From: Candidatus Latescibacterota bacterium
GTDB taxonomy: Bacteria > Latescibacterota > UBA2968 > GCA-2709665
NCBI GenBank assembly: GCA_965248435.1
Contig: OZ252100.1
Span: forward strand, 4,672,001 to 4,736,000
Length of the DNA: 64,000 nucleotides
Direction: 5' to 3'
Shown here: positions 1-64,000 of the stretch, piece by piece
Layout of the letters: each line of letters opens with the position of its first letter
How positions within the stretch are numbered: the stretch's first letter is position 1
Program-made: the position numbers and the translations under genes
Notes under the pieces: model-generated
Seen by the model: the letters and a program-made list of their open reading frames with translations, nothing else
Databases searched by the model: none
What the model was told of the DNA's origin: nothing

Positions 1-1
1 G

Positions 2-1522
2 GCAGATTCGCTTGGGGATCCACAACCAGGGGATACGATCTCGGTGACGCTGGTGCTGAAGCCGAACGGGGATGTCTTAGCAGGGGTGGACGTCTTTTTC
101 GGTTTTGACACCGCGCGCCTGGCGCCCGTATCGCCCGATTCTCCGTTCGTGGCTGCGGGCCACACAGAGGGGGGATCGTTTCTTGTGAATCGGGTCCTGG
201 AGGATACTGCGGACAGCAGTCGGACCGTGGTCTTCTTCTCCGTCTTTCTACAGGCCAACATCACGGCAGAGGGGGCACTCGCCCGGCTCGACCTCGTGGT
301 TCTGGATCTTCCCGGCGGGCAGACCGTTCTGCGCTCGCTGAACGAACTGCCGCTTCGCAACAGTCAATACATCACAGCATCGCTGGGAACATTTACGCTT
401 CCTGCAGAGAACCATCTGGAGCTCACGGGCAACGCGCCTCCGGTGGTGAGGCCGTTTGCGACACAGATGACTCCGGAGGATACCCCGGCGACCGTCGTGC
501 TCGGGGGGATGGCCTCGGACAGAGAATCGCCGGACACAGCACTTGCCTGGACCTTCTTCGATCCGGACAGTTTGATCCAGACTGTTCCGCTCACACAAGA
601 TCCCGGGGTCATCGTCTTTTTCCCGCCTGAGGATGGCAACGGCGTCTACCTGGTGACCGCGGTGGTGAGCGATCCGGAGGGGGCCAGCGACACGACGGTG
701 GTCGTGTTGGAAGTGACACCGGCCAACGATCCTCCCGATATGCCGGTGTATGAGACGCCGGCCGACGGTGCTGCAGACCTGACGGCACCGATCACCTTCC
801 GGTGGCAGCTGCACGATCGGGATCGGGATGACACCCTGACGGCCGATTTGCTCGTCGGTATCGATGCGAACGATTTCTCGATTCAGCGGGCCGATCTGAC
901 AGCGAATTCTGACACCGTGACGGTCCCAGCCGAAAACACGACCTATTTCTGGCAGGTCGTGGCGCGGGATGCAGCGGGCGCGGAGACGAAAGGTCCGGTC
1001 TGGGAATTCACGACCACACCCGATCTTACCCCGCCGGAGGTCGAGTTCGTCGAACTGTCGGGTGAGCCCACCGACTTCTCCGCTTTGATCGTTTGGCGCG
1101 TGAGCGAGTTCGTTACTGCATTGGTGAGGTACGGTCTCGCGTCCGGGTTTTCGGACTCGGCTGGCGTAGAAACTCTTGAGTTGGAGGGGTTTGAGAAGGA
1201 AGGTCAGGCCATACTGACCGGTTTAGGACCAGGAACCGAGTATGCCTACCAGATGGTGTTCGCGGATGGGAGCGGCAATGAAGCGTTGAGTGACGTCCAG
1301 CTATTCATAACGGTCGCGAGACCAGTAGAGGATGAGGGCGATCTGGACGGAGACCGACAGGTGACGTTTTTCGACTTCGTGCAGTTCGGTGTGGCGTTCA
1401 ACAGCAAACGGGGAGAGGAAAGATTTGACGAGAGCGCCGACCTGAACGGTGACGGGGAAGTCGGCTTTCTGGACTTCATCATTCTTGCGGCGAGATTCGG
1501 GAATGACTACAGAGGTACATAG
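2..1522 (+). CDS. Multidomain surface protein (cohesin-like, Ig/cadherin-like, FN3-like, C-terminal dockerin/EF-hand pair); 5' truncated by window
   Basis: Frame is open from base 2. Duplicated C-terminal motif GDLDGDRQVTFFDF / ADLNGDGEVGFLDF; Ig-like segments GNAPPVV..TPEDT and VTPANDPP; FN3-like TTYFWQVVARD. Confidence 0.75.
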   Translation, partial: ADSLGDPQPGDTISVTLVLKPNGDVLAGVDVFFGFDTARLAPVSPDSPFVAAGHTEGGSFLVNRVLEDTADSSRTVVFFSVFLQANITAEGALARLDLVVLDLPGGQTVLRSLNELPLRNSQYITASLGTFTLPAENHLELTGNAPPVVRPFATQMTPEDTPATVVLGGMASDRESPDTALAWTFFDPDSLIQTVPLTQDPGVIVFFPPEDGNGVYLVTAVVSDPEGASDTTVVVLEVTPANDPPDMPVYETPADGAADLTAPITFRWQLHDRDRDDTLTADLLVGIDANDFSIQRADLTANSDTVTVPAENTTYFWQVVARDAAGAETKGPVWEFTTTPDLTPPEVEFVELSGEPTDFSALIVWRVSEFVTALVRYGLASGFSDSAGVETLELEGFEKEGQAILTGLGPGTEYAYQMVFADGSGNEALSDVQLFITVARPVEDEGDLDGDRQVTFFDFVQFGVAFNSKRGEERFDESADLNGDGEVGFLDFIILAARFGNDYRGT

Positions 1523-1541
1523 GTACGTGAATCGTGAGGAC

Positions 1542-1595
1542 CGGGTATCGGGAGAGCAAAACACGGGTACCGGGAGAGCAAAATACGGGGACCGT
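1542..1595. repeat. 22-nt periodic CGGGTACCGGG-N-AAAACA intergenic repeat
   Basis: cgggtatcgggagagcaaaaca / cgggtaccgggagagcaaaata / cggggaccgt; related copies at ~37640, 40430, 46720, 55960. Confidence 0.85.
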
Positions 1596-1599
1596 AAGT

Positions 1600-1633
1600 C
1601 AATTGCGGATTGCGGATTTGGGATTGCGGATTG
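1600..1633. repeat. 7-nt periodic ATTGCGG-type repeat
   Basis: caattgcggattgcggatttgggattgcggattg; related copies at ~27374, 37697, 42661. Confidence 0.85.
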
Positions 1634-1668
1634 AGAGGCAGAGGCCTGCATAGGAAGTTCCGCGATTT

Positions 1669-1760
1669 CTGGAGTATTGCAGTAATGGAGTGATGGAGTA
1701 TTGCAAACCTGTCTTTCCATTACTCCATTACTCCATTATTCCAACACCCCACTACTCCAG
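1669..1760. repeat. Inverted array of 8-nt GGAGTAAT/ATTACTCC units between convergent genes
   Basis: ggagtattgcagtaatggagtgatggagtattg ... ccattactccattactccattattccaacaccccactactccag. Confidence 0.8.
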
Positions 1761-1798
1761 CAGTCGCGCCTTTTCCTCGTACCCACGAACAACGGCCT

Positions 1799-2164
1799 TC
1801 AACCTCCTGAAACTTTCGCATTGTAGCCCTCCTTCCGTAGCAGTTCAACAACCGTCTCCCGGTGGTCGCCCTGAATTTCGATCACGCCTTCCTTAACCGT
1901 ACCGCCACTTCCGCACTTCTGCTTGAGCCGTTTCGCGAGCTCCCTGAGTCCTTCCTTGTCGAGTGATACCCCGGAGATCACGGTTACCGCTTTTCCCCTG
2001 CGTCCCTTCGTTTCCCTCCTGACGACCACTGTCCCGCCCGCATTAGGAATCGCCTTTTTCTTCCCGCACTCACACGCTGCAACCGGTTTGCCACAGGTGG
2101 GGCACATCTTGCCGTGCGCTGTAGAGTAGACGAGATCGCTTTGGTTGTCTTTTCTTTCGGCCAT
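1799..2164 (-). CDS. yciH: Translation initiation factor SUI1 family (YciH)
   Basis: RRETKGRRGKAVTVISG...LKQKCGSGGTVKEGVIEIQGDHR. Confidence 0.92.
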   Translation of the reverse strand: MAERKDNQSDLVYSTAHGKMCPTCGKPVAACECGKKKAIPNAGGTVVVRRETKGRRGKAVTVISGVSLDKEGLRELAKRLKQKCGSGGTVKEGVIEIQGDHRETVVELLRKEGYNAKVSGG

Positions 2165-2194
2165 TTGAAAATTCCTGTCGGCTGACAACTGGAA

Positions 2195-3517
2195 TCAGGA
2201 AAGGAACTTAAGATAACGTTCCTTCATCGTATCAAGGTCGCGGACGATAGCGGCTCTCTCTGAAGACATCCTATTCAGGTAATATCTTCGTCTTCGCGGC
2301 AGCACCAAGCCCTGCCATAGAGGCCATTGCTGCAGGATATGCTCGTCGAAGAGGAGGGTGATGAGGCCGCTGAGCGGCCACGTGATCGCATAAAGGAAGG
2401 CAGTGCGGAAGTCCCTGAGCAGATATGCCGTTCCCCCCAGGACCAGGTAATAGAGCAGGAAAACGAATACGCCTGCCACAATCTTGACGGTTCCGATCGT
2501 TTCAGGTTCGTCCCTGTAGGGCCGGACGAAGAGCCGCGGGAGGTAGTAGGGCAGGGCGTTGTGGATGAACCCGTAAAGCACCACCGGTAGGAAAATGAGC
2601 GCGAGAAGCAGATGTCCGATCGGCGGGGTTGACTCCGGTGGGGCACCGATTCGGAGGCGACGGAGTTTACGGTGATGTGCGCGCAGGCTCCTGGCAAAGG
2701 TCTGGACAACCTCGGGATCCGAGTCGGCAAAGTGTTGAACCGCACGGATGATCTCCTGCCTGGCCCGGAGTCCATTGCTGAGGTCAGCCGAGTCGGGGAG
2801 TTCAGCGGCCAGGTTTTCGGTGTAAATCTCGGACAGATCCCGGATGACCGTTTCCAGGTCGGGATCGTCGATGTGGAGGGTCAGGCCAGCGAGGCGCTCG
2901 TGGATGAGCGCGGTCAATTCTCGCTCCGCGGCATTACGGTCTTTGAGGTACGCTACTAAAAAGCCGCGTACTTCGATTGCCTCGCCGAAATGGACGGATA
3001 CGTCACTCCGGAAGAGTCCGGGGTCTGAATAGGTCAGGCCGACCGGGATGATATTAACTCCCCGAGGGGTATCGGATTCCGCTTCGCTCCTGAGCGCGAT
3101 CCGTGCGGCCCCCGGCTTCAGTTCCTTCACCCTGAGTTCCGCGTGGCTGAGGCCTTCGGGGAACAGCGCAAGAGAACGCCCTTCCCTGAGGGTGTTGCAG
3201 GCGGCGCTCAGCATGGCTCGATTGCTGGAGATCCTAGAGCCTTCATCTCGCTTTCGTGCGACGGCAATCACGCCGAGTTGGCCCAAAAACCAGGCAAAAA
3301 AGCGGCGTTTGAACAGCGCAGATTTCCCGAGGAAACGGGGTGTGATGCCAGGAGCGTATCTTCCGAGAACAAGGGTATCGAGCATCTCGTTGGGATGGTT
3401 GGCCACAAAGACGAGTGGTCGATCCACTGGTACCCGGTCGTGGCCTCTGACGTCTATTCTGCGGAAGAAGATCCAAAGGGCGAGCATCACGATGGGGCGA
3501 AGAATGTGTAGCAGCAT
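2195..3517 (-). CDS. PlsC-like lysophospholipid/glycerol-phosphate acyltransferase with C-terminal TM helices
   Basis: NHPNEMLD (HX4D) and FPEG motifs. Confidence 0.85.
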   Translation of the reverse strand: MLLHILRPIVMLALWIFFRRIDVRGHDRVPVDRPLVFVANHPNEMLDTLVLGRYAPGITPRFLGKSALFKRRFFAWFLGQLGVIAVARKRDEGSRISSNRAMLSAACNTLREGRSLALFPEGLSHAELRVKELKPGAARIALRSEAESDTPRGVNIIPVGLTYSDPGLFRSDVSVHFGEAIEVRGFLVAYLKDRNAAERELTALIHERLAGLTLHIDDPDLETVIRDLSEIYTENLAAELPDSADLSNGLRARQEIIRAVQHFADSDPEVVQTFARSLRAHHRKLRRLRIGAPPESTPPIGHLLLALIFLPVVLYGFIHNALPYYLPRLFVRPYRDEPETIGTVKIVAGVFVFLLYYLVLGGTAYLLRDFRTAFLYAITWPLSGLITLLFDEHILQQWPLWQGLVLPRRRRYYLNRMSSERAAIVRDLDTMKERYLKFLS

Positions 3518-3534
3518 GGTTTTCCCGAACACAC

Positions 3535-4767
3535 CTATTCGACAAAAGATTTCCGACCTCTGACGCGCTGTAGCAACAGGAGACCGACCAGGAAGAATAC
3601 GGCGACCGACAGGATTGCGGCCCGCTGGTTGAACGCGTGTGAGATCTCACCGAAGACAATCGGGCCGATTACGGAAGATGACTTTCCACAGAACGCATAG
3701 AAACCGAACATCTCGGCCTCTTTTCCTTCCGGTATCAACCCTGACATAAACGCGCGACTGGCCGCCTGTACGGTGCCGAGTCCCGTACCGGCCAACACAG
3801 CGATCACGAAGAACAGGGTTTTGGATTCGACGAAGTAGGCCATGATGACAATCGCGGTCCACAAGGTGAGGGTCAGTGTAAGGACCTTCTTCGGACCCCA
3901 GATATCGGTCGGTCGGGCCAACGCAAGTGAGCCGACCAATGCCGATAACTGGACCACGAGGAAGAGATAGATCAATTCCGGCTGGGAAAAGCCCAGGGTT
4001 GTGGCGGCGAAGATCGCCGCGAAGTAGATCGTCGTATTCACTCCGTCGATGTAGACAAAGAAGGCAACAAGAAAACGGCGCATCTCGCGTAACCCCCAGA
4101 CATCACCCACAAGACGTCTGAATCCGGTGATTCCTTCGATCGCGGCCTGCAGAAGGGTCCGGTCTCCGCGTTTGTCTGCGGGGAGACTGAAGAAAGTGGG
4201 CAGCGAAAAGAGTGCGAAGAAGCCGGCAACGGAAAGCCAGGTGAGATCGAATCGCCCACTGGTGGCGAGGGGAAGGGCGATGAGCAGGCCGACGGCCGAG
4301 CCGGCATAGCCGACACCGAAACCGATTCCTGAAACGAAGCCCTGGCGCTCGGGGGGCGCGATGTCTGGCAGATATGCATTGTAATAGACCAGCCCACCCT
4401 CGAACCCGATGTTGGCAACCAGGGCGAGCACCCACGCCAACATAATCATGCCCGGCTGGATCGTTGTGAAAAGAGCCACACTTACCACACAGATGGCAGT
4501 GTAGAGAAGAAGCATCTTCTTCCGGATTCCCGCGCGATCGGCAACTGAGCCAAGCACCGGCGACGAAAGCGCCACGAACAGCATCGAGACCGAGAGGACA
4601 CGCCCCCACCACAAATCGCCGAGCCCGGTTTCGTTGCCGACGATCTGTGTGGTGAAATAGACACTGAACACCGTAGCCGTGATGACTGCAGGATAGACGG
4701 AGTTGGCAAAGTCGTAGAGGGCCCATCCAGCTATTGTTCTCCTGTCGTTTTTCAAGGTCGTCTCCAC
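3535..4767 (-). CDS. MFS transporter (UMF1/Atg22-like)
   Basis: WALYDFANS N-terminal motif; multiple TM helices; EMFGFYAFCGK. Confidence 0.88.
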   Translation of the reverse strand: METTLKNDRRTIAGWALYDFANSVYPAVITATVFSVYFTTQIVGNETGLGDLWWGRVLSVSMLFVALSSPVLGSVADRAGIRKKMLLLYTAICVVSVALFTTIQPGMIMLAWVLALVANIGFEGGLVYYNAYLPDIAPPERQGFVSGIGFGVGYAGSAVGLLIALPLATSGRFDLTWLSVAGFFALFSLPTFFSLPADKRGDRTLLQAAIEGITGFRRLVGDVWGLREMRRFLVAFFVYIDGVNTTIYFAAIFAATTLGFSQPELIYLFLVVQLSALVGSLALARPTDIWGPKKVLTLTLTLWTAIVIMAYFVESKTLFFVIAVLAGTGLGTVQAASRAFMSGLIPEGKEAEMFGFYAFCGKSSSVIGPIVFGEISHAFNQRAAILSVAVFFLVGLLLLQRVRGRKSFVE

Positions 4768-4866
4768 GTTTATCCCCTAGTCTCGTCCAGCGAAGTTGAG
4801 GTGTTTTTTGCCCAATGCGTAGCTATTCAATCTATGAATCAACGGCTCTTTGATTGACTGCATTGT

Positions 4867-5946
4867 CTATGAGTTGCATAACTGTGCCAGGATCTTTGAA
4901 ACCAAGGAAACGTCGTTCAGTAGATCACCATGCTTTCGTGCCGTTTTATGGATCACATACGGCACACCTTTAGGCGGTAGCGCGCTTGCCAAAGGCACAC
5001 GACCGTCCCCGGGTTCTCTCCGACCTTCCCTAAAATTCCATCCTCTTACTGCACGTTGACCGCCTTTGACAACAACTGAGGGCGTTTGGTGAGTGTCACC
5101 CGCCAGCACAGCAAATGGGGGATACTCAAACGAATCTTCCTCGCTGCAGACCTGGGACCTGAACTCCTGCGCGCGCGCAAGTGCGTTGCGGAGGTGAACT
5201 CGCTGCGCGTCGCTGACATCAGCCCTTTCGAGTGTCGCGAAAATTCCGAGCTTGCGACGCTCCCAGTCCTCTGCCGAGTACCAATCATGTGGAATGGGTT
5301 TGCCTTGTTGGTCCCAAAGAGCCGATTCGTACTCATCCATAGGGAAGAAGCAGTACAGCGACACGAACGTAAACAGGACTTGTGGGCTCAGGATTCGTCT
5401 GTTCAGTCCCGTGGACATGCCCGCATGCATATCTTCCAGGAAGCTAATCATGGGTCCGAATGGGACACCCGCGAAGAGCGCACTGTGAACCAGGTCTGGA
5501 CGACGCTTGAGGCCCACGAAGCTGATAAGGCCACCCATGCTGTGGCCCACAATCTGGATCTTCGCACCTTCGTGCTGCCGACTTACTGTTTCCAGAAACT
5601 CAACGAACCTGTGGGTATTCTCTAGGTTATCTCGACGCCAGTCGTATAGGAAAGGATGAAAGGACCGTCCAGATGCCATCGCCCAATTCAGAAAAGGGGC
5701 GTAGATGTCTTTTGTTAGCACGTTTCTGAGCGGTGCTATTGGCGCAAGTTCATCACGCTGCTGGACATCGCTTTCCCAATGTAGCGGCAAGCTCAAGTCG
5801 CGAGTCGTGAGTCCCAGCGCCTGCAACCAGGTCAACCAGAAACACCGACCTTTGGGGTCGGATAGGCTGCTCCCCTTGATCCCGTGGACAAAGACCAAAG
5901 GGGGAAATCCCTCGCAAGGCGAAGTGGATTCTTGATCGAAAGGCAT
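4867..5946 (-). CDS. Alpha/beta hydrolase, LCAT/PGAP1-like lipase-acyltransferase
   Basis: VFVHGIKGS, YDWRRD, GHSMGG nucleophile elbow, GDGRVP. Confidence 0.85.
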   Translation of the reverse strand: MPFDQESTSPCEGFPPLVFVHGIKGSSLSDPKGRCFWLTWLQALGLTTRDLSLPLHWESDVQQRDELAPIAPLRNVLTKDIYAPFLNWAMASGRSFHPFLYDWRRDNLENTHRFVEFLETVSRQHEGAKIQIVGHSMGGLISFVGLKRRPDLVHSALFAGVPFGPMISFLEDMHAGMSTGLNRRILSPQVLFTFVSLYCFFPMDEYESALWDQQGKPIPHDWYSAEDWERRKLGIFATLERADVSDAQRVHLRNALARAQEFRSQVCSEEDSFEYPPFAVLAGDTHQTPSVVVKGGQRAVRGWNFREGRREPGDGRVPLASALPPKGVPYVIHKTARKHGDLLNDVSLVSKILAQLCNS

Positions 5947-6031
5947 GCGAAGACCCTTGGATAGACCAGGAGGCCTCTACGGGTGATGGCGCAATATCGG
6001 TACTTCTGTATTGACGATCGTCGTAAAACGT

Positions 6032-6361
6032 TCACCACACGTCTATGAAGAACTCGTTAAATCCAGTGTCACACGCTTCTTGGGTCTCGAAAAACCTGTC
6101 GGGAGCCACGGAGTCCGGTTCCCACACCGTGCTACATTCGTTTAGAAGAACCTCTGAATTTAATATTTCCTCGGAGTGCGAATAGGAGTGAGTTCGAAAG
6201 GCTCTCAGAGGGGTTTCCGACGCTTGACGTCTATGCTTCACGTCCCGGAACCTAACGACTGTATCATATAGCACTCCTACAGCGACAACAATAGCAATGA
6301 GGGTTATCATGACCACCCCGCCAAGCAGAAACCAGAAGAATGGAGCACTCTGATCGATCAT
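6032..6361 (-). CDS. Hypothetical membrane protein
   Basis: 109-aa ORF with one N-terminal TM helix, co-oriented with its neighbours. Confidence 0.45.
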   Translation of the reverse strand: MIDQSAPFFWFLLGGVVMITLIAIVVAVGVLYDTVVRFRDVKHRRQASETPLRAFRTHSYSHSEEILNSEVLLNECSTVWEPDSVAPDRFFETQEACDTGFNEFFIDVW

Positions 6362-6405
6362 AGCTTGACCTCGATGGGGCCGTTGCCCTGGCGGGACGCG
6401 TCCGG

Positions 6406-7631
6406 CTACTGTTGGAACATACTGGTGTTTCGTGTCACATGCTCCGCGATCGTCCGAAACACTGCGATGGATTCGAGTTCCTTTTCATCACCATCTTCAT
6501 TGTAGCGCGGGTACGCAGAGCTCTTGGCGATCACGACTCTGTGCCTGGGGTGAACGTATATGAACTGATTGTAGATGCCGATCGCCAAAAAATCACCGTC
6601 TTGTGGAATCCACCATTGATAACCATATCCGAGCACCGAATCGGAGGCTGGGTTATCACCCGGCTGCAAGTGAGGTGCGCCCGGCGTCACGGATGCCTGG
6701 ACCCATTCAGCCGGGATGATCTGTTCTCCGTTCCAAACACCCTTGTTCATGAATAGCATACCTAAACGGGCATAGTCTCTGAGTACGCAATTCAGGCCCC
6801 CGAAGGCGAGCTCCATTCCTCTGCCATCGACCAACCAGGAAGCATCCGCCTCCATTCCTATCTTCTGCCAAATCTTTGTCTCCAGATAGGATGAAACCGT
6901 TTGCCCGGTCGTCTCTCGAAGCACCATCCCCAGAACCTGTGTATCCATGCTTACGTATTGGTTATACGTTCCCGGTGTGCGCTCCCGCTTCAGGGATGAA
7001 ACGAATTCGTCCAGCGACGTGTTCAGGGCAATCGCCCGTCCCATCCGGTTAATATCAGAGAAAAAGTCTGCGTAGTCCTCGTCGAACCGGACGCCCGACG
7101 ACATCTGGAGGGCATCCTTTATCGACACACCATCATACCCCGTGTCCCTCAGAAGCGGAACGTAATCGGTTACGGGCTGTTCAATGCTGGCTATCCACCC
7201 TTCATTGACCGCAATGCCAACCAGAGCCGATACGAATGACTTCGCGAGTGACCAGGAAATTGTCTTGGAAGTTTCGGTATTGCCCCGATCATACTTCTCG
7301 AAAACGATTTTGCCATCCCTGAGCACGACCAGTCCGGTGGTCCAGGTTTCATCGAGAAATTCAGCTAGGGACCTGATCTCTCCTTTGTATTCGTAGGTCA
7401 ATGGCAAATCAGTCAACTCACGTTCGAACCTGTGTACAACCCGACCTCTACGAATCGGCACCGCGTCAAACATCGCCTCCATCGAGCGAAAGTTGGCCAC
7501 GACTTTATCCGGCTCAACAGAGTAATCACGTTGTAAGTCCGAACGATTCTCTTATGAAAGAGACCGAAGAGAATGATCACCGGAACCAGAAGAATCAGAC
7601 CGACTTTCAGAATCCGGTAGAGATAACGCAT
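6406..7631 (-). CDS. Serine hydrolase, beta-lactamase class C / NylB-like, with apparent frameshift near 7516
   Basis: SWSLAKS (SxxK), YVS and YGYQWW motifs. The N-terminal anchor MRYLYRILKVG lies in another frame; one extra T restores ITLFEPDKVVANF. Confidence 0.8.
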
Positions 7632-7678
7632 GGTCTTTTCCTGAAGTGTGTTACAAACGGTCCGGCCTCTGGTGTGAA

Positions 7679-9163
7679 TCAAGAGGGTCCCGGTCGCGTT
7701 AAAGACGAAGAGTTGTAAATGAGCTGGATATAGAATCTAATGATTTCTTCGTAGTTGTGAACTGAGATGCGCTCGTCGCGGCCGTGGATCCTTTTAAGGT
7801 CCTTCCGCTCGAACCGAATCGGGAGGAATCGAAAGATGTTGGGTGTCAGCCCTGCGAAGTGTTTGGAGTCCGTGGATCCAATGAACAGAGAGGGTGCAAC
7901 AAGGACGTCAGGAAAGACCTGATGGATCGTCCGCTGAAAAATCTTGAAATTTGATGATTCGATGTTAGACGTCGCCGATGGCTCAATTCCGGTGTATTCC
8001 AGAATGCGAATCTTCACTGTTGAATCGGCGATTGTCCGGCGAGTGTGTTGAACGACTCGTCCGATGCTATTCTCAGGAAGGATCCGAAAGTTTACAACTG
8101 CCCGCGCGGTTTTGGGCAACACATTTTCCTTCACACCCGAAGAGAAGATCGTCGCCGCCATTGTGGTCTGGATGAGGGCGTTGGTCCCGGGTGAAGCAGC
8201 AAGTTGACGCTCGAGAAGCCCATCAAAGCACCAGAGGTTCGCCAATATCATCCGCTTGATGAATGGCATCTGCGGCGCCAGATGCTCGAACATCTGCTGG
8301 ACAGGTCTCGTGATTCTCGATCTGAACGGATTGCTTTCAAGATTGTGTAGGGCGGTGCTGAGGATGCTGATGGCGGTTTGCTTTGGAGGCATCGACGAAT
8401 GCCCTCCCTCGGTTTCGACTGCCAACTCCAGGCTTACGTATCCTTTCTCCGCGATGCCCACGAGTGCAACCGGCCTGGTAACACCCGGCAGGATCCCGTG
8501 AGTAATCGCGAGGCCTTCGTCGAGCACATACTCCAGTTCTACGTCCCTTGAATCTAAGAGTTCAGCGATCCGAGCGGCGCCTTCCCCTCCCCCAGTCTCC
8601 TCATCGTGGCCAAAGGCCAGGTAAATCGTGTGGCTGGGCTGGAAGTCTTTTTGTAACAGCGTTTCAACGGCTTCGAGGAGGCCCAGAACGCCGACCTTCA
8701 TATCCAGGCTGCCGCGGCCCCAGATGTAGCTCCCAGCAATGTGTCCCTCGAAGGGCGGATGTGTCCAACGAGTTTCCTTTGCGGCCTCGATCGGAACGAT
8801 ATCCGTGTGGGCATACAGAAGAATAGGGTTTTCTTCTGGCTCGCTTCCCGCCCAGGTGTAAAGAAGGCTTAGGTCTCCGATCACTTCCTTCGTCAGACTG
8901 GCGTGAACCAGCGGAAAGCTGTGTTCGAGGTACCGATACAGATTCAGGAACTCCTCACGATGAAAAATCTTCGAATCCTGGAATGAGATCGTCTTGAACT
9001 GGAGTGCGCGCGACAAACGCCTGGACATTTCGTCTCGATCGAGTGCGGCCTCGATAGGGGGATCACTTGGAAGCTGACTCGATGGAAAAACAATTGTTCT
9101 GATCAAAATCAGCGCGAGCAATACGGCCAGTCCGGAAACGATGACAAATAGCAGTAGTTTCAT
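7679..9163 (-). CDS. M20 family metallopeptidase (carboxypeptidase S / PM20D1-like)
   Basis: AHTDIVP, GRGSLDMK, GHDEETGG, LDEG, GGHSS, RIHGRDE. Confidence 0.9.
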   Translation of the reverse strand: MKLLLFVIVSGLAVLLALILIRTIVFPSSQLPSDPPIEAALDRDEMSRRLSRALQFKTISFQDSKIFHREEFLNLYRYLEHSFPLVHASLTKEVIGDLSLLYTWAGSEPEENPILLYAHTDIVPIEAAKETRWTHPPFEGHIAGSYIWGRGSLDMKVGVLGLLEAVETLLQKDFQPSHTIYLAFGHDEETGGGEGAARIAELLDSRDVELEYVLDEGLAITHGILPGVTRPVALVGIAEKGYVSLELAVETEGGHSSMPPKQTAISILSTALHNLESNPFRSRITRPVQQMFEHLAPQMPFIKRMILANLWCFDGLLERQLAASPGTNALIQTTMAATIFSSGVKENVLPKTARAVVNFRILPENSIGRVVQHTRRTIADSTVKIRILEYTGIEPSATSNIESSNFKIFQRTIHQVFPDVLVAPSLFIGSTDSKHFAGLTPNIFRFLPIRFERKDLKRIHGRDERISVHNYEEIIRFYIQLIYNSSSLTRPGPS

Positions 9164-9188
9164 CGATCCACCCTCCTAGCTCAGGAAC

Positions 9189-9201
9189 TTAACACCGTTA
9201 A
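9189..9201. promoter_or_regulatory. Putative TetR operator TTAAC-N3-GTTAA
   Basis: ttaacaccgttaa upstream of the M20 gene; matches the palindrome at 11097-11109. Confidence 0.55.
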
Positions 9202-9233
9202 CCGTCTGAGAAAAAAATGATAAATTTCAAATC

Positions 9234-10421
9234 TCAATCAATACCAACAGCACGCCGTTTAAGTACTCCAATAACGCGGCGGATTGGTTTGTATGATTTA
9301 ACGGTCAGCGTTTCGAGATCAGAGGGGTATTGTGTCAGGAGTTCGTAACCGTCCCTGGTAACAAGAACGGTGTCGGAGTGACGCAAGCCACCAACTCCCG
9401 GCAGATAAATACCTGGCTCGATGCTGATAAGCATGTTCTCCTCCAAAACGTCATCACTGCCTTCCGCCACCCACGGACCCTCGTGATTTCCCAGCCCGAA
9501 TCCGTGACCGGTTCTGTGCAGCAGACAATCACCATACCCCTTTTCGCGAAGAAACTCGTTGGCAACAGCGTCAACCTCGGCACATCTGACGCCGTGTCGC
9601 AGGAGTGCAAACGCTCGACATCGAGCTTCTTGCATAGCGGCGAACCCGTCTTTCACATCGCCTTCAGGAGGGGAGAGAAAATAGGTTCGCTCGCATTCGG
9701 CGGCATAGCCATTTACTCGCAACAAAGCCAGCGCGATGTGAGGGCCGTCTCTCAGTCGGTCACCTATGGATGGTACTCCGTGGGGTTGCGCACTCAAAGG
9801 GGCGGGCCAGGCACCGACCAAGACGTTCGTTGTAAGAACGTCATAGTTGGTCTCTTTCAAAATCTGCATCTGAACTGGACGACTCTGTGAAAACAGTTCC
9901 AATTCGGAAACGCCGTAGTACGACGCTTCGATCACCTTTTCCACTCCCAGATCAGCATAACGTGCTGCCTTGCGCACCATCTCGATCTCATCTGGAGACT
10001 TGATCAGTCGCTGCCGCTCAACGAGAGGTAGAACTTGAGGCTTCTGGTTTGTGAGATGACTAAAGATTTCCTGGGACAGGCTTGGTTCAACGCCCAGATG
10101 CGATGCGCTGCCGACGATTTCAAGGAGTCGATCTGGCCAACCTTGGCCGATTGGTGATGGATAGTCCCAGTAGCTGTGCACCTCGCTGATATTTGGAGCG
10201 TCCTTGAGATGATCCTTTTCAAGCGCGGGCACCAGAAGTGTTGCGGCTGCGCGTGGCCGGACTGCGATGAAAAATGGCCTCTCAAATGGTCGATAGGAAA
10301 CACCTGTCAGGTAATAAATGCTCTCTTCGCTCGAGACCAGAAATGTGTCAAGGCCGTGTTCCGCAACTTTGTCCTGGAGATGTCGCATCCGGATCGAATA
10401 TTCTTGTGCGGATATACTCAT
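9234..10421 (-). CDS. Xaa-Pro peptidase family (M24)
   Basis: Creatinase-like N domain; HRTGHGFGLGNHEGP, EPGIY, RHSDTV. Confidence 0.9.
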   Translation of the reverse strand: MSISAQEYSIRMRHLQDKVAEHGLDTFLVSSEESIYYLTGVSYRPFERPFFIAVRPRAAATLLVPALEKDHLKDAPNISEVHSYWDYPSPIGQGWPDRLLEIVGSASHLGVEPSLSQEIFSHLTNQKPQVLPLVERQRLIKSPDEIEMVRKAARYADLGVEKVIEASYYGVSELELFSQSRPVQMQILKETNYDVLTTNVLVGAWPAPLSAQPHGVPSIGDRLRDGPHIALALLRVNGYAAECERTYFLSPPEGDVKDGFAAMQEARCRAFALLRHGVRCAEVDAVANEFLREKGYGDCLLHRTGHGFGLGNHEGPWVAEGSDDVLEENMLISIEPGIYLPGVGGLRHSDTVLVTRDGYELLTQYPSDLETLTVKSYKPIRRVIGVLKRRAVGID

Positions 10422-10457
10422 TTCTTCACCCCTACTCACTGCGAGGACTCGAAATCC

Positions 10458-11063
10458 CTAAACCCTGAACCCGTCGATCATTGTATCGATCACCTGGGTG
10501 ATCAGTCCGTCTTTTTCAACCCACGGAAAATCAGGATAAGTGATGAGAAGCGACGTCACGCCGTGAACGGCAGACCAGATTGCCTGGCTGGCGGTTTCGA
10601 CATCAACCTGCCGGAATCTTTTCTGCCGAATGCATTCTTTGACTACCGCGTGCAGGTAGTTGAACATTCTCTTGGCTGCCGATCCTTCCGGCAGGCCCAG
10701 ACCGGTCTGATGATGCGGACCGACAATGAACGTCAGTTTATAGTCCTCGGGATATCCAAGCCCGAAGTCTGCGTAGGCTCGGGAGCATTTTCGCAGAGTT
10801 TCGACGGGATCGCTCAGATCTTCAAATAGTGTCTGCAGCGTGTCGAGCATGTTAAGCTGAGTCTTTTCGCAAACAGAATGCAAGAGCGCAGCCTTGTCCT
10901 CGAAATAGAGGTAGATCGTCGTTGGGGAGTAGTCGATCTTCTCGGCAATCTTGCGCATCGATACGTTCTCATAACCCTCGCTCACGAACAGCTCCCGAGC
11001 GGCATCTACGATCCGCTGCCGCAATTCCACCTTTTCCCTTTCCCTGCGCTCCTGAACACTCAT
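10458..11063 (-). CDS. TetR/AcrR transcriptional regulator (WHG-type C domain)
   Basis: GYENVSMRKIAEKIDYSPTTIYLYF HTH; WSAVHG. Confidence 0.92.
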   Translation of the reverse strand: MSVQERREREKVELRQRIVDAARELFVSEGYENVSMRKIAEKIDYSPTTIYLYFEDKAALLHSVCEKTQLNMLDTLQTLFEDLSDPVETLRKCSRAYADFGLGYPEDYKLTFIVGPHHQTGLGLPEGSAAKRMFNYLHAVVKECIRQKRFRQVDVETASQAIWSAVHGVTSLLITYPDFPWVEKDGLITQVIDTMIDGFRV

Positions 11064-11079
11064 CACGAACCTCACTGAA

Positions 11080-11137
11080 TTACGATGTAAATTAACTTAA
11101 CGATGTTAAGTATACATTGATTCGTCCCCTATGTCAA
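11080..11137 (-). promoter_or_regulatory. Sigma70 promoter TTGACA-17-TATACT overlapped by palindromic operators
   Basis: Minus-strand -35 at 11132-11137 and -10 at 11109-11114; palindromes acttaacgatgttaagt (11095-11111) and ttacgatgtaa (11080-11090). Confidence 0.75.
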
Positions 11138-11212
11138 GTATTTTTCCTTTTCTGAATGGACGGTCCTAAGTGGTAGTATCTATAAGAAGTAACAGGATAA
11201 TGGCCTGAGCAT

Positions 11213-12736
11213 CTAAACACCCAGCAGCGGCATCGCGATCGCATACATCAGCGCGGTGATGAGCAAGATACCGATCAGGTTCAGCCAGATACCTGCCTTG
11301 CACATCTGCGGAATCGAGATATGGCCGGAACCGAAGACGATTGCATTGGGCGGGGTGGCCACTGGCAGCATAAATGCGCAGCTAGCCGCGATGGCGGCCG
11401 GGACGATGAGCAGGTAAGGGTGGATATCCAGGCCCGGAGCGATGGAGAACAGGATGGGGACCAGGGTCGCGGTGGTGGCGGTGTTGCTCGTGAGCTCGGT
11501 GAGGAAGATCATCAGGGTCGTGACGAGTAGGACGAGGAGGACTGTTGGCAGCCCCGCTAGTGTGCCTACTTGGCTGCCCAGGAACTCACCCACGCCGTTG
11601 GCCTTGATCGCAGCGGCCAGGCTCAACCCCCCGCCGAACAGGACGAGCAGGCCCCAGGGGAGCTTGACCGCGGTCTCCCAGTTCATGACAAAGACGCGTT
11701 TCTTGATGTCGATGGGGATCACGAACAGGGCCAGTGCCGCGATGATCGCGATGCCCGTGTCTGTGAGCCCTGAGAAGGGTTTCACACTGCCCCATTCGAG
11801 TGGCGTGAGGATCGGACGGGAAATCCACGCAAGGGCGGCAAGCACGGAGACGGCCAGAGTGGCCCATTCTCCCGACTTCATGGGTCCGAGCGCTCGATGG
11901 GCATCGCGCGTGACCGCAGAACCGCCCTCGATCGGTTTATTACCGATCGGATAGATCACGTGGGTCATCAGGAGCCAGACGAGGGGCAGGAACAATGCCA
12001 CGAGCGGCAGGCCGATCTGCATCCATGCCGCGAAGCTGATCTCGCGGCCGAGGTGGCTCTTGACGAAGGAGGCCAGAAAGAGGTTGGGCGGCGTTCCGAT
12101 GAGCGTTCCGATGCCGCCGATCGAGGCGGCGTAGGCGATGCCCAGGAGCAGACAGACCGCGAAGTTGGTACGCTCTCGATCGGGCGGGGCGTTCACGTCC
12201 GCTGTTTCCTCGGGGAGGACGAGGTGGATCACACTCAGCGCGATGGGCAGCATCATGACCGTGGTCGCGGTGTTTGAGACCCACATGCTGAGGATCGCCG
12301 TGACCCCCATAAACCCGCCGATCATGCGTCGCGGCTGCGTTCCAACGACCCCGAGCGCCATCAGCGCGATCCGCTTGTGCAGATCCCAACGCTGCATGGC
12401 GAGGGCGATGATGAAGCCGCCCATGAAGAGGAAGATGAGTTCGTGGCCGTAGGGCGCGGCGGCCTCGTGGATCGTGACGGCGCCGGTGGCGGGGAGCAGG
12501 GCGAGGGGCAGAAGAGCGGTGGCGTAGACGGGGATCGCTTCGGTCATCCACCAGAGGGCCATCCAGACGGCCGTCGCCGCGGTGACACGGCCCGCGTAGG
12601 AGAAGAAGACGGCCTGGCCCTGGCTGTCTGGATAGCTTGCGGGGAGCAGCAGGTAGGTCAACACGGCCAGTAGTGGACCGGCGAAGAGGCCGGTCCACTG
12701 GATGGCAGATCGAGTGAGCCAGTCAGGCACTTTCAT
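11213..12736 (-). CDS. SLC13/DASS sodium:dicarboxylate(sulfate) symporter
   Basis: SMWVSNTATT, GTPPN, TSNTAT, PVATPPNAIV motifs. Confidence 0.93.
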   Translation of the reverse strand: MKVPDWLTRSAIQWTGLFAGPLLAVLTYLLLPASYPDSQGQAVFFSYAGRVTAATAVWMALWWMTEAIPVYATALLPLALLPATGAVTIHEAAAPYGHELIFLFMGGFIIALAMQRWDLHKRIALMALGVVGTQPRRMIGGFMGVTAILSMWVSNTATTVMMLPIALSVIHLVLPEETADVNAPPDRERTNFAVCLLLGIAYAASIGGIGTLIGTPPNLFLASFVKSHLGREISFAAWMQIGLPLVALFLPLVWLLMTHVIYPIGNKPIEGGSAVTRDAHRALGPMKSGEWATLAVSVLAALAWISRPILTPLEWGSVKPFSGLTDTGIAIIAALALFVIPIDIKKRVFVMNWETAVKLPWGLLVLFGGGLSLAAAIKANGVGEFLGSQVGTLAGLPTVLLVLLVTTLMIFLTELTSNTATTATLVPILFSIAPGLDIHPYLLIVPAAIAASCAFMLPVATPPNAIVFGSGHISIPQMCKAGIWLNLIGILLITALMYAIAMPLLGV

Positions 12737-12884
12737 AAGGCTTAGTACTTGTGCGCAAACGCCCCGATGTCAAGGTCCTTTTTATACTTCAACGTTTTTG
12801 CGTGGACATTCGGTTCGTTTATGCCCTATTTTTCATGTGGCTTACGCATTGAAGAAACGGAATATGCGGTGTTATCGGGGTGCG

Positions 12885-13781
12885 ATGGTTCCCTTCGTTT
12901 GCGGGCTTCTGACGGCCTTGCTTCTGTTCCCCTTTGCCTCGATACGACAAGTGCAGGCCTCAGGGCCAGATCCCGCGCGCGTCGTGAGTCGACAGACTCT
13001 CCTGGAGGCGATGCGTCGGAGCAAGGGCTACGATCCGACGGCGACGACGAACGGGGCCAGGTTTCAGGCCGAGGTATTGCTGCATCTTGTCCGGGAGGCG
13101 AAGACACAGAATCGAGAGGGCGCCCGCCTGTTCTTGGGACACGAGGACTGGTTCCGGGCGTTTCTGGAGGTGACCGGCCGGACCGAGAAAACCGCGCCAC
13201 AATACGCGCTGCTTGCTCATCGGCACGGTCAGGACACCGAGATCGACAGTCGAAGAGATCGCGTGATCCGAAATGTGAAGCAAGGTCCACGACCCGACCT
13301 AGCAGTAAACGTGGCGATCTGGTGGCCGAAAAAGAAGGGTGGGACGAATAGATATTCTTACGTGGATACCCTGTCGACACCTCACCTGAACGTGACGAAT
13401 GGTCGTGTCATTACCTATCGGCTGCTCGATTTCGGCGATATGATCGTCTACGACAGAGTGGAAGGACTCACGGGTCGTCCCACGTCCGGAATCCTGGGGT
13501 TTGTCTTCCGGATTATCGGGGAGGGTCGCGTAGTGCAGTCGCGGATGGCGATCTCGGACGATGGGCTGCAGGTCTCGCGGGCGAAAGCGAAGAAGGCGTT
13601 TATCGGGGTCACGACGACGGTGACAGTATACCCGGACGGTCGCACCGCCAAGGACGTTCCAACTGACCGTCTGGATTTGCTTGCTCTGGAAGCACGCCTC
13701 AAGCAGCCTCTGAAGATAGACTACTTTCACGTGGATCCGCCCAGTGGTGATCCAGAATCCGTGAAAAGGTGGACCGAGTAA
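12885..13781 (+). CDS. Hypothetical exported protein
   Basis: Signal-peptide-like N-terminus; ends 4 nt before the next gene; start uncertain. Confidence 0.6.
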   Translation: MVPFVCGLLTALLLFPFASIRQVQASGPDPARVVSRQTLLEAMRRSKGYDPTATTNGARFQAEVLLHLVREAKTQNREGARLFLGHEDWFRAFLEVTGRTEKTAPQYALLAHRHGQDTEIDSRRDRVIRNVKQGPRPDLAVNVAIWWPKKKGGTNRYSYVDTLSTPHLNVTNGRVITYRLLDFGDMIVYDRVEGLTGRPTSGILGFVFRIIGEGRVVQSRMAISDDGLQVSRAKAKKAFIGVTTTVTVYPDGRTAKDVPTDRLDLLALEARLKQPLKIDYFHVDPPSGDPESVKRWTE

Positions 13782-13785
13782 AGGT

Positions 13786-14679
13786 ATGCCAGCCCAATTT
13801 TCGAACCTGCGCTTCATCGTGAATCCTCAAGCAGGCACTCAGCGTGGTGACATGGAGGCCGCCATCCGGAGGCTGCTCAGCCGAACTGGGGTCGGGTTCG
13901 ACATTTGCCATAGTGAATACCAGGGTCACGGGACGGAACTTGCGCGGGAGGCGGCCAACGAGGGAGCTGACCTCGTCGTCGCCGTGGGCGGAGACGGGAC
14001 GATCAACGAGGTCGGGAGAGGTCTTTTGGGCCTGGACACACCTCTCGGAATCATCCCGCTTGGTTCGGGAAACGCCCTGGCTTCGGGGTTGGGGATTCCG
14101 ATCCATCCGGCCCGAGCCTGCAGGGGGCTTCTTCGGGCAGAGGTCCGGGCGATCGATGTCGGGAAGATGGGCGAGGCCGTTTTTTTTTCGACGGCTGGGG
14201 CGGGAGTAGATGCAGAGGTATGCTGGCGGTTCAATCGGCGATCGGGACGCCGCGGCTTCCTGACTTACGCGGTTCTTTCGCTTGCCGCTTTCAAGGCCTA
14301 CAAGTCGGAGGAAGTTCGCGTTACTCTGGATGAGGGGAGAGAGCTCAGGGTACGCCCGACGGTCCTGACAGTAGCCAACTCGTCCCAGTTCGGAAATGGC
14401 GCGGTGATTGCCCCAAGGGCGCGGCCCGATGACGGGCTGCTGGACCTCTGTATCGTGGAGGACATCGGGCTGCCGCGAACGCTCTGGCACATGCGTCGGC
14501 TGTTTACCGGGACGATCGAGGACACGCCTGGCGCGCAGTATTTTCAGACCCGAGGGCTTCGAATCGAGCGAGGCAAGCCCGGAAGATTCCAGGTGGATGG
14601 CGAGTCGATGACGGGCGATGCAACGCTGGAGGTGACCGTGATGCCGAAGGCGATTCAGATTGCCATTCCTAAGCAGTAA
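13786..14679 (+). CDS. Diacylglycerol/lipid kinase, YegS/Rv2252/BmrU family
   Basis: NPQAG, GGDGTINEV, PLGSGNALA, QVDGE. Confidence 0.92.
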   Translation: MPAQFSNLRFIVNPQAGTQRGDMEAAIRRLLSRTGVGFDICHSEYQGHGTELAREAANEGADLVVAVGGDGTINEVGRGLLGLDTPLGIIPLGSGNALASGLGIPIHPARACRGLLRAEVRAIDVGKMGEAVFFSTAGAGVDAEVCWRFNRRSGRRGFLTYAVLSLAAFKAYKSEEVRVTLDEGRELRVRPTVLTVANSSQFGNGAVIAPRARPDDGLLDLCIVEDIGLPRTLWHMRRLFTGTIEDTPGAQYFQTRGLRIERGKPGRFQVDGESMTGDATLEVTVMPKAIQIAIPKQ

Positions 14680-14952
14680 TAACGTGCTGAAACCATTGTT
14701 CCTTATTCAGTTTCTGTCCGTTGTCGCCCTCTTGGGTAAGCGCGCACGAATCGACCTGCCCCAGTTCCAATGGTTGCCGATTCGAGTCGAGGGCTGAGTA
14801 GATCTCAACATTTCTCATTGTGGAGACATAATGATGCAAGACGGGGCACCAGGAACAAGCCGTGAACCCACAGGAGCTTCAAGAGTGTCGGTGCAAACGG
14901 AGGTCGAACGCTATAAAACGGAGCTGGAGCAGTTTCTGGAGGAGCGCGCACC

Positions 14953-15624
14953 ATGACGATCTTGATCGCCGATGATGACCGACTCGCACTCGAGGGACTT
15001 CAAAGCACCTTGGGCAAATGGGGGCACGAGGTTGTTGCCTGCACTGACGGTGACGAGGCCTGGAACATACTCAGCCATGAAGACGCTCCGAAACTGGCCA
15101 TCCTCGACTGGATGATGCCGGGATTGGAGGGCGTGGAAGTCTGCAGGAAAGTGCGCGAACTCGATCGCCCCCTGCAGACCTACTTGCTCCTTCTGACGGT
15201 TAAGGGAAGCGAGGAAGATATCGTGTCCGGCCTGGAGGCGGGCGCGGACGACTATGTGGTGAAGCCCTTCCGCCCAGATGAACTGTGGGCCCGCGTGAGG
15301 GCCGGTATCCGGTTTATTGAACTCCAGGAAAAGCTACTGGACGCGGAACGGGTCAGAGTCCTTGCAGAGACGGCAGGAGCGGCGGCCCACATGATCAATC
15401 AGCCACTCACTGTGATTATTGGAGTTGCCGATCTCCTGCTGATGAAGAAACTGGATGAATCCGTGAATATACAAATTGACTCCATACGCAAAGCGGGTAC
15501 GGAGATCAGCGAAATTGTAGCACAGATGAAGTCTGCTGAGCAGTATGTTACCACGCCCTATGTTAATGGCATCAACATTGTAGAGTTTGATGCATCGAAG
15601 AAGGAAGAAGGAAATGATGAATAG
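14953..15624 (+). CDS. Response regulator with C-terminal HisKA-like helix
   Basis: ILIADDD, LDWMMP, DDYVVKPF; AAHMINQPL. Confidence 0.88.
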   Translation: MTILIADDDRLALEGLQSTLGKWGHEVVACTDGDEAWNILSHEDAPKLAILDWMMPGLEGVEVCRKVRELDRPLQTYLLLLTVKGSEEDIVSGLEAGADDYVVKPFRPDELWARVRAGIRFIELQEKLLDAERVRVLAETAGAAAHMINQPLTVIIGVADLLLMKKLDESVNIQIDSIRKAGTEISEIVAQMKSAEQYVTTPYVNGINIVEFDASKKEEGNDE

Positions 15625-15768
15625 GAGGAATAGAAAAAAAGTGGAGTAGGGCACAAAAGCGCCCGGGCGCGCCGAAGTGTTCGATCACCGTTTCGCCCGT
15701 CGGCGTCGGCCGAGGGGCATTCTCCAACGGCACGCGATTGATGATAGAGACCAACTCTTCAGCGCAAC

Positions 15769-15810
15769 GAAAAAGGAGTCAGGAAAACAAAGCTTCCTGA
15801 CTCCTTTTTC
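15769..15810. terminator. Bidirectional intrinsic terminator
   Basis: gaaaaaggagtcaggaa-aacaaagc-ttcctgactcctttttc between convergent genes. Confidence 0.8.
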
Positions 15811-15861
15811 TAAATATGAGGCTGTCCTCAAAGATGCTCTAACCTCTTACTGTCCTGATCG

Positions 15862-16608
15862 TCAGTTTGGTGGTTCAGGCCCAATCTCTCTCATTCCGTT
15901 GCTCCCGTTCCCATTCCCGTTCCCGTTCTTGTGAAGGTGCAGGATCATCGCCTGATGCGACAGAAAGACGAAGGGCTCCACATCCACGATCTGACACGAG
16001 ATGTCCGAGAACTCCGAGAGGGTATCTTCAACTTCTTGGACGGAGTACAACCGGTAGTGCACACCGAACACACGATACATGAGGCGGATGAAGAGCCCCA
16101 TGTTGGTCGTTGTGGGCACGGAATAGATCGCCCGGTCCGCGTTTGAGGTCGAGAAGACCTTGAGCATGCTGGCCAGCCTGACGTGTTCCGAAACACCGAT
16201 CGCGACGATCACTTCGTAGCCGTTCTTCAACGTGAAGTTGTTGATGTCGGCTCTCTGGATCGTGACGTTCTGAACATCGGATAATTTTTTCCCCAGCTTT
16301 CTAAGCATAGCGGGAGAGAAGTCGGTCGCGATCACCTTTCGGGAGATCGAGCACAGGTGTTTCGTGTAGAATCCCGTGCCGGACCCGAGCTCGAGTACGC
16401 AATCGGACGGCCGGATTGCGGTGTGGGCGGCTTTTCGTACGGTTCGTGCTTCCCTGAACCGTTTGGTGGGTGCGGAAGAGAGGACCAGGTCCCACACCTT
16501 TGCGAGATTGTCATAAAACTTCCGGGTTGGCGTTTGCTCTAGCAAGGAGGTTTCTCCTGGTTTGAGATTCTGAACAGCTACATACGACTCGACCCATCGG
16601 GTGCTCAA
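15862..16608 (-). CDS. Class I SAM-dependent methyltransferase
   Basis: VLELGSGTG motif I, ATDFSPAM. Confidence 0.75.
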   Translation of the reverse strand: MSTRWVESYVAVQNLKPGETSLLEQTPTRKFYDNLAKVWDLVLSSAPTKRFREARTVRKAAHTAIRPSDCVLELGSGTGFYTKHLCSISRKVIATDFSPAMLRKLGKKLSDVQNVTIQRADINNFTLKNGYEVIVAIGVSEHVRLASMLKVFSTSNADRAIYSVPTTTNMGLFIRLMYRVFGVHYRLYSVQEVEDTLSEFSDISCQIVDVEPFVFLSHQAMILHLHKNGNGNGNGSNGMREIGPEPPN

Positions 16609-16860
16609 TTAAGAATACTAATATACATAGAGGAAAAAGGAAAACAAAAATGCTTTCCGTAGGAGAGGCCTTGGGCCCAGGAGCTCCGCGAGGATGTCCA
16701 CGATTCGACGGCTTGCCCACTCCTTCATTACGAACCGTCCGTCGCGATGGTAGAACGAGAACTCCTCCGTACCGGAACAGGCTGTGGCCCGATTGGAGGC
16801 AAGCCCTGGACGGACTCGGCAAGTCGATTTCTCTACAAGACCGTTGTGTTTTATCGGTTT

Positions 16861-16894
16861 AGACCAATTTTCCAGACGTCTGGAAAATTGGTCT
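16861..16894. repeat. Perfect 34-bp palindrome
   Basis: agaccaattttccagac|gtctggaaaattggtct. Confidence 0.9.
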
Positions 16895-16971
16895 GGAGCC
16901 ACAACTTCGCCCTTTTGAGGCTGCCGATGGACGCTGAGCGCGAGGCTGGGGAAGAGGCGGTTTCGAATCTC

Positions 16972-18360
16972 CTAATTTCCTGCAGCCGCGGTGGCTGTCT
17001 CGGCATCCCGAAGCCGACACATGCGCTCTCCCTTCAGGCACATCCACCTTGTCAGGATCAGCCCGACGACCCCGCCCAGGATATCGGCGGCCGCCAGGCC
17101 GGAAAGGAGTCCGGTGATCGCGTGGAGATGCGCACCCACGACCGAGAATGGGATGGTGAAGACGAACATGTGAGCCAGCGTCTGAACTGACGCCATCACA
17201 GGCTTTCCGATGGCGTTCAACGTCTCTTCGGTCACACTCAGAATACCCACCGTGGCATAGCCGAACGGTATAATCCACAGGTATCGCACGATCTCCCGGA
17301 TGACATCGGCGTCATTGCTGAACAGGCTCGCGATCGGCTCTGCCGTGAACTGCAGGACCCCGAGGGCGAGCACGCCCCAGGAGGCGGCAAAGATGTATCC
17401 GTACTTGCGTGCTCGGGCGACACGGTCGAACTGCTCCGCCCCCCAGTTCTGTCCGACGAACGGAACGAGCCCGGAACAGAGCGCGAACACCGGGATGAGC
17501 GCAAACACGCTGATTCGAGATCCTGCGCCCCATGCTCCAACCGCGCCTGGACCGTAGCTGGCGATCAGGCGGGTCACCACCCCAAGGGCGACGGGCTGGA
17601 GCAGGTTCGTGATCGTGGCGGGCACCGCGATCACCCCCACGGACTTCCACGAACGCCAGACGTCGCGCAGGCTGGGCGTGGCAAAGTCAAGCATGCGGTG
17701 TCGATAATGCAGGATCAGGAGCGAGGCCACCATCGTCCCGGCTCGGGAGATGACGGTCGCGATCGCCGCCCCCTGGAGTTCCAAACGGGGGAATCCGAAC
17801 CATCCGAAGATGAGAATCGGGTCCAGGATGAGATTGGTCCCCGTGGCGCCGATCATGATCAGCGCAGGTACTTTGGTATCACCTCCGGCGCGGATGGCGG
17901 CGTTGGCGACCATCGGGATGACGAGAAAGACGATCCCGGGGTACCAGATCATCATGTATTGCCGGATGAGGGGGATGACGTCCGGTGTCGCGCCCAGGAG
18001 GGTAAAGAGGGGCGTGATCGTGAACATCCCGGCACCGGCGAACAGGAGCACCGTAAGGAATGAGAGCACCAGGCTGTCGGAAGAGATACGCCGCACGGTC
18101 GAGGTTTCTCCGCGACCGATCGCGCGGGAGACGACGGAGGTCGTCCCTGTGCCCAGCCCCATCGCGACTCCGAAGAGGACCATCACGACCGGGAAGGTGA
18201 AGCTCATGGCAGCGAGCTCTCTCGTTCCCAATTGGGATACGAAGTATGTATCGGACAGGTTGAACCCGACGACAGAAAGGATCCCGCCCACCATCGGAAA
18301 GGAGAGGCCGAAGAGGGTGCGGAGTACGGGGCCCTGGGTCAGCTTGGCCGGGATTTCCAT
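16972..18360 (-). CDS. MATE family efflux transporter
   Basis: DTYFVSQLG, NLILDPILIFG, GAAIATV. Confidence 0.93.
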   Translation of the reverse strand: MEIPAKLTQGPVLRTLFGLSFPMVGGILSVVGFNLSDTYFVSQLGTRELAAMSFTFPVVMVLFGVAMGLGTGTTSVVSRAIGRGETSTVRRISSDSLVLSFLTVLLFAGAGMFTITPLFTLLGATPDVIPLIRQYMMIWYPGIVFLVIPMVANAAIRAGGDTKVPALIMIGATGTNLILDPILIFGWFGFPRLELQGAAIATVISRAGTMVASLLILHYRHRMLDFATPSLRDVWRSWKSVGVIAVPATITNLLQPVALGVVTRLIASYGPGAVGAWGAGSRISVFALIPVFALCSGLVPFVGQNWGAEQFDRVARARKYGYIFAASWGVLALGVLQFTAEPIASLFSNDADVIREIVRYLWIIPFGYATVGILSVTEETLNAIGKPVMASVQTLAHMFVFTIPFSVVGAHLHAITGLLSGLAAADILGGVVGLILTRWMCLKGERMCRLRDAETATAAAGN

Positions 18361-18400
18361 GTTCGAAAGTCTTTCCTATAGAAAACAGGGTGGATCAGAT

Positions 18401-19027
18401 TTAGCTGAGCGGGGGCAGACACCTGCTCTGTGTAAGAAATTCTGCTAGACCGTCGAACGATTCGTACAAGAAGGTATTGATTTTCTGGAGGTTAGCGGCT
18501 TCTATGTTTTCAGGCTTATCATCGATGAACAGGATCTGGTTTGCAGGGGTCTTCATCGATTCGAGAGCATGCTCGTAGATCTCAGGATTTGGTTTGATCA
18601 TTCCCAGCTCACAAGACAAAAAGGCAAAGTCGAACCGATCGAGCCAGGTGCAATGGTTTCGCAGGTGTTCCACTTTATCCCACGGGACGTTGGACAGGAT
18701 CGCGATTTGAATACCGGCTTCGCGGACTCTGGTGATCCAGTCGATGATTCGGTGATCCGTGTCCGACCAGCTGAGCGTGTCCTCTCGCGTAAGTTCATCG
18801 AGTAGATCTTCATCCGGCGTCGTGGAGCCGTGCGCGAATACGCGCCTCCAGTATCCCGGTCCGTCGATCTGTCCGAGATCGTAGATCGGTCTGTAGGCCT
18901 CGTATGCTCGATCGAAGTCTTCTTTCGGAAGCCCGGTCAACGTGCGAACTTTATCCAACCGCTGTTCGTTTTGAGGGCTGATGACGTTGCCAATATCGAG
19001 AACGACGGAACGAATATCTAGAGACAT
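18401..19027 (-). CDS. HAD-family phosphatase
   Basis: LDIGNV, LSN, KPNPEIY, FIDDKPEN. Confidence 0.85.
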   Translation of the reverse strand: MSLDIRSVVLDIGNVISPQNEQRLDKVRTLTGLPKEDFDRAYEAYRPIYDLGQIDGPGYWRRVFAHGSTTPDEDLLDELTREDTLSWSDTDHRIIDWITRVREAGIQIAILSNVPWDKVEHLRNHCTWLDRFDFAFLSCELGMIKPNPEIYEHALESMKTPANQILFIDDKPENIEAANLQKINTFLYESFDGLAEFLTQSRCLPPLS

Positions 19028-19090
19028 ATATAGATGAAATGGGAAGGTAGAAGGGATAGAAGGAGAGGGTCGCCAGTGTAAGCTCATTCT

Positions 19091-19231
19091 TTACATATCA
19101 GATTCGTTGATCCGCAACAGGACCTGGGCGATCGCGGGGGCCATGTCCACCGTGTTGACCCTTCCGCCTGTCGATCCCCTGTAGGCCACATTGAAGTCGC
19201 CGATGATGCCGATTCGTATGCTTTCCGACAT
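19091..19231 (-). pseudogene. 46-aa chimeric-looking remnant ORF
   Basis: MSESIRIGIIGDFNVAYRGSTGGRVNTVDMAPAIAQVLLRINESDM*; ATG lies just downstream of the preceding HAD gene. Confidence 0.4.
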
Positions 19232-19235
19232 ATCG

Positions 19236-19955
19236 TTATTCCTTCAGGATCTCAGAGATGTTGTTGATGATCCTATCAGGGCGAACGTGAGACGCTTCCG
19301 GCAATCCCTTGCCCACAAAGTCCACCCAGATCGCGAAAATCCCCAGCCGCTGAGGGGCTTCTACGTCCCATTCCAGGTTGTCTCCGACAAACCAGGTGTC
19401 TTCCGGCGCCGCCTCGAGCTGCCGGAGCGCGTGAAGGTAGACGCGTTCGTCCGGCTTGCCGACACCAAACTCACCTTCCACGAGAATATATTGAAAGTAG
19501 TCCTCCAACCCGAATCTGTCAATTTTCCGCCTTTGGCCATCTGATGCGCCGTTCGTAATCAACGCAAGACGAATCCCCTCACTCTGCAGCGTTCCCAGCG
19601 TTTCAATGGCCCCGGGAAACGGTCGGACCGTCTCTTCGCGTTCGGAGGCGTAGGTGTCCGCAATTTCGTTCGCCAGAGTCGGGTCGTCGATTTTCAAATG
19701 ACGGAAGGACTCAGCGACAATCTCGCGCCTCGCGGTGACCAGGTCCAAGCGTCCCCTGCGATGACGCTCCCGATCCTGCCAGAACCAGGACCGCGCTTCG
19801 CGGATAGCGGAGAAAAGCTGATCTGGTGTGAGTCCCTCGACACGGGACGAAAATCTTGTGCAGATGATTCGCCAGGGTTCATCTGCGCTGCCAGATAACG
19901 CCAGGATCGTATCATCCAGGTCGAACAGTATCGCTTTTGGCAGGTCGGTTCGCAT
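19236..19955 (-). CDS. HAD-family hydrolase
   Basis: LFDLDDT, ITNG, KPD, VGDNLEWD. Confidence 0.9.
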   Translation of the reverse strand: MRTDLPKAILFDLDDTILALSGSADEPWRIICTRFSSRVEGLTPDQLFSAIREARSWFWQDRERHRRGRLDLVTARREIVAESFRHLKIDDPTLANEIADTYASEREETVRPFPGAIETLGTLQSEGIRLALITNGASDGQRRKIDRFGLEDYFQYILVEGEFGVGKPDERVYLHALRQLEAAPEDTWFVGDNLEWDVEAPQRLGIFAIWVDFVGKGLPEASHVRPDRIINNISEILKE

Positions 19956-19993
19956 CTGAAAGTGTCGAATCTCGGTCTAGCTCTCCGCCTCCA

Positions 19994-21271
19994 TCAGCTC
20001 GGAACTGACATACCGGAAAGCATGTCATCGCTTATTTCGCGACCCACAACGAACTGCTTCCGATCTGCGTACCAGAACGTGCGTTGTCCGTCCCGTTCGG
20101 TGAGGCTGGAGTACATGGCCATCATCGTGAGCGCGGTGACACCTGCCCTGACTCGCTGTGAGTCGAACAAAAGGTTCGGCTGGCTGAACCAGATGGGCTG
20201 GTGGGCGTCGGGCCGAAACTCGCCGACCGCCATCCAGACGGGACGCCTGGCCTCCATATCCCAGGGTCCGGTGTCACCCTGGTCGTGGCCATCCCGATTG
20301 TGATAGAAGAGCAGGTAGCGTCCATCCTGAAGGCGATAGATCGGGTCGGGTGACTTGGTGTGCAGCACCTCGTCGCCTCCGTCCTGATAGCGCAGCACTT
20401 CGGGTTCGCGCCAGCTGTGTCCGTCGTCTTCGGAGACGGTGTACCAGATCCGACCCGTAACCGTGCGCATGTTCATCCACAGCCGGCCGTCGGGAAGCAG
20501 CGCGATGGCCGGTTCCTCTGCCAGGCTGTATCCGCGCGACGCGTCGGGCTCGATCCCGCACGACACGCGGATCGTCCCCTCCTCATCCGGCAGCCAGGTG
20601 ATCTCCAGGTCCTGCGCGTCCGGGCCGTCATCCAGGTTGTCGAATCGCATCAATTCACACTGCGTATCCAGATGACTTCGGTTCCCTCCTAACGGCCTTG
20701 GGTGGGTCATCAGACTGCTCCACCGACTGAAGCCAACGATCGCGCGGTCCTTCGCATCGCGAATCGGCTGCTGCCAGATGATGCACAGCGGGGAAACCTT
20801 TGGGTCCGGGTGGTCGTAGGCCGTGCGTCTGAACGGGATCTCGACACCTGTGTTGACCCAGGTCAAACCATCGTCGTCCGACACCGAGACGTGGAGCGGT
20901 CCCTGCCAATGCCCCAGGTCGCCGATGCCCGGGTGTTGATTGTAAAGGCAGTAGATGCGACCGCTGCGACTGACCAGCGGAAAGCCCAATCCAGGGCAGA
21001 GCTTGGGACCTGACGGTTCGGCGATCGGGAGGCAGGGCGACCAACTGCGACCCCCGTCCGCGCTTCGCGAATAGACCACGCGGAGGTCCGGGGAACCTTC
21101 GTAACTGGCCTGCGTCCAGATGCACATCGTATCACCGCCCGGTGTGGTGAACACGTGGATGTGGTCGGCGTACTCGTCCCGCTGGCCGGGGGACTTCGGC
21201 AGGTAGATGACGTAGTCGGGCTGCGTGCGCCGCCAGTCGTCCGTGTAGCAATCGTGATTCGAGGGATTCAT
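19994..21271 (-). CDS. BNR/Asp-box sialidase-like glycoside hydrolase
   Basis: Asp boxes SADGGRSW, SDDDGLTW, SEDDGHSW. Confidence 0.8.
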   Translation of the reverse strand: MNPSNHDCYTDDWRRTQPDYVIYLPKSPGQRDEYADHIHVFTTPGGDTMCIWTQASYEGSPDLRVVYSRSADGGRSWSPCLPIAEPSGPKLCPGLGFPLVSRSGRIYCLYNQHPGIGDLGHWQGPLHVSVSDDDGLTWVNTGVEIPFRRTAYDHPDPKVSPLCIIWQQPIRDAKDRAIVGFSRWSSLMTHPRPLGGNRSHLDTQCELMRFDNLDDGPDAQDLEITWLPDEEGTIRVSCGIEPDASRGYSLAEEPAIALLPDGRLWMNMRTVTGRIWYTVSEDDGHSWREPEVLRYQDGGDEVLHTKSPDPIYRLQDGRYLLFYHNRDGHDQGDTGPWDMEARRPVWMAVGEFRPDAHQPIWFSQPNLLFDSQRVRAGVTALTMMAMYSSLTERDGQRTFWYADRKQFVVGREISDDMLSGMSVPS

Positions 21272-21441
21272 GAGAGCTGTGACCTCACGCCACGGGTGGA
21301 GCACTTCTCCCGCGGGCAATTACGAAATCGCAGGGAACGCAGGAGGAGCGAGGACCGTCTAACAAATATGGATGAGGATTTCATCTCGTTCTGCGTGTGG
21401 CAATTTACATCGCATAGGAACGGAAACCAAGGAGATACAGG

Positions 21442-21888
21442 ATGAGATGCAAAACAGTACTCGTGAGCTTGATCGCGGGCGTGCTTCTCTTCGGGCTTAT
21501 CTCTGCCGAGGCGCAGCGGGGAAGAGGAAGAGGCGGATTTCCCGGCCGGGGTGGTGGAGATTTTCAGAAGATGCGCACTCAGGCCGAGGCCGTCCGGGCA
21601 TTCCCCGTCGAGATGCTTTGGGCAGGGCTTTCGTTCGGCCTCGACCTCCCCGACAGCCAGCTCGTGCACATCAAGCCGGTGATCGCCGATGCGTGGGCCA
21701 AGCGAAACGGCGTGCTCAAAATCGCGAAGAAGGATGACAGTTGGGAAAGGGCCAGAGAGGTGCTGGAGGAGCTGAAAGAGGATGTGGACGAGAAGCTGGA
21801 GGTCCTTTTGACCAAGGAACAGCAGAAAATGCTGAAAAATTCGATGAAACGCGGTGACTTCAGCTCCGGATTCGGCACGCGCCGATAG
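21442..21888 (+). CDS. Hypothetical exported helical protein with RGG-rich N-terminus
   Basis: Signal peptide ending AEA; QRGRGRGGFPGRGGG; RBS aggag. Confidence 0.7.
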   Translation: MRCKTVLVSLIAGVLLFGLISAEAQRGRGRGGFPGRGGGDFQKMRTQAEAVRAFPVEMLWAGLSFGLDLPDSQLVHIKPVIADAWAKRNGVLKIAKKDDSWERAREVLEELKEDVDEKLEVLLTKEQQKMLKNSMKRGDFSSGFGTRR

Positions 21889-21969
21889 GGCCGAGGTCGG
21901 AGTGTTCAGATTCTCTACGGGGGACTCCTCCGGGTGTCTCCCTGGCTTGGGAAGGGGAAAGGAGGTGCG

Positions 21970-24378
21970 ATGAAGCAGAGGTTATTGTTTTTGCATCTGG
22001 TGTGTTTCGCGGTTTTCACAGCCAACCTCGAAGCGGAAGTGCGCCCCGGCTCGATCCGGGGTTATGTGAAAGACCATTCGAACGGGGAGACCCTGCCCAG
22101 CGCCAGCGTCGTTCTGGACAGCTCGACTGTCGGAACGACCACGGACCAGGCGGGGTATTTTGTTCTCAGCAATCTCACACCTGGGCCGCACGGCATTGCG
22201 GTCAGTTACGTCGGGTATGAAACCAGACGAATCAAGGTAGAGGTTAAGGAGGGCCAGACATCCAAGTATGACGTAGAATTGAACCCGGTTACCCTACAAG
22301 GCGATGAAGTCGTCGCCGAGGGATACCTGTCGCCGACCGAGATTACCTCTGTGGGCAGTTTCGGCATCCGGGTGACAGAACTCGCCCATATTCCAACCGT
22401 GGGTCAGCCAGATCTCCTGCGGGGGATACAGCTTCTTCCAGGTGTGCAGGCCGCGAGCGACAACTCCGCCGGCCTCTACGTTCGGGGGGGCACGCCTGGA
22501 CAAAATCTGATCCTCCTGGACGGCGTCGTGGTCTACAACCCCAATCATCTCTTCGGGTTCTTCAGCACATTCAACCCCGACGCCCTGAAGAACGTCCTGC
22601 TTCTGAAGGGGACGTTTCCCGCACGATACGGAGACAGGCTTTCGAGCGTTCTGGATGTCACCAACCTGGACGGCAACCGCAAATCGTTCACAGCGCGGAC
22701 TTCTATGGACATGATCAGCGCCGGTCTGACCGCAGAGGGCCCGCTGGGCGACCGCGGCTCTTGGATGGTTTCGGGACGCCGAACCTACCAGGAGCTGATC
22801 AACTCACCTCTCTTCAACCACATCGTGGATGACCTGTTCAGCACAAGGACCGGGACGATCACGGCTGCACCCCGTGGAGGGGTTGGTGGTGGGCAGGGAG
22901 TCGGTCCCGGAGGCGGGCGGAGGTTCGGCGGGACCCGATTCAACTTTAGTGACGTCACCAGCAACTTCGACCAGGGGTATAAATTCTACGATACTAATTT
23001 CAAGATCAATCTGGACCCGACGGCTTTAGACAAGGTTTCACTCAGCGGCTATCTGGGGCAGGACAAACTCGATTTGACGCTTCCCTCGTTCCGCGATACC
23101 GAACGCCAGCAGCTTATGGATTGGGGCAACCAGGTCGGGAGCGTGAGGTGGCTTCACCTTTTCACGGATAAGCTCCTGGGCAATGTCCAGCTTTCCGTGA
23201 GTCGGTACACCTCCAACTTCGAGGTGGCCGGAAGCCAGGACGCAACTCGGGGGAGGGGTTTCGGTCTGAACCGCAACAACAGGATGCTGGACTTGACCTT
23301 CAAGACCGACGTGGATTACCACGCAGCTTCCGATCACAGAACTCGGATGGGGGTGCAGGTCACCCGATATGATGCTTCTTACCAGCAGGGCTTTCAAGAC
23401 ACGACCCGGTCAGAGATCAACAATGTGTCCGCATACGGGACAGGCTATTTGGAACACACCTGGCAGACCGGCAGGCTGGAATTCACGCCTGGTGTGCGTT
23501 TGAGCCATTTCGGGAGCGGGAGCTACACCGGTCTCTCCCCCAGAGTGTCGGGCCACTTTTTCGTGAACGACAGACTCAGGCTCAAGGCGGGATGGGGGAT
23601 TTACCATCAGTTCATCAACCTCATCTCCGTAGAAGGGTTTTCCTTCACGACGGACATGTGGCTTCCTGTGGACGAAACCCTGGATCCCGGCAGGGCGGTT
23701 CATAACGCATTCGGGGCTATCTTCACAGCCGAAGACTGGGAGGTCGATACGGAGGTCTATTACAAGGACCTGGAGAACCTGGTCGAATTCCAGTCACAGG
23801 TCCGCCTGGACGAAAGCACGCCCCTCTCTGACCTCTTCCTGCAGGGCACGGGAAGGTCTTACGGCGGCGAACTGCTTATCCGGAAGACGAGTGGAAGCAC
23901 AAAGGGTTGGATCGGCTATACCCTGGGTTGGACACGCCAGACCTTTCCCGACCTCAACGACGGAAAATCGTTTCCGCCCAAGTACGACCGGCGGCACGAC
24001 ATCTCGTTCGTCGCGAATCGCCAGTTACCTGGAAGCTGGAACGTGAATGTCAACTGGGTCTACGGCACGGGACAGGCCTACACCATTCCCGAGTCCCGGT
24101 ACGAGGTCGTCCAGCCCGGCGGCCAGTCGATCTCTTATGTACACGTGTCCGAAAAGAATGCCTACCGGCTCCCCGCATATCATCGTATGGACCTGGGAAT
24201 CACGAAGGATTTTCGATTCGGCGGCGTAGAGAGCCAGTTCGTCATCAGCGTCTTCAACCTGTATAATCGACGAAACATCTGGTACCGCACATACGACGTC
24301 TCGGAAGAGGAGGTCGTGTTTCAGGATGTTCTCCTTCAGCCGATTTTGCCCAGCATTGGATTCAAATTGAAACTGTGA
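21970..24378 (+). CDS. TonB-dependent receptor with carboxypeptidase-regulatory-like N domain
   Basis: LLPGV, VRGG..QNLILLDG, YGDRLSSVL, RLPAYHRMD, VFNLYNRRN. Confidence 0.92.
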   Translation: MKQRLLFLHLVCFAVFTANLEAEVRPGSIRGYVKDHSNGETLPSASVVLDSSTVGTTTDQAGYFVLSNLTPGPHGIAVSYVGYETRRIKVEVKEGQTSKYDVELNPVTLQGDEVVAEGYLSPTEITSVGSFGIRVTELAHIPTVGQPDLLRGIQLLPGVQAASDNSAGLYVRGGTPGQNLILLDGVVVYNPNHLFGFFSTFNPDALKNVLLLKGTFPARYGDRLSSVLDVTNLDGNRKSFTARTSMDMISAGLTAEGPLGDRGSWMVSGRRTYQELINSPLFNHIVDDLFSTRTGTITAAPRGGVGGGQGVGPGGGRRFGGTRFNFSDVTSNFDQGYKFYDTNFKINLDPTALDKVSLSGYLGQDKLDLTLPSFRDTERQQLMDWGNQVGSVRWLHLFTDKLLGNVQLSVSRYTSNFEVAGSQDATRGRGFGLNRNNRMLDLTFKTDVDYHAASDHRTRMGVQVTRYDASYQQGFQDTTRSEINNVSAYGTGYLEHTWQTGRLEFTPGVRLSHFGSGSYTGLSPRVSGHFFVNDRLRLKAGWGIYHQFINLISVEGFSFTTDMWLPVDETLDPGRAVHNAFGAIFTAEDWEVDTEVYYKDLENLVEFQSQVRLDESTPLSDLFLQGTGRSYGGELLIRKTSGSTKGWIGYTLGWTRQTFPDLNDGKSFPPKYDRRHDISFVANRQLPGSWNVNVNWVYGTGQAYTIPESRYEVVQPGGQSISYVHVSEKNAYRLPAYHRMDLGITKDFRFGGVESQFVISVFNLYNRRNIWYRTYDVSEEEVVFQDVLLQPILPSIGFKLKL

Positions 24379-24389
24379 GGTGAAGAACG

Positions 24390-25253
24390 ATGCCGATGAT
24401 TAGAACATGTTTCTTGATCTCCATCGCCGTTGTCTGGTCTGTCGTTATGTCAGGCTGCAGCACCAGCCCGACAGATTCCGTCGTCGATTTCGAGTCCACC
24501 CTTTACGTGGAAGGTTTCCTGCAAGCTGGGAAGCCGGTCGACAGCATCTTTGTTTCAACGACCGCTCCGCTCTATGAAATCTACGACCGGGAACAGAATG
24601 CCGTCCCAGCCGCGAACGTTACGATTCGCGTGGATGGTGAAACGGTCTTGCTGCAGCCGGTCGCCGGGAGTCCGGGCTACTACCACCAGCCGACCCTGAG
24701 CGTGGTATCCGGAAAGACCTACCGGCTTGTCGTGAGCGTGGAAGACGGTGTGGCAGAGGCTGAAACGACCGTTCCGATCGCGCCTGCGATTATCCCGGAG
24801 GCTACCGATCTGACGTTCAACGGGACGCCGTTCAGTGCCACCTGGAGTGGTCCGACCGAGGGTGGATATGTTACGACGAGGAAAGCGGTGTCCCCGGGAG
24901 AGCGCATTCCTATCGAGGCCCTGTTTGGTGGAAGGGGTGGTCCGTTCGGGGGGGGCTTTGGCGGGGGAGAAATCGACACGACCGGATTCGGCGCGCTACG
25001 GGACAGCCTTGCACTGGCCGGACAATGGCAGTACGTCCAGACAGAGAGCGCTACTCTGAACTGGCAGCAGTTTTCCTTCTACGGTACGTATTCCTTCGAG
25101 GTCTTCGCGATCGACGAAAACTATGCCGATTACCTCGTCTCCAGCAGGCAGGACCCCCAGTTCCTGGACGAGCCGAGGTTTCACGTAGAGGGTGGGATCG
25201 GAATCTTTGGGTCCATGGCGGGCTCGCCGGTGACCTTCACCGTCAATCCGTAG
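24390..25253 (+). CDS. DUF4249-like lipoprotein
   Basis: Lipobox MSGC; follows the TBDR; C-terminal VEGGIGIFGS. Confidence 0.75.
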   Translation: MPMIRTCFLISIAVVWSVVMSGCSTSPTDSVVDFESTLYVEGFLQAGKPVDSIFVSTTAPLYEIYDREQNAVPAANVTIRVDGETVLLQPVAGSPGYYHQPTLSVVSGKTYRLVVSVEDGVAEAETTVPIAPAIIPEATDLTFNGTPFSATWSGPTEGGYVTTRKAVSPGERIPIEALFGGRGGPFGGGFGGGEIDTTGFGALRDSLALAGQWQYVQTESATLNWQQFSFYGTYSFEVFAIDENYADYLVSSRQDPQFLDEPRFHVEGGIGIFGSMAGSPVTFTVNP

Positions 25254-25291
25254 GTCCGATCTCGAAGTGCGGATGGCCGAATCGAAGCAAA

Positions 25292-25326
25292 GAATCCCCA
25301 CCGGATCGATCGTCCGGTGGGGATTC
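25292..25326. terminator. Strong hairpin after the TBDR operon (terminator or RNA stabiliser)
   Basis: gaatccccaccgga-7nt-tccggtggggattc; weak U tail. Confidence 0.55.
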
Positions 25327-25459
25327 GCGTTTGGATGCGCAAATGATTCTAGATAGTCAAGGGCGCGAACGCGGCTTGTAGATAAGCCTCTTTGTCCGCT
25401 TCGAGTTGGTGATTGATTTGCTGGTCAGATCGAACTATCGTTCGAGATGGGAACTTCAT

Positions 25460-25843
25460 ATGCTGAGGATCTACACCATCCAGATATCCGTCGCACGGAC
25501 CCTTAAGCTGTTCGAGGATCCGCGTTTTCTGGATGCGACGGTCAAATCGGGAGACAAGACGTTCGCGCCGACCTGGAAGATGGTGATGTCCCACAAAGAG
25601 GGTGAGCTGGGTCCGGACGCGTATACCGAGCAATATTACGAGATGATGCTGAAGAGCTACCGGGAGAAGCGGGGGAGGTGGGACGAACTGCTGGCGATGA
25701 ACGAGGTCATTCTGGCGTGCTACTGCGGGGAGGGCAGCTTCTGCCACCGGTACCTGCTCAAAGATATCCTGGTGAAGTTGGGCGCCGAATATGTCCGCGA
25801 GATAAGATCGGATGCGCCTGTAGACGGCTCGCGATCCGAATAG
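25460..25843 (+). CDS. DUF488-superfamily-like protein
   Basis: FAPTW, Y..QY, LACYC...FCHR motifs. Confidence 0.6.
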   Translation: MLRIYTIQISVARTLKLFEDPRFLDATVKSGDKTFAPTWKMVMSHKEGELGPDAYTEQYYEMMLKSYREKRGRWDELLAMNEVILACYCGEGSFCHRYLLKDILVKLGAEYVREIRSDAPVDGSRSE

Positions 25844-25857
25844 TGCTCGTAGTTCGC

Positions 25858-26355
25858 CTAGCCAACCCGTTGGTATTTCGTAGCCAGATTAGAGATGATT
25901 TGCTGAGCGCTGTCCTGGTCCAGCATGGGTGCCTTTTCCAGAAATCGATCGCGCGCCTTTTCGAGCACCTGCCCCCATTCTAAATCATCCGACTTTTCTA
26001 CGGCTGTGAACAGGATGTTGTCAGCCAGTCTCTCAAGCTCACGCGAGTCGACCTGGTTTCCCCTCACGGGGAAAGTAAACCCGGGTTCGTGATCGAAGGG
26101 GATTTCACGCTTTCCGAGCACGTGCAGCAGCGTGCGGGCTGAAGCCGCGATGTCGAAGAGATGGGCCTCGAGAATCTCGACGTCCTTCTCTTCTTCTCGG
26201 ACGCGTATTGCCTTTTCCCGGACCTTCTTACTCATGATGTAGAGGACCTCGCTTATCTGAAGCGCTGCACGTTTCGCCAGGCGCTGGTAAACGCTGAGAA
26301 TAAGCAGGGCGATGACTGAAGCGAAAAGGACCGCAACTGGCACAGAGATGAACAT
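25858..26355 (-). CDS. Hypothetical membrane-anchored protein
   Basis: RBS gaggaggtg; N-terminal TM helix. Confidence 0.65.
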   Translation of the reverse strand: MFISVPVAVLFASVIALLILSVYQRLAKRAALQISEVLYIMSKKVREKAIRVREEEKDVEILEAHLFDIAASARTLLHVLGKREIPFDHEPGFTFPVRGNQVDSRELERLADNILFTAVEKSDDLEWGQVLEKARDRFLEKAPMLDQDSAQQIISNLATKYQRVG

Positions 26356-26374
26356 GAGATGCACCTCCTCAAAA

Positions 26375-26455
26375 ACAGACGGCGGACGACAGACAGCGGA
26401 CCGCAAGACGAACGGCGCCTAGTTTGGCGGTCCGTGGTCCGCGGTCTGTGGTCGT
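26375..26455. repeat. Inverted array of 7-nt (C/A)GGAC/GGTCCG-type units
   Basis: cagacggcggacgacagacagcggacc ... ggcggtccgtggtccgcggtctgtggtc; related at 36258-36340 and 39262-39347. Confidence 0.7.
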
Positions 26456-26516
26456 ACGTAGCCGCCTGTGCAAACAGAAAAAGGAGAGAGTTGCCTCTCT
26501 CCTTCACTCGCCAGAC

Positions 26517-26729
26517 TTAGATCCTCTGACCTCTGGTCAAATCTCCGTTTTTAAGTCGAAGGGCCACGCTTACCATAATGGCAACATACAACAGCGCAAA
26601 GCCCAGCAAAACACCCCAAAGGGTGGATGTCGAGACGAGTATCAGTCCGAGGCCCACGATGGCGACAACGCTCGCCCCCCTCAGGGCCAGAGATATACTG
26701 CACTTCCAGTCCACTTTTGCCCCCGACAC
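26517..26729 (-). CDS. Small two-TM hypothetical protein
   Basis: 70-aa hydrophobic ORF. Confidence 0.45.
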   Translation of the reverse strand: MSGAKVDWKCSISLALRGASVVAIVGLGLILVSTSTLWGVLLGFALLYVAIMVSVALRLKNGDLTRGQRI

Positions 26730-26873
26730 AAAAATGAATGATGTGACACGTGCTATATATTAAAGGTAAAAGAGAAGGGGATGGACGTGGCCTCCGTCAC
26801 GTTGGAAGTGTGATATAGATCACATAAGAATAAGTCCAAGATTCTTGCGGAGTTGCGATAGAGGAGGGATTAG

Positions 26874-27371
26874 ATGCGAACACTTTATTTGATTCGCCAC
26901 GCAAAATCCAGTTGGAAAGATCCAGGTCTGGATGATTTCGACAGGCCGCTCAACAAACGGGGAGAGAATGACGCCCCGGTCATGGGAAAGCGGCTTGCCG
27001 AACAGGGGATCCGTCCAGGCCTGATGATCACAAGCCCGGCAAAGCGGGCGACCACGACCGCAAGGAGGATTGCGAAAGAGGTGGGATACTCTGAAAAGAA
27101 GATAGAAGAGAATGAAGCGATCTACGGTGGAGGAGTGCGGCAACTTCTGGAGGTGATTCAGGAGATAGACGATTCGAACGATCAGGCGATACTGTTCGGC
27201 CACAACCCGGGATTGACTTCCCTGGCGTTGGAACTATCGGATGCCGAGATCGATAACATTCCGACCTGCGGGATTTTCTGTATCCGGTTCGCGGTCGCCT
27301 CGTGGAAGGAGGTAGATAGCGGCAGAGGAGAAGTCGTTTTTTTTGATTACCCGAAAAAGGAAGCGTCTTAA
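26874..27371 (+). CDS. sixA: SixA-type phosphohistidine phosphatase
   Basis: LIRHAKS, DFDRPL, SPAKRA, GHNP. Confidence 0.88.
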   Translation: MRTLYLIRHAKSSWKDPGLDDFDRPLNKRGENDAPVMGKRLAEQGIRPGLMITSPAKRATTTARRIAKEVGYSEKKIEENEAIYGGGVRQLLEVIQEIDDSNDQAILFGHNPGLTSLALELSDAEIDNIPTCGIFCIRFAVASWKEVDSGRGEVVFFDYPKKEAS

Positions 27372-27485
27372 AAAATTGCGGATTGTGGATTTTCGATTGC
27401 GGAGAGGTAATCACCGCGCAGGCGCAGAGGTCGCGGACGACATGGTTTAACGCTGCGGATACGAAATACGAGATACGATTTCTTA

Positions 27486-28910
27486 TCAGTTGGGGATGCG
27501 CATCGGGACGAAAAAGGTCCGGCGGCCTCTCCGAATGAGTAGCAGGGCGTTGTCGCCTGCCTTCAATTGGCTCATCACATCCTCATACGCCGTCATGTCC
27601 TGTACGGGCCGGCGATTGATTTCCATAATGAGATCATACCGACGAATACCCCTATTGTAAGCCGCTGATCCCCGTTTCACATTCGTGACGACCACGCCGC
27701 TGCCTTCCGGATAACCGAGTCGGCGTGCCAGTTCGCTATCCAGCTCCTGAACGTCCCAACCCAGGGCCTCTTCCTGCCGGGAAACTTCTGCGACGGGTTC
27801 TTCCGCTTCCAATTCTCCCAGCTTGACTCGCATAGTCTTTTGACGGCCCTCGCGACGGATCTTCAGTTTCACCTCGGTACCCGGTGTCTCCTGGGAGATT
27901 CGATTTCGGAGCTCGTAAGCACTGTTCACGGCGTTGCCGTTCACGGCAAGAATCACGTCGCCCCGCTCCAGCCCACCACGGTCCGCAGCGCTGCCTTCCT
28001 GGACACCGGCAACCAAAACGCCTTTGTTGGCCTCGAGGCTCATAGCTTCCGCCATTTCCTGCGTCACATCCTGGATGGACACGCCCAGGAAGCCCCTCTT
28101 TACCTCACCGCCCGAGATGAGTTGGTCCATGATGTTGCGCGCCATGTTCACGGGGATGGCGAACCCGATGCCCTGGTATCCGCCGCTGCGGGTAACGATG
28201 GCCGTGTTGATGCCGACGAGCTCCCCTCTGAGGTTGACCAAGGCGCCGCCGCTGTTTCCGGGATTGATCGCGGCATCGGTCTGAATGAAGTCCTCATAGT
28301 CCGCCAGACCGACCTCCCCCCGTCCTTTGGCACTTACGATGCCGTACGTGACGGTATGCTGAAGCCCGAACGGATTTCCAATGGCGAGTACCCATTGACC
28401 GACTTTAAGCTGGTCAGAGTTACCCATGGCAACGGTCGGCAGATCCTTTCCCTCTACTTTGAGGACGGCGACGTCTGTTTGCTTGTCCGTTCCAATGACC
28501 TCTGCCTCGAATGACCGCTTATCACCGAGTTCAACGCGGATCTTATCCGCGTCCTGGATGACGTGATTGTTGGTCAGGATGTAGCCGTCCCCAGATATGA
28601 TCACGCCGGATCCCAGGCCCTGCTGCCGTTGTTCGCCCCGCTGCTGAGGTACCTGGAAGAAACGCCTGAAAAATGGATCCCTGAACGGGGTCCCGGCGTA
28701 GGGGTCGCGCGCCTTAACGACCCGCTCGCTGAAGATGGTGACAACGCCCGGGCGGGCTTCGGCCGCCACCGCCGCGAAGGCATCGCTGAACTGCTCGAGC
28801 TGATTCAGCGTTTCCTGGGTCTCCAGGGGAATCGCAGCATCGGCGAGAGGGGTGTTCCACGAAGCGTAAAGGCAGAACAGGAGTATCCAAAGGTTACGGT
28901 AGGCCCACAC
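27486..28910 (-). CDS. Do/DegQ (HtrA) serine endoprotease with two PDZ domains
   Basis: TNNHV, DVAV, NPGNSGG; GTG start after aaggag. Confidence 0.93.
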   Translation of the reverse strand: MWAYRNLWILLFCLYASWNTPLADAAIPLETQETLNQLEQFSDAFAAVAAEARPGVVTIFSERVVKARDPYAGTPFRDPFFRRFFQVPQQRGEQRQQGLGSGVIISGDGYILTNNHVIQDADKIRVELGDKRSFEAEVIGTDKQTDVAVLKVEGKDLPTVAMGNSDQLKVGQWVLAIGNPFGLQHTVTYGIVSAKGRGEVGLADYEDFIQTDAAINPGNSGGALVNLRGELVGINTAIVTRSGGYQGIGFAIPVNMARNIMDQLISGGEVKRGFLGVSIQDVTQEMAEAMSLEANKGVLVAGVQEGSAADRGGLERGDVILAVNGNAVNSAYELRNRISQETPGTEVKLKIRREGRQKTMRVKLGELEAEEPVAEVSRQEEALGWDVQELDSELARRLGYPEGSGVVVTNVKRGSAAYNRGIRRYDLIMEINRRPVQDMTAYEDVMSQLKAGDNALLLIRRGRRTFFVPMRIPN

Positions 28911-29278
28911 GGTGAAGCTCCTTTCTTTACAGCGTATTAGAGCGATGCAGCCAGAATATTTCGAGGTGGTGATCCGGCCCGGCTTCATTCGGAATACATA
29001 GTATAAGATCAACATGGCCGACAGAAGTTCCAATCTGCGCAGACAGTCCAAACCAAAACTATTATAACTTATGAATAAACAATATGATATATCTTATCTC
29101 CGGACTAACCTGTTTTGAGGGCCAGCGGTCTCGCCCACCTAAGGGTCTGCGGTGGTGGACCGTGTGGCCGAGGTTAGAATGCGTCATCTCGAAAAAGGGG
29201 CTCGCGACCCTTCAAAAAAGGGACCCCGGATTGAGATTTTCCTTGTTATGAGGCCAGGAATTTGTAAATTGAACCCCG

Positions 29279-29305
29279 TTAGCACTCTAGATCATCGAGT
29301 GCTAA
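29279..29305. promoter_or_regulatory. CIRCE element (HrcA operator)
   Basis: Perfect TTAGCACTC-N9-GAGTGCTAA upstream of groES. Confidence 0.97.
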
Positions 29306-29378
29306 TCCATCCGATGATTGCACTTCTTGTGCCTTCAACCCCATCAGAATACCTAACCCCAATCGCAGGAGGAGGAAG

Positions 29379-29690
29379 ATGGCAAAGAAAAAGTCCACCA
29401 AACAGCAGGTAAAGCCTCTGGCCGACCGGTTGCTGGTCAGACGGCTCGAAGAAGAGGAAGTGGCCAAGGGAGGCATCATTATCCCGGACACAGCGAAGGA
29501 AAAACCTCAGCAGGCTAAGATCATTGCCGTGGGGCCCGGAAAGCGTAGCGATTCCGGAGATCTGATCAAACCTGAAGTGAAGCCGGGTCAGAAGATCCTC
29601 CTGGGGAAATACTCCGGCACCGAAGTGGAGATCGAAGGCGAGGAGTACGTGATCTTGAGAGAGGAAGACGTGCTGGGTATTCTGGAATAG
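29379..29690 (+). CDS. groES: Co-chaperonin GroES
   Basis: KPLADR, GGIIIPDTAKEKPQ, ILREEDVLG. Confidence 0.98.
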   Translation: MAKKKSTKQQVKPLADRLLVRRLEEEEVAKGGIIIPDTAKEKPQQAKIIAVGPGKRSDSGDLIKPEVKPGQKILLGKYSGTEVEIEGEEYVILREEDVLGILE

Positions 29691-31343
<1,653 letters not shown>

Positions 31344-31372
31344 ACTTCAGGCGGGTAATCAACGCCAGAAAG

Positions 31373-31404
31373 AAGGCCGACTGCAATGCGCAGTCGGCCT
31401 TTTT
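31373..31404 (+). terminator. Intrinsic terminator of groESL
   Basis: aggccgactgc-aatgc-gcagtcggcct-tttt. Confidence 0.85.
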
Positions 31405-31474
31405 ATGTCCGGCACCGTGTAGAGTGAGGCCGTCTTTCGTGGATCGTGAAATCCCCCCTGCCCCCCTTTACAAA

Positions 31475-31896
31475 GGCTCTTCACCGAATCTAGGGGAGGG
31501 CAAGAGGAAAAAGTGGCTATCTCTCGTTGCTCCCTAATCTGTTCGCCCCACCCCAGAACCCCAAGCCTCCGGCGGTCTACTTTTCTTGTCTCGCCACAAG
31601 AAAAGTAGACAAAAGAAGGGCGCCGCTCAAACGCCGCGGGGGCTCGGCCGCGGCACCTCACCCTCAGTGGAAAGGACGGTGGCGGCAATCAGGGCGGGAC
31701 TCCTGCCCCGCTTGACGTCCACGATGGGACCGGCCCAGAGGGCCTAACCGCGTGGGAGGTGAAAGAACGAGGTTGCAAGGGAGTCGCACACCGCGGCCCT
31801 GATCACTTTGCATTTCGAGAGTCCCAGGGCCGCCGGCAGGTCAGCGAGTTCTACAATAGAGCATACTACCATAACCCCAACATTTGGCGAAGAACC
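31475..31896. mobile_element. Non-autonomous MITE with ISL3-like ends and 8-bp target duplication TTTACAAA
   Basis: Left end ggctcttcaccgaatctagggg versus reverse complement of right end ggttcttcgccaaatgttgggg (17/22); tttacaaa at 31467-31474 and 31897-31904; no transposase. Confidence 0.8.
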
Positions 31897-31954
31897 TTTA
31901 CAAAGGGGGGACGTTACTCTGGGTGAAAGGGTTTTCCGTTCAGAGGACTGATTC

Positions 31955-31989
31955 TTCCCCCTTTGAAAAAGGGGGACTGAGGGGGATTT
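31955..31989. repeat. REP-like CCCCCTTT-N-AAAGGGGG palindrome
   Basis: tccccctttgaaaaagggggactgagggggattt; MITE-split inverted copy at 31450-31910; another copy at 46761-46794. Confidence 0.8.
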
Positions 31990-32027
31990 GCTTTTCGAGA
32001 TTTGAAGACGAGGTTCGTGGGCGTCAT

Positions 32028-33050
32028 TCATCCTAGGCGGCTTCGAAGCGATTCGATCAGGTTGGGTTCGGGTTCGACGGGAAGCGAGATCACTTTGTGC
32101 TGCAGGGCGCTCATGTAAAGCCCAAGGATAAGGTTGAAGTCTCTGAGTGATGTTGACAGGTTCAAGGGGTGTATCGCGTTATCATCCTCGAGCCAGTCGA
32201 ACATCGCCTCGGTCATCGCCGCCTGGGAGAGGACGTCTTCCCCGTAGTACTCGTGGGCCCCTGAATCGACCCGGCCATCGCAGTTCGTTTGCCACGATGA
32301 CATGGTCCAAAACACATAACCGCGGGACCCGTAGATCGCGATCCGTTTGCTGTGGCTGGGCTTTTCTTCGGAAATAAGCGGAGCGTCGGGACCGCAATGC
32401 AGTTGCGCCCGAACGCCATTGTCGTAGGTGATGCCAGCCAGTGACTGGTCGGGTGCGACGTGCTGTTTGGGGTCGTCGATGAGGCCCGCTGCACCCGAGA
32501 CCTGTCCGAAGACGGATAAGGGATTTCCAGAAGGGTTGAAGGCCGAAATCGACTGGAGGACGTGGGTTCCCTGATAGGCCAGATTCAGGCAGGCGCTCGC
32601 GTCGATAAACCTGACCTCTCCGATCTTCCCGTCGCGGACCAGGTTCTGGAGGGCCACCCTTCGGGGGTGGAAGTGGAGCTGGTGGTTGACGGCGATTTTG
32701 ACGCGTGAACGGGCTGCAAAGCTGCGGATGGCCTGATAGTCCTCACCCTGGATGGCGAGCGGTTTTTCGACGATGAGTGCGGGGATGCCGGCCTCATCCG
32801 CCGCTTCGAAGATTTCGAGCCTGACGTTCGGCGGCATGTTGACGTGGACGAGGTCAGGCCGCTCCTTTTCGAAGAGTTCGCGATACGCCCTGTAGCGCGC
32901 ATCGACTTCATACGAATCGCCGAAGGCATCCAGCTTGTCCTGCCGGCGGGTCGAAACGGCGACCAGCTCGCCTCGTTTGATATGTTCGTAGGCATCAGCG
33001 TGTCCTCTGGCCCGCCCGCCGCCGACGCCGATGATTGCGCACTTGTACAC
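32028..33050 (-). CDS. Gfo/Idh/MocA oxidoreductase
   Basis: IIGVGGG Rossmann motif, VEKPLA. Confidence 0.87.
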   Translation of the reverse strand: MYKCAIIGVGGGRARGHADAYEHIKRGELVAVSTRRQDKLDAFGDSYEVDARYRAYRELFEKERPDLVHVNMPPNVRLEIFEAADEAGIPALIVEKPLAIQGEDYQAIRSFAARSRVKIAVNHQLHFHPRRVALQNLVRDGKIGEVRFIDASACLNLAYQGTHVLQSISAFNPSGNPLSVFGQVSGAAGLIDDPKQHVAPDQSLAGITYDNGVRAQLHCGPDAPLISEEKPSHSKRIAIYGSRGYVFWTMSSWQTNCDGRVDSGAHEYYGEDVLSQAAMTEAMFDWLEDDNAIHPLNLSTSLRDFNLILGLYMSALQHKVISLPVEPEPNLIESLRSRLG

Positions 33051-33054
33051 GATC

Positions 33055-34074
33055 TTATTCCCACGGTTTCAGGATGATTTTCCCGCACTCACCAGACAGC
33101 TGGGTTTCCCACGCCTGCTGGATTTCGGCGAAGGGAAAGATGTGAGTGATAAATTTTTTCACCTTCTCACCGTTGCCTGTGATGGTCTGCATTACCCTGG
33201 GAAAATCCTTCAGACTGTAGTGCCACGAGCCCATCAGGGTCAGACCCTTCCGGATCATGTCGTCGCTGATCCTGACCGGCGTCTCCTCTCTACACTCTCC
33301 GACGAAGGCAACGATTCCCCTCGGCCGAAGGGCGTCGATGCAGAGCCGGTGTGCTGCGACCGTTCCAGAGCAATCGATCGCCTTGTCTGGCCCGAGCCCG
33401 TCCGTGAGATCACGGATCTGCTGCAGCGTAGTACCCTCGCCCGGATCCAGGACCGTCTCGGCACCCAGGTCCAAGGCCAATGAAGCGCGCCAGGGATTGG
33501 GTTCGACGCAGATGACCCTCACCCCGCGCGCACTCGCGTTGATGACGCCACCCAGTCCGACTGGACCGAGGCCGGTCAGGAGCAGGGTTTCGGACACGTT
33601 CAAACCGATTCGCTCGAATGCCCCGAAGGTCGGCCCGAGCCCGCAGCAGGCGAGCGAGGCGTGCTCATAGGAGACCCCTTCTGGAATAGCTGGCAGCAGC
33701 CAGTCCGGCTTGAGCAGGTATTGGGCCATCGTCGCGCTGCCTTCCAGGCCGCCCGTGAACGCGGCGACGTCTGTTTTGTCCTGGCAGAACATGAATTCGC
33801 CTGAAAGGCAGTAAGCGCACGTACCGCAGGAATAGTGCGGCATCACGACGACGCGGTCTCCCACCTTGACCGAACTCGGCCGAGCGACTTCGACGACCTC
33901 ACCCGCGGCCTCGTGGCCGGGCCAGCTCACCTCGGCTCCGGACTCGAACGCCTTGAATTCAGTGCACATCGGCGCTGCGTGCACTTTGACCAGGGCCCAG
34001 TCTTCTACGGGCTTTGGATCGGCTATGTCTACGAGCGCGGCCTGGCGCTTTCCCGTGACGGCTGCTTGTTTCAT
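33055..34074 (-). CDS. Zinc-dependent alcohol dehydrogenase (MDR)
   Basis: GHEAAG, CGTCAYC...C, GLGPVG. Confidence 0.9.
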   Translation of the reverse strand: MKQAAVTGKRQAALVDIADPKPVEDWALVKVHAAPMCTEFKAFESGAEVSWPGHEAAGEVVEVARPSSVKVGDRVVVMPHYSCGTCAYCLSGEFMFCQDKTDVAAFTGGLEGSATMAQYLLKPDWLLPAIPEGVSYEHASLACCGLGPTFGAFERIGLNVSETLLLTGLGPVGLGGVINASARGVRVICVEPNPWRASLALDLGAETVLDPGEGTTLQQIRDLTDGLGPDKAIDCSGTVAAHRLCIDALRPRGIVAFVGECREETPVRISDDMIRKGLTLMGSWHYSLKDFPRVMQTITGNGEKVKKFITHIFPFAEIQQAWETQLSGECGKIILKPWE

Positions 34075-34297
34075 TCTGCAAACTCCTGACTTCGGATCGG
34101 ACTCGCAAACGATGTTTCCCTGTCAATATGTCGCAAGCGAAAGCGGACGTCAACATAGAGGTGGCGCCCTCCGTAAGGCCTCCGTGAGAGGGATACTGCC
34201 CAGATAGCTCGAATCATCCAGCAGGGCTTGTTCGGGGGCAGGTTTGACCCTATATTCGACGCTTTGAGGTTTCCGAGATGATGACAAGGGAGGATGG

Positions 34298-35083
34298 GTG
34301 ACACCGATTCAGGCCGCGATCCTCGGTCTGGTGCAGGGTTTGACCGAGTTTCTTCCGATCAGCAGCTCCGGTCACCTCGTGCTCGGGCAGAGGCTGCTGG
34401 GCATCGAGAGCGGGGACATTACGTTCGAGGTCGTCGTCCATTTTGGCACACTGCTGGCCGTGGTAACTGCTCTTCGCCAGCGCGTCCTGGATCTGGCAGT
34501 GGGGTGTCTGAGGAGGCAGCCCGATGCGTGGCGATTCGTCCTCCTCCTGGGGATCGGGACGATCCCGGCGGCGGCCTTCGGTTTGATGTTCAGGGATGCG
34601 TTAGAGGGCGTCTTCTCGAATCCGGTCGCCGTGGCTGCGCTCCTGATCGTTACGGGTGTGATCCTGTGGAGCACTCGATTCAAAAGTGGAGACCGGAAGG
34701 AGCTCTGGGTCAAGGATGTCGTCTGGATCGGTCTGTCTCAGGCCCTGGCGATCCTGCCGGGGATCTCGCGATCCGGGATCACGATCGGGACGGGGATCTG
34801 GAGGGGGATCAACGCAAGAGAGGCGGCGACCTTTTCATTTCTACTTTCGATACCGGTCATTGCAGGGGCAAATGCATTGAAGGGAGCGGAGATGATCGTG
34901 AATCCACCTTCAGCAGAAACGGTGGTCCCTCTGCTCGTCGGGATGCTGACCGCCTATGTCTCTGGTGTGGTCGCGATCAAGTGGCTGCTCGCGGTTCTTG
35001 AAAGGGGCCGGCTGGATATGTTCGCTTACTACTGCTGGACAGTGGGACTGATCGGTGTTGTGGCCTTTTCGGCACAGGGGTGA
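34298..35083 (+). CDS. uppP: Undecaprenyl-diphosphatase
   Basis: QGLTEFLPISSSGHL, PGISRSG. Confidence 0.96.
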   Translation: MTPIQAAILGLVQGLTEFLPISSSGHLVLGQRLLGIESGDITFEVVVHFGTLLAVVTALRQRVLDLAVGCLRRQPDAWRFVLLLGIGTIPAAAFGLMFRDALEGVFSNPVAVAALLIVTGVILWSTRFKSGDRKELWVKDVVWIGLSQALAILPGISRSGITIGTGIWRGINAREAATFSFLLSIPVIAGANALKGAEMIVNPPSAETVVPLLVGMLTAYVSGVVAIKWLLAVLERGRLDMFAYYCWTVGLIGVVAFSAQG

Positions 35084-35514
35084 GGCAAAAGGCGGTGGCA
35101 ATCAGGTTTGTGATGAAATCCGGGCTTGTTCTTGGAGCGACTGTGTTGATGCAGGGATGCAGTACGAGTCCTCTCGAGCTGAACACAGATGATTTGAACA
35201 GTCTGCTTTCGATATCCAACCTCAACAAACGTTCGATCCCGGATCAGTCCGATCCTCCAGGAATCGTGGGACTCGGGGTCGAGGCGGATGTGATCAACGT
35301 GGGTCAGGTAATTATCAAAAATCCTTTTACGGTAACTTGGACTTTGCTCGCCCCGGGGGGGGATCGACTCGGATCGGCCTCGACCGAGCTGGCGGGCAAC
35401 TTTTCGCCGGGCGGAACGCGACACTTCTCTCTCACGTTGAGCTTTCCCGCGACGGCCAGCCTGGAGGGGTTTCGCGACGTCGTGACGTTCGACCTCGTCA
35501 GTCCCTCCGGGTAG
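35080..35514 (+). CDS. Hypothetical lipoprotein
   Basis: LMQGC lipobox; overlaps the uppP stop. Confidence 0.6.
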   Translation: MRQKAVAIRFVMKSGLVLGATVLMQGCSTSPLELNTDDLNSLLSISNLNKRSIPDQSDPPGIVGLGVEADVINVGQVIIKNPFTVTWTLLAPGGDRLGSASTELAGNFSPGGTRHFSLTLSFPATASLEGFRDVVTFDLVSPSG

Positions 35515-35534
35515 AACGATGAAGGAAAGGGTCT

Positions 35535-36239
35535 ATGCAGCTATATATCATCCGCCACGGTGAGTCGGCCAACAACGCGCTGAGCGCCGCGGAGGCGGCC
35601 AATCGTGTTTGCGATCCGCCGCTCACCGAAAGAGGCGAAGCCCAGGCAAGGAAACTTGCAGATCATCTTGCAGAGATGGATGTGTCGCCCGCCTCGCCCG
35701 GATCTTTCGACCGCCAGAACCGGTACGGCTACCGATTCACCAGGGTCTTCTGCAGTCCGATGCTCAGGGCGCTGAGGACGACCACACCGATCGCCGGGGC
35801 CCTTGAAATGCGTCCTGAAGTGTGGGTCGACACCCACGAGCAGGGGGGGATCTGGCTAGAGGGAAGCCCCGATCTTCCCGGACTCAGCCGGAGCGAGATG
35901 GAGCGCCGCTTTCCAGACTTTGTGATTCCGGACGGCGTGAAAGAGACGGGCTGGTGGAACCGTCCCCAGGAGTCCGAATCGGAATGGGTAGCCCGATCGG
36001 CGAGGGTCGCGAGAGAGGTCAAGGATCGTTTCGCATCGACGGACGAACGGATCGCCATCGTCTCCCACGGGGGGTTCGGCAACTGCCTGCTTCACTCCCT
36101 CGTGAACAGTGTGCCTGGTTCGGACACCTACTTCAGCCATCAGAATACGGCGATCAGCAGGGTCGATTTCGAAGAGGATCGGGTGAACGTCTGCTATCTG
36201 AATCGGGTGGATCACCTGCCGACGGAGCTCGTTACGTGA
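35535..36239 (+). CDS. Histidine phosphatase (phosphoglycerate mutase family)
   Basis: IRHGES, SPMLRA, VSHGG. Confidence 0.9.
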   Translation: MQLYIIRHGESANNALSAAEAANRVCDPPLTERGEAQARKLADHLAEMDVSPASPGSFDRQNRYGYRFTRVFCSPMLRALRTTTPIAGALEMRPEVWVDTHEQGGIWLEGSPDLPGLSRSEMERRFPDFVIPDGVKETGWWNRPQESESEWVARSARVAREVKDRFASTDERIAIVSHGGFGNCLLHSLVNSVPGSDTYFSHQNTAISRVDFEEDRVNVCYLNRVDHLPTELVT

Positions 36240-36369
36240 TGAAAAAGAAAGCTATTCAGGACCGAAGACCGCAGACGGCAGACGGCGGGGTAGATTGCAC
36301 TGGACTCTCAGTGTTTGGGCGGTCCGCGGTCCGTGGTCGTGCATCGCTGCTTTTGCGGAGAAGACAGAC

Positions 36370-37635
36370 GTGAAAAATCTAGGCCTCGTCTTCCTGGCTC
36401 TGCTGATGACAATTTCTAGTCCTTTCGTGGCCATGGGACTGCCTGACGACCGCGAGTTGAGGGAAGATGATCTTGGGACCGCCGAGGAGGCTCAGCGCCT
36501 AAACAACGAGGGGGCCCAGCTGGCCAAACAGGGCGGTTTTCTTGAAGCGATCCAATCTTTCCAGGGTGCCATTCGCCTGATGCCTGATTTCGCACCGGCC
36601 TACTACAATCTCGGTCTCGCACAAAGGAATCTCAATGATTTCGGAAAGGCCAGGGCCGCCTTTCAGAGCGCGGTCGAATTCGCGCCCGACTACGGCGAAG
36701 CGTGGTACCAACTCGGGCGTGTTTACGAGGTGGAGGAGCGGTTCGAAGAGGCGGCTCGACATTTCGAGAAGGCGCTGGAGGTTTCGCTGGAAGGCCCGGA
36801 CCTCCGCTACCACCTGGGAATCGTCTCCTCGAGATTGAAGAACTGGGCTGATGTCGTCGAGCACTGGGAAGTTCTGCTCCAGGCGTATCCGGAACATCCC
36901 GGGGTCCCCGATATACAAGAAGCTCTTCCTCGTGCTTTCTACAACCTGGGGACCACACGCCAGCAAACGGGTCAACTCGAAACGGCGGTTGCGGCATTCG
37001 AAAAGGCGATCTGGCTCCGGCCGGATTACGTCAAGGTCCACTATAACCTGGGCCTCGCCTATCGGGACATGAATCGGCTTCCAGAGGCCCGCGCCGCGCT
37101 GAACGCAGCACTCGATCACGGGCCGGACAGTCCTAAGATCCTCAGTGCCCTGGGGATCGTTTTCATGCGTCAGGACAGTCTGCGGCGGGCAGAGGAACTG
37201 TTTCGAAGCGCCCTGGGCGTGGATCAGGATTTCGTTGAGGCGAATTACAATTTGACGGAGGTCTACCTCAGACAGGGACAGGTGGAACGGGCCCTTGATG
37301 AGGTCCGCGGGATCGTCAAGCGAACACCGAGCAACCCCAAAGCCTATGCCTTCCTCGCTTACGTCTACGAACACGGCGTTGAGGGCAAGAGGTATGGGAA
37401 AGACTATCGGGCGGCGGACGCCATCAAGACCTACCAGTTTGCGCTGCTTCTAACCCCGAACGCCCCGCTGCTTCACTACAATCTCGGAGTCATTCATGGA
37501 AGATTGGGTGACTGGGATCAAGCGCTTCGGGCGTTCCGCCGATGCCTCGCCATCGATTCCACCCACGCAGAAGCGAAGCGCTGGCTTCCTCTGGTAGAGG
37601 CGAGACTCGTGTTGGAACAGGACGTGGAACCATAA
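36370..37635 (+). CDS. Tetratricopeptide-repeat protein
   Basis: Repeated AYYNLG/HYNLG TPR units; signal-like N-terminus. Confidence 0.88.
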   Translation: MKNLGLVFLALLMTISSPFVAMGLPDDRELREDDLGTAEEAQRLNNEGAQLAKQGGFLEAIQSFQGAIRLMPDFAPAYYNLGLAQRNLNDFGKARAAFQSAVEFAPDYGEAWYQLGRVYEVEERFEEAARHFEKALEVSLEGPDLRYHLGIVSSRLKNWADVVEHWEVLLQAYPEHPGVPDIQEALPRAFYNLGTTRQQTGQLETAVAAFEKAIWLRPDYVKVHYNLGLAYRDMNRLPEARAALNAALDHGPDSPKILSALGIVFMRQDSLRRAEELFRSALGVDQDFVEANYNLTEVYLRQGQVERALDEVRGIVKRTPSNPKAYAFLAYVYEHGVEGKRYGKDYRAADAIKTYQFALLLTPNAPLLHYNLGVIHGRLGDWDQALRAFRRCLAIDSTHAEAKRWLPLVEARLVLEQDVEP

Positions 37636-37755
37636 AGACCAGGTACCGGGAATTCGAAACACGGGTACCGGGTACCGTCAAAATGAACGGGTTACCCAAT
37701 TGCGGATTGTGGATTGGGGATTGCGGAAGGGGTTCCCGCGAAGCGGACCACGGCT

Positions 37756-38736
37756 ATGCCCAATCCCAGAATAATTCTGTCGGGTTTTGCCGACGAGGGG
37801 CCGAAGAGCAAGCGCGCCGAAGAGCAGTTCATTATGATGCGCAGCCTCGGCCTCTCTCATTACACGATTCGGTTCATCGACGTCGGCAGCGGGGTGAAGA
37901 ACGTCCTGGATCTGACTGACGGAGAACTGGAACGTCTCCGCTCGTTGCAGGCCTCCTACGGGATTTCGGTGTCGAGTATCGGCTCTCCGATCGGGAAGGT
38001 GAAGCTGCTGGATGAAGAGGATGGGACCCAGAATCGATACGTGGATTTTGACACTTACCTGAACGATGATCTCCAGCGAACTATCGATCTGGCACACGCA
38101 CTCGATACGAAACTGATTCGAGGGTTTAGCTACTACCCACCACGGGGTGACGACCCCTGGAAGCACCTCGACAAAGCGGCGGAGCAGCTCGCGCGGATCG
38201 TGGAGCGCTGCGCAGGCTCTGGGCTTGTGTATGGCCTCGAAGTGGAGCTGGACCTGGTGGGGCGGGATGGGGATACGTTGATCGCGCTCTACGAGAAGGT
38301 GGGCAGCCCGAACATGTGCCTTATTCCGGATATTGGAAACCTGATCGCGATGGGGCATTCGTCCGACAGCGCATATGGACAGTACATGAAGATGAAGCCA
38401 GGTATCGGCTGGATCCATATCAAAGGGGCGACGGGCGAAATATCTGCGGACAGGGCGCACACTCGACATCTTCCCGTAGACGTTGGAGACGCCGCCCATG
38501 AACCTATCCTTCGTGATTTCAGGACGCTGGTCCCAGAGATCGAGGCACGGCTCATGGCATTCGGGGTCCCGGGCGTCTTCGTGGACCTCGAGCCACACGT
38601 GAAGGGAGGCGGACAGTTCGGAGGCGTGAGCGGTGTGGATGGATTTGGCGTGGCCTTCAGGGCGTTTTGTAGACTGTTGGATCATCTCGAATTCGATTAT
38701 CACTTAACGCAGCACGAGGACCTTGTAGATGGATGA
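37756..38736 (+). CDS. Sugar-phosphate isomerase/epimerase (xylose-isomerase-like TIM barrel)
   Basis: SGFADE, IGSPIGK, GLEVE, PDIGN, IHIK, DLEPH. Confidence 0.85.
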   Translation: MPNPRIILSGFADEGPKSKRAEEQFIMMRSLGLSHYTIRFIDVGSGVKNVLDLTDGELERLRSLQASYGISVSSIGSPIGKVKLLDEEDGTQNRYVDFDTYLNDDLQRTIDLAHALDTKLIRGFSYYPPRGDDPWKHLDKAAEQLARIVERCAGSGLVYGLEVELDLVGRDGDTLIALYEKVGSPNMCLIPDIGNLIAMGHSSDSAYGQYMKMKPGIGWIHIKGATGEISADRAHTRHLPVDVGDAAHEPILRDFRTLVPEIEARLMAFGVPGVFVDLEPHVKGGGQFGGVSGVDGFGVAFRAFCRLLDHLEFDYHLTQHEDLVDG

Positions 38737-38783
38737 GGGTCGTCTGATCCGATGACAACTGCCGACAAGACGCTCCAGATCGG

Positions 38784-39260
38784 GTGGTGAATCGGGTCAG
38801 GTGTGATATCGCTGTCGTGAAGATTATGCCAGAAGCAAGCTTTAAGCGTATCTTACTGCCCACGGCAGGAGGGCCCCACTCCGAGTTCGCCTCAGAGCTG
38901 CTTGGACCGATTGTCGAGGCGCAGGAGGCCGAGGTGACCGCCTGCTATGTCGTCCCGGAAGATGCAGGCGAAGACGTGGAAAGAGAGGCACACAGCTGGA
39001 TTCGACGCGCCCTCCGTCACGCGAATCTGGGCAGCGTGGAGCACCTGATCATCCGGTCCGGCTCCGTTCCGGCGGGGATTTCAAGGGCAGGATCCGACTA
39101 TGATCTGGTGGTGATGGGGGCTGCTCAGACCGGCCTTTTCAAGGAGCTGCTGTTCGGCGAGATTCCAGACCGGGTCGGGCGCTACACGCAGACTTCGGTC
39201 ATGCTTGTGAAACGCCGAGAGGGCCCTGCCAAGGCCTGGCTGCGCAGGATGTTTAGTTGA
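38784..39260 (+). CDS. Universal stress protein domain (possibly a C-terminal remnant)
   Basis: RILLPTAGGPHS, DLVVMGA, LFGEIPD; begins like a linker (RVRCDIAVVK). Confidence 0.65.
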   Translation: MVNRVRCDIAVVKIMPEASFKRILLPTAGGPHSEFASELLGPIVEAQEAEVTACYVVPEDAGEDVEREAHSWIRRALRHANLGSVEHLIIRSGSVPAGISRAGSDYDLVVMGAAQTGLFKELLFGEIPDRVGRYTQTSVMLVKRREGPAKAWLRRMFS

Positions 39261-39376
39261 AAGGCGGACCCGCGGACAACGGACCGCCGACGGCCCAAGT
39301 CACGAGTAATCGCCATAGTTATACGGCGGTCTGCCGTCCGCCGTCGTACATAGCTTCTCTTAGTGGATGAGGGCTT

Positions 39377-40419
39377 ATGTCTGACAGGATCCGAATAGGG
39401 ATCATCGGAGCGGGCGGGATCTTCCGCAGAAAGCACCTTCCCGGGCTGGCGAAGATCGACGATGCAGAGGTCGTGGCGATCTGCAATCGAAGCGAGGAGA
39501 GCGGCCGTAAGATCGCCAGCGAGTTTGGACTGTCTGCCGAGATCATGGCCGATCCACACGCGTTGATCGCGCGGCAGGACGTTGACGCGGTGATGATCGG
39601 GACGTGGCCCTACAAGCATTGCGAGTTCGTGCTGGAGGCCCTGGACGCTGGCAAACACACGTTCACGCAGGCGCGGATGGCGATGGACCTCCGGGAGGCG
39701 AAGGCGATGTACGCCAGGGCAGAAGAGTCCGGCCTGGCGACACAGATCTGCCCCTCCCCGCTCGGCATTAAGGGTGACTCAACTCTGAGGCGATTGATTC
39801 GTGAGGGTTATCTAGGCAAGGTCTTCAACATCAACTACCGATCCCTGGACGATGACCTTTGTGATCCCGAAACGCCCCTGCACTGGCGTCAGGTGGCACG
39901 GTACTCAGGACTGAATGTGCTGGCGATGGGTATGCGGATGGAATGGGTGCACCGCTGGTTCGGCTACGCGAAGACGGTCACCGCGCAGGCGGAGACGTTT
40001 GTGAAGGAGCGACCGCTGGCGGAGGTAAAGGAGTGGGTCCGGTCGAGCGACCCGACACGGTGAACGTGCTGTGTGAGATGGAGAATGGGGCCTCAGCCGC
40101 GTTCCTCTTTTCCAGCGTTGCGCGGTTTCGAGGCGAGCAGCGCGTCGAGGCCTACGGGAGCGACGGGACTTTGATCTACGATATGATCCCACCGACGCTC
40201 TGGGGTGGGCGTCCGGGCGATAAGGGATTGTCCGAGATCCCCATCCCCGAGGAGGATGTCAGGACGTGGCGGGTGGAGCAGGATTTCATCGACGCGATCG
40301 GAACCGGGAGGCCCGTCGAATCCACCTTCTACGAAGGCCTGAAGTACATGGAGTTTACCGAGGCGGTGTTTCGGTCCGTGGAGACGGGCGGGACGGTGAG
40401 GTTGCCGCTGGTGGATTAA
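39377..40419 (+). CDS. Gfo/Idh/MocA oxidoreductase, apparent frameshift at ~40021
   Basis: ORFs 39377-40063 and 39943-40419 together align over full length with the paralog at 40540; one G appears to be missing in gcg-g(g)a-ggt. Confidence 0.85.
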
Positions 40420-40539
40420 GATGGAATGCAAAACACGGGTACCGGGAACGCAAAACACGGGTACCGGGTACCGTAAAACCGTCGTTCGTCTCTGTACCTC
40501 GAAAATTGAATGTTGAACCAGTAATATAGGAGCGATCGA

Positions 40540-41595
40540 ATGGCTGACAAGATTCGAATCGGGATTATCGGAGCGGGCGGGATCTTCAGGAACCAGCATT
40601 TCCCCGGGCTCGCCGGGATCGAGGATGCCGAGGTGGCTGCGATCTGCAATCGGAGCGAGGAAAGCGCGCGGAAGATCGCCGGAGAGTTCGGGCTGAATCC
40701 GGAGATCATGTCCGATCCCCACGCGCTGATCGCTCGGAAGGACATCGATGCCGTGATGATCGGGACGTGGCCCTACAGACACTGCTCGTTCGTGCTGGAG
40801 TCGCTCGATGCTGGGAAGCCGACGTTCGTACAGGCCCGAATGGCGATGAACCTCAGAGAAGCGAAGGCGATGTATGCGAAAGCGCAGGAGACAGGCCTCC
40901 CCACACAGATCTGCCCGTCTCCCTTCACGATGAAGGGCGACCAGTTTATGAAGCGATTGATCGACGAAGGGTATCTGGGTCAGGTCTACAACATCAATGT
41001 GCGTTCACTTCTGGACAACGCCTGCGACCCCGATGCGCCGCTGCACTGGCGCCACGTCGAACGTTACTCCGGACTGAACGCCCTGTATCTGGGAATCCTT
41101 GTCGAGTCCGTGCACCGGTGGTTCGGGTATGCGAAGCGCGTCTCGGCGCAGGCGGAGACGTTCATCAAGACGCGGCCGTTCGCGGGCGGTGAAGGGAGTG
41201 GGCCCGTGGAGCGCCCCGATACGGTCAACGTCCTGGCTGAAATGGAAAGCGGGGCGACGGCGACGCTCCTGTTTTCCGGAGTGGCGCGGTTTGGCGGGGA
41301 CGAAAATCGGGTCGAGGCCTATGGGAGCGAAGGGACGCTGATTTATAATGTCAGCGGCCAGGTCGACGGCCAATCGGTGCTGGGCGCGAAGAAGGGAGAT
41401 GACGGCCTGGCCGAGATGCCGATTCCAGAGGGCGAGGTTCAGGGGTGGACCGTCGAGCAGAACTTCATCGACCTGATCCGGACGGGGAAGCCGGCGGCGT
41501 CGACCTTCTACGAGGGTGTAAAGTATATGGAGTTTACAGAGGCCGTGTTTCGGTCCGTCGAGTCTGGAAGGGCCGTTAACCTGCCGCTGGTTTGA
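40540..41595 (+). CDS. Gfo/Idh/MocA oxidoreductase
   Basis: IGIIGAGG; QARMA replaces EKP. Confidence 0.9.
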   Translation: MADKIRIGIIGAGGIFRNQHFPGLAGIEDAEVAAICNRSEESARKIAGEFGLNPEIMSDPHALIARKDIDAVMIGTWPYRHCSFVLESLDAGKPTFVQARMAMNLREAKAMYAKAQETGLPTQICPSPFTMKGDQFMKRLIDEGYLGQVYNINVRSLLDNACDPDAPLHWRHVERYSGLNALYLGILVESVHRWFGYAKRVSAQAETFIKTRPFAGGEGSGPVERPDTVNVLAEMESGATATLLFSGVARFGGDENRVEAYGSEGTLIYNVSGQVDGQSVLGAKKGDDGLAEMPIPEGEVQGWTVEQNFIDLIRTGKPAASTFYEGVKYMEFTEAVFRSVESGRAVNLPLV

Positions 41596-41647
41596 CACAC
41601 GTTAATCGTGGATCGTAAACGACATCACCGCAGAATCCCATGTCATG

Positions 41648-41674
41648 TTGAGACGCCCCGGTGCGGCGTCTCAA
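41648..41674. repeat. REP-like hairpin
   Basis: ttgagacgcc-ccggtgc-ggcgtctcaa. Confidence 0.6.
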
Positions 41675-41719
41675 TCCCCGACGGGACGTCTCAATCATTA
41701 ACGGGATAGGAGGAAATCC

Positions 41720-42649
41720 GTGACGCGTGAGGAACTGAAGAAACGGATCCAGGGGACGCCCGCGACGATCCCGACGGCGTTCGACGATAACCTGCAGCTG
41801 GACCTGGGCCGACAGAAAGACCTGACGCAATGGTGGATGGAAAACGGCCTGGGTACAGACGTTGCGGCCCTGAAAGTCGCCGCGGCGATGGGGGAAAGTG
41901 CGGCGCTGAGTGACGCGGAGCTGCCCAAAGTGATGCGCGCCGTGGTCGACGCGGCAGGCAAGGACGCTACGATCATCTGCGCACTGAAGACCAAGGATAC
42001 CCTGAACACGATCGAAGACGCCAAGATGGCGCAGGATATGGGTGCGATCGGACTTCAGATCGAGCTGCCGTTTCATCACAAACCGGTTCAGGACGACTAC
42101 GTCCGCTACTTCACCGACATCTCGGATGCCATCGACATCGGGATTATGATCTACAACACCCACTGGTTCGGCTGCCAGTCACTTACCGCCGAGACGATTC
42201 TCCGGATGAAAGACGCTGAACACGTGGCGGCGATCAAGTGGGCGGTGCCCGAATCGGTGGATTACGATGAGATGCGCCAGTTCAGCGACACCTTCAACGT
42301 GATCGACAACAGCAACCAACCCGTCAGATGCCACAAGAACGGGGGCCGGGGCTACATCAGCGTGTCGATCCCGGCCTATCCCCGGCACGATCTGAAGGTC
42401 TGGGAGCTGCTTGAAGCAAAACAGTACGACGAAGCCCAGGCCCTCTACAGCGGCGTCAGAACGCCCCTCGAGCCGTGGCTCGCCAAGACCGCGAAGCGGT
42501 CGGGCGGCCAGCGACAGTTCAAGGGGATGATGACGATCGTCGGGCAGCCGGCCGGTCCGCCGCGCCCGCCCACACTTCCGATCGAGGAGGATGAGCTCCA
42601 GGAGCTACGTGGATTGTTCAAGGAGTTTGGATGGCCCGTTGTCGGTTGA
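41720..42649 (+). CDS. DapA/NAL-family aldolase-lyase
   Basis: PTAF, AAAMGE, IMIYN, AAIKW (Schiff-base Lys), GPPRPP. Confidence 0.87.
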   Translation: MTREELKKRIQGTPATIPTAFDDNLQLDLGRQKDLTQWWMENGLGTDVAALKVAAAMGESAALSDAELPKVMRAVVDAAGKDATIICALKTKDTLNTIEDAKMAQDMGAIGLQIELPFHHKPVQDDYVRYFTDISDAIDIGIMIYNTHWFGCQSLTAETILRMKDAEHVAAIKWAVPESVDYDEMRQFSDTFNVIDNSNQPVRCHKNGGRGYISVSIPAYPRHDLKVWELLEAKQYDEAQALYSGVRTPLEPWLAKTAKRSGGQRQFKGMMTIVGQPAGPPRPPTLPIEEDELQELRGLFKEFGWPVVG

Positions 42650-42774
42650 GAAACGTCGTTCAATTGCGGATTTTGGATTTGGGATTGCGGATTGAAAGAC
42701 AGCTCACCCCAGAGTCACCGAGTTCGCAGAGAAATTCGAATCATGAATGTCCAACTCACTGAAGGAGGAGAGCC

Positions 42775-43701
42775 GTGACACGTGAAGAACTGAAGAAACT
42801 GATCAGGGGTACGCCCGCGACAATCCCGACCGCGTTCGATGACAACATGCAGCTGGACCTGGCGAGACAGAAAGACCTGTCCCAATGGTGGGTGAAGAAC
42901 GGTCTTGGCACAGACGTCGCAGCCCTGAAGGTCGCCGCAGCGATGGGGGAAGGGGCGGAGCTGGCTGACGAAGAGCTGCCCAAGGTACTTCGCGCCGTAG
43001 TCGACGGGGCGGGCAAGGATGCAACGGTTATCTGCGCGCTCAAGTCCAAGAACACGCTGGCCACGATCGAAGACGCAAAGATGGCGCAGGATATGGGTGC
43101 GATCGGACTTCAGATCGAGCTGCCGTTTCATCACAAACCTGTTCAGGACGACTTCGTTCGCTACTACACGGACATTTCCGACGCGATCGACATCGGCATC
43201 ATGATCTACAACACCTTCTGGTTCGGCTGCCAGTCGCTGACCGCCGATACGATTCTCCGGCTGGGCGACGCTGAGCACGTCGTAGCGATCAAGTGGGCGG
43301 TGCCCGAAGGACAGGACTACGATGAGATGACCCGGTTCAGCGACACCTTCAACGTGATCGATAACTCCGGGCAGTGCGTGCGATGCCACAAGAATGGGGG
43401 CCGGGGCTACATCAGTGCGACGATCCCGGCCTATCCCAAGTTCGATCTTGATCTTTTCCAGATGCTGGAGGCGAAACAGTACGACGAAGCTCAGACCCTC
43501 TACAGCCGCGCCATAGGAACACTCGCCGAGTGGATGCAGAAGACCCAGGCTCATTCTGGAGGAATGAGGCAGTTCAAGGCGATGATGACCGTGGTCGGCC
43601 AGCCAGCCGGACCGCCGCGTCCGCCTACGCTTCCGATCGAGGATGAGGAACTTGCGGAGCTCAAAGGATTATTCGGTGAGCTGAACTGGCCTGTAGCATA
43701 A
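42775..43701 (+). CDS. DapA/NAL-family aldolase-lyase (tandem paralog)
   Basis: Same motifs; highly similar to 41720-42649. Confidence 0.87.
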   Translation: MTREELKKLIRGTPATIPTAFDDNMQLDLARQKDLSQWWVKNGLGTDVAALKVAAAMGEGAELADEELPKVLRAVVDGAGKDATVICALKSKNTLATIEDAKMAQDMGAIGLQIELPFHHKPVQDDFVRYYTDISDAIDIGIMIYNTFWFGCQSLTADTILRLGDAEHVVAIKWAVPEGQDYDEMTRFSDTFNVIDNSGQCVRCHKNGGRGYISATIPAYPKFDLDLFQMLEAKQYDEAQTLYSRAIGTLAEWMQKTQAHSGGMRQFKAMMTVVGQPAGPPRPPTLPIEDEELAELKGLFGELNWPVA

Positions 43702-43781
43702 GTCCGTAAATCGTGGATCGTGGTTCGCAAACCATTTCACCCGTATAGGCGCAGAGAAGATCCTTTGGTACAGGGCATACG

Positions 43782-44654
43782 ATGATCGGTCTGGTGGCGT
43801 TCGATCTGGACGGTACGGTCCTGACCGCAAAAAACGAGGCTTCCGAGACATCGCTGGATGCGATTCGGGCGCTCGTCAAGCGGGGGATTGTCGTCGCATC
43901 GATCAGCGGGAGGAACGTGGGAAACAGCCAGAGGCCTTTTGCTGCGGATCCCGAACTGGCCAGGAATTTTTACTTTGGATGCTACAACGGATCTGTCGTC
44001 CTGAGCTCTGAGACGAATGGACGAAGGGAACTGCTGCACGAAGAACGACTTCCCGGGGAGATTTTTCGGGAAGCCATAGACTACATCGATAGACGACAAC
44101 TCAGCTTCATTTACTGCGGCTGTGAGATAGGGTCGGAGAACATACAGGAAACTTATATAGCAGACCGCAACTCTGAGTCTGTTGAAGCGCTGGTGGAACT
44201 CGTTGGACTCGATATGGCCTGCGATGAGAGATTGATTTCGAGAATCAGGAAAAAGGAACTGCGTCCGCCCCCCAAGCTGATCGTCCTTCCTGGAACGGAA
44301 AACCGGGACCAGATCCTGGGTGAAATGCAGGAGGTATTCGCAGATCGTGCCTACTTGTCTGCGACAGGAGAGGATCGGCTCGAACTCATGCACAGGAATG
44401 TGAACAAAGGTGTTGCGCTGCAGACCGTTGCGGAGGTTTGCGGCGTATCGATCGATGAGACTCTGGCGGTCGGCGATGGTGACAACGACCTCCCGATGCT
44501 GCAGAAAGCGGGGGTAGGTGTGCTCCTCGAGAGCGCCGACGAGGCGACGCTCCGAGCGGCGAGGGACTCAGGGATTCACCTGGGTGAATCATTTGAAGCA
44601 GAGGGATTTGCGAAGGCCGTCCTGCATTACGCATTGAGCGAGAAGACTGACTGA
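43782..44654 (+). CDS. Cof-type HAD-IIB hydrolase
   Basis: AFDLDGT, SGR, NKG, GDGDND. Confidence 0.88.
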   Translation: MIGLVAFDLDGTVLTAKNEASETSLDAIRALVKRGIVVASISGRNVGNSQRPFAADPELARNFYFGCYNGSVVLSSETNGRRELLHEERLPGEIFREAIDYIDRRQLSFIYCGCEIGSENIQETYIADRNSESVEALVELVGLDMACDERLISRIRKKELRPPPKLIVLPGTENRDQILGEMQEVFADRAYLSATGEDRLELMHRNVNKGVALQTVAEVCGVSIDETLAVGDGDNDLPMLQKAGVGVLLESADEATLRAARDSGIHLGESFEAEGFAKAVLHYALSEKTD

Positions 44655-44674
44655 GGGGCGGGTCGGGCAAACGC

Positions 44675-44703
44675 TGGACACGGCGCGCCGCTCTTGTTAC
44701 AAT
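44675..44703 (+). promoter_or_regulatory. Putative sigma70 promoter TGGACA-17-TACAAT (extended -10)
   Basis: tggaca 44675-44680; tgt-tacaat ending 44703, upstream of the third aldolase. Confidence 0.5.
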
Positions 44704-44748
44704 GAATGCGGTTATCTGATAGGAAGGATAGAACCCAAAGGAGGAAAC

Positions 44749-45684
44749 ATGATCCCAGTAGAAGAGCTGAGAAAACGCTGGCAGGGCGTCGTGATTCCAC
44801 TGGTCACGCCCTTCAAAGAGGACGGGTCCATGGACCTGCCGGCCCTGGAGAGCAATGTCCAGTGGTTGATCGATAAAGGGGCCCGCGCCGGCAACTCGGT
44901 GCTGCTCGCCGTCGGATCGGGAGGCGATTTTACCTCGATGAGGGTAGAAGAGCGGAAAGAGGCCATCAAAACAGTATGCGAGGTGGCGAAAGGCAAAGTG
45001 CCCGTTATGGCGAGTGGGCAGAGCACGGATATCCGGGACTGCATCGAGATTTGTCAGCACGGAGAAGCGGTGGGGATGGATGCGGTGCAGCTCGCGGGCC
45101 ACTACTTCTACGACGGTCGCCCCGGAGATACCCTGGCCTGGTTCAAGGAGGTTGCCCGCAACACCGATATCGGCTTTGCCGTGTACAACCATTTCTATTC
45201 CGGTGCACACTTCGACATGCCGCTGGAGCTGATCGATGAGGTCCTTGACATCCCCAACAGCATCGCGGTCAAGTGGGGAGCGGCCGACGTCGCCAAATTC
45301 ATGGCAGGGGTGCAGCGGTTCAACTCGAGGGCGGTGGTGGTGGATAATGCCTTCCTTCCGCAGATTTCCTACATGCTCGGAGTCCGGTGTCACATAAGCC
45401 ACATCCCCAACTTCTACCCGGAGCATTCCTGGGGTGTGCACGAGCTTCTCGTGGCGGGCAAATACGAAGAGGCCAAGCGGGAATGGGACCGGTGCGCTCA
45501 ACCCTGGCTGAAATTGACTGCCGAAGTGAGGGCTCAGACAGCGGCGGAGGGGGTCTTCGTCCGACCTGCGATGGATGCAGCTGGACTGAAGGGAGGCTAC
45601 TCGCGTCTGCCGTCACGGGATGAAGTCGTGACGCCGGAACTTCGCGAGGGCTACAAAAAGATGTTGGCCGAATTCCAGGGATAG
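44749..45684 (+). CDS. DapA/NAL-family aldolase-lyase
   Basis: LVTPF, GSGGD, AVYN, AVKW. Confidence 0.85.
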   Translation: MIPVEELRKRWQGVVIPLVTPFKEDGSMDLPALESNVQWLIDKGARAGNSVLLAVGSGGDFTSMRVEERKEAIKTVCEVAKGKVPVMASGQSTDIRDCIEICQHGEAVGMDAVQLAGHYFYDGRPGDTLAWFKEVARNTDIGFAVYNHFYSGAHFDMPLELIDEVLDIPNSIAVKWGAADVAKFMAGVQRFNSRAVVVDNAFLPQISYMLGVRCHISHIPNFYPEHSWGVHELLVAGKYEEAKREWDRCAQPWLKLTAEVRAQTAAEGVFVRPAMDAAGLKGGYSRLPSRDEVVTPELREGYKKMLAEFQG

Positions 45685-45711
45685 GTGGACTTCAGAAAAG
45701 GAGCTGTTTAC

Positions 45712-46644
45712 ATGACTCGAGATGAGGTGAGAAAACTGATGCAGGGCCCGATGGCCACCGTCGTGACGCCGTTCGACGACGATTACGAAGTCGACCACGG
45801 GCGGATGGCGGAGGCGGTGAGGTATTATGTAGACGGTGGCCTGGTGACCGGCAAGGCGGTAATCAAGGTGGCTGCGGCCATGGGCGAAGGGCCGATGCTT
45901 TGCGATGATGAATGGCCCGCGCTCCTGCGGACGGCCGTGCAGGCTGCAGAGGGCAAGGCCACCATTATGTGTGGAATTCATTACAAAGACACCAAGCGCA
46001 CGATCGAAGACTGCAAACGGGTCTCGGATCTGGGAGCGATCGGTGTGCAGATCAATCCACCGATCTTTAACGCGCCGACGCAGGATGACATCGTACGCTA
46101 CTTCGGGGATGTCTCGGATGCGATTGATATCGGGATTCTGCTCTATAACACCCACTGGCTCGGCTATGGCAACGTGCTCCCGGAGACGATTCTGAAGATG
46201 AAGGATTTCAAGCAGCTCGCGGGGATCAAGTGGAGCGTGCCCGAGGGGCAGGACTACGAGGATATGACCAAATTCGTCGATATTTTCAACGTGATCGACA
46301 ACAGCAGTCAGGCGGCGCGCTGCCATAAACTGGGCGGGCGGGGCTACATCAATCTGACCTCTGAGATCTATCCGCCGCACGAACTGCGCGTCTGGGAACT
46401 GCTGGAGACCAAGCAGTACGACCAAGGGCAGGCCCTGTTCGACAAGGTCAACGATCCTCTGCGTGATCTGTATGCCAAACAGTGCGAGATATCGGGTGGG
46501 CAGGCTCGATTGAAGAAGGTGATGATGGCCATCATGGGCATGCCGATGGGGGCCTCCCGGCCGCCGTCCATGCCGCTGAGCGAGGAGGAAGTCGCCGAAG
46601 TTCGGGAGGTGATGATCGGTTTCGGCTGGCCTGTTAAGAATTAA
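45712..46644 (+). CDS. DapA/NAL-family aldolase-lyase
   Basis: VTPF, AAAMGE, LYN, GIKW. Confidence 0.87.
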   Translation: MTRDEVRKLMQGPMATVVTPFDDDYEVDHGRMAEAVRYYVDGGLVTGKAVIKVAAAMGEGPMLCDDEWPALLRTAVQAAEGKATIMCGIHYKDTKRTIEDCKRVSDLGAIGVQINPPIFNAPTQDDIVRYFGDVSDAIDIGILLYNTHWLGYGNVLPETILKMKDFKQLAGIKWSVPEGQDYEDMTKFVDIFNVIDNSSQAARCHKLGGRGYINLTSEIYPPHELRVWELLETKQYDQGQALFDKVNDPLRDLYAKQCEISGGQARLKKVMMAIMGMPMGASRPPSMPLSEEEVAEVREVMIGFGWPVKN

Positions 46645-46739
46645 CGGGTACCGGGATAGGTAGATAGGTTACAGAGACCTGACGGTTTGGGGGCGACGCC
46701 TGCGTCGCCCCGGGAAACCAAAACACGGGTACCGGGTAC
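46645..46739. repeat. 95-bp composite repeat, copy A
   Basis: 90/95 identical to 55884-55978; contains the ggggcgacgcctgcgtcgcccc hairpin and the aaaacacgggtaccgg motif. Confidence 0.92.
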
Positions 46740-46770
46740 CGTAAGAAGAAGAAATGATCTTCCCCCTTTA

Positions 46771-47532
46771 TCAAAGGGGGATTGAGGGGGATTTATCGGG
46801 CGTTTTAGAAGGAAGGTCGGCGCTGCTGGAGAGGATGTGTTCCTTCATCGCGTGTTGGGCACGCTGGGCATCGCCACTTCGAATCGCTTGAAAGATCGTG
46901 TGGTGTTCCTGCAAGGACAGCTTTGTTCGCTTTACCACCTCGGGGATCGGGCGCGCCAGCGTTTCCTTGATCCACTCGTGGAGATAGCCCCTCGTCATAC
47001 TCAACAGGCTGTAAAGGATCGTGTTCTGCGTCGCCTGGGCGATCAGGAGGTGGAATTCCAGGTCGCATTCCAGGAATCGATCCGGATTCTCCAGCAGGTC
47101 TTCCATCGTTTCCAGGTTTTGCGCTACCATTGAGAGATTTTCCTTGGTGCAGCGTTGCGCTGCCAGGCTTGCATTCTCTGATTCCAGAATGAGCCGGGTT
47201 TCCATCAGATCCTGCACCCTTTTTGAATCCAGCAACAGACCCCACTGAAGCGTTTTTTCCATATACCGGCTGCTGTTGTTGGCGACAAAGGTGCCTTCTC
47301 CCACCCGGCCTTCCAGGATTCCCATTACCGAAAGAGAGCGCAGGGCCTCACGAAGGGACGTGCGTCCGACGCCGAATCTCTTGCAGAGGTCCCTTTCACC
47401 CGGAAGCCGCTCGCCGGGCTTGAGCACATCCCGGGAGATCAATTCGATGATCTGCTCCACGATCTCGTCACTCAGGGACCTGCGGTTGACGGGCCGCATC
47501 TCTTCGAAGGCGGCGTTTCTTCCAAGGGTCAT
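46771..47532 (-). CDS. FadR/GntR family transcriptional regulator
   Basis: LPGERDL...GVGRTSLREAL wHTH; FCD domain DLEFH, EHH. Confidence 0.93.
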   Translation of the reverse strand: MTLGRNAAFEEMRPVNRRSLSDEIVEQIIELISRDVLKPGERLPGERDLCKRFGVGRTSLREALRSLSVMGILEGRVGEGTFVANNSSRYMEKTLQWGLLLDSKRVQDLMETRLILESENASLAAQRCTKENLSMVAQNLETMEDLLENPDRFLECDLEFHLLIAQATQNTILYSLLSMTRGYLHEWIKETLARPIPEVVKRTKLSLQEHHTIFQAIRSGDAQRAQHAMKEHILSSSADLPSKTPDKSPSIPL

Positions 47533-47676
47533 CGGTAAGACCTCGATCCAGAGAACCTTTTCATATTACAGCATAATATGTTGTTATTAAACAATATATA
47601 TCAAAATGGGTGGGAGACCCGGCCGTAACGCTGAATTTTTCCTTGCAATTGAAGAAATTATGGTTATCATTATGCC

Positions 47677-47691
47677 GATGGTCTGACCATC
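47677..47691. promoter_or_regulatory. FadR-type operator
   Basis: gatggtctgaccatc palindrome (TGGT-N3-ACCA) just downstream of ttgcaa-16-tatcat, upstream of the corrinoid operon. Confidence 0.75.
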
Positions 47692-47756
47692 AACATAATA
47701 TAAGATTAGACAATTTCATCTCCGGTGTCAAGCGGAATCAAGTGGGAGGATAAGGC

Positions 47757-48395
47757 ATGGGACAGACCCTGGATATCGGGACTCGGGTCGAGCTGGTCCC
47801 GATGGACCCGCATTTTCACGAGATGACGATTTCGCTCTACCGTCAAGCAAGAGAGAGCGGACCGGCATATCTGCTGCATACCTACAGCAGATTGGAGGGG
47901 GCCGACGGTCGCCTCCAGGCTGTGAAGAAGGGGATGATTACCCTGGGAGGCGTGGAAGAAGATCCGGAAAGAGAGTTGCTGCGCTTTCCCTGCGGGACGG
48001 GACACGAATTCGCCTGCAGACGGCTTTTCCTGGAGTCGTGCAAATCGGACCCAAAAGGGCCGGTTGAGGTCCGACCTTTGACGACCCTGGATAAGAAGTC
48101 GGGCCTGGACATCCGAGTGGTCAGTCTGGGGGACGGCGCTTACCAGGTCACCGCAGACGGCGACCACGAGGACAAAGATCGTCGCGTTTCGGTCATCGTC
48201 AACGGCCTCAGGAAATTGGGTGAAATGCTGGGCGTAGAAGGGAGCCCTGACCAGGTGGCCTTTCCCTGCGGTCGCTCACACGATGCCCTGGTCGGCCTGC
48301 TGCTCGTACGGGCTCCAAACGTGCGCGCGATCGTCAGGGAGCAGGAGATGGCATCGGCTCGAGGCGTTCTGGCGGCTCCGAGTCAACAAGAATGA
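47757..48395 (+). CDS. Hypothetical protein with duplicated FPCGxxH motif
   Basis: FPCGTGH and FPCGRSH; first gene of the operon; RBS ggagg. Confidence 0.75.
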   Translation: MGQTLDIGTRVELVPMDPHFHEMTISLYRQARESGPAYLLHTYSRLEGADGRLQAVKKGMITLGGVEEDPERELLRFPCGTGHEFACRRLFLESCKSDPKGPVEVRPLTTLDKKSGLDIRVVSLGDGAYQVTADGDHEDKDRRVSVIVNGLRKLGEMLGVEGSPDQVAFPCGRSHDALVGLLLVRAPNVRAIVREQEMASARGVLAAPSQQE

Positions 48396-48443
48396 AGTTG
48401 CATTCAGAAGTGGAAAACAAGCCTAGCCTTTGAGGAGATAACC

Positions 48444-49493
48444 GTGGAAAATCAGGCAGTAGGACCCATGACCGGACGCGAGCGCGTCCTTGCAGCTCTG
48501 CGAAGAGAGCCGGTGGATCGTACAGCCGTCTGCAACCCGACGTCTGTCGCGACGGTCGAACTGATGGACCTGGTAGACGCCCCCTTCCCGCAGGCCAACC
48601 GGGAGCCTGAGCTGATGGCCAGGCTGGCCGCGACCGGATATACGGAACTGGGGTTCGATACGATCATGCCGGTCTTCACGATTATACAGGAGTCTTCTGC
48701 ACTGGGGTGCAGGATCCAGTGGGAACAAAAGGACAACTGGCCGACCGTCAAGATGCGGGAACCGATCTGGGAAGATGTGGATGATATCAAGATCCCGTCG
48801 GACTTTCTGACGCATCAGGATACGCAGTGTGTCCTGGAGGCGATCAAGATTCTCAAGAAGGAGTATGGGGATGAAGTGGCCGTGATCGGCAAGACGATGG
48901 GGCCCTGGTCGTTGGGTTATCACTGCTTCGGCGTCGAGCCCTTTCTCCTGATGTCACTGGATGATCCGGACAAGACTAAGGCCTGTCTGGACAGGATGAA
49001 GAAGGCGACGGTCGATTTCGGCGTGGCTCAGATCGAGGCAGGGGCAGATGCCCTGACGCTGCCCGATCACGCGACTGGTGACCTCGTCAGCGGCGAATAT
49101 TACGAACGGTATCTTCGTGAGCTACACATCGAGTTCGTAGATCAGATTCCGATTCCCTTGATCCTTCATATCTGCGGGAGGACCGTAGATCGGATGGAAT
49201 ACATCGCGCAGACCGGGATGGCTGCCTTTCACTACGATTCCAAAAACAAACCGGACGAGTCGATGGAAGTCATGAAGAATCGGATTTCTCTGGTCGGGAA
49301 CATCAACAATCCGGAGACGCTGTTCTCAAAAGGTCCGGATGTTGTGAGGCAGGAAGTCTACAAGAACCTGGATTCTGGCGTCCAGCTTGTCGGCCCGGAA
49401 TGCGCGATCCCGCTCCAGACCACAATCGAGAACTTGAAGGAGATTCCCAAAGCGGTGAGGGACTGGCACAAGGAGCACGTCTCCAAGAACTAG
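48444..49493 (+). CDS. MtaA/CmuA-family methyltransferase (UroD fold)
   Basis: MTGRERVLAALRREPVDR, LHICG (HxC) and GPEC Zn ligands. Confidence 0.88.
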   Translation: MENQAVGPMTGRERVLAALRREPVDRTAVCNPTSVATVELMDLVDAPFPQANREPELMARLAATGYTELGFDTIMPVFTIIQESSALGCRIQWEQKDNWPTVKMREPIWEDVDDIKIPSDFLTHQDTQCVLEAIKILKKEYGDEVAVIGKTMGPWSLGYHCFGVEPFLLMSLDDPDKTKACLDRMKKATVDFGVAQIEAGADALTLPDHATGDLVSGEYYERYLRELHIEFVDQIPIPLILHICGRTVDRMEYIAQTGMAAFHYDSKNKPDESMEVMKNRISLVGNINNPETLFSKGPDVVRQEVYKNLDSGVQLVGPECAIPLQTTIENLKEIPKAVRDWHKEHVSKN

Positions 49494-49527
49494 TGGATTC
49501 ATCCATCCCGGAGGGTTTGAGATCGCC

Positions 49528-50292
49528 ATGGCAGAACTAGCTGACATAAAAAACGAATTTATTCGGAACGAGGTCGAAGAGTTCATCGAGCGCCCTGATG
49601 AGATCGAGCGAATGGTCAATACCTTTGCAAGGGTCAGCCCGGAAATGCAGAACATCGCGGCCGCGCTGATAGACGGAGCCAACCATACTGTAGATCAGCT
49701 GACGAAAGAGGCGCTCGATGCGGGTACGGAGGCGTTGGAGGTCATGGACGACGGCCTCATAGCGGGGATGGGCATCGTGGGGATCAAGTTTCGCGAGAAT
49801 TTCATATTCGTCCCCGAGGTCCTGGCTTGCGCCCGTGCCATGAAGGCCGGGATGGCCTACATCGAGCCGATTCTGTCCGCTTCGGGGGTGGAGCCGATCG
49901 GAACCGTGATCATGGGTACGGTGAAGGGGGACCTGCACGACATCGGCAAGAATCTCTGCATTATGATGCTGAGGGGTTCCGGATTCGTCGTCCACGACCT
50001 CAGCGTAGACACCTCGGAGGATGAATTCATAGAGGCGGTGGAAGAACACAAGGCCCCGCTCATGGGGATGTCCGCCCTATTGACGACGACCATGCCCAAC
50101 ATGGGAAAGACAATCGAGGCATTTATCGACGCAGACCTTCGTGATGATGTGAAGATCATGGTGGGCGGCGCGCCGGTCACCCAGGAGTTTGCAGACGACA
50201 TGGGCGCTGATGGATATGGAAAAGATGCCATGGCGTGCGTGGAACTGGCCAAACGACTGATGGCAGAGCATAAAGCGGAAGTGGGATCGTAG
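49528..50292 (+). CDS. Cobalamin-binding corrinoid protein (MtbC/MetH cap + B12 domain)
   Basis: GDLHDIGKN (DxHxxG), SALLTTT, VGGAPVT. Confidence 0.95.
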   Translation: MAELADIKNEFIRNEVEEFIERPDEIERMVNTFARVSPEMQNIAAALIDGANHTVDQLTKEALDAGTEALEVMDDGLIAGMGIVGIKFRENFIFVPEVLACARAMKAGMAYIEPILSASGVEPIGTVIMGTVKGDLHDIGKNLCIMMLRGSGFVVHDLSVDTSEDEFIEAVEEHKAPLMGMSALLTTTMPNMGKTIEAFIDADLRDDVKIMVGGAPVTQEFADDMGADGYGKDAMACVELAKRLMAEHKAEVGS

Positions 50293-50601
50293 GTGAAAAA
50301 GATCGACAAGGAAGAATATCAGAAGCGGCTGGATAAAATCACCGAGCTGTTCTCGGACATGGTCCAGCACGCGGATGAATTGTCCACCCACCGGTGTCCT
50401 TATAAGAATCGGTTTGACGAGTGCACTGCGAAGTTCGGGTGCAGGAACCAGCGTAAACCCAGCGAGGATGCGAAACTGCTGCTCTGTGTAGGGGACGACA
50501 AACTGGATTACCGGAGCGCCTGGGAGACTGACCCGGCGGACGAAGCGGACATTTGGCTAAGGAATAAGCCGTCAGATGGGGACGATATCTCACGTCGGTG
50601 A
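50293..50601 (+). CDS. Small Cys-containing hypothetical protein
   Basis: RCPYKNRFDECTAKFGCRNQ...LC; abuts or overlaps both neighbours. Confidence 0.7.
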   Translation: MKKIDKEEYQKRLDKITELFSDMVQHADELSTHRCPYKNRFDECTAKFGCRNQRKPSEDAKLLLCVGDDKLDYRSAWETDPADEADIWLRNKPSDGDDISRR

Positions 50602-52225
50602 AACCCGTGAACTGACGCCCGGGAAGACGGTCTTCGACTATGCAGACGATCTTATCGTCCAGGTCCCGACTTCCTGCGGCAGAACCGGACACTGCCACGA
50701 GTGCGTCGTGGAAATCAAGAAGGGCATGGATGCGCTCTGCCCACGGACCGAGGCCGAGTCTTTCCTGAAGGAAGAATTCCGCCTGGCCTGCCAGGCAGAA
50801 ATCCAGGATATCGAGGCCGACGTCGAATTCTCACCGCTCCGCAGAACCCCCAAAATCCTCACGGTTTCAAACGAAAAAGCGGTAGAACTGGATCCCGTGG
50901 TCACTCGCCAGGGTGAATCCGTCTGTTATGACGGGGAAGTGATCGACAAGTTCCGTGGGCATATCTATGGCCTGGCGATCGATCTCGGCACTACGACTGT
51001 GGTCATGGATCTGATGGACCTGGAAACAGGCGAGAGCATCCACACGAGTTCGTTTCTGAATCCTCAGGCATTCGGGGGAAGCGATGTTATGCATCGCATA
51101 TCCTACGACGGCGGGGAATTCCGGGGCGAGCTCCAAAAGGCGATCGTGAGTACTGTGAACCGCGAGATTGAGGCGATGGGTGAAAGTCTCGGTTTCGTTC
51201 GCCAGGAGATCTACGAAGTCGTCGTCGTGGGGAACTCGACGATGCGCGATATCCTGTTCAAACTGGACGTCCAGAGCATCGGCCAAAGGCCCTATAAATC
51301 GACGATCGAGCACGAATATCTCGAAGGCAAACGCGAGACGACCTCGCTCCTTCAGGGCACGCGCCGGCTGGGCCTGCGCGCCAATCCGAAGGCGAAGGCA
51401 TACGGCTTGTCCCTTATCGCCAGCCACGTGGGGGGTGACGTGGCCGCGGATCTCGCGGCCATAGACATGGAGAAGCAGCGGGATGTCGTTATGCTGGTGG
51501 ATGTGGGAACGAACACAGAAGTCGTCCTCGGACACGCGGGCCGGATGATGGCGGCCTCGTGTCCGGCCGGACCCGCTTTTGAGGGCGGGCTCATCAAGTA
51601 CGGCATGCCCGGGTTCGAAGGGGCGATCGAGTCGATTCGGCTCGGAAAAGACAATCATTTCGACTATCAGACGATTGGAGATTTGGAACCGCAGGGGATT
51701 TGCGGGTCTGGGTTGATTGACCTGCTGGCGGAACTTCGACGCAGCGACGGCATGTCGCCGAAAGGCGTCTTTGCGGACAAGGCCTATGAACTGACCATCG
51801 TTCCCGACTACGGCATCACCTTCTCCCGGGAGGATGCGAGCAACCTCGCACAGGCAAAGGCGGCCAACTACTGCGGCCAGTTTATCGTGATGCGGAACTT
51901 TGGTGTGGATCCGTCGGAGATAAGCAGGCTCTATCTCGCGGGCGGGTTTGCAAACTATGTGGATGTTCCTAATGCGATCGAGATCGGTTTCCTGGCGCCG
52001 GTTCCAGAGGACCGGATTGTCAAAGTAGGGAACGCGGCCCTGCAGGGGGCGAGGGAGGTCCTGCTTTCGCGACGAAGAAGGGAGGCCATCGAGCGTCTTG
52101 TAAAAGAGATCGAACATATCGAGCTGGAGACGACGCCCGATTTTTTCGAGGTGTTCGTAGAAGCCTGTCAGTTCAAACCGATGCCGGAAAAACTCACACC
52201 GAGCGCAATGGCGGTGAGCAACTAG
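50576..52225 (+). CDS. ATP-dependent reductive activator of corrinoid proteins (RACo/RamA, ASKHA + 2Fe-2S)
   Basis: SCGRTGHCHEC..RLACQ; IDLGTTT; DVGTN; AGPAFEG; GICGSG. Confidence 0.92.
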   Translation: MGTISHVGETRELTPGKTVFDYADDLIVQVPTSCGRTGHCHECVVEIKKGMDALCPRTEAESFLKEEFRLACQAEIQDIEADVEFSPLRRTPKILTVSNEKAVELDPVVTRQGESVCYDGEVIDKFRGHIYGLAIDLGTTTVVMDLMDLETGESIHTSSFLNPQAFGGSDVMHRISYDGGEFRGELQKAIVSTVNREIEAMGESLGFVRQEIYEVVVVGNSTMRDILFKLDVQSIGQRPYKSTIEHEYLEGKRETTSLLQGTRRLGLRANPKAKAYGLSLIASHVGGDVAADLAAIDMEKQRDVVMLVDVGTNTEVVLGHAGRMMAASCPAGPAFEGGLIKYGMPGFEGAIESIRLGKDNHFDYQTIGDLEPQGICGSGLIDLLAELRRSDGMSPKGVFADKAYELTIVPDYGITFSREDASNLAQAKAANYCGQFIVMRNFGVDPSEISRLYLAGGFANYVDVPNAIEIGFLAPVPEDRIVKVGNAALQGAREVLLSRRRREAIERLVKEIEHIELETTPDFFEVFVEACQFKPMPEKLTPSAMAVSN

Positions 52226-52226
52226 A

Positions 52227-53831
52227 ATGGGCAACGCTCCAAAAACAATGCGGCCTAACGCAACGCCATGGTCCAAGCGGACGCTGCGCCATCTCCTGCA
52301 GGAGACGGACGAATTCATCACCTGCGTGGAACTCGTCACGTCACGCGGAATTATCACAGAGCGCCGTGGGCGGCGTGTTCTGGGGCTGGCACGCAGCCTC
52401 GCGGAGCATCCGAGAATCCACGGGTTAAGCATTACCGACAATCCGGGCGGGAACGCCATGCTGAGCGCAGATACACTGGGGACCGATCTGATCTCGCGCG
52501 GCCAGGAAGTGATTATTCATATCTCCTGCAAGGACTGGAACCGAAATGCGCTCCAGAGCCAGGGGTGGTCCATGGCCAGCAAGGGGTTCAACAATATCCT
52601 GACGTTGTCCGGCGACTACCCCATAGACGGCTATGAGGGTCTGGCGGGTGGGGTGTTCGATATCGACTCTGTCGGACTGCTGAAGATGCTTTCAGATATG
52701 AACGAGGGCCTGCAGGTCGGGGGAAACGGACGCGCCGCTGAAGTCCTGGAGCGAACGAAATTCTTCCTGGGCGCTGTGGTGAACAACCATAAGCTGCACG
52801 AACGGGAGGTCATGCCCCAGTACTTCAAGCTGGCAAAGAAGATCAAAACCGGAGCAGATTTCATCATCAATCAGATAGGATATGATTCCCGCAAGCAGGA
52901 TGAAATGATCAAGTACATGAAGTTTCACAATCTCAGTGTGCCCCTCATCGGAAACGTCTACGTGCTGAGCCGGCCGGCTGCCCGCTACTTCAACTCCGGG
53001 CGTATTCCAGGCGTGACGGTGACCGATGATTTGCTGACGGTCGCAGAAAAGCAGGGAAAGTCCAAAGACAAGGGGAAGGCGTTTTTCCTTGAATTCGCTG
53101 CGAAACAATGCGCCATCGCGAAAGGGCTTGGCTATCGGGGCATTTATCTCGGGGGCCAGCTCCGCTACAAAGACTATGAAGGGATTCTGGAGATCGCCGA
53201 CAGCTTTGGCGAGACAGACTGGAAGGGGTTTGCAAAGGAGATCCGGTTTCAGCTGCCCGGTGAGTTCTACTACTTTGAGCCCGACCCGGAGACAGATCTC
53301 AGTTCCGTCGAGGTCAACCGCGAGTACCTTCGTTCCAAGCGCCCGGAGGCCATGCGGGCATCCAGGCAGAGGATTCCCCTCAGCTACAAGCTGAATCGAA
53401 TCGTACACGACGAAGTATTCGAGCAGGAGAGCAAGGGGTTCAGCATCGGTCGAAAGGTGTCTGAGGCCATTTCGAATGCCGGAGACGGCTGGCGGAAGAT
53501 TGCGCACACTCTGGAGCAGGCGGTGAAGGGTCCGGCGTTCGACTGCTGGGACTGTGGAGACTGTTCCTTACCGGATATTGCGTATCTCTGCCCGGAGTCT
53601 CAGTGTGTCAAAAACCAGCGCAATGGACCTTGCGGAGGAACGCTGCAGGGCAAGTGCGAGATTGGAGAGAAAGAGTGCATTTGGGCCCGTGCGTATGAAC
53701 GGCTGAAGGCTTATGGGCAGGAAGAGGACATGCTGGACCGCCCGGTGGTGTTCAAAGACGGCTCACTTAAGGGCACCAGCGCCTGGTCAAATACCTTTTT
53801 GGAACGCGATCATCACGCGAAAGGGAAATGA
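52227..53831 (+). CDS. metF: Methylenetetrahydrofolate reductase with fused C-terminal MetV-like Cys-rich domain
   Basis: ITDNPGG, HISCKDWNR, LSGD, GADFIINQ; CWDCGDC...CPESQC..NGPCGG..C..ECIW. Confidence 0.85.
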   Translation: MGNAPKTMRPNATPWSKRTLRHLLQETDEFITCVELVTSRGIITERRGRRVLGLARSLAEHPRIHGLSITDNPGGNAMLSADTLGTDLISRGQEVIIHISCKDWNRNALQSQGWSMASKGFNNILTLSGDYPIDGYEGLAGGVFDIDSVGLLKMLSDMNEGLQVGGNGRAAEVLERTKFFLGAVVNNHKLHEREVMPQYFKLAKKIKTGADFIINQIGYDSRKQDEMIKYMKFHNLSVPLIGNVYVLSRPAARYFNSGRIPGVTVTDDLLTVAEKQGKSKDKGKAFFLEFAAKQCAIAKGLGYRGIYLGGQLRYKDYEGILEIADSFGETDWKGFAKEIRFQLPGEFYYFEPDPETDLSSVEVNREYLRSKRPEAMRASRQRIPLSYKLNRIVHDEVFEQESKGFSIGRKVSEAISNAGDGWRKIAHTLEQAVKGPAFDCWDCGDCSLPDIAYLCPESQCVKNQRNGPCGGTLQGKCEIGEKECIWARAYERLKAYGQEEDMLDRPVVFKDGSLKGTSAWSNTFLERDHHAKGK

Positions 53832-54835
53832 GGGCATTCCTGGAGAGACTGAAGGATCCCAAGCCCCTGCTGTATGACGGTGGTTTCGCCACGGAGCTAT
53901 TCCGTAGAAGGATAGAGCTTCCGAATTCCGCTGTTGCCAGCGTATCGCACCCGGACACAGTGGTAGACATCCACTCCAGCTACCTTGATGCCGGGTCCGA
54001 CGTGCTCGGGACCAACACCTTCGTGGCGTCGGTCCTTCATCTGGAGATGGCCGGGAAGGATCCGTCAGAGGCGGCCGAGATTGTAAAAAGCTCGGTGGAA
54101 CACGCAAGGCGGGCAATTGAGCGCGCCGAGAAGGGTGCTTACGTGGCCGGAGTGATCGGCCCCTCCCCTGGAGCGCTGGAGGCTGACAGCGGGGACACCG
54201 AATTTGGGATCCCAAATGTAAAAGCGCGCGATGCTCACGCGAGAGTTGCTGAGGCTCTCGCTGGCGCAGGCGTCGATTTTTTTGTTCTTGAAACCATGTT
54301 CTCCGCGAAGGAGGCAGCGATCGCCATAGATTCGATCAGGGAGATCGGTCTGCCTATCGCCGTGAATCTGACCTATAAGTACACGAAAGACCGGAAGACG
54401 GGTGAATGCGTTTATAGGACAGATTGGGGGCATTCCGCGGGGGACCTGCTGGACATTCTGAGCTCTGGAGAGTTCTCGGACGGAGATGACCTGCTCGAGG
54501 TTGTTCAGGTTCTTGGTCTGAATTGCGGCGCGGAACAGACACGCGAGGAACACACGGGGATGCCCTACGCGAAGATTGGGATCCAGCAGCTCCGCGATGC
54601 CATGAAGGAAAGGGGGATCAACACCAAACGGATGATGTGCTTTCCAAACGCCGGAATACCCGACCTGGACATGAAGTATAAAGTGACAACTTATTCTCAG
54701 ACGCCGGAGGTGATGGCCCCGCACCTGCCGGACCTGCTTGAAGAGGGCGCTTATTTCATCGGGGGGTGCTGTGGAACGCAACCCGCACATATCAGGACGT
54801 TCCGGGAGTCACTGGATGCGAACTGGAAGACTTGA
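53828..54835 (+). CDS. Stand-alone homocysteine S-methyltransferase domain (split MetH)
   Basis: YDGGFATEL, TNTF, LETM, GLNC, PNAG, IGGCCGT. Confidence 0.9.
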   Translation: MRAFLERLKDPKPLLYDGGFATELFRRRIELPNSAVASVSHPDTVVDIHSSYLDAGSDVLGTNTFVASVLHLEMAGKDPSEAAEIVKSSVEHARRAIERAEKGAYVAGVIGPSPGALEADSGDTEFGIPNVKARDAHARVAEALAGAGVDFFVLETMFSAKEAAIAIDSIREIGLPIAVNLTYKYTKDRKTGECVYRTDWGHSAGDLLDILSSGEFSDGDDLLEVVQVLGLNCGAEQTREEHTGMPYAKIGIQQLRDAMKERGINTKRMMCFPNAGIPDLDMKYKVTTYSQTPEVMAPHLPDLLEEGAYFIGGCCGTQPAHIRTFRESLDANWKT

Positions 54836-54844
54836 GGAGACTCG

Positions 54845-55882
54845 ATGAAGCTGAGCGGACTTGAAAGAGAATTCTTCGTGATTGGGGAAAACATCCATAC
54901 GACAAGGGTGCTGCTCAGGAAGGGGAAACTGATCGCGAACGATCCGGACGGCGATGACGCCGTTCGCTTCTACGACAACAACAAAAAGCGACGATATCTC
55001 AAGATTCCGGAGAAGGTAAAAAAGGCTCAAGATTTCCAGGAAGGTCGAGTGAAGCACATCAAAGTTGCGATAGATGCTGCGATGACGGGAGAGGAGCCCG
55101 AGGCGAGCATCGGTATGGACTACCTGAAGCGGCTCGTCAAGCGCCAGGTGGATGCAGGCGCAGACTTCCTGGACTTGAACGTAGATGAGATTTCCCTGAA
55201 AATCGAAGAGCAGAAGGCCGCCATAAAATGGCTGGTAGAGACCGTGGAGGAACTCTCTTCGGTTCCGCTGTCTATCGATTCCTCCAAGTCGGAGATCATC
55301 GAGGAGGGACTCAAAGCCTGCAGGGGCAAAGCAGGGCAGATGATGCTGAACTCGGCTTCCCTGGAGCGCGTGGATGCGCTGGACCTCGCAAAGCGGTTCA
55401 ACGCGAATGTCATCGTTACTGCGGCAGGCGCATCAGGGATGCCAGATGGAGAGGAGGAGCGGGTCACCAACGCCTCCAGTATGGTCGAGGCTGCGCTGGA
55501 GAGGGGCATTGCCATTCAGGATATCTTTATCGATCCGCTGGTGTTCCCGATCTCGGTGAACGATGAATTCGGAAACCACTGTTTCAAGGCCATACAAACC
55601 CTCAGAGGGCGGTTCGGGCCTGAGATTCACATTGCGGGCGGATTCAGCAACGTCTCTTTCGGAATTCCGAGCCGCCGCCTGGTGAACGACGTGTTCCTGA
55701 ACCTCGCCGTGGAAGCCGGGGCCGATAGCGGGATCATCGACCCCGTGACGAGCCATTTGGAAGAGGTCTTTACCCTGGACCGGGAAACCAAACCTTATCG
55801 GCTCGCTGAAGACATGCTTCTCGGCAGAGATCAATACTGCAAGAATTTCCTGATGGCTTATCGTAAGGGCGAACTGGAATGA
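54845..55882 (+). CDS. Pterin-binding methyl-THF:corrinoid methyltransferase (AcsE / MetH folate domain)
   Basis: IGENI, DLNVD, SIDSS, LNS, IDPL, SNVSFG. Confidence 0.9.
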   Translation: MKLSGLEREFFVIGENIHTTRVLLRKGKLIANDPDGDDAVRFYDNNKKRRYLKIPEKVKKAQDFQEGRVKHIKVAIDAAMTGEEPEASIGMDYLKRLVKRQVDAGADFLDLNVDEISLKIEEQKAAIKWLVETVEELSSVPLSIDSSKSEIIEEGLKACRGKAGQMMLNSASLERVDALDLAKRFNANVIVTAAGASGMPDGEEERVTNASSMVEAALERGIAIQDIFIDPLVFPISVNDEFGNHCFKAIQTLRGRFGPEIHIAGGFSNVSFGIPSRRLVNDVFLNLAVEAGADSGIIDPVTSHLEEVFTLDRETKPYRLAEDMLLGRDQYCKNFLMAYRKGELE

Positions 55883-55883
55883 T

Positions 55884-55978
55884 CGGCTACCGGGATAGGT
55901 AGATAGGCTACAGAGACCTGACGGTTTGGGGGCGACGCCTGCGTCGCCCCGAGAAATCAAAACACGGGTACCGGCTAC
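55884..55978. repeat. 95-bp composite repeat, copy B
   Basis: Direct repeat of 46645-46739. Confidence 0.92.
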
Positions 55979-56051
55979 TGCATCGCCGTGGATCGTGAAC
56001 CGTGGTTCAAAAATTCGACAGGAATCTCGGACTGATGAAGGGGTGCGCGAA

Positions 56052-56327
56052 ATGGCCGAGTATAAGGTACTCTACTGGAAGGGTATTCCCGCGCAGGTGA
56101 AGGTTTATGAGGGCAAAAAGTCCGTTTCGGGTAAGATGCCTGATCGTTTTCAAGAGGAGATCGATCAGATCGCCATGGAAGAAGGGCTCCAGCAGAGTGA
56201 GGCCTATCTGGACGAATGGCAATGGACCGAAAAGCTCGAACGTTCCGGGGATGCACAGACGGTACTGAGCCAACTGCTCCAGGAACTCGAATCCGAGTAC
56301 GATTCCAAGTCAGGGAAAAAGGAGTAA
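56052..56327 (+). CDS. 'Virulence factor' family small protein of the type found near split methionine synthase genes
   Basis: YWKGIPAQV...RFQEEIDQIAM...YLDEW signature. Confidence 0.75.
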   Translation: MAEYKVLYWKGIPAQVKVYEGKKSVSGKMPDRFQEEIDQIAMEEGLQQSEAYLDEWQWTEKLERSGDAQTVLSQLLQELESEYDSKSGKKE

Positions 56328-56620
56328 ATCTTCTCAAATCATCCTTCCCCCGTATCCTCCCACTTTCCTCGTCGTTCTCCATGATCTCGTCGTGATCCAT
56401 CGTTCGAAACGAACCAAAGGTAACAAGGGTGGCCTGCCCCTCCGGACGCAGGATCATTTTGGTCATAAGTTATCCGCCTAATTCTATGCATTGTGTGTAG
56501 GGGCACGAGGTAACGCGACTTAGAAGTTTAAAGAATATAGATGCTGAAATAAAGGTGAGGATAGATACGCGAAAAAAGGGTAACGGGTAGGGCTGAATAG
56601 GTCAAGCTGAAATAGGGATG

Positions 56621-57673
56621 CTGGATTCAATGACTAAGTGCAACACTTGGACTTGAAGACTTCAGCTGGTGTTTTGAAGTTAAGACATTTTCTTGGTCGG
56701 TTGTTGATCCGGTTCTGAATTTTCTTTAACTCGTGTTTGCTGACCTTTGAGAAGTCTGTCTTCTTGGGGAGGTATCTGCGGACCAGACCGATAGCGTTTT
56801 CCACAGCGCCTCGCTCCCAGCTGTGGAACGGTTTGCAGAAATAGGATTTGGTGCCAAGCACCTCGTTGACCCGTTGATGTTGGCCGTTTTCGGATCCGTT
56901 GTCATATGTGATGCTCTTCCTCATGTGGGGAGGATGTCGCCCAAGGCGTCGATTAATCGCTTCGGCGACCTCCGAGGGTCCGTTCTTTGCCAGCTTAGCC
57001 AGGTGTAGGTATCTCGACGATCGCTCAAGACAAGCGCCAACGGCCTGTTTGCTCTCACGAGAGATGATGGTGTCGGATTCCCAGTGGCCAGGTTGTTTCC
57101 GTTTTTCGATGTAACGGGGACGTCGATCGATCGAAATACGGCCTGGAATGTGGCTTTCCCGGTGTTTTCGGGTATGCCACCGCGGCTTTCGTTTTTTGTG
57201 AGCTCGGGATAAGCAAGCAACCAGATCCCGCTGCTTGTGCACCTTTGGATCGTAGATATACTGGTAGATGGCTTCGTGGCTGATACCCGCGCTCGGACGC
57301 TCCTCGGGAAGCCTCCCAGCGATCAACTCGGGAGACCATCCTTGCTTGAGTTTGGTCTCGACATATCGCCGGATAACCGGATTCTTCAGCCGTTTCCGCT
57401 TGCCGGCCTCCCGCTTACGTTTCTCAGCCCTTCTGTGAGCCTGGAGGCCCGAGTAACTCTCAGCTATCGGGGACGGATTACGTTTCAACTCTCTTGAAAT
57501 CGTGCTGGCGCTCCGGTCAAGGGCCTTGGCAATATCTCTAAGGCTTGCACCAGTGGCTCGACAAAGCGCAATCTGCTCGCGTTCGTCTATCGTAAGATGC
57601 TTGTAATTGTTTCCCATACACTTAGGATAGGACAGTTGCTACCCTAAGTGTTGCACTTCCTTATTGAACTCGG
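56621..57673 (-). mobile_element. IS30-family insertion sequence (ends approximate)
   Basis: Inverted ends sharing ttcaat-N4-aagtgcaacactt at ~56621-56648 and ~57646-57673. Confidence 0.85.
56634..57617 (-). CDS. IS30-family transposase
   Basis: HLTIDER, STISRELKRN, WSPELIAG, GHWESD, TYDNGSE, SWERGAVEN, NRPRK. Confidence 0.96.
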   Translation of the reverse strand: MGNNYKHLTIDEREQIALCRATGASLRDIAKALDRSASTISRELKRNPSPIAESYSGLQAHRRAEKRKREAGKRKRLKNPVIRRYVETKLKQGWSPELIAGRLPEERPSAGISHEAIYQYIYDPKVHKQRDLVACLSRAHKKRKPRWHTRKHRESHIPGRISIDRRPRYIEKRKQPGHWESDTIISRESKQAVGACLERSSRYLHLAKLAKNGPSEVAEAINRRLGRHPPHMRKSITYDNGSENGQHQRVNEVLGTKSYFCKPFHSWERGAVENAIGLVRRYLPKKTDFSKVSKHELKKIQNRINNRPRKCLNFKTPAEVFKSKCCT

Positions 57674-57682
57674 GGATTCGAT

Positions 57683-57714
57683 AAAGGGGAGCCACTGATT
57701 GGCTCCCCTTTTTT
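57683..57714. terminator. Intrinsic terminator-like hairpin
   Basis: aaaggggagcca-ctgat-tggctcccctttttt. Confidence 0.75.
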
Positions 57715-58097
57715 AATGAAGATCCTAAAATACCATCTTTACCATCGATACCCTCGAAACCCAAGCCCTGGGTCACCTTCCAGGCCGATGGTATTGCGAC
57801 GATTCCCGACTATGCCATTATAATGGCCCTGAGAACCAAGTATCCGTGCCTGGGCCGAGACCCGTCTTTCACCCGGCCTACGCTAAATACCCAAGTTTCT
57901 TGGGGTTATCCTGTGAGGGGAAAATTGTCTTGATTTAAGGCCACTCGAGCCCCTATATTGATCTTATCGTAAGTAACGTTAAAACAGTCTATTACGATAA
58001 ATACGGGGCCCACCTTGAGCCCGAAAAGTGACATATTGAACCGAAAGAGCCCGCCTGGTGAATCGCTACTTGGCGGGCTTAACCATTTGAAGCTCCA

Positions 58098-58538
58098 ATG
58101 GCCACCATCAAACTGTTAGAGGTAGGACTTATCGAAAACGGGGACAAAAGGAACAAGCGGCCCGACTCCATAACTCGGCCCATCCATTCCCTACCCTGGC
58201 TCAAGGACATCGTTGGGCGGGACCGGGAGACCTTCGTGACCTTGCACCTGGACACCCGCAATTGCCCTATTGCGATGGAGGTGGTCAGTATCGGCACGCT
58301 GAATGGGTCGATGGTCCATCCAAGGGAGGTTTTCAAGGCGGCCATTTTGAACAACGCGGCCCAAATCATCCTGGCCCACAACCATCCGAGCGGTGATCCC
58401 ACACCGAGCCGGGAAGATATCGAATTGACAAAGCGGATGCGGGAGGCGGGCGAGCTCTTGGGGATCGAGGTTTTGGATCACCTGATCGTGACCGCTGACC
58501 AAGGCTTCTTCTCAATGAAAGAGGGTAACCTGTTTTGA
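58098..58538 (+). CDS. radC: RadC-like JAB domain protein (short, mobile-element type)
   Basis: VHPREVF, AHNHPSGDPTPSRED, VLDHLIV. Confidence 0.92.
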   Translation: MATIKLLEVGLIENGDKRNKRPDSITRPIHSLPWLKDIVGRDRETFVTLHLDTRNCPIAMEVVSIGTLNGSMVHPREVFKAAILNNAAQIILAHNHPSGDPTPSREDIELTKRMREAGELLGIEVLDHLIVTADQGFFSMKEGNLF

Positions 58539-58677
58539 TTCGAATTTCAGAATGCGCTCCAATACCAAAGTCGGCTGGCTGGAAGCGGATCTCGCCACCC
58601 TCGTATTATCGTGGGGAGGGGGTGGCAGCTTCCAGCTGGCTGAATCCACCAACACCCCAACTAGGGAGGGATGTGAG

Positions 58678-59399
58678 ATGAGAATTTCAAGATGGCTCGC
58701 GGTCGGATTAATGATCTTGTTTTGCACGATGAGCAGTGCAGCGTATGCGTCTGGCTTGCCTCTGAGCGATGTCACGAAGGAGGGCTTGGTGGCCTATCGC
58801 GGCATTCTGCTCTTTGCTCACTCCAAGATTGAATCGTTGGACAAGGTAGACGTCACCGCCTTGGTAGTGCCTCAACAAGCTCTCATCACCAGCGGTGCGG
58901 TTATTTGGAAACAGAAACGATTGGGGATGGATGTGATCAAGCAGGCTGTAGCAGAAATAGATGTGCACTTCCAGCATGGATTCCGGTTATGCTGAGGATG
59001 AGCATCAGGGACGAATCAGATTTTACTGCGAGCCTGAAGATCCCCTCGTCATTCGAGGACTACCTCTTTCTTGAGAACGACGGAGGCCAATTCGTCAGGG
59101 CTTCAAGTGCAGATCTGCCGATGTTGAAAGACCTCAGTGCTTTCAACCCGGCAATTACGGTTCACGTTTTGTTTCCAGCCAGCTTACCTGAAGAAGGCGG
59201 TAAGCTGATCGCGGAGGCTACAAAAGCCGTATCATTGACTGTGTCGGGGCTCTCAGATACCGAGGACTTGCGTTTTGAATGGACCGTGCCCCTTAGAGTC
59301 CCCGAGGCGCCGCCATCACTTCAAAGAATCTTCGATATGACCGATTTTGGCCGGCTATATGAGCAGCCGAAGGATAGTGGAAACAGTTCAGAGGACTGA
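58678..59399 (+). CDS. Hypothetical exported protein, probably one gene split by a frameshift near 58980
   Basis: Signal peptide MRISRWLAVGLMIL; overlapping ORFs 58552-58995 and 58905-59399. Confidence 0.5.
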
Positions 59400-59530
59400 G
59401 ACTTGTCCGAATCTGCTGTAATTCCTCTCGACGCAAACAAGACAGGCTGTGAGGTGGTTCTCTTAGCCGCAGAATCTGTCTGATAAAGCCTTGTAAGTAG
59501 GTCATAATGATCGTCCTGGAGGCAATTCGC

Positions 59531-59614
59531 AGGCTCCATGCCGAGAAGGTCCACGAAGAACGCGAGAGAATGCTGCTGGTTGTCTACCCAAAGGACGATG
59601 TGGTCGACGTTCAT
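59531..59614 (-). pseudogene. Truncated VOC/glyoxalase N-terminus
   Basis: MNVDHIVLWVDNQQHSLAFFVDLLGMEP, then unrelated sequence from the 9-bp repeat onward. Confidence 0.7.
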
Positions 59615-59625
59615 AACGTGGCCTC

Positions 59626-60828
59626 TCAGTTTCCGGTTGATTGAACGGGGTCTGGTGCGATCACGGGCGTTTCCGTGAAGTACCCGGCTGCAACCCGGTA
59701 AACTGACCGGTGTCCGAACCGCGCCCACAGCTTCCGCAGCACGTAGACCAGCTTGGGGTTGTGCTCTTCTCGCTCCGCAAGCGCGCGTTCGGTGGAACTC
59801 TTCCACTCCCTGCCCACGCTCGCGCTCTCCACAGCATCGATCGAGTCCGCGTAGCGCGCGTGCAGATCGTCGAGACTTGCCTTCGTCGGAACGGCCTTCA
59901 GAGAGAACAGGACTCCGAGCATTGCTGTCCAGTAGCACTTGATGGCTTTTGACTGCTCATCGCGCGGTAGATGCCGAGCGATTTGTTCGACGGCGTGCAG
60001 GGATGTGACCAGGTGAAGGAGCACGAAGTCGCCGGGATTGCTCAGGTACAAGAGCATGACTGCGTAGTAGAGCTGCCCCCAGACCTCCTCCTGGCCGGCG
60101 TTCTCCATCCACAAGGGTGTGGTGTGGATGAGGGGGTGCCCTTCCGCGAGCACTCGGGCGATGTGTAGCTGCGCTCCGGTGTGCTCGAGCACTGGCTGGA
60201 ATCCGGCAGCGACACTGAGCTCCGGGCTGCTGAGCGTGTCATCGACCCAACTCGAGAGAGCTTGTCTGTCGCGGTCCCACTCGGCAGCGATTCGCTGCAT
60301 CGAATTCAACGGCGTGCGGTCAGCGGCTAGAGGCTTCGATTTGGAGAAGGTCCGCTCGGGATAGCACGACACGTAGGAGAACGCGAGGTACGCAAGGCCC
60401 TCGATGGTCATCCCCCTGTGGCCTGCGTCCAAGGCCCAGCCTAGGTGAATCGTTCCGTGGAGGAGTGCCCCCACGCACCCCCGAAGAAGCTCCGGAACGT
60501 AGACCTTGAGGGTCTGCTCGAGGCCAAGGGTCTCGACACGCTCCTCGAAGAAGCGGCAGAGAGAAGTGAACTGCTCGTGCTTCCCGAGGAAGTCTCTCCA
60601 GTTCTCTTCCGTGAGTTGGATGTCCGATTGCTTGGGAGGTTCCAGACCGAACCCGTAGGTAGTTCTCGCGTACTCCTCGACATATGCCGCGATGTCTTCA
60701 GCGGGCGCGCCTAGCCCGTTCAAGGCGATGACAGCGTGCTTGGCGTGGTTGGAAAGGTAGCCGTGGAACTCGATGTGAAAGGACTTGTCGCCCAGCATCT
60801 CGTCAACGCGGGTGTTGTGCTCGGTCAT
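59626..60828 (-). CDS. Questin oxidase-like (DUF4243) protein
   Basis: LSNHAKH, LHGTIHLGWA, DFVLLHLVTSLHA, EHNPK. Confidence 0.8.
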   Translation of the reverse strand: MTEHNTRVDEMLGDKSFHIEFHGYLSNHAKHAVIALNGLGAPAEDIAAYVEEYARTTYGFGLEPPKQSDIQLTEENWRDFLGKHEQFTSLCRFFEERVETLGLEQTLKVYVPELLRGCVGALLHGTIHLGWALDAGHRGMTIEGLAYLAFSYVSCYPERTFSKSKPLAADRTPLNSMQRIAAEWDRDRQALSSWVDDTLSSPELSVAAGFQPVLEHTGAQLHIARVLAEGHPLIHTTPLWMENAGQEEVWGQLYYAVMLLYLSNPGDFVLLHLVTSLHAVEQIARHLPRDEQSKAIKCYWTAMLGVLFSLKAVPTKASLDDLHARYADSIDAVESASVGREWKSSTERALAEREEHNPKLVYVLRKLWARFGHRSVYRVAAGYFTETPVIAPDPVQSTGN

Positions 60829-60952
60829 GTGGTTGCTCCTGTTGTCTGGGTACTACGTGCGGGGGCGATGATCTTCTTCACCGCTGGGCAATTTCAAAGA
60901 TATTTGACTAAATCAACCTGCACACCGTCAGACGCAACAAATCGCTGGACTG

Positions 60953-61258
60953 CTAATCCATGCTATGCGGCTTCACGGTTTCGTAGAGTGTAAATTCGCT
61001 AATAGAGCCTGCATCGCGGATCCGGATGATTGCTCTGTATTCGTCAGAATTATACCAAGCGCGTGCGATCTCTACGGATGGGAATTCCATCACGCCTATG
61101 AGCTTTCCTTCGACTGGCTTGTTATCACTGTCTAATTCACGACCGCGAATTAACATACCACCGCCAAATGTTTCTACCAGTGGCTTGGCGTGGTCAACAT
61201 ATTCCTGAAATTTTTGGCCATCTTTGATTGTAATATCGATCATATAAAACGCTTTCAT
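60953..61258 (-). CDS. DUF1330 family protein
   Basis: FGG.MLIRG, EFPSVEIARAWYNSDEY. Confidence 0.85.
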   Translation of the reverse strand: MKAFYMIDITIKDGQKFQEYVDHAKPLVETFGGGMLIRGRELDSDNKPVEGKLIGVMEFPSVEIARAWYNSDEYRAIIRIRDAGSISEFTLYETVKPHSMD

Positions 61259-61369
61259 TGTCTGTTCCTCTCTCTGTTTGATCCAACCGAAAACTAAAAA
61301 ACTAGACGCCGAATGTGTCCACTAAAAGCAATCTCGCCGCATGGCATTGAGAAAACACGTTGAGTTGAC

Positions 61370-61427
61370 ATGGGACGACCGCTTGCATTTGACCGCAAAA
61401 CAGCTATCGACGCCGCGCTAGCGGCTT
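61370..61427 (+). pseudogene. Truncated TetR regulator N-terminus
   Basis: MGRPLAFDRKTAIDAALAA, then breaks at GCAATTCGC. Confidence 0.6.
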
Positions 61428-61448
61428 GCAATTCGCTCGACCGCATGG

Positions 61449-62066
61449 TTAGAAGTTGCGCTTCAGCACCAGCGGAGACGGTTGTCCCCACTTGCCGGTG
61501 AACACGAACTGACTCAGCGGCTTTCGCTGCCTCGGTGTTAGATCGCGCTCTTTCAGAGCATCTGGCAGTTTGGCCGGGTCTGCCTTGTATCCGATCGCCA
61601 TAGCCGTCCACGCCTCATAATGCTCCGGTATTTGGTAGACCTCACGCGCCTTGTCGGGAAGTATACCGATCATCTGATGGACACACAGGCCTCGGGCCGT
61701 CGCCTCGACCACCAAATTTCCGGCGGCAAGACCAAGGTCGTGAACGGCGGCCCGATTGTCCTTGTTGTTCTGCGAAAATTTCAGACTAACGACACCCAAC
61801 ACAAGCACCGGTGCAGCCTTCGCCCACTCTTGATTTGCCTCTACGAGACAGGAGAGGAGTCGTGCGAACTCCTCAGGATTTTCCTTGGTCGCAACAAAAA
61901 AGTTCCAAGGCTGTTCGTTATAGGAGGACGCTGCCCAGCGAGCCGCCTCAAACAAAGAGCGGAGGTCGGCCTCCGCAACCGACCGGTCTTCGAAGCCGTA
62001 GGGGCTCCACCGTTCCGCAAGAAGGTCGTGGATTGGATAATCTGTCGATGCTTTCTTATCAGTCAT
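61449..62066 (-). CDS. Nitroreductase family protein
   Basis: RWSPYGF, AARWAASSYNEQPW, HQMIG. Confidence 0.92.
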   Translation of the reverse strand: MTDKKASTDYPIHDLLAERWSPYGFEDRSVAEADLRSLFEAARWAASSYNEQPWNFFVATKENPEEFARLLSCLVEANQEWAKAAPVLVLGVVSLKFSQNNKDNRAAVHDLGLAAGNLVVEATARGLCVHQMIGILPDKAREVYQIPEHYEAWTAMAIGYKADPAKLPDALKERDLTPRQRKPLSQFVFTGKWGQPSPLVLKRNF

Positions 62067-62439
62067 AATCGTTCTCCATTAGATTAATTTAAGATTCTTT
62101 ACTTTAGTAGCTGCGTTGCAACCACCACTGTATTAATTAATTACGTCGCTGGATCTACCCCGTGCACTCCTTGTATAGATGGAAACCGTTCCGCAAATAT
62201 TGCTTAATTCTGTCTCCTTCTGTGAAGCCTTCCAAATGGCTTTTCCTTACTTGGCGTAGAGAAACTCAATCTAAATGGCGGATTTCTGATCCGATTTGCC
62301 GTCAGGCTTTCGACGACCGTCAGTGATGATGCTGCCAGCGGAAAACGCTCGTTTCAGTTCACACTTCTTCACACCGGCACCAAGGCTGAAGCCCCACGAG
62401 GATCAGGAGATGTCGCTGCGGGTCAGCTCGATGTTCAGG

Positions 62440-62751
62440 TCACTTCGGATGTAGATCTCGATGAACTCGGGCAGCAACACGTCGTTTGCTAGGAGTGTGA
62501 ACCGTTCGGTCAGCCTGTGCTCGGGCCTGTCGGTGAGGTGAACGATACGCCACCTGATCTGGGCTCGTATCGAGGAGCACAGGCTCGCCGATAGCCCTTA
62601 GAAGTCGATCGTGGGGTGAAGCGTACATCATCGAATCACTCTCACACAGCTCGAGATATTCCAGGAGATCCATCACTTCCTCTTGATGCTGGTCATACAG
62701 TTCCTTGAACCAATCTAATCTGTCTGTCGTAGGGGTTACTAACGTAGACAT
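62440..62751 (-). CDS. Hypothetical protein (mobile-element type)
   Basis: Strong RBS aaggagg upstream of the ATG at 62751. Confidence 0.45.
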   Translation of the reverse strand: MSTLVTPTTDRLDWFKELYDQHQEEVMDLLEYLELCESDSMMYASPHDRLLRAIGEPVLLDTSPDQVAYRSPHRQARAQADRTVHTPSKRRVAARVHRDLHPK

Positions 62752-63358
62752 GGCCAAACCTCCTTTAGGTGACGCTTTAGCAACTGAAATCGTAACGATC
62801 CAGGATATGCGCGGGAACGCTCGGTAAAGGGCAGCCCCGCAAGGAGCATTTCTGGCAGCCGGGAGGGAGTTAGCCGACCAGGAAGGCCCCGTCTAGGATC
62901 ATTCCTAGCCACGAGGCTGCCCTGACGCTCGTCTTCATAGATAAATCAGATAGAGCCAAACAGACGGGTTGCCCCATCAGAACCTACAAACAGTAATCTG
63001 AAATAGTTCACTTTCTAGGCCCTCGAACTCGTAAGCCTCGACGAAATCTCCTTCTGATCTCCGGGAGCCGAGAAAGTCTTATGGGCCAAGTCTGGTCGTG
63101 GAGATATACCATACGGTGTGAAAGTCTTCCCAACATAACGCCCTCCTTTTCGAAGTCCGCATCGGTCAGGATCGTGTGAGTTGTATTCTCCATTGCGCTG
63201 TCTCGCATTGCAAGGCGTATGCCAAAAACAAAAACCATTTGAGAAATGACTCAAATGGTTGGAAATACAACACCAAACTCAACAGAACCGTTTTACGGGC
63301 CTTCGGAAGAGACAAAAAAATCCCAATATCTTGGAGACTCGTTAAATATTGATAATTC

Positions 63359-63690
63359 TCATCTCTTGCACTTGATCCCTAGTTTCTTCATCCTCGCCTG
63401 CAAAGTCGTTGGCTTTATTTCCAGAATCTTTGCCGCACCCTTTTCTCCGCTTACCCGCCAGCCCGTTTGGTCCAACACTTTTAGGATATGTTCTCGCTCA
63501 AGCTCTTCCAGAGTAGAAACCGATGACCCGGCGGACGAGGCACGGGTTTTCGGGAGCCAGTCGCCCAATTCCAGTTGCCTTCCTGGGCTGGTGATCATGG
63601 CCCGCTCGATCACATTTTCCAGCTCCCGAACATTGCCCGGCCAGTGGTAGGCCTGCAGTTTGTCGAATTCTTTTTGCGGAATCGTTGCCG
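63359..63690 (-). pseudogene. C-terminal fragment of a sigma-54 enhancer-binding protein (FhlA/NtrC type)
   Basis: YHWPGNVRELENVIERA and Fis HTH GAAKILEIKPTTLQARMKKLG; Walker A and GAFTGA motifs absent. Confidence 0.8.
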
Positions 63691-64000
63691 GTGACGGGAT
63701 CATTGCCTTAATCGACAAAGATGTGCCGGAGTTTCTGGACACGAAAAAAAACACACGGCCAAACAGCGGAGTCAGTTCCATCTTCGGAAGGCCCTGATCC
63801 AGGCATGCAGTGACAAAATCTAATTGCACCCCGATGGCGAAGTTCAGCTTGATCTGCGGCTGAGTCCTCGTAGATTAGCCGAGGTCTTTCTTTCTTCTGC
63901 CAATAAGTTTAAACATCGAGATCGCGTTGTCTCTTGCCCCTACAGGTCTATAAATCCTTCTATCAAGCAAGCGTGATACACCCCTCCGCCATACGGGCAG

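Follow-up and report, generated by a model that had tools for sequence, protein, structure and literature searches.

A predicted repressor-controlled operon for B12-dependent methyl shuttling, with an undescribed candidate partner of a methanogen-type zinc methyltransferase

The genes at 47757-56327 of the window (the whole 64-kb stretch of DNA analysed) are, as predicted from their sequences, a real repressor-controlled operon for B12-dependent methyl shuttling. The reading that we prefer, with a probability of about one half, is that this operon demethylates an S- or Se-methyl compound, the methyl groups going into methionine and folate. The product of its first gene, hyp212, is according to structure modelling an undescribed partner protein of a methanogen-type zinc methyltransferase. 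The ten-gene layout described by the first-pass annotation was recovered in full, every gene being found in place with its assigned domains in Pfam and NCBIfam (Table 1), and the intergenic spacing of -26 to +48 nt, calculated from the coordinates, fits a single operon.

Table 1. Features of the operon and of its regulatory region (positions in the window)
Feature	Position	Strand	Basis
GntR-family regulator with FCD ligand domain	46771..47532	-	PF00392 + PF07729; divergent from operon
Sigma-70-like promoter candidate TTGCAA-16-TATCAT	47643..47670	+	consensus scan only
Predicted palindromic operator GATGGTCTGACCATC, FadR-subfamily GntR type	47677..47691	.	sequence inspection and conservation
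hyp212, 212 aa	47757..48395	+	no Pfam/NCBIfam family match
MtaA/CmuA-family zinc corrinoid methyltransferase, UroD fold	48444..49493	+	TIGR01463, PRK06252
Corrinoid (B12-binding) protein, MtgC/MtaC/MetH-type	49528..50292	+	B12-binding_2 PF02607 + B12-binding PF02310
102-aa Cys-rich N-terminal RACo module, separate ORF	50293..50601	+	no family match; fusions in related loci
RACo/RamA-type ATP-dependent reductive activator of corrinoid protein	50576..52225	+	Fer2 (2Fe-2S) + RACo middle + ASKHA; PF00111, PF17651, PF14574
Methylene-THF reductase (MTHFR) + MetV-type Cys-rich C-terminal fusion	52227..53831	+	PF02219 (weak, 39 bits) + PF12225/DUF5981
Stand-alone homocysteine S-methyltransferase (MetH module 1 / MtgE-like)	53828..54835	+	PF02574, 174.9 bits
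Stand-alone pterin-binding methyl-THF:corrinoid methyltransferase (MtgD/CmuB/AcsE-like)	54845..55882	+	Pterin_bind PF00809
PF13769 'Virulence_fact' small protein	55926..56327	+	PF13769, 70.7 bits

The zinc methyltransferase passed the cut-offs of both TIGR01463 (255.1 bits against 235.4) and PRK06252 (259.5 against 244), and its closest solved relative is the methanogen MtaA 4AY7, aligned end-to-end over residues 9-337 (E 1e-52), the next-best solved proteins being uroporphyrinogen decarboxylases at E 1e-13 or weaker. The protein is 84-93% identical across phyla and its His242-Cys244-Cys320 zinc site is invariant in 42 of 42 orthologues. A His-Cys-Cys site is described as the mark of S/Se-methyltransferases, O-demethylases having one or both Cys exchanged, a rule that is a correlation drawn from a single preprint (PMC10418091). 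Because of this site and of the likeness to MtaA, an S- or Se-methyl substrate is weakly suggested, less firmly than the direction of methyl flow considered below. The MtaA family includes MtpA, which is reported to be specific for methylmercaptopropionate (bioRxiv 10.1101/548461).

The hyp212 gene adjoins that of the MtaA-like enzyme in all 80 loci compared. No Pfam or NCBIfam family was matched by hyp212, and a fold search of the PDB gave no clear match for its model (pLDDT 87.3, from a 43-row alignment), which consists of two alpha/beta repeats, a long C-terminal helix and an invariant tail. Modelling of hyp212 with the MtaA-like enzyme gave a median score of 0.85 (one of three runs 0.01; best of 3 controls 0.00), to be read against a mark that 58 of 80 solved complexes and 2 of 110 mismatched pairs attained. 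The runs agreed in at least 11% of contacts with a partner pLDDT of at least 77, and the modelled interface brings together invariant residues from both proteins, including MtaA 320-325 and hyp212 R202, G203 and L205. These models support a binding of hyp212 to the MtaA-like enzyme.

The corrinoid protein carries a His-on DxHxxG motif (DLHDIG, residues 135-140), and among NCBIfam models it scores highest with MtgC_2 (197.9 bits; cut-off 370). Eight Cys lie within residues 440-484 of the MetF-MetV fusion, and the stand-alone homocysteine methyltransferase has Cys233 and Cys314-Cys315, which we take to be its zinc ligands. The pterin-binding methyltransferase reached 204.8 bits with PRK07535, below the cut-off of 259. 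In the PF13769 protein the domain begins at residue 50, so that the ATG at 56052 is the likelier start; its gene accompanies most full operons. Of the two Cys-motif hypothetical proteins noted earlier, the one at 47757 (hyp212) stays without a family, while the one at 50293 had to be corrected. This ORF, with four Cys, overlaps the RACo gene by 26 nt in another frame; of 45 related loci, 24 have the two fused in frame and 21 have them split, and a fused protein (locus L063) aligns with both frames of the window. From these alignments the 102-aa protein is predicted to be a detachable N-terminal Cys module of RACo. The genome has no RACo_C_ter match other than the operon RACo.

The regulator gene lies upstream of and divergent from hyp212 in 41 of 80 related loci. 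The annotation as FadR was retained only in part: a divergent FCD/GntR regulator is present, but its top NCBIfam scores, all below cut-off, were obtained with the NanR, LldR and PdhR models and not with FadR proper. The proposed FadR-type operator is borne out by the palindrome and by its conservation, since 33 of the 36 orthologous GntR-hyp212 intergenic regions compared, which span several phyla, retain a (T/A)GGTC(A/T)GACCAT-type site. The operator stands directly 3' of the -10 element of the candidate promoter; ATGGTCWGACCAT has a single exact copy in the 64-kb window, the one preceding the operon, and ATGGTNNNACCAT has two copies in the 5.67-Mb genome, the operator among them. An FCD/GntR repressor acting on this single conserved palindrome over the promoter would control the operon, and, given the FCD type of the regulator, a carboxylate, for instance methylmercaptopropionate, is a possible substrate. 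In agreement with the absence of a SAM or B12 riboswitch, the window held no Rfam family at gathering score. No RNA run containing the window was found.

In the proposed mechanism the operon would be a modular corrinoid methyl-transfer hub of the split-MetH/MtgBCDE kind, in which RACo with its additional Cys-rich N-terminal module keeps one corrinoid protein as Co(I) and three methyltransferases act on this single protein. The pterin-binding enzyme would exchange methyl groups with tetrahydrofolate, the dedicated MetF-MetV reductase linking methyl-THF and methylene-THF, and the homocysteine-binding enzyme would form methionine. The third module, the His-Cys-Cys zinc enzyme complexed with hyp212, would fill the place of the substrate-specific MtgB, most likely demethylating a small S-methyl (or Se-methyl) compound, with the methyl group passing to homocysteine or folate. 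Consistent with the earlier statement that no MttB or MtgB gene is present, neither had a match in the whole genome (97.5% complete). The earlier likening to a RACo-activated split MetH is supported. In Ruegeria, as shown genetically, a split corrinoid protein, pterin and homocysteine methyltransferases, RamA and an extra MetF serve both methionine synthesis and betaine demethylation; by analogy, these MtgBCDE genetics favour the idea that methyl groups could go to both methionine and folate (PMC12478193).

The system is widespread among uncultured marine and sponge-associated bacteria, its carriers being marine, and occurs in single copy in 122 of 131 genomes of the window's class, a distribution that is more suggestive of housekeeping than of a catabolic trait tied to a niche. 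In 31 Poribacteria-type loci the hyp212-MtaA pair stands among cell-division, bc1 or IMPDH genes. In 5 of 5 genomes where the pair is alone, the Cys module and RACo lie at another site, preceded by a corrinoid protein of 79-85% identity, which supports counting the separated genes as one predicted functional system. Four minimal cassettes (L062, L063, L084 and L105) consist of the homocysteine methyltransferase with the adjoining PF13769 gene, hyp212, MtaA, the corrinoid protein and RACo, with no pterin methyltransferase or MetF within 10 kb. A search of each of these four genomes with one protein query detected no orthologue of the operon-type pterin methyltransferase; the best matches were of 29-33% identity and mostly in MetH-length frames (1038-1245 aa), one genome having a distant pterin protein in a 367-aa frame (33% identity) and one no match whatever. 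The corrinoid protein of these cassettes has the MtaA and homocysteine modules as its only partners, which argues that the MtaA module would be the methyl-donor side.

The opposite direction is the best-placed of the alternatives, although improbable. In that case the MtaA-like enzyme and hyp212 would methylate a thiol, sulfide or selenide from methyl-THF via the pterin module and the corrinoid protein, making the operon a branched methyl-THF-dependent thiol methylase and methionine synthase. The near-universal single-copy presence in the class fits such a housekeeping role, as does the operon's possession of its own MetF and pterin module. According to the MtpA report, methylation of Co(I) by thioethers is thermodynamically unfavourable and the acceptor direction, favourable for MtaA-type enzymes, is robust (10.1101/548461); onward transfer to folate would be uphill and thiol methylation by methyl-THF the favourable direction. 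Methanethiol oxidase (SBP56) was not found in the genome. Against this alternative, the four minimal cassettes would hold two acceptors and no donor, the genome holds another MTHFR within a YitJ-type protein (697.5 bits), and a dedicated extra MetF, by analogy with MetF2 of Ruegeria, speaks for methyl oxidation (PMC12478193).

Slightly less probable still is a split CmuA-like pathway, in which the MtaA-like and corrinoid proteins would be the halves of CmuA, the pterin methyltransferase CmuB and the MetF-MetV fusion MetF2, with methyl chloride, bromide or iodide from seawater or sponges as the substrate. The domain order of CmuA is methyltransferase then corrinoid, the same as the gene order here, the cut-off of the MtaA/CmuA family is passed, and the carriers are marine. 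CmuA, the methyl-halide enzyme, shares this NCBIfam family with the MtaA-like protein; a tblastn search against plasmids turned up no CmuA. FCD/GntR regulators, however, are expected to sense a carboxylate and not a halomethane, and Pfam revealed no CmuC-like second gene, folD or purU within the operon. Marine MtgC-type corrinoid proteins are reported to lie near CmuA (PMC12478193), but the solved haloalkane enzyme CdmB is described as zinc-free with an aromatic pocket (PMC13222342).

It is also unlikely, to a somewhat greater degree, that the operon is a housekeeping split methionine synthase only, with the MtaA-like enzyme and hyp212 as a second or alternative homocysteine (or related) methyltransferase without a substrate of its own. 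Full-length MetH is missing from the genome, whose MetH-type B12 and pterin modules are confined to the operon, and in place of a full-length MetE there are only short MetE-like paralogues that score below cut-off. Methionine synthesis in Phaeobacter reportedly requires a split MetH together with a RamA-like activase. The same is described for Ruegeria (PMC12478193). The earlier suggestion of the only constitutive methionine synthase therefore agrees with this genome but not with its relatives, which keep the system with or without MetH: in genus g11, hyp212 occurs in 20 of 21 genomes and MetH in all 21; in genus g25, hyp212 is present in 31/31 and MetH in 0/31; and three of five Poribacteria genomes have both. 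From this distribution, the system is probably not merely a MetH replacement. Moreover, a PF02574 homocysteine module is already in the operon, the folate side is wholly absent from minimal cassettes, and a ligand-sensing repressor would be odd for a sole methionine synthase.

The first-pass annotation had favoured a methylated sugar or sugar acid, whose B12-dependent O-demethylation would yield a product degraded by the neighbouring dehydrogenases, aldolases and phosphatase. The upstream array is indeed present, with a xylose-isomerase-like TIM barrel, two GFO/IDH/MocA genes (one frameshifted), four DHDPS-family genes and a Cof-type HAD gene, as a separate unit converging on the 3' end of the regulator gene. 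Sugar-type neighbours are syntenic in part. Of the 80 loci, 16 (14 under the label Latescibacterota and 2 under Gemmatimonadota) have GFO and HAD genes immediately upstream, together with the barrel and, among relatives, an APC permease, so that a link may exist, but the DHDPS array recurs in 1/80, a same-genus relative. Poribacteria operons have PhyH, Ldh_2 and epimerase genes alongside, and FCD regulators often sense sugar acids; GFO and xylose-isomerase-like genes, however, are very common in these phyla. With the invariant zinc site and MtaA likeness, O-demethylases of the superfamily replacing the Cys ligands (PMC10418091), an operator confined in the window to the operon promoter, and the pair among housekeeping genes in Poribacteria-type loci, a methylated sugar is very unlikely as the substrate.

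Among known systems, the operon comes closest to the MtgBCDE/MetF2/RamA hub and the roseobacter split MetH (PMC12478193), from which it differs in that the MtaA-like enzyme and hyp212 occupy the position of MtgB. Here the MtaA-type zinc methyltransferase and hyp212 are combined with a split methionine synthase.

The ten genes listed in the first-pass annotation were all recovered with their stated domains in Pfam and NCBIfam searches. The corrinoid protein carries the DxHxxG motif, RACo is built of 2Fe-2S, middle and ASKHA domains, the MTHFR of the operon is fused to a MetV-type domain, and neighbouring genes of the operon are spaced, from their coordinates, between an overlap of 26 nt and a gap of 48 nt. 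PF02574, PF00809 and PF02607+PF02310 occur on separate proteins as in a split MetH, and none of the TIGR02082 matches found in a genome search spans the MetH reactivation domain. The RACo-type activase (PF14574 + PF17651 + Fer2) is the single copy of the genome. The absence of MttB/MtgB, proposed from the first reading, extends to the whole 97.5%-complete genome (5.67 Mb in two contigs, an uncultured MAG) with 0 matches to PF06253. The MtaA-like enzyme and the 212-aa protein encoded upstream of it (hyp212) are the only other candidate substrate module.

The question as to the kind of METHYLTRANSFERASE was addressed with the MtaA alignment together with the zinc residues. The MtaA-like protein passed the cut-offs of TIGR01463 for the MtaA/CmuA family (255.1 bits, cut-off 235.4) and of PRK06252 (259.5 bits, cut-off 244) and did not reach those of the equivalog models for MtaA (NF040654, 237.2 bits against 400) and MtbA (200.3 bits against 600). 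Residues 9-337 align with Methanosarcina MtaA (4AY7) at E 1e-52; the next solved relatives, uroporphyrinogen decarboxylases, reach no better than E 1e-13. The residues H242, C244 and C320 of the H-x-C...C zinc motif are invariant in 42/42 orthologues and align to the LHICG and P-x-C segments of 4AY7, which we take to be its zinc ligands. Both Cys being invariant, no ligand change of the O-demethylase type (Cys to carboxylate or lost) was observed. According to passages of Kountz and Balskus (PMC10418091), His-Cys-Cys is the mark of the S-methyltransferases of this superfamily, one or both Cys are replaced in O-demethylases, and selenide methylation has been shown for one bacterial MtaA-like enzyme. 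Excerpts of two other papers describe MtpA as an MtaA-family enzyme specific for methylmercaptopropionate/mercaptopropionate (10.1101/548461) and the solved haloalkane enzyme CdmB as having no zinc (PMC13222342). The likeness to MtaA and the His-Cys-Cys site, as opposed to the Cys replacement of O-demethylases and to the zinc-less CdmB, place the enzyme, at the level of its predicted ligands, in the thiol/thioether (or selenol) branch.

The partner protein hyp212 gave no Pfam or NCBIfam match, and its relatives form 1038 clusters, all nameless or labelled 'hypothetical'. Modelling from the single sequence reached a pLDDT of 36, and from a 43-row alignment a pLDDT of 87.3 and a pTM of 0.84, with a predicted fold of two alpha/beta repeats followed by a long C-terminal helix. 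The fold stays unassigned because matches to the latter model remained within background both in Foldseek (best E 0.08) and in VIA-align (best Z 6.7 over 91 residues, rmsd 3.1, within the background stated for the tool); ESM Atlas provided no usable match for hyp212. In the alignment, conservation reaches at least 90% without being complete at C79, H83, C95, C171 and H175, and R202, G203, L205, P208, S209 and Q211 of the C-terminal tail are invariant. A distant homologue with 32% identity occurs in two genomes of the same phylum (L127 and L128), directly downstream of a gamma-glutamyltranspeptidase gene and with no MtaA-like gene within 10 kb.

Complex models of the MtaA-like protein with hyp212 scored 0.85, 0.01 and 0.87 in three runs (median 0.85), compared with a best of 3 of 0.00 for the controls; the mark for a complex is reached by 58/80 solved complexes and 2/110 mismatched pairs in the calibration of the tool, which is only roughly applicable here as custom alignments were used. 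Agreement between the runs covers at least 11% of the contacts, with a partner pLDDT of 77 or more. The modelled interface is formed by residues 2-26, 42-46 and 200-206 of hyp212 and residues 34-47, 95-101, 289-297 and 320-332 of the MtaA-like protein, involving residues invariant in both alignments, and from these predicted contacts it would lie at the mouth of the barrel beside the zinc ligand C320. The model therefore supports, rather than shows, the binding of hyp212 to the MtaA-like protein. Long open frames had raised the suspicion that the two are naturally fused, but a stop separates the genes in 5/5 loci checked.

Searches with the MtaA-like protein returned 3481 relatives at E <= 0.001 in a 90%-clustered collection, the best 120 being 83-99% identical, and at least 528 encoding stretches in a set of species-representative genomes, of which the best 80 (84-93% identity) were fetched as loci and carry the labels Poribacteria, Latescibacterota, Gemmatimonadota, Acidobacteriota, Opitutales and others. 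The closest fetched locus, labelled Candidatus Latescibacterota, has the same gene order and a 93% identical MtaA-like protein; the listed genome of the same genus is a single 4.1-Mb contig. The window stretch or near relatives of it are present in seawater and marine metagenomes sequenced in several studies, and no RNA run was found to contain it. In the neighbourhood of hyp212 (47757), which had been put forward as a check, the pairing with the MtaA-like gene proved constant, hyp212 lying directly upstream of and adjoining it at all 80 loci, and the hub genes, i.e. the split MetH-type set, accompany the pair to varying extents (see the following table).

Occurrence and conservation of the operon parts among the best 80 of at least 528 stretches, each locus covering about +/-10 kb and some ending at contig ends
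Part	Loci (of 80)	Identity to window protein
MtaA-like	80	84-93%
hyp212, directly upstream of the MtaA-like gene	80	50-79%
Corrinoid protein, adjoining	49	81-95%
RACo, present together with the Cys module	45	68-88%
MetF-MetV	37	65-86%
Pterin methyltransferase	33	59-85%
Homocysteine methyltransferase	24	59-86%
Divergent GntR	41	

The pair alone, without hub genes, was found in 31/80 loci, nearly all labelled Poribacteria, where its neighbours are either genes for a BamB-like and a beta-lactamase-like protein or, on one side, the cell-division genes mraW-ftsL-PBP and, on the other, genes for Rieske and cytochrome b proteins. All 5 lone-pair genomes tested (5/5) encode at another place a corrinoid protein with 79-85% identity, with the Cys module and RACo next in order; consequently, pair and hub are regarded as one system for which contiguity is not required.

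The Cys module, hyp102 in the window with its four Cys, is fused to RACo in 24/45 loci and separate in 21/45, as counted by frame and stops, and hyp102 was for this reason discarded as an independent novelty. In the fused protein of L063, an Opitutales cassette, residues 1-94 match the hyp102 frame of the window at 70.5% identity and residues 101-635 match RACo in the next frame at 73.7%.

Among the genes accompanying the system elsewhere, a PhyH-family Fe/2-oxoglutarate dioxygenase gene separates RACo from MetF-MetV in 11 Poribacteria operons, a further PhyH-family gene lies near the L063 cassette, and an Ldh_2 dehydrogenase gene is found downstream of the operon in 8 loci with Poribacteria operons. 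The region 3' of the window operon looks variable and appears to end the synteny; it holds the transposase, JAB and questin-oxidase-like genes given in the table of positions.

Positions of the features discussed; plain numbers are window positions, G000:C1 is the contig of the source genome, on which the window covers 4672001-4736000, and L-numbers are loci fetched from other genomes
Feature	Position	Strand	Remark
Xylose-isomerase-like barrel	37714-38736		upstream array
Stand-alone Usp gene	38784-39260		upstream array
First GFO/IDH/MocA gene	39377-40419		upstream array; frame switch near 40024
Second GFO gene, four DHDPS-family genes, Cof-type HAD gene			upstream array
Palindromic candidate operator GATGGTCTGACCATC	47677-47691		just 3' of the promoter-like element TTGCAA-16-TATCAT, a consensus match only
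IS30-like transposase (HTH_38 + rve)	56634-57617	-	directly 3' of the operon
RadC-like JAB gene	58098-58538		past the transposase
Questin-oxidase-like gene	59626-60828	-	past the transposase
Short MetE-like paralogues (examples)	G000:C1 484762-485817, 3503854-3504951, 5184730-5185812		outside the window
Two weak MtaA/CmuA-like paralogues	G000:C1 3025395-3026450, 3919168-3920223		outside the window
SelD	G000:C1:1062705-1063625	-	outside the window
Homocysteine S-methyltransferase-like fusion	G000:C1:2564216-2566009		597 aa
Distant hyp212 homologue	L127:9820-10455	-	also in L128
PhyH-family gene, Poribacteria operon (example)	L035:14872-15669		
PhyH-family gene, Opitutales cassette	L063:16960-17841		

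The proposed FadR-type control was retained as a prediction from sequence, with a minus-strand gene of GntR HTH and FCD domains at 46771-47532, divergent from the operon, and a TGGT-N3-ACCA-type palindrome at the operon promoter. The exact ATGGTCWGACCAT occurs once in the window, at the operator site; with up to 2 mismatches it has 5 matches in the window against 1.17 expected, and the window scan placed none of the other matches in promoters of the upstream array. ATGGTNNNACCAT has two copies genome-wide, one of them the operator site. Since a (T/A)GGTC(A/T)GACCAT-type site is kept in 33/36 intergenic regions of divergent GntR-hyp212 loci, a putative dedicated repressor-operator pair has good comparative support. 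The regulator scored best against the NanR, LldR and PdhR models of NCBIfam, all far under cut-off; FCD domains usually bind carboxylates. The reported lack of a SAM/B12 riboswitch agrees with zero Rfam families at gathering score across the window.

On the direction of methyl flow, the minimal cassettes L062, L063, L084 and L105 are informative. They hold the homocysteine methyltransferase, PF13769, hyp212, MtaA-like, corrinoid and RACo genes together, with neither MetF nor a pterin methyltransferase encoded within 10 kb, and the four genomes contain no orthologue of the operon-type pterin methyltransferase; their best pterin matches are 29-33% identical and mostly lie in MetH-length frames of 1038-1245 aa (one lies in a 367-aa frame, and one genome has no match). 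As only two partners are left in these cassettes, one of them must load the corrinoid protein, and since the methyl group leaves favourably by methylation of homocysteine, the simplest assignment would make the MtaA-like/hyp212 module the loading (donor) side, with X-S-CH3 + homocysteine -> X-SH + methionine as the net reaction in the cassettes. Two points count against this direction: the methylation of Co(I) by a thioether is unfavourable according to an excerpt of the study of MtpA (10.1101/548461), and the transfer of a thioether methyl group to folate would be uphill.

The source genome lacks a full-length MetH and has no MetH-type B12 or pterin modules besides those of the operon, which probably serves methionine synthesis in this organism, judging from its gene content. 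The genome search revealed no long MetE, at least five short MetE-like proteins (351-397 aa, all below the equivalog cut-offs), and a YitJ-type homocysteine methyltransferase/MTHFR (697.5 bits, cut-off 453). The MetE-like or the weak MtaA/CmuA-like paralogues could be further clients of the single corrinoid protein. A separate protein of the genome combines homocysteine S-methyltransferase-like and class I SAM-methyltransferase domains and gives a weak match to CpaM, a corrinoid-protein-associated methyltransferase.

Genomes with hyp212 and with MetH (E <= 1e-150) among 168 genomes of the phylum of the window; the counts are descriptions, the genomes being related and not independent
Group	hyp212	MetH
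Whole phylum	125/168	60/168 (over cut-off)
Family f1	21/21	6/21
Family f2	30/31	30/31
Family f3	3/3	2/3
Family f4	68/76	23/76
Genus g11	20/21	21/21
Genus g25	31/31	0/31

The distribution of the hyp212 system does not follow the lack of MetH, and 3/5 of the Poribacteria genomes tested have both. The objection that the operon might simply be the only methionine synthase of the genome thus holds in that no other MetH-type modules occur here and fails in that relatives hold MetH plus the system. Of the overall interpretation of the first-pass annotation, the comparison with a split MetH and a probable role in methionine synthesis are supported, and the sugar or sugar-acid substrate is not.

The most far-reaching reading, with a probability of roughly 0.3, is that the MtaA-like enzyme and hyp212 are the missing cobalamin-dependent demethylase of S/Se compounds (methylmercaptopropionate, dimethyl sulfide, methanethiol, methylselenides) in aerobic marine bacteria. 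In an excerpt of PMC6548844, a cobalamin-dependent dimethyl sulfide methyltransferase of aerobic dimethyl sulfide degraders is postulated and, as of 2019, unidentified. Methyl groups passed straight to homocysteine would allow folate-independent methionine synthesis, and with the pterin and MetF modules present they would also enter folate-linked C1 oxidation. No SBP56-type methanethiol oxidase was found in the genome search. The SelD encoded in the genome (371.7 bits, cut-off 125) probably contains selenocysteine, given its one in-frame TGA, which would mean that the organism uses selenium; on this basis the MtaA-like/hyp212 system may have a role in selenium salvage.

Less probable is a methyl-halide route with a split CmuA-like enzyme. 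The window operon shares with the cmu pathway and with the Odm/Vdm/Mtv/Mto O-demethylase systems a UroD-fold MT1, a corrinoid carrier, a pterin-binding MT2 and MetF, and with the latter also the activase. In CmuA, methyltransferase and corrinoid domains are joined in one protein; the window has two genes for them, which are separate in 49/49 loci with both; neither the cmu nor the O-demethylase systems have a homocysteine module or hyp212, and, unlike the window enzyme, the O-demethylase MT1 lacks the Cys-Cys ligands in the passages of PMC10418091. For comparison, CmuA was sought in a plasmid collection by tblastn, which gave only UroD-like matches (23-27% identity).

A functional link of the sugar-type array upstream of the regulator gene to the operon is possible but unlikely. 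GFO and HAD genes lie upstream of the regulator in 16/80 loci (14 labelled Latescibacterota, 2 Gemmatimonadota), together with the xylose-isomerase-like barrel and an APC permease-Usp fusion; the DHDPS genes recur among the 80 loci at L028 alone, a locus from the same genus. Upstream of the Poribacteria operons there are epimerase-family genes instead. Transcription of the array converges on the 3' end of the regulator gene, and the array lacks an operator copy. With the invariant zinc Cys, the restriction of DHDPS to L028 and the operator placed away from the array, the demethylation of a sugar or sugar acid is regarded as unlikely. An O-methyl substrate in general (e.g. an O-methyl sugar) is unlikely on account of the predicted His-Cys-Cys zinc site.

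Within the array, the first GFO gene is split by a frameshift or assembly error, as residues 16-216 of the intact 347-aa GFO orthologue of L028 match one frame and residues 217-347 another. At the place of the stand-alone Usp gene, related Latescibacterota loci have a 761-aa APC amino-acid permease with two Usp domains; the Usp gene may be a remnant of such a permease-Usp gene.

Should the substrate of the MtaA-like/hyp212 module be found, a new B12-dependent route in the marine methyl-sulfur (or methyl-selenium or methyl-halide) cycle would be defined, a function would be provided for about a thousand 'hypothetical proteins', and the cobalamin need of these lineages would also be explained.

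No description of this cluster was found in searches of the main-text literature. Like the methanogen enzymes MtaA, MtbA, MtsA and MtpA, the window enzyme combines the UroD fold and zinc motif with a cognate corrinoid protein and an activase; unlike these coenzyme M methyltransferases, it is bacterial, is coupled to folate and homocysteine and comes with an obligate partner protein to which it is not homologous. For type 1 mlp clusters, passages of PMC10418091 propose methyl-S/Se metabolism, as is done here for the window operon; those clusters are described there with 2-3 Mlp paralogues, without a folate methyltransferase and in strict anaerobes only, whereas the window operon has one MtaA-like gene and adds hyp212 and the pterin, homocysteine and MetF modules.

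Phaeobacter inhibens is said to have a three-part split MetH. In Ruegeria pomeroyi, as described in portions of Mausz et al. 2025 (PMC12478193), MtgC and MtgD are needed with MtgE for methionine synthesis and with MtgB for glycine betaine demethylation, MtgBCDE goes along with a RamA-type activase and with MetF2, an additional MetF that is induced, and MetH is missing from about 70% of the genomes with the system. A corrinoid hub of this kind, split, RACo-activated and serving both methionine synthesis and osmolyte demethylation, was demonstrated in roseobacters only in 2025. Common to MtgBCDE, the split MetH and the window operon are separate corrinoid, pterin-binding and homocysteine-binding proteins, a RamA/RACo activase replacing the AdoMet domain of MetH and an extra MetF, and the MtgBCDE carriers likewise include many without full-length MetH and are aerobic and marine. 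In contrast to MtgBCDE, the window operon has an MtaA/CmuA-type zinc enzyme and a 212-aa partner in place of MtgB, a MetF fused to a MetV-type domain, an extra Cys-rich RACo module, a PF13769 protein and all parts gathered in a single operon with a predicted FCD/GntR repressor; its corrinoid protein reaches only half the MtgC_2 cut-off. Taken together, the window operon is a variant of a type of system described only recently, with an uncharacterised substrate module, a methanogen-type zinc methyltransferase that is 84-93% identical across phyla and tied to a protein without family. The operon shows the corrinoid hub, with this different module, in further phyla that are marine and sponge-associated and for the most part uncultured.
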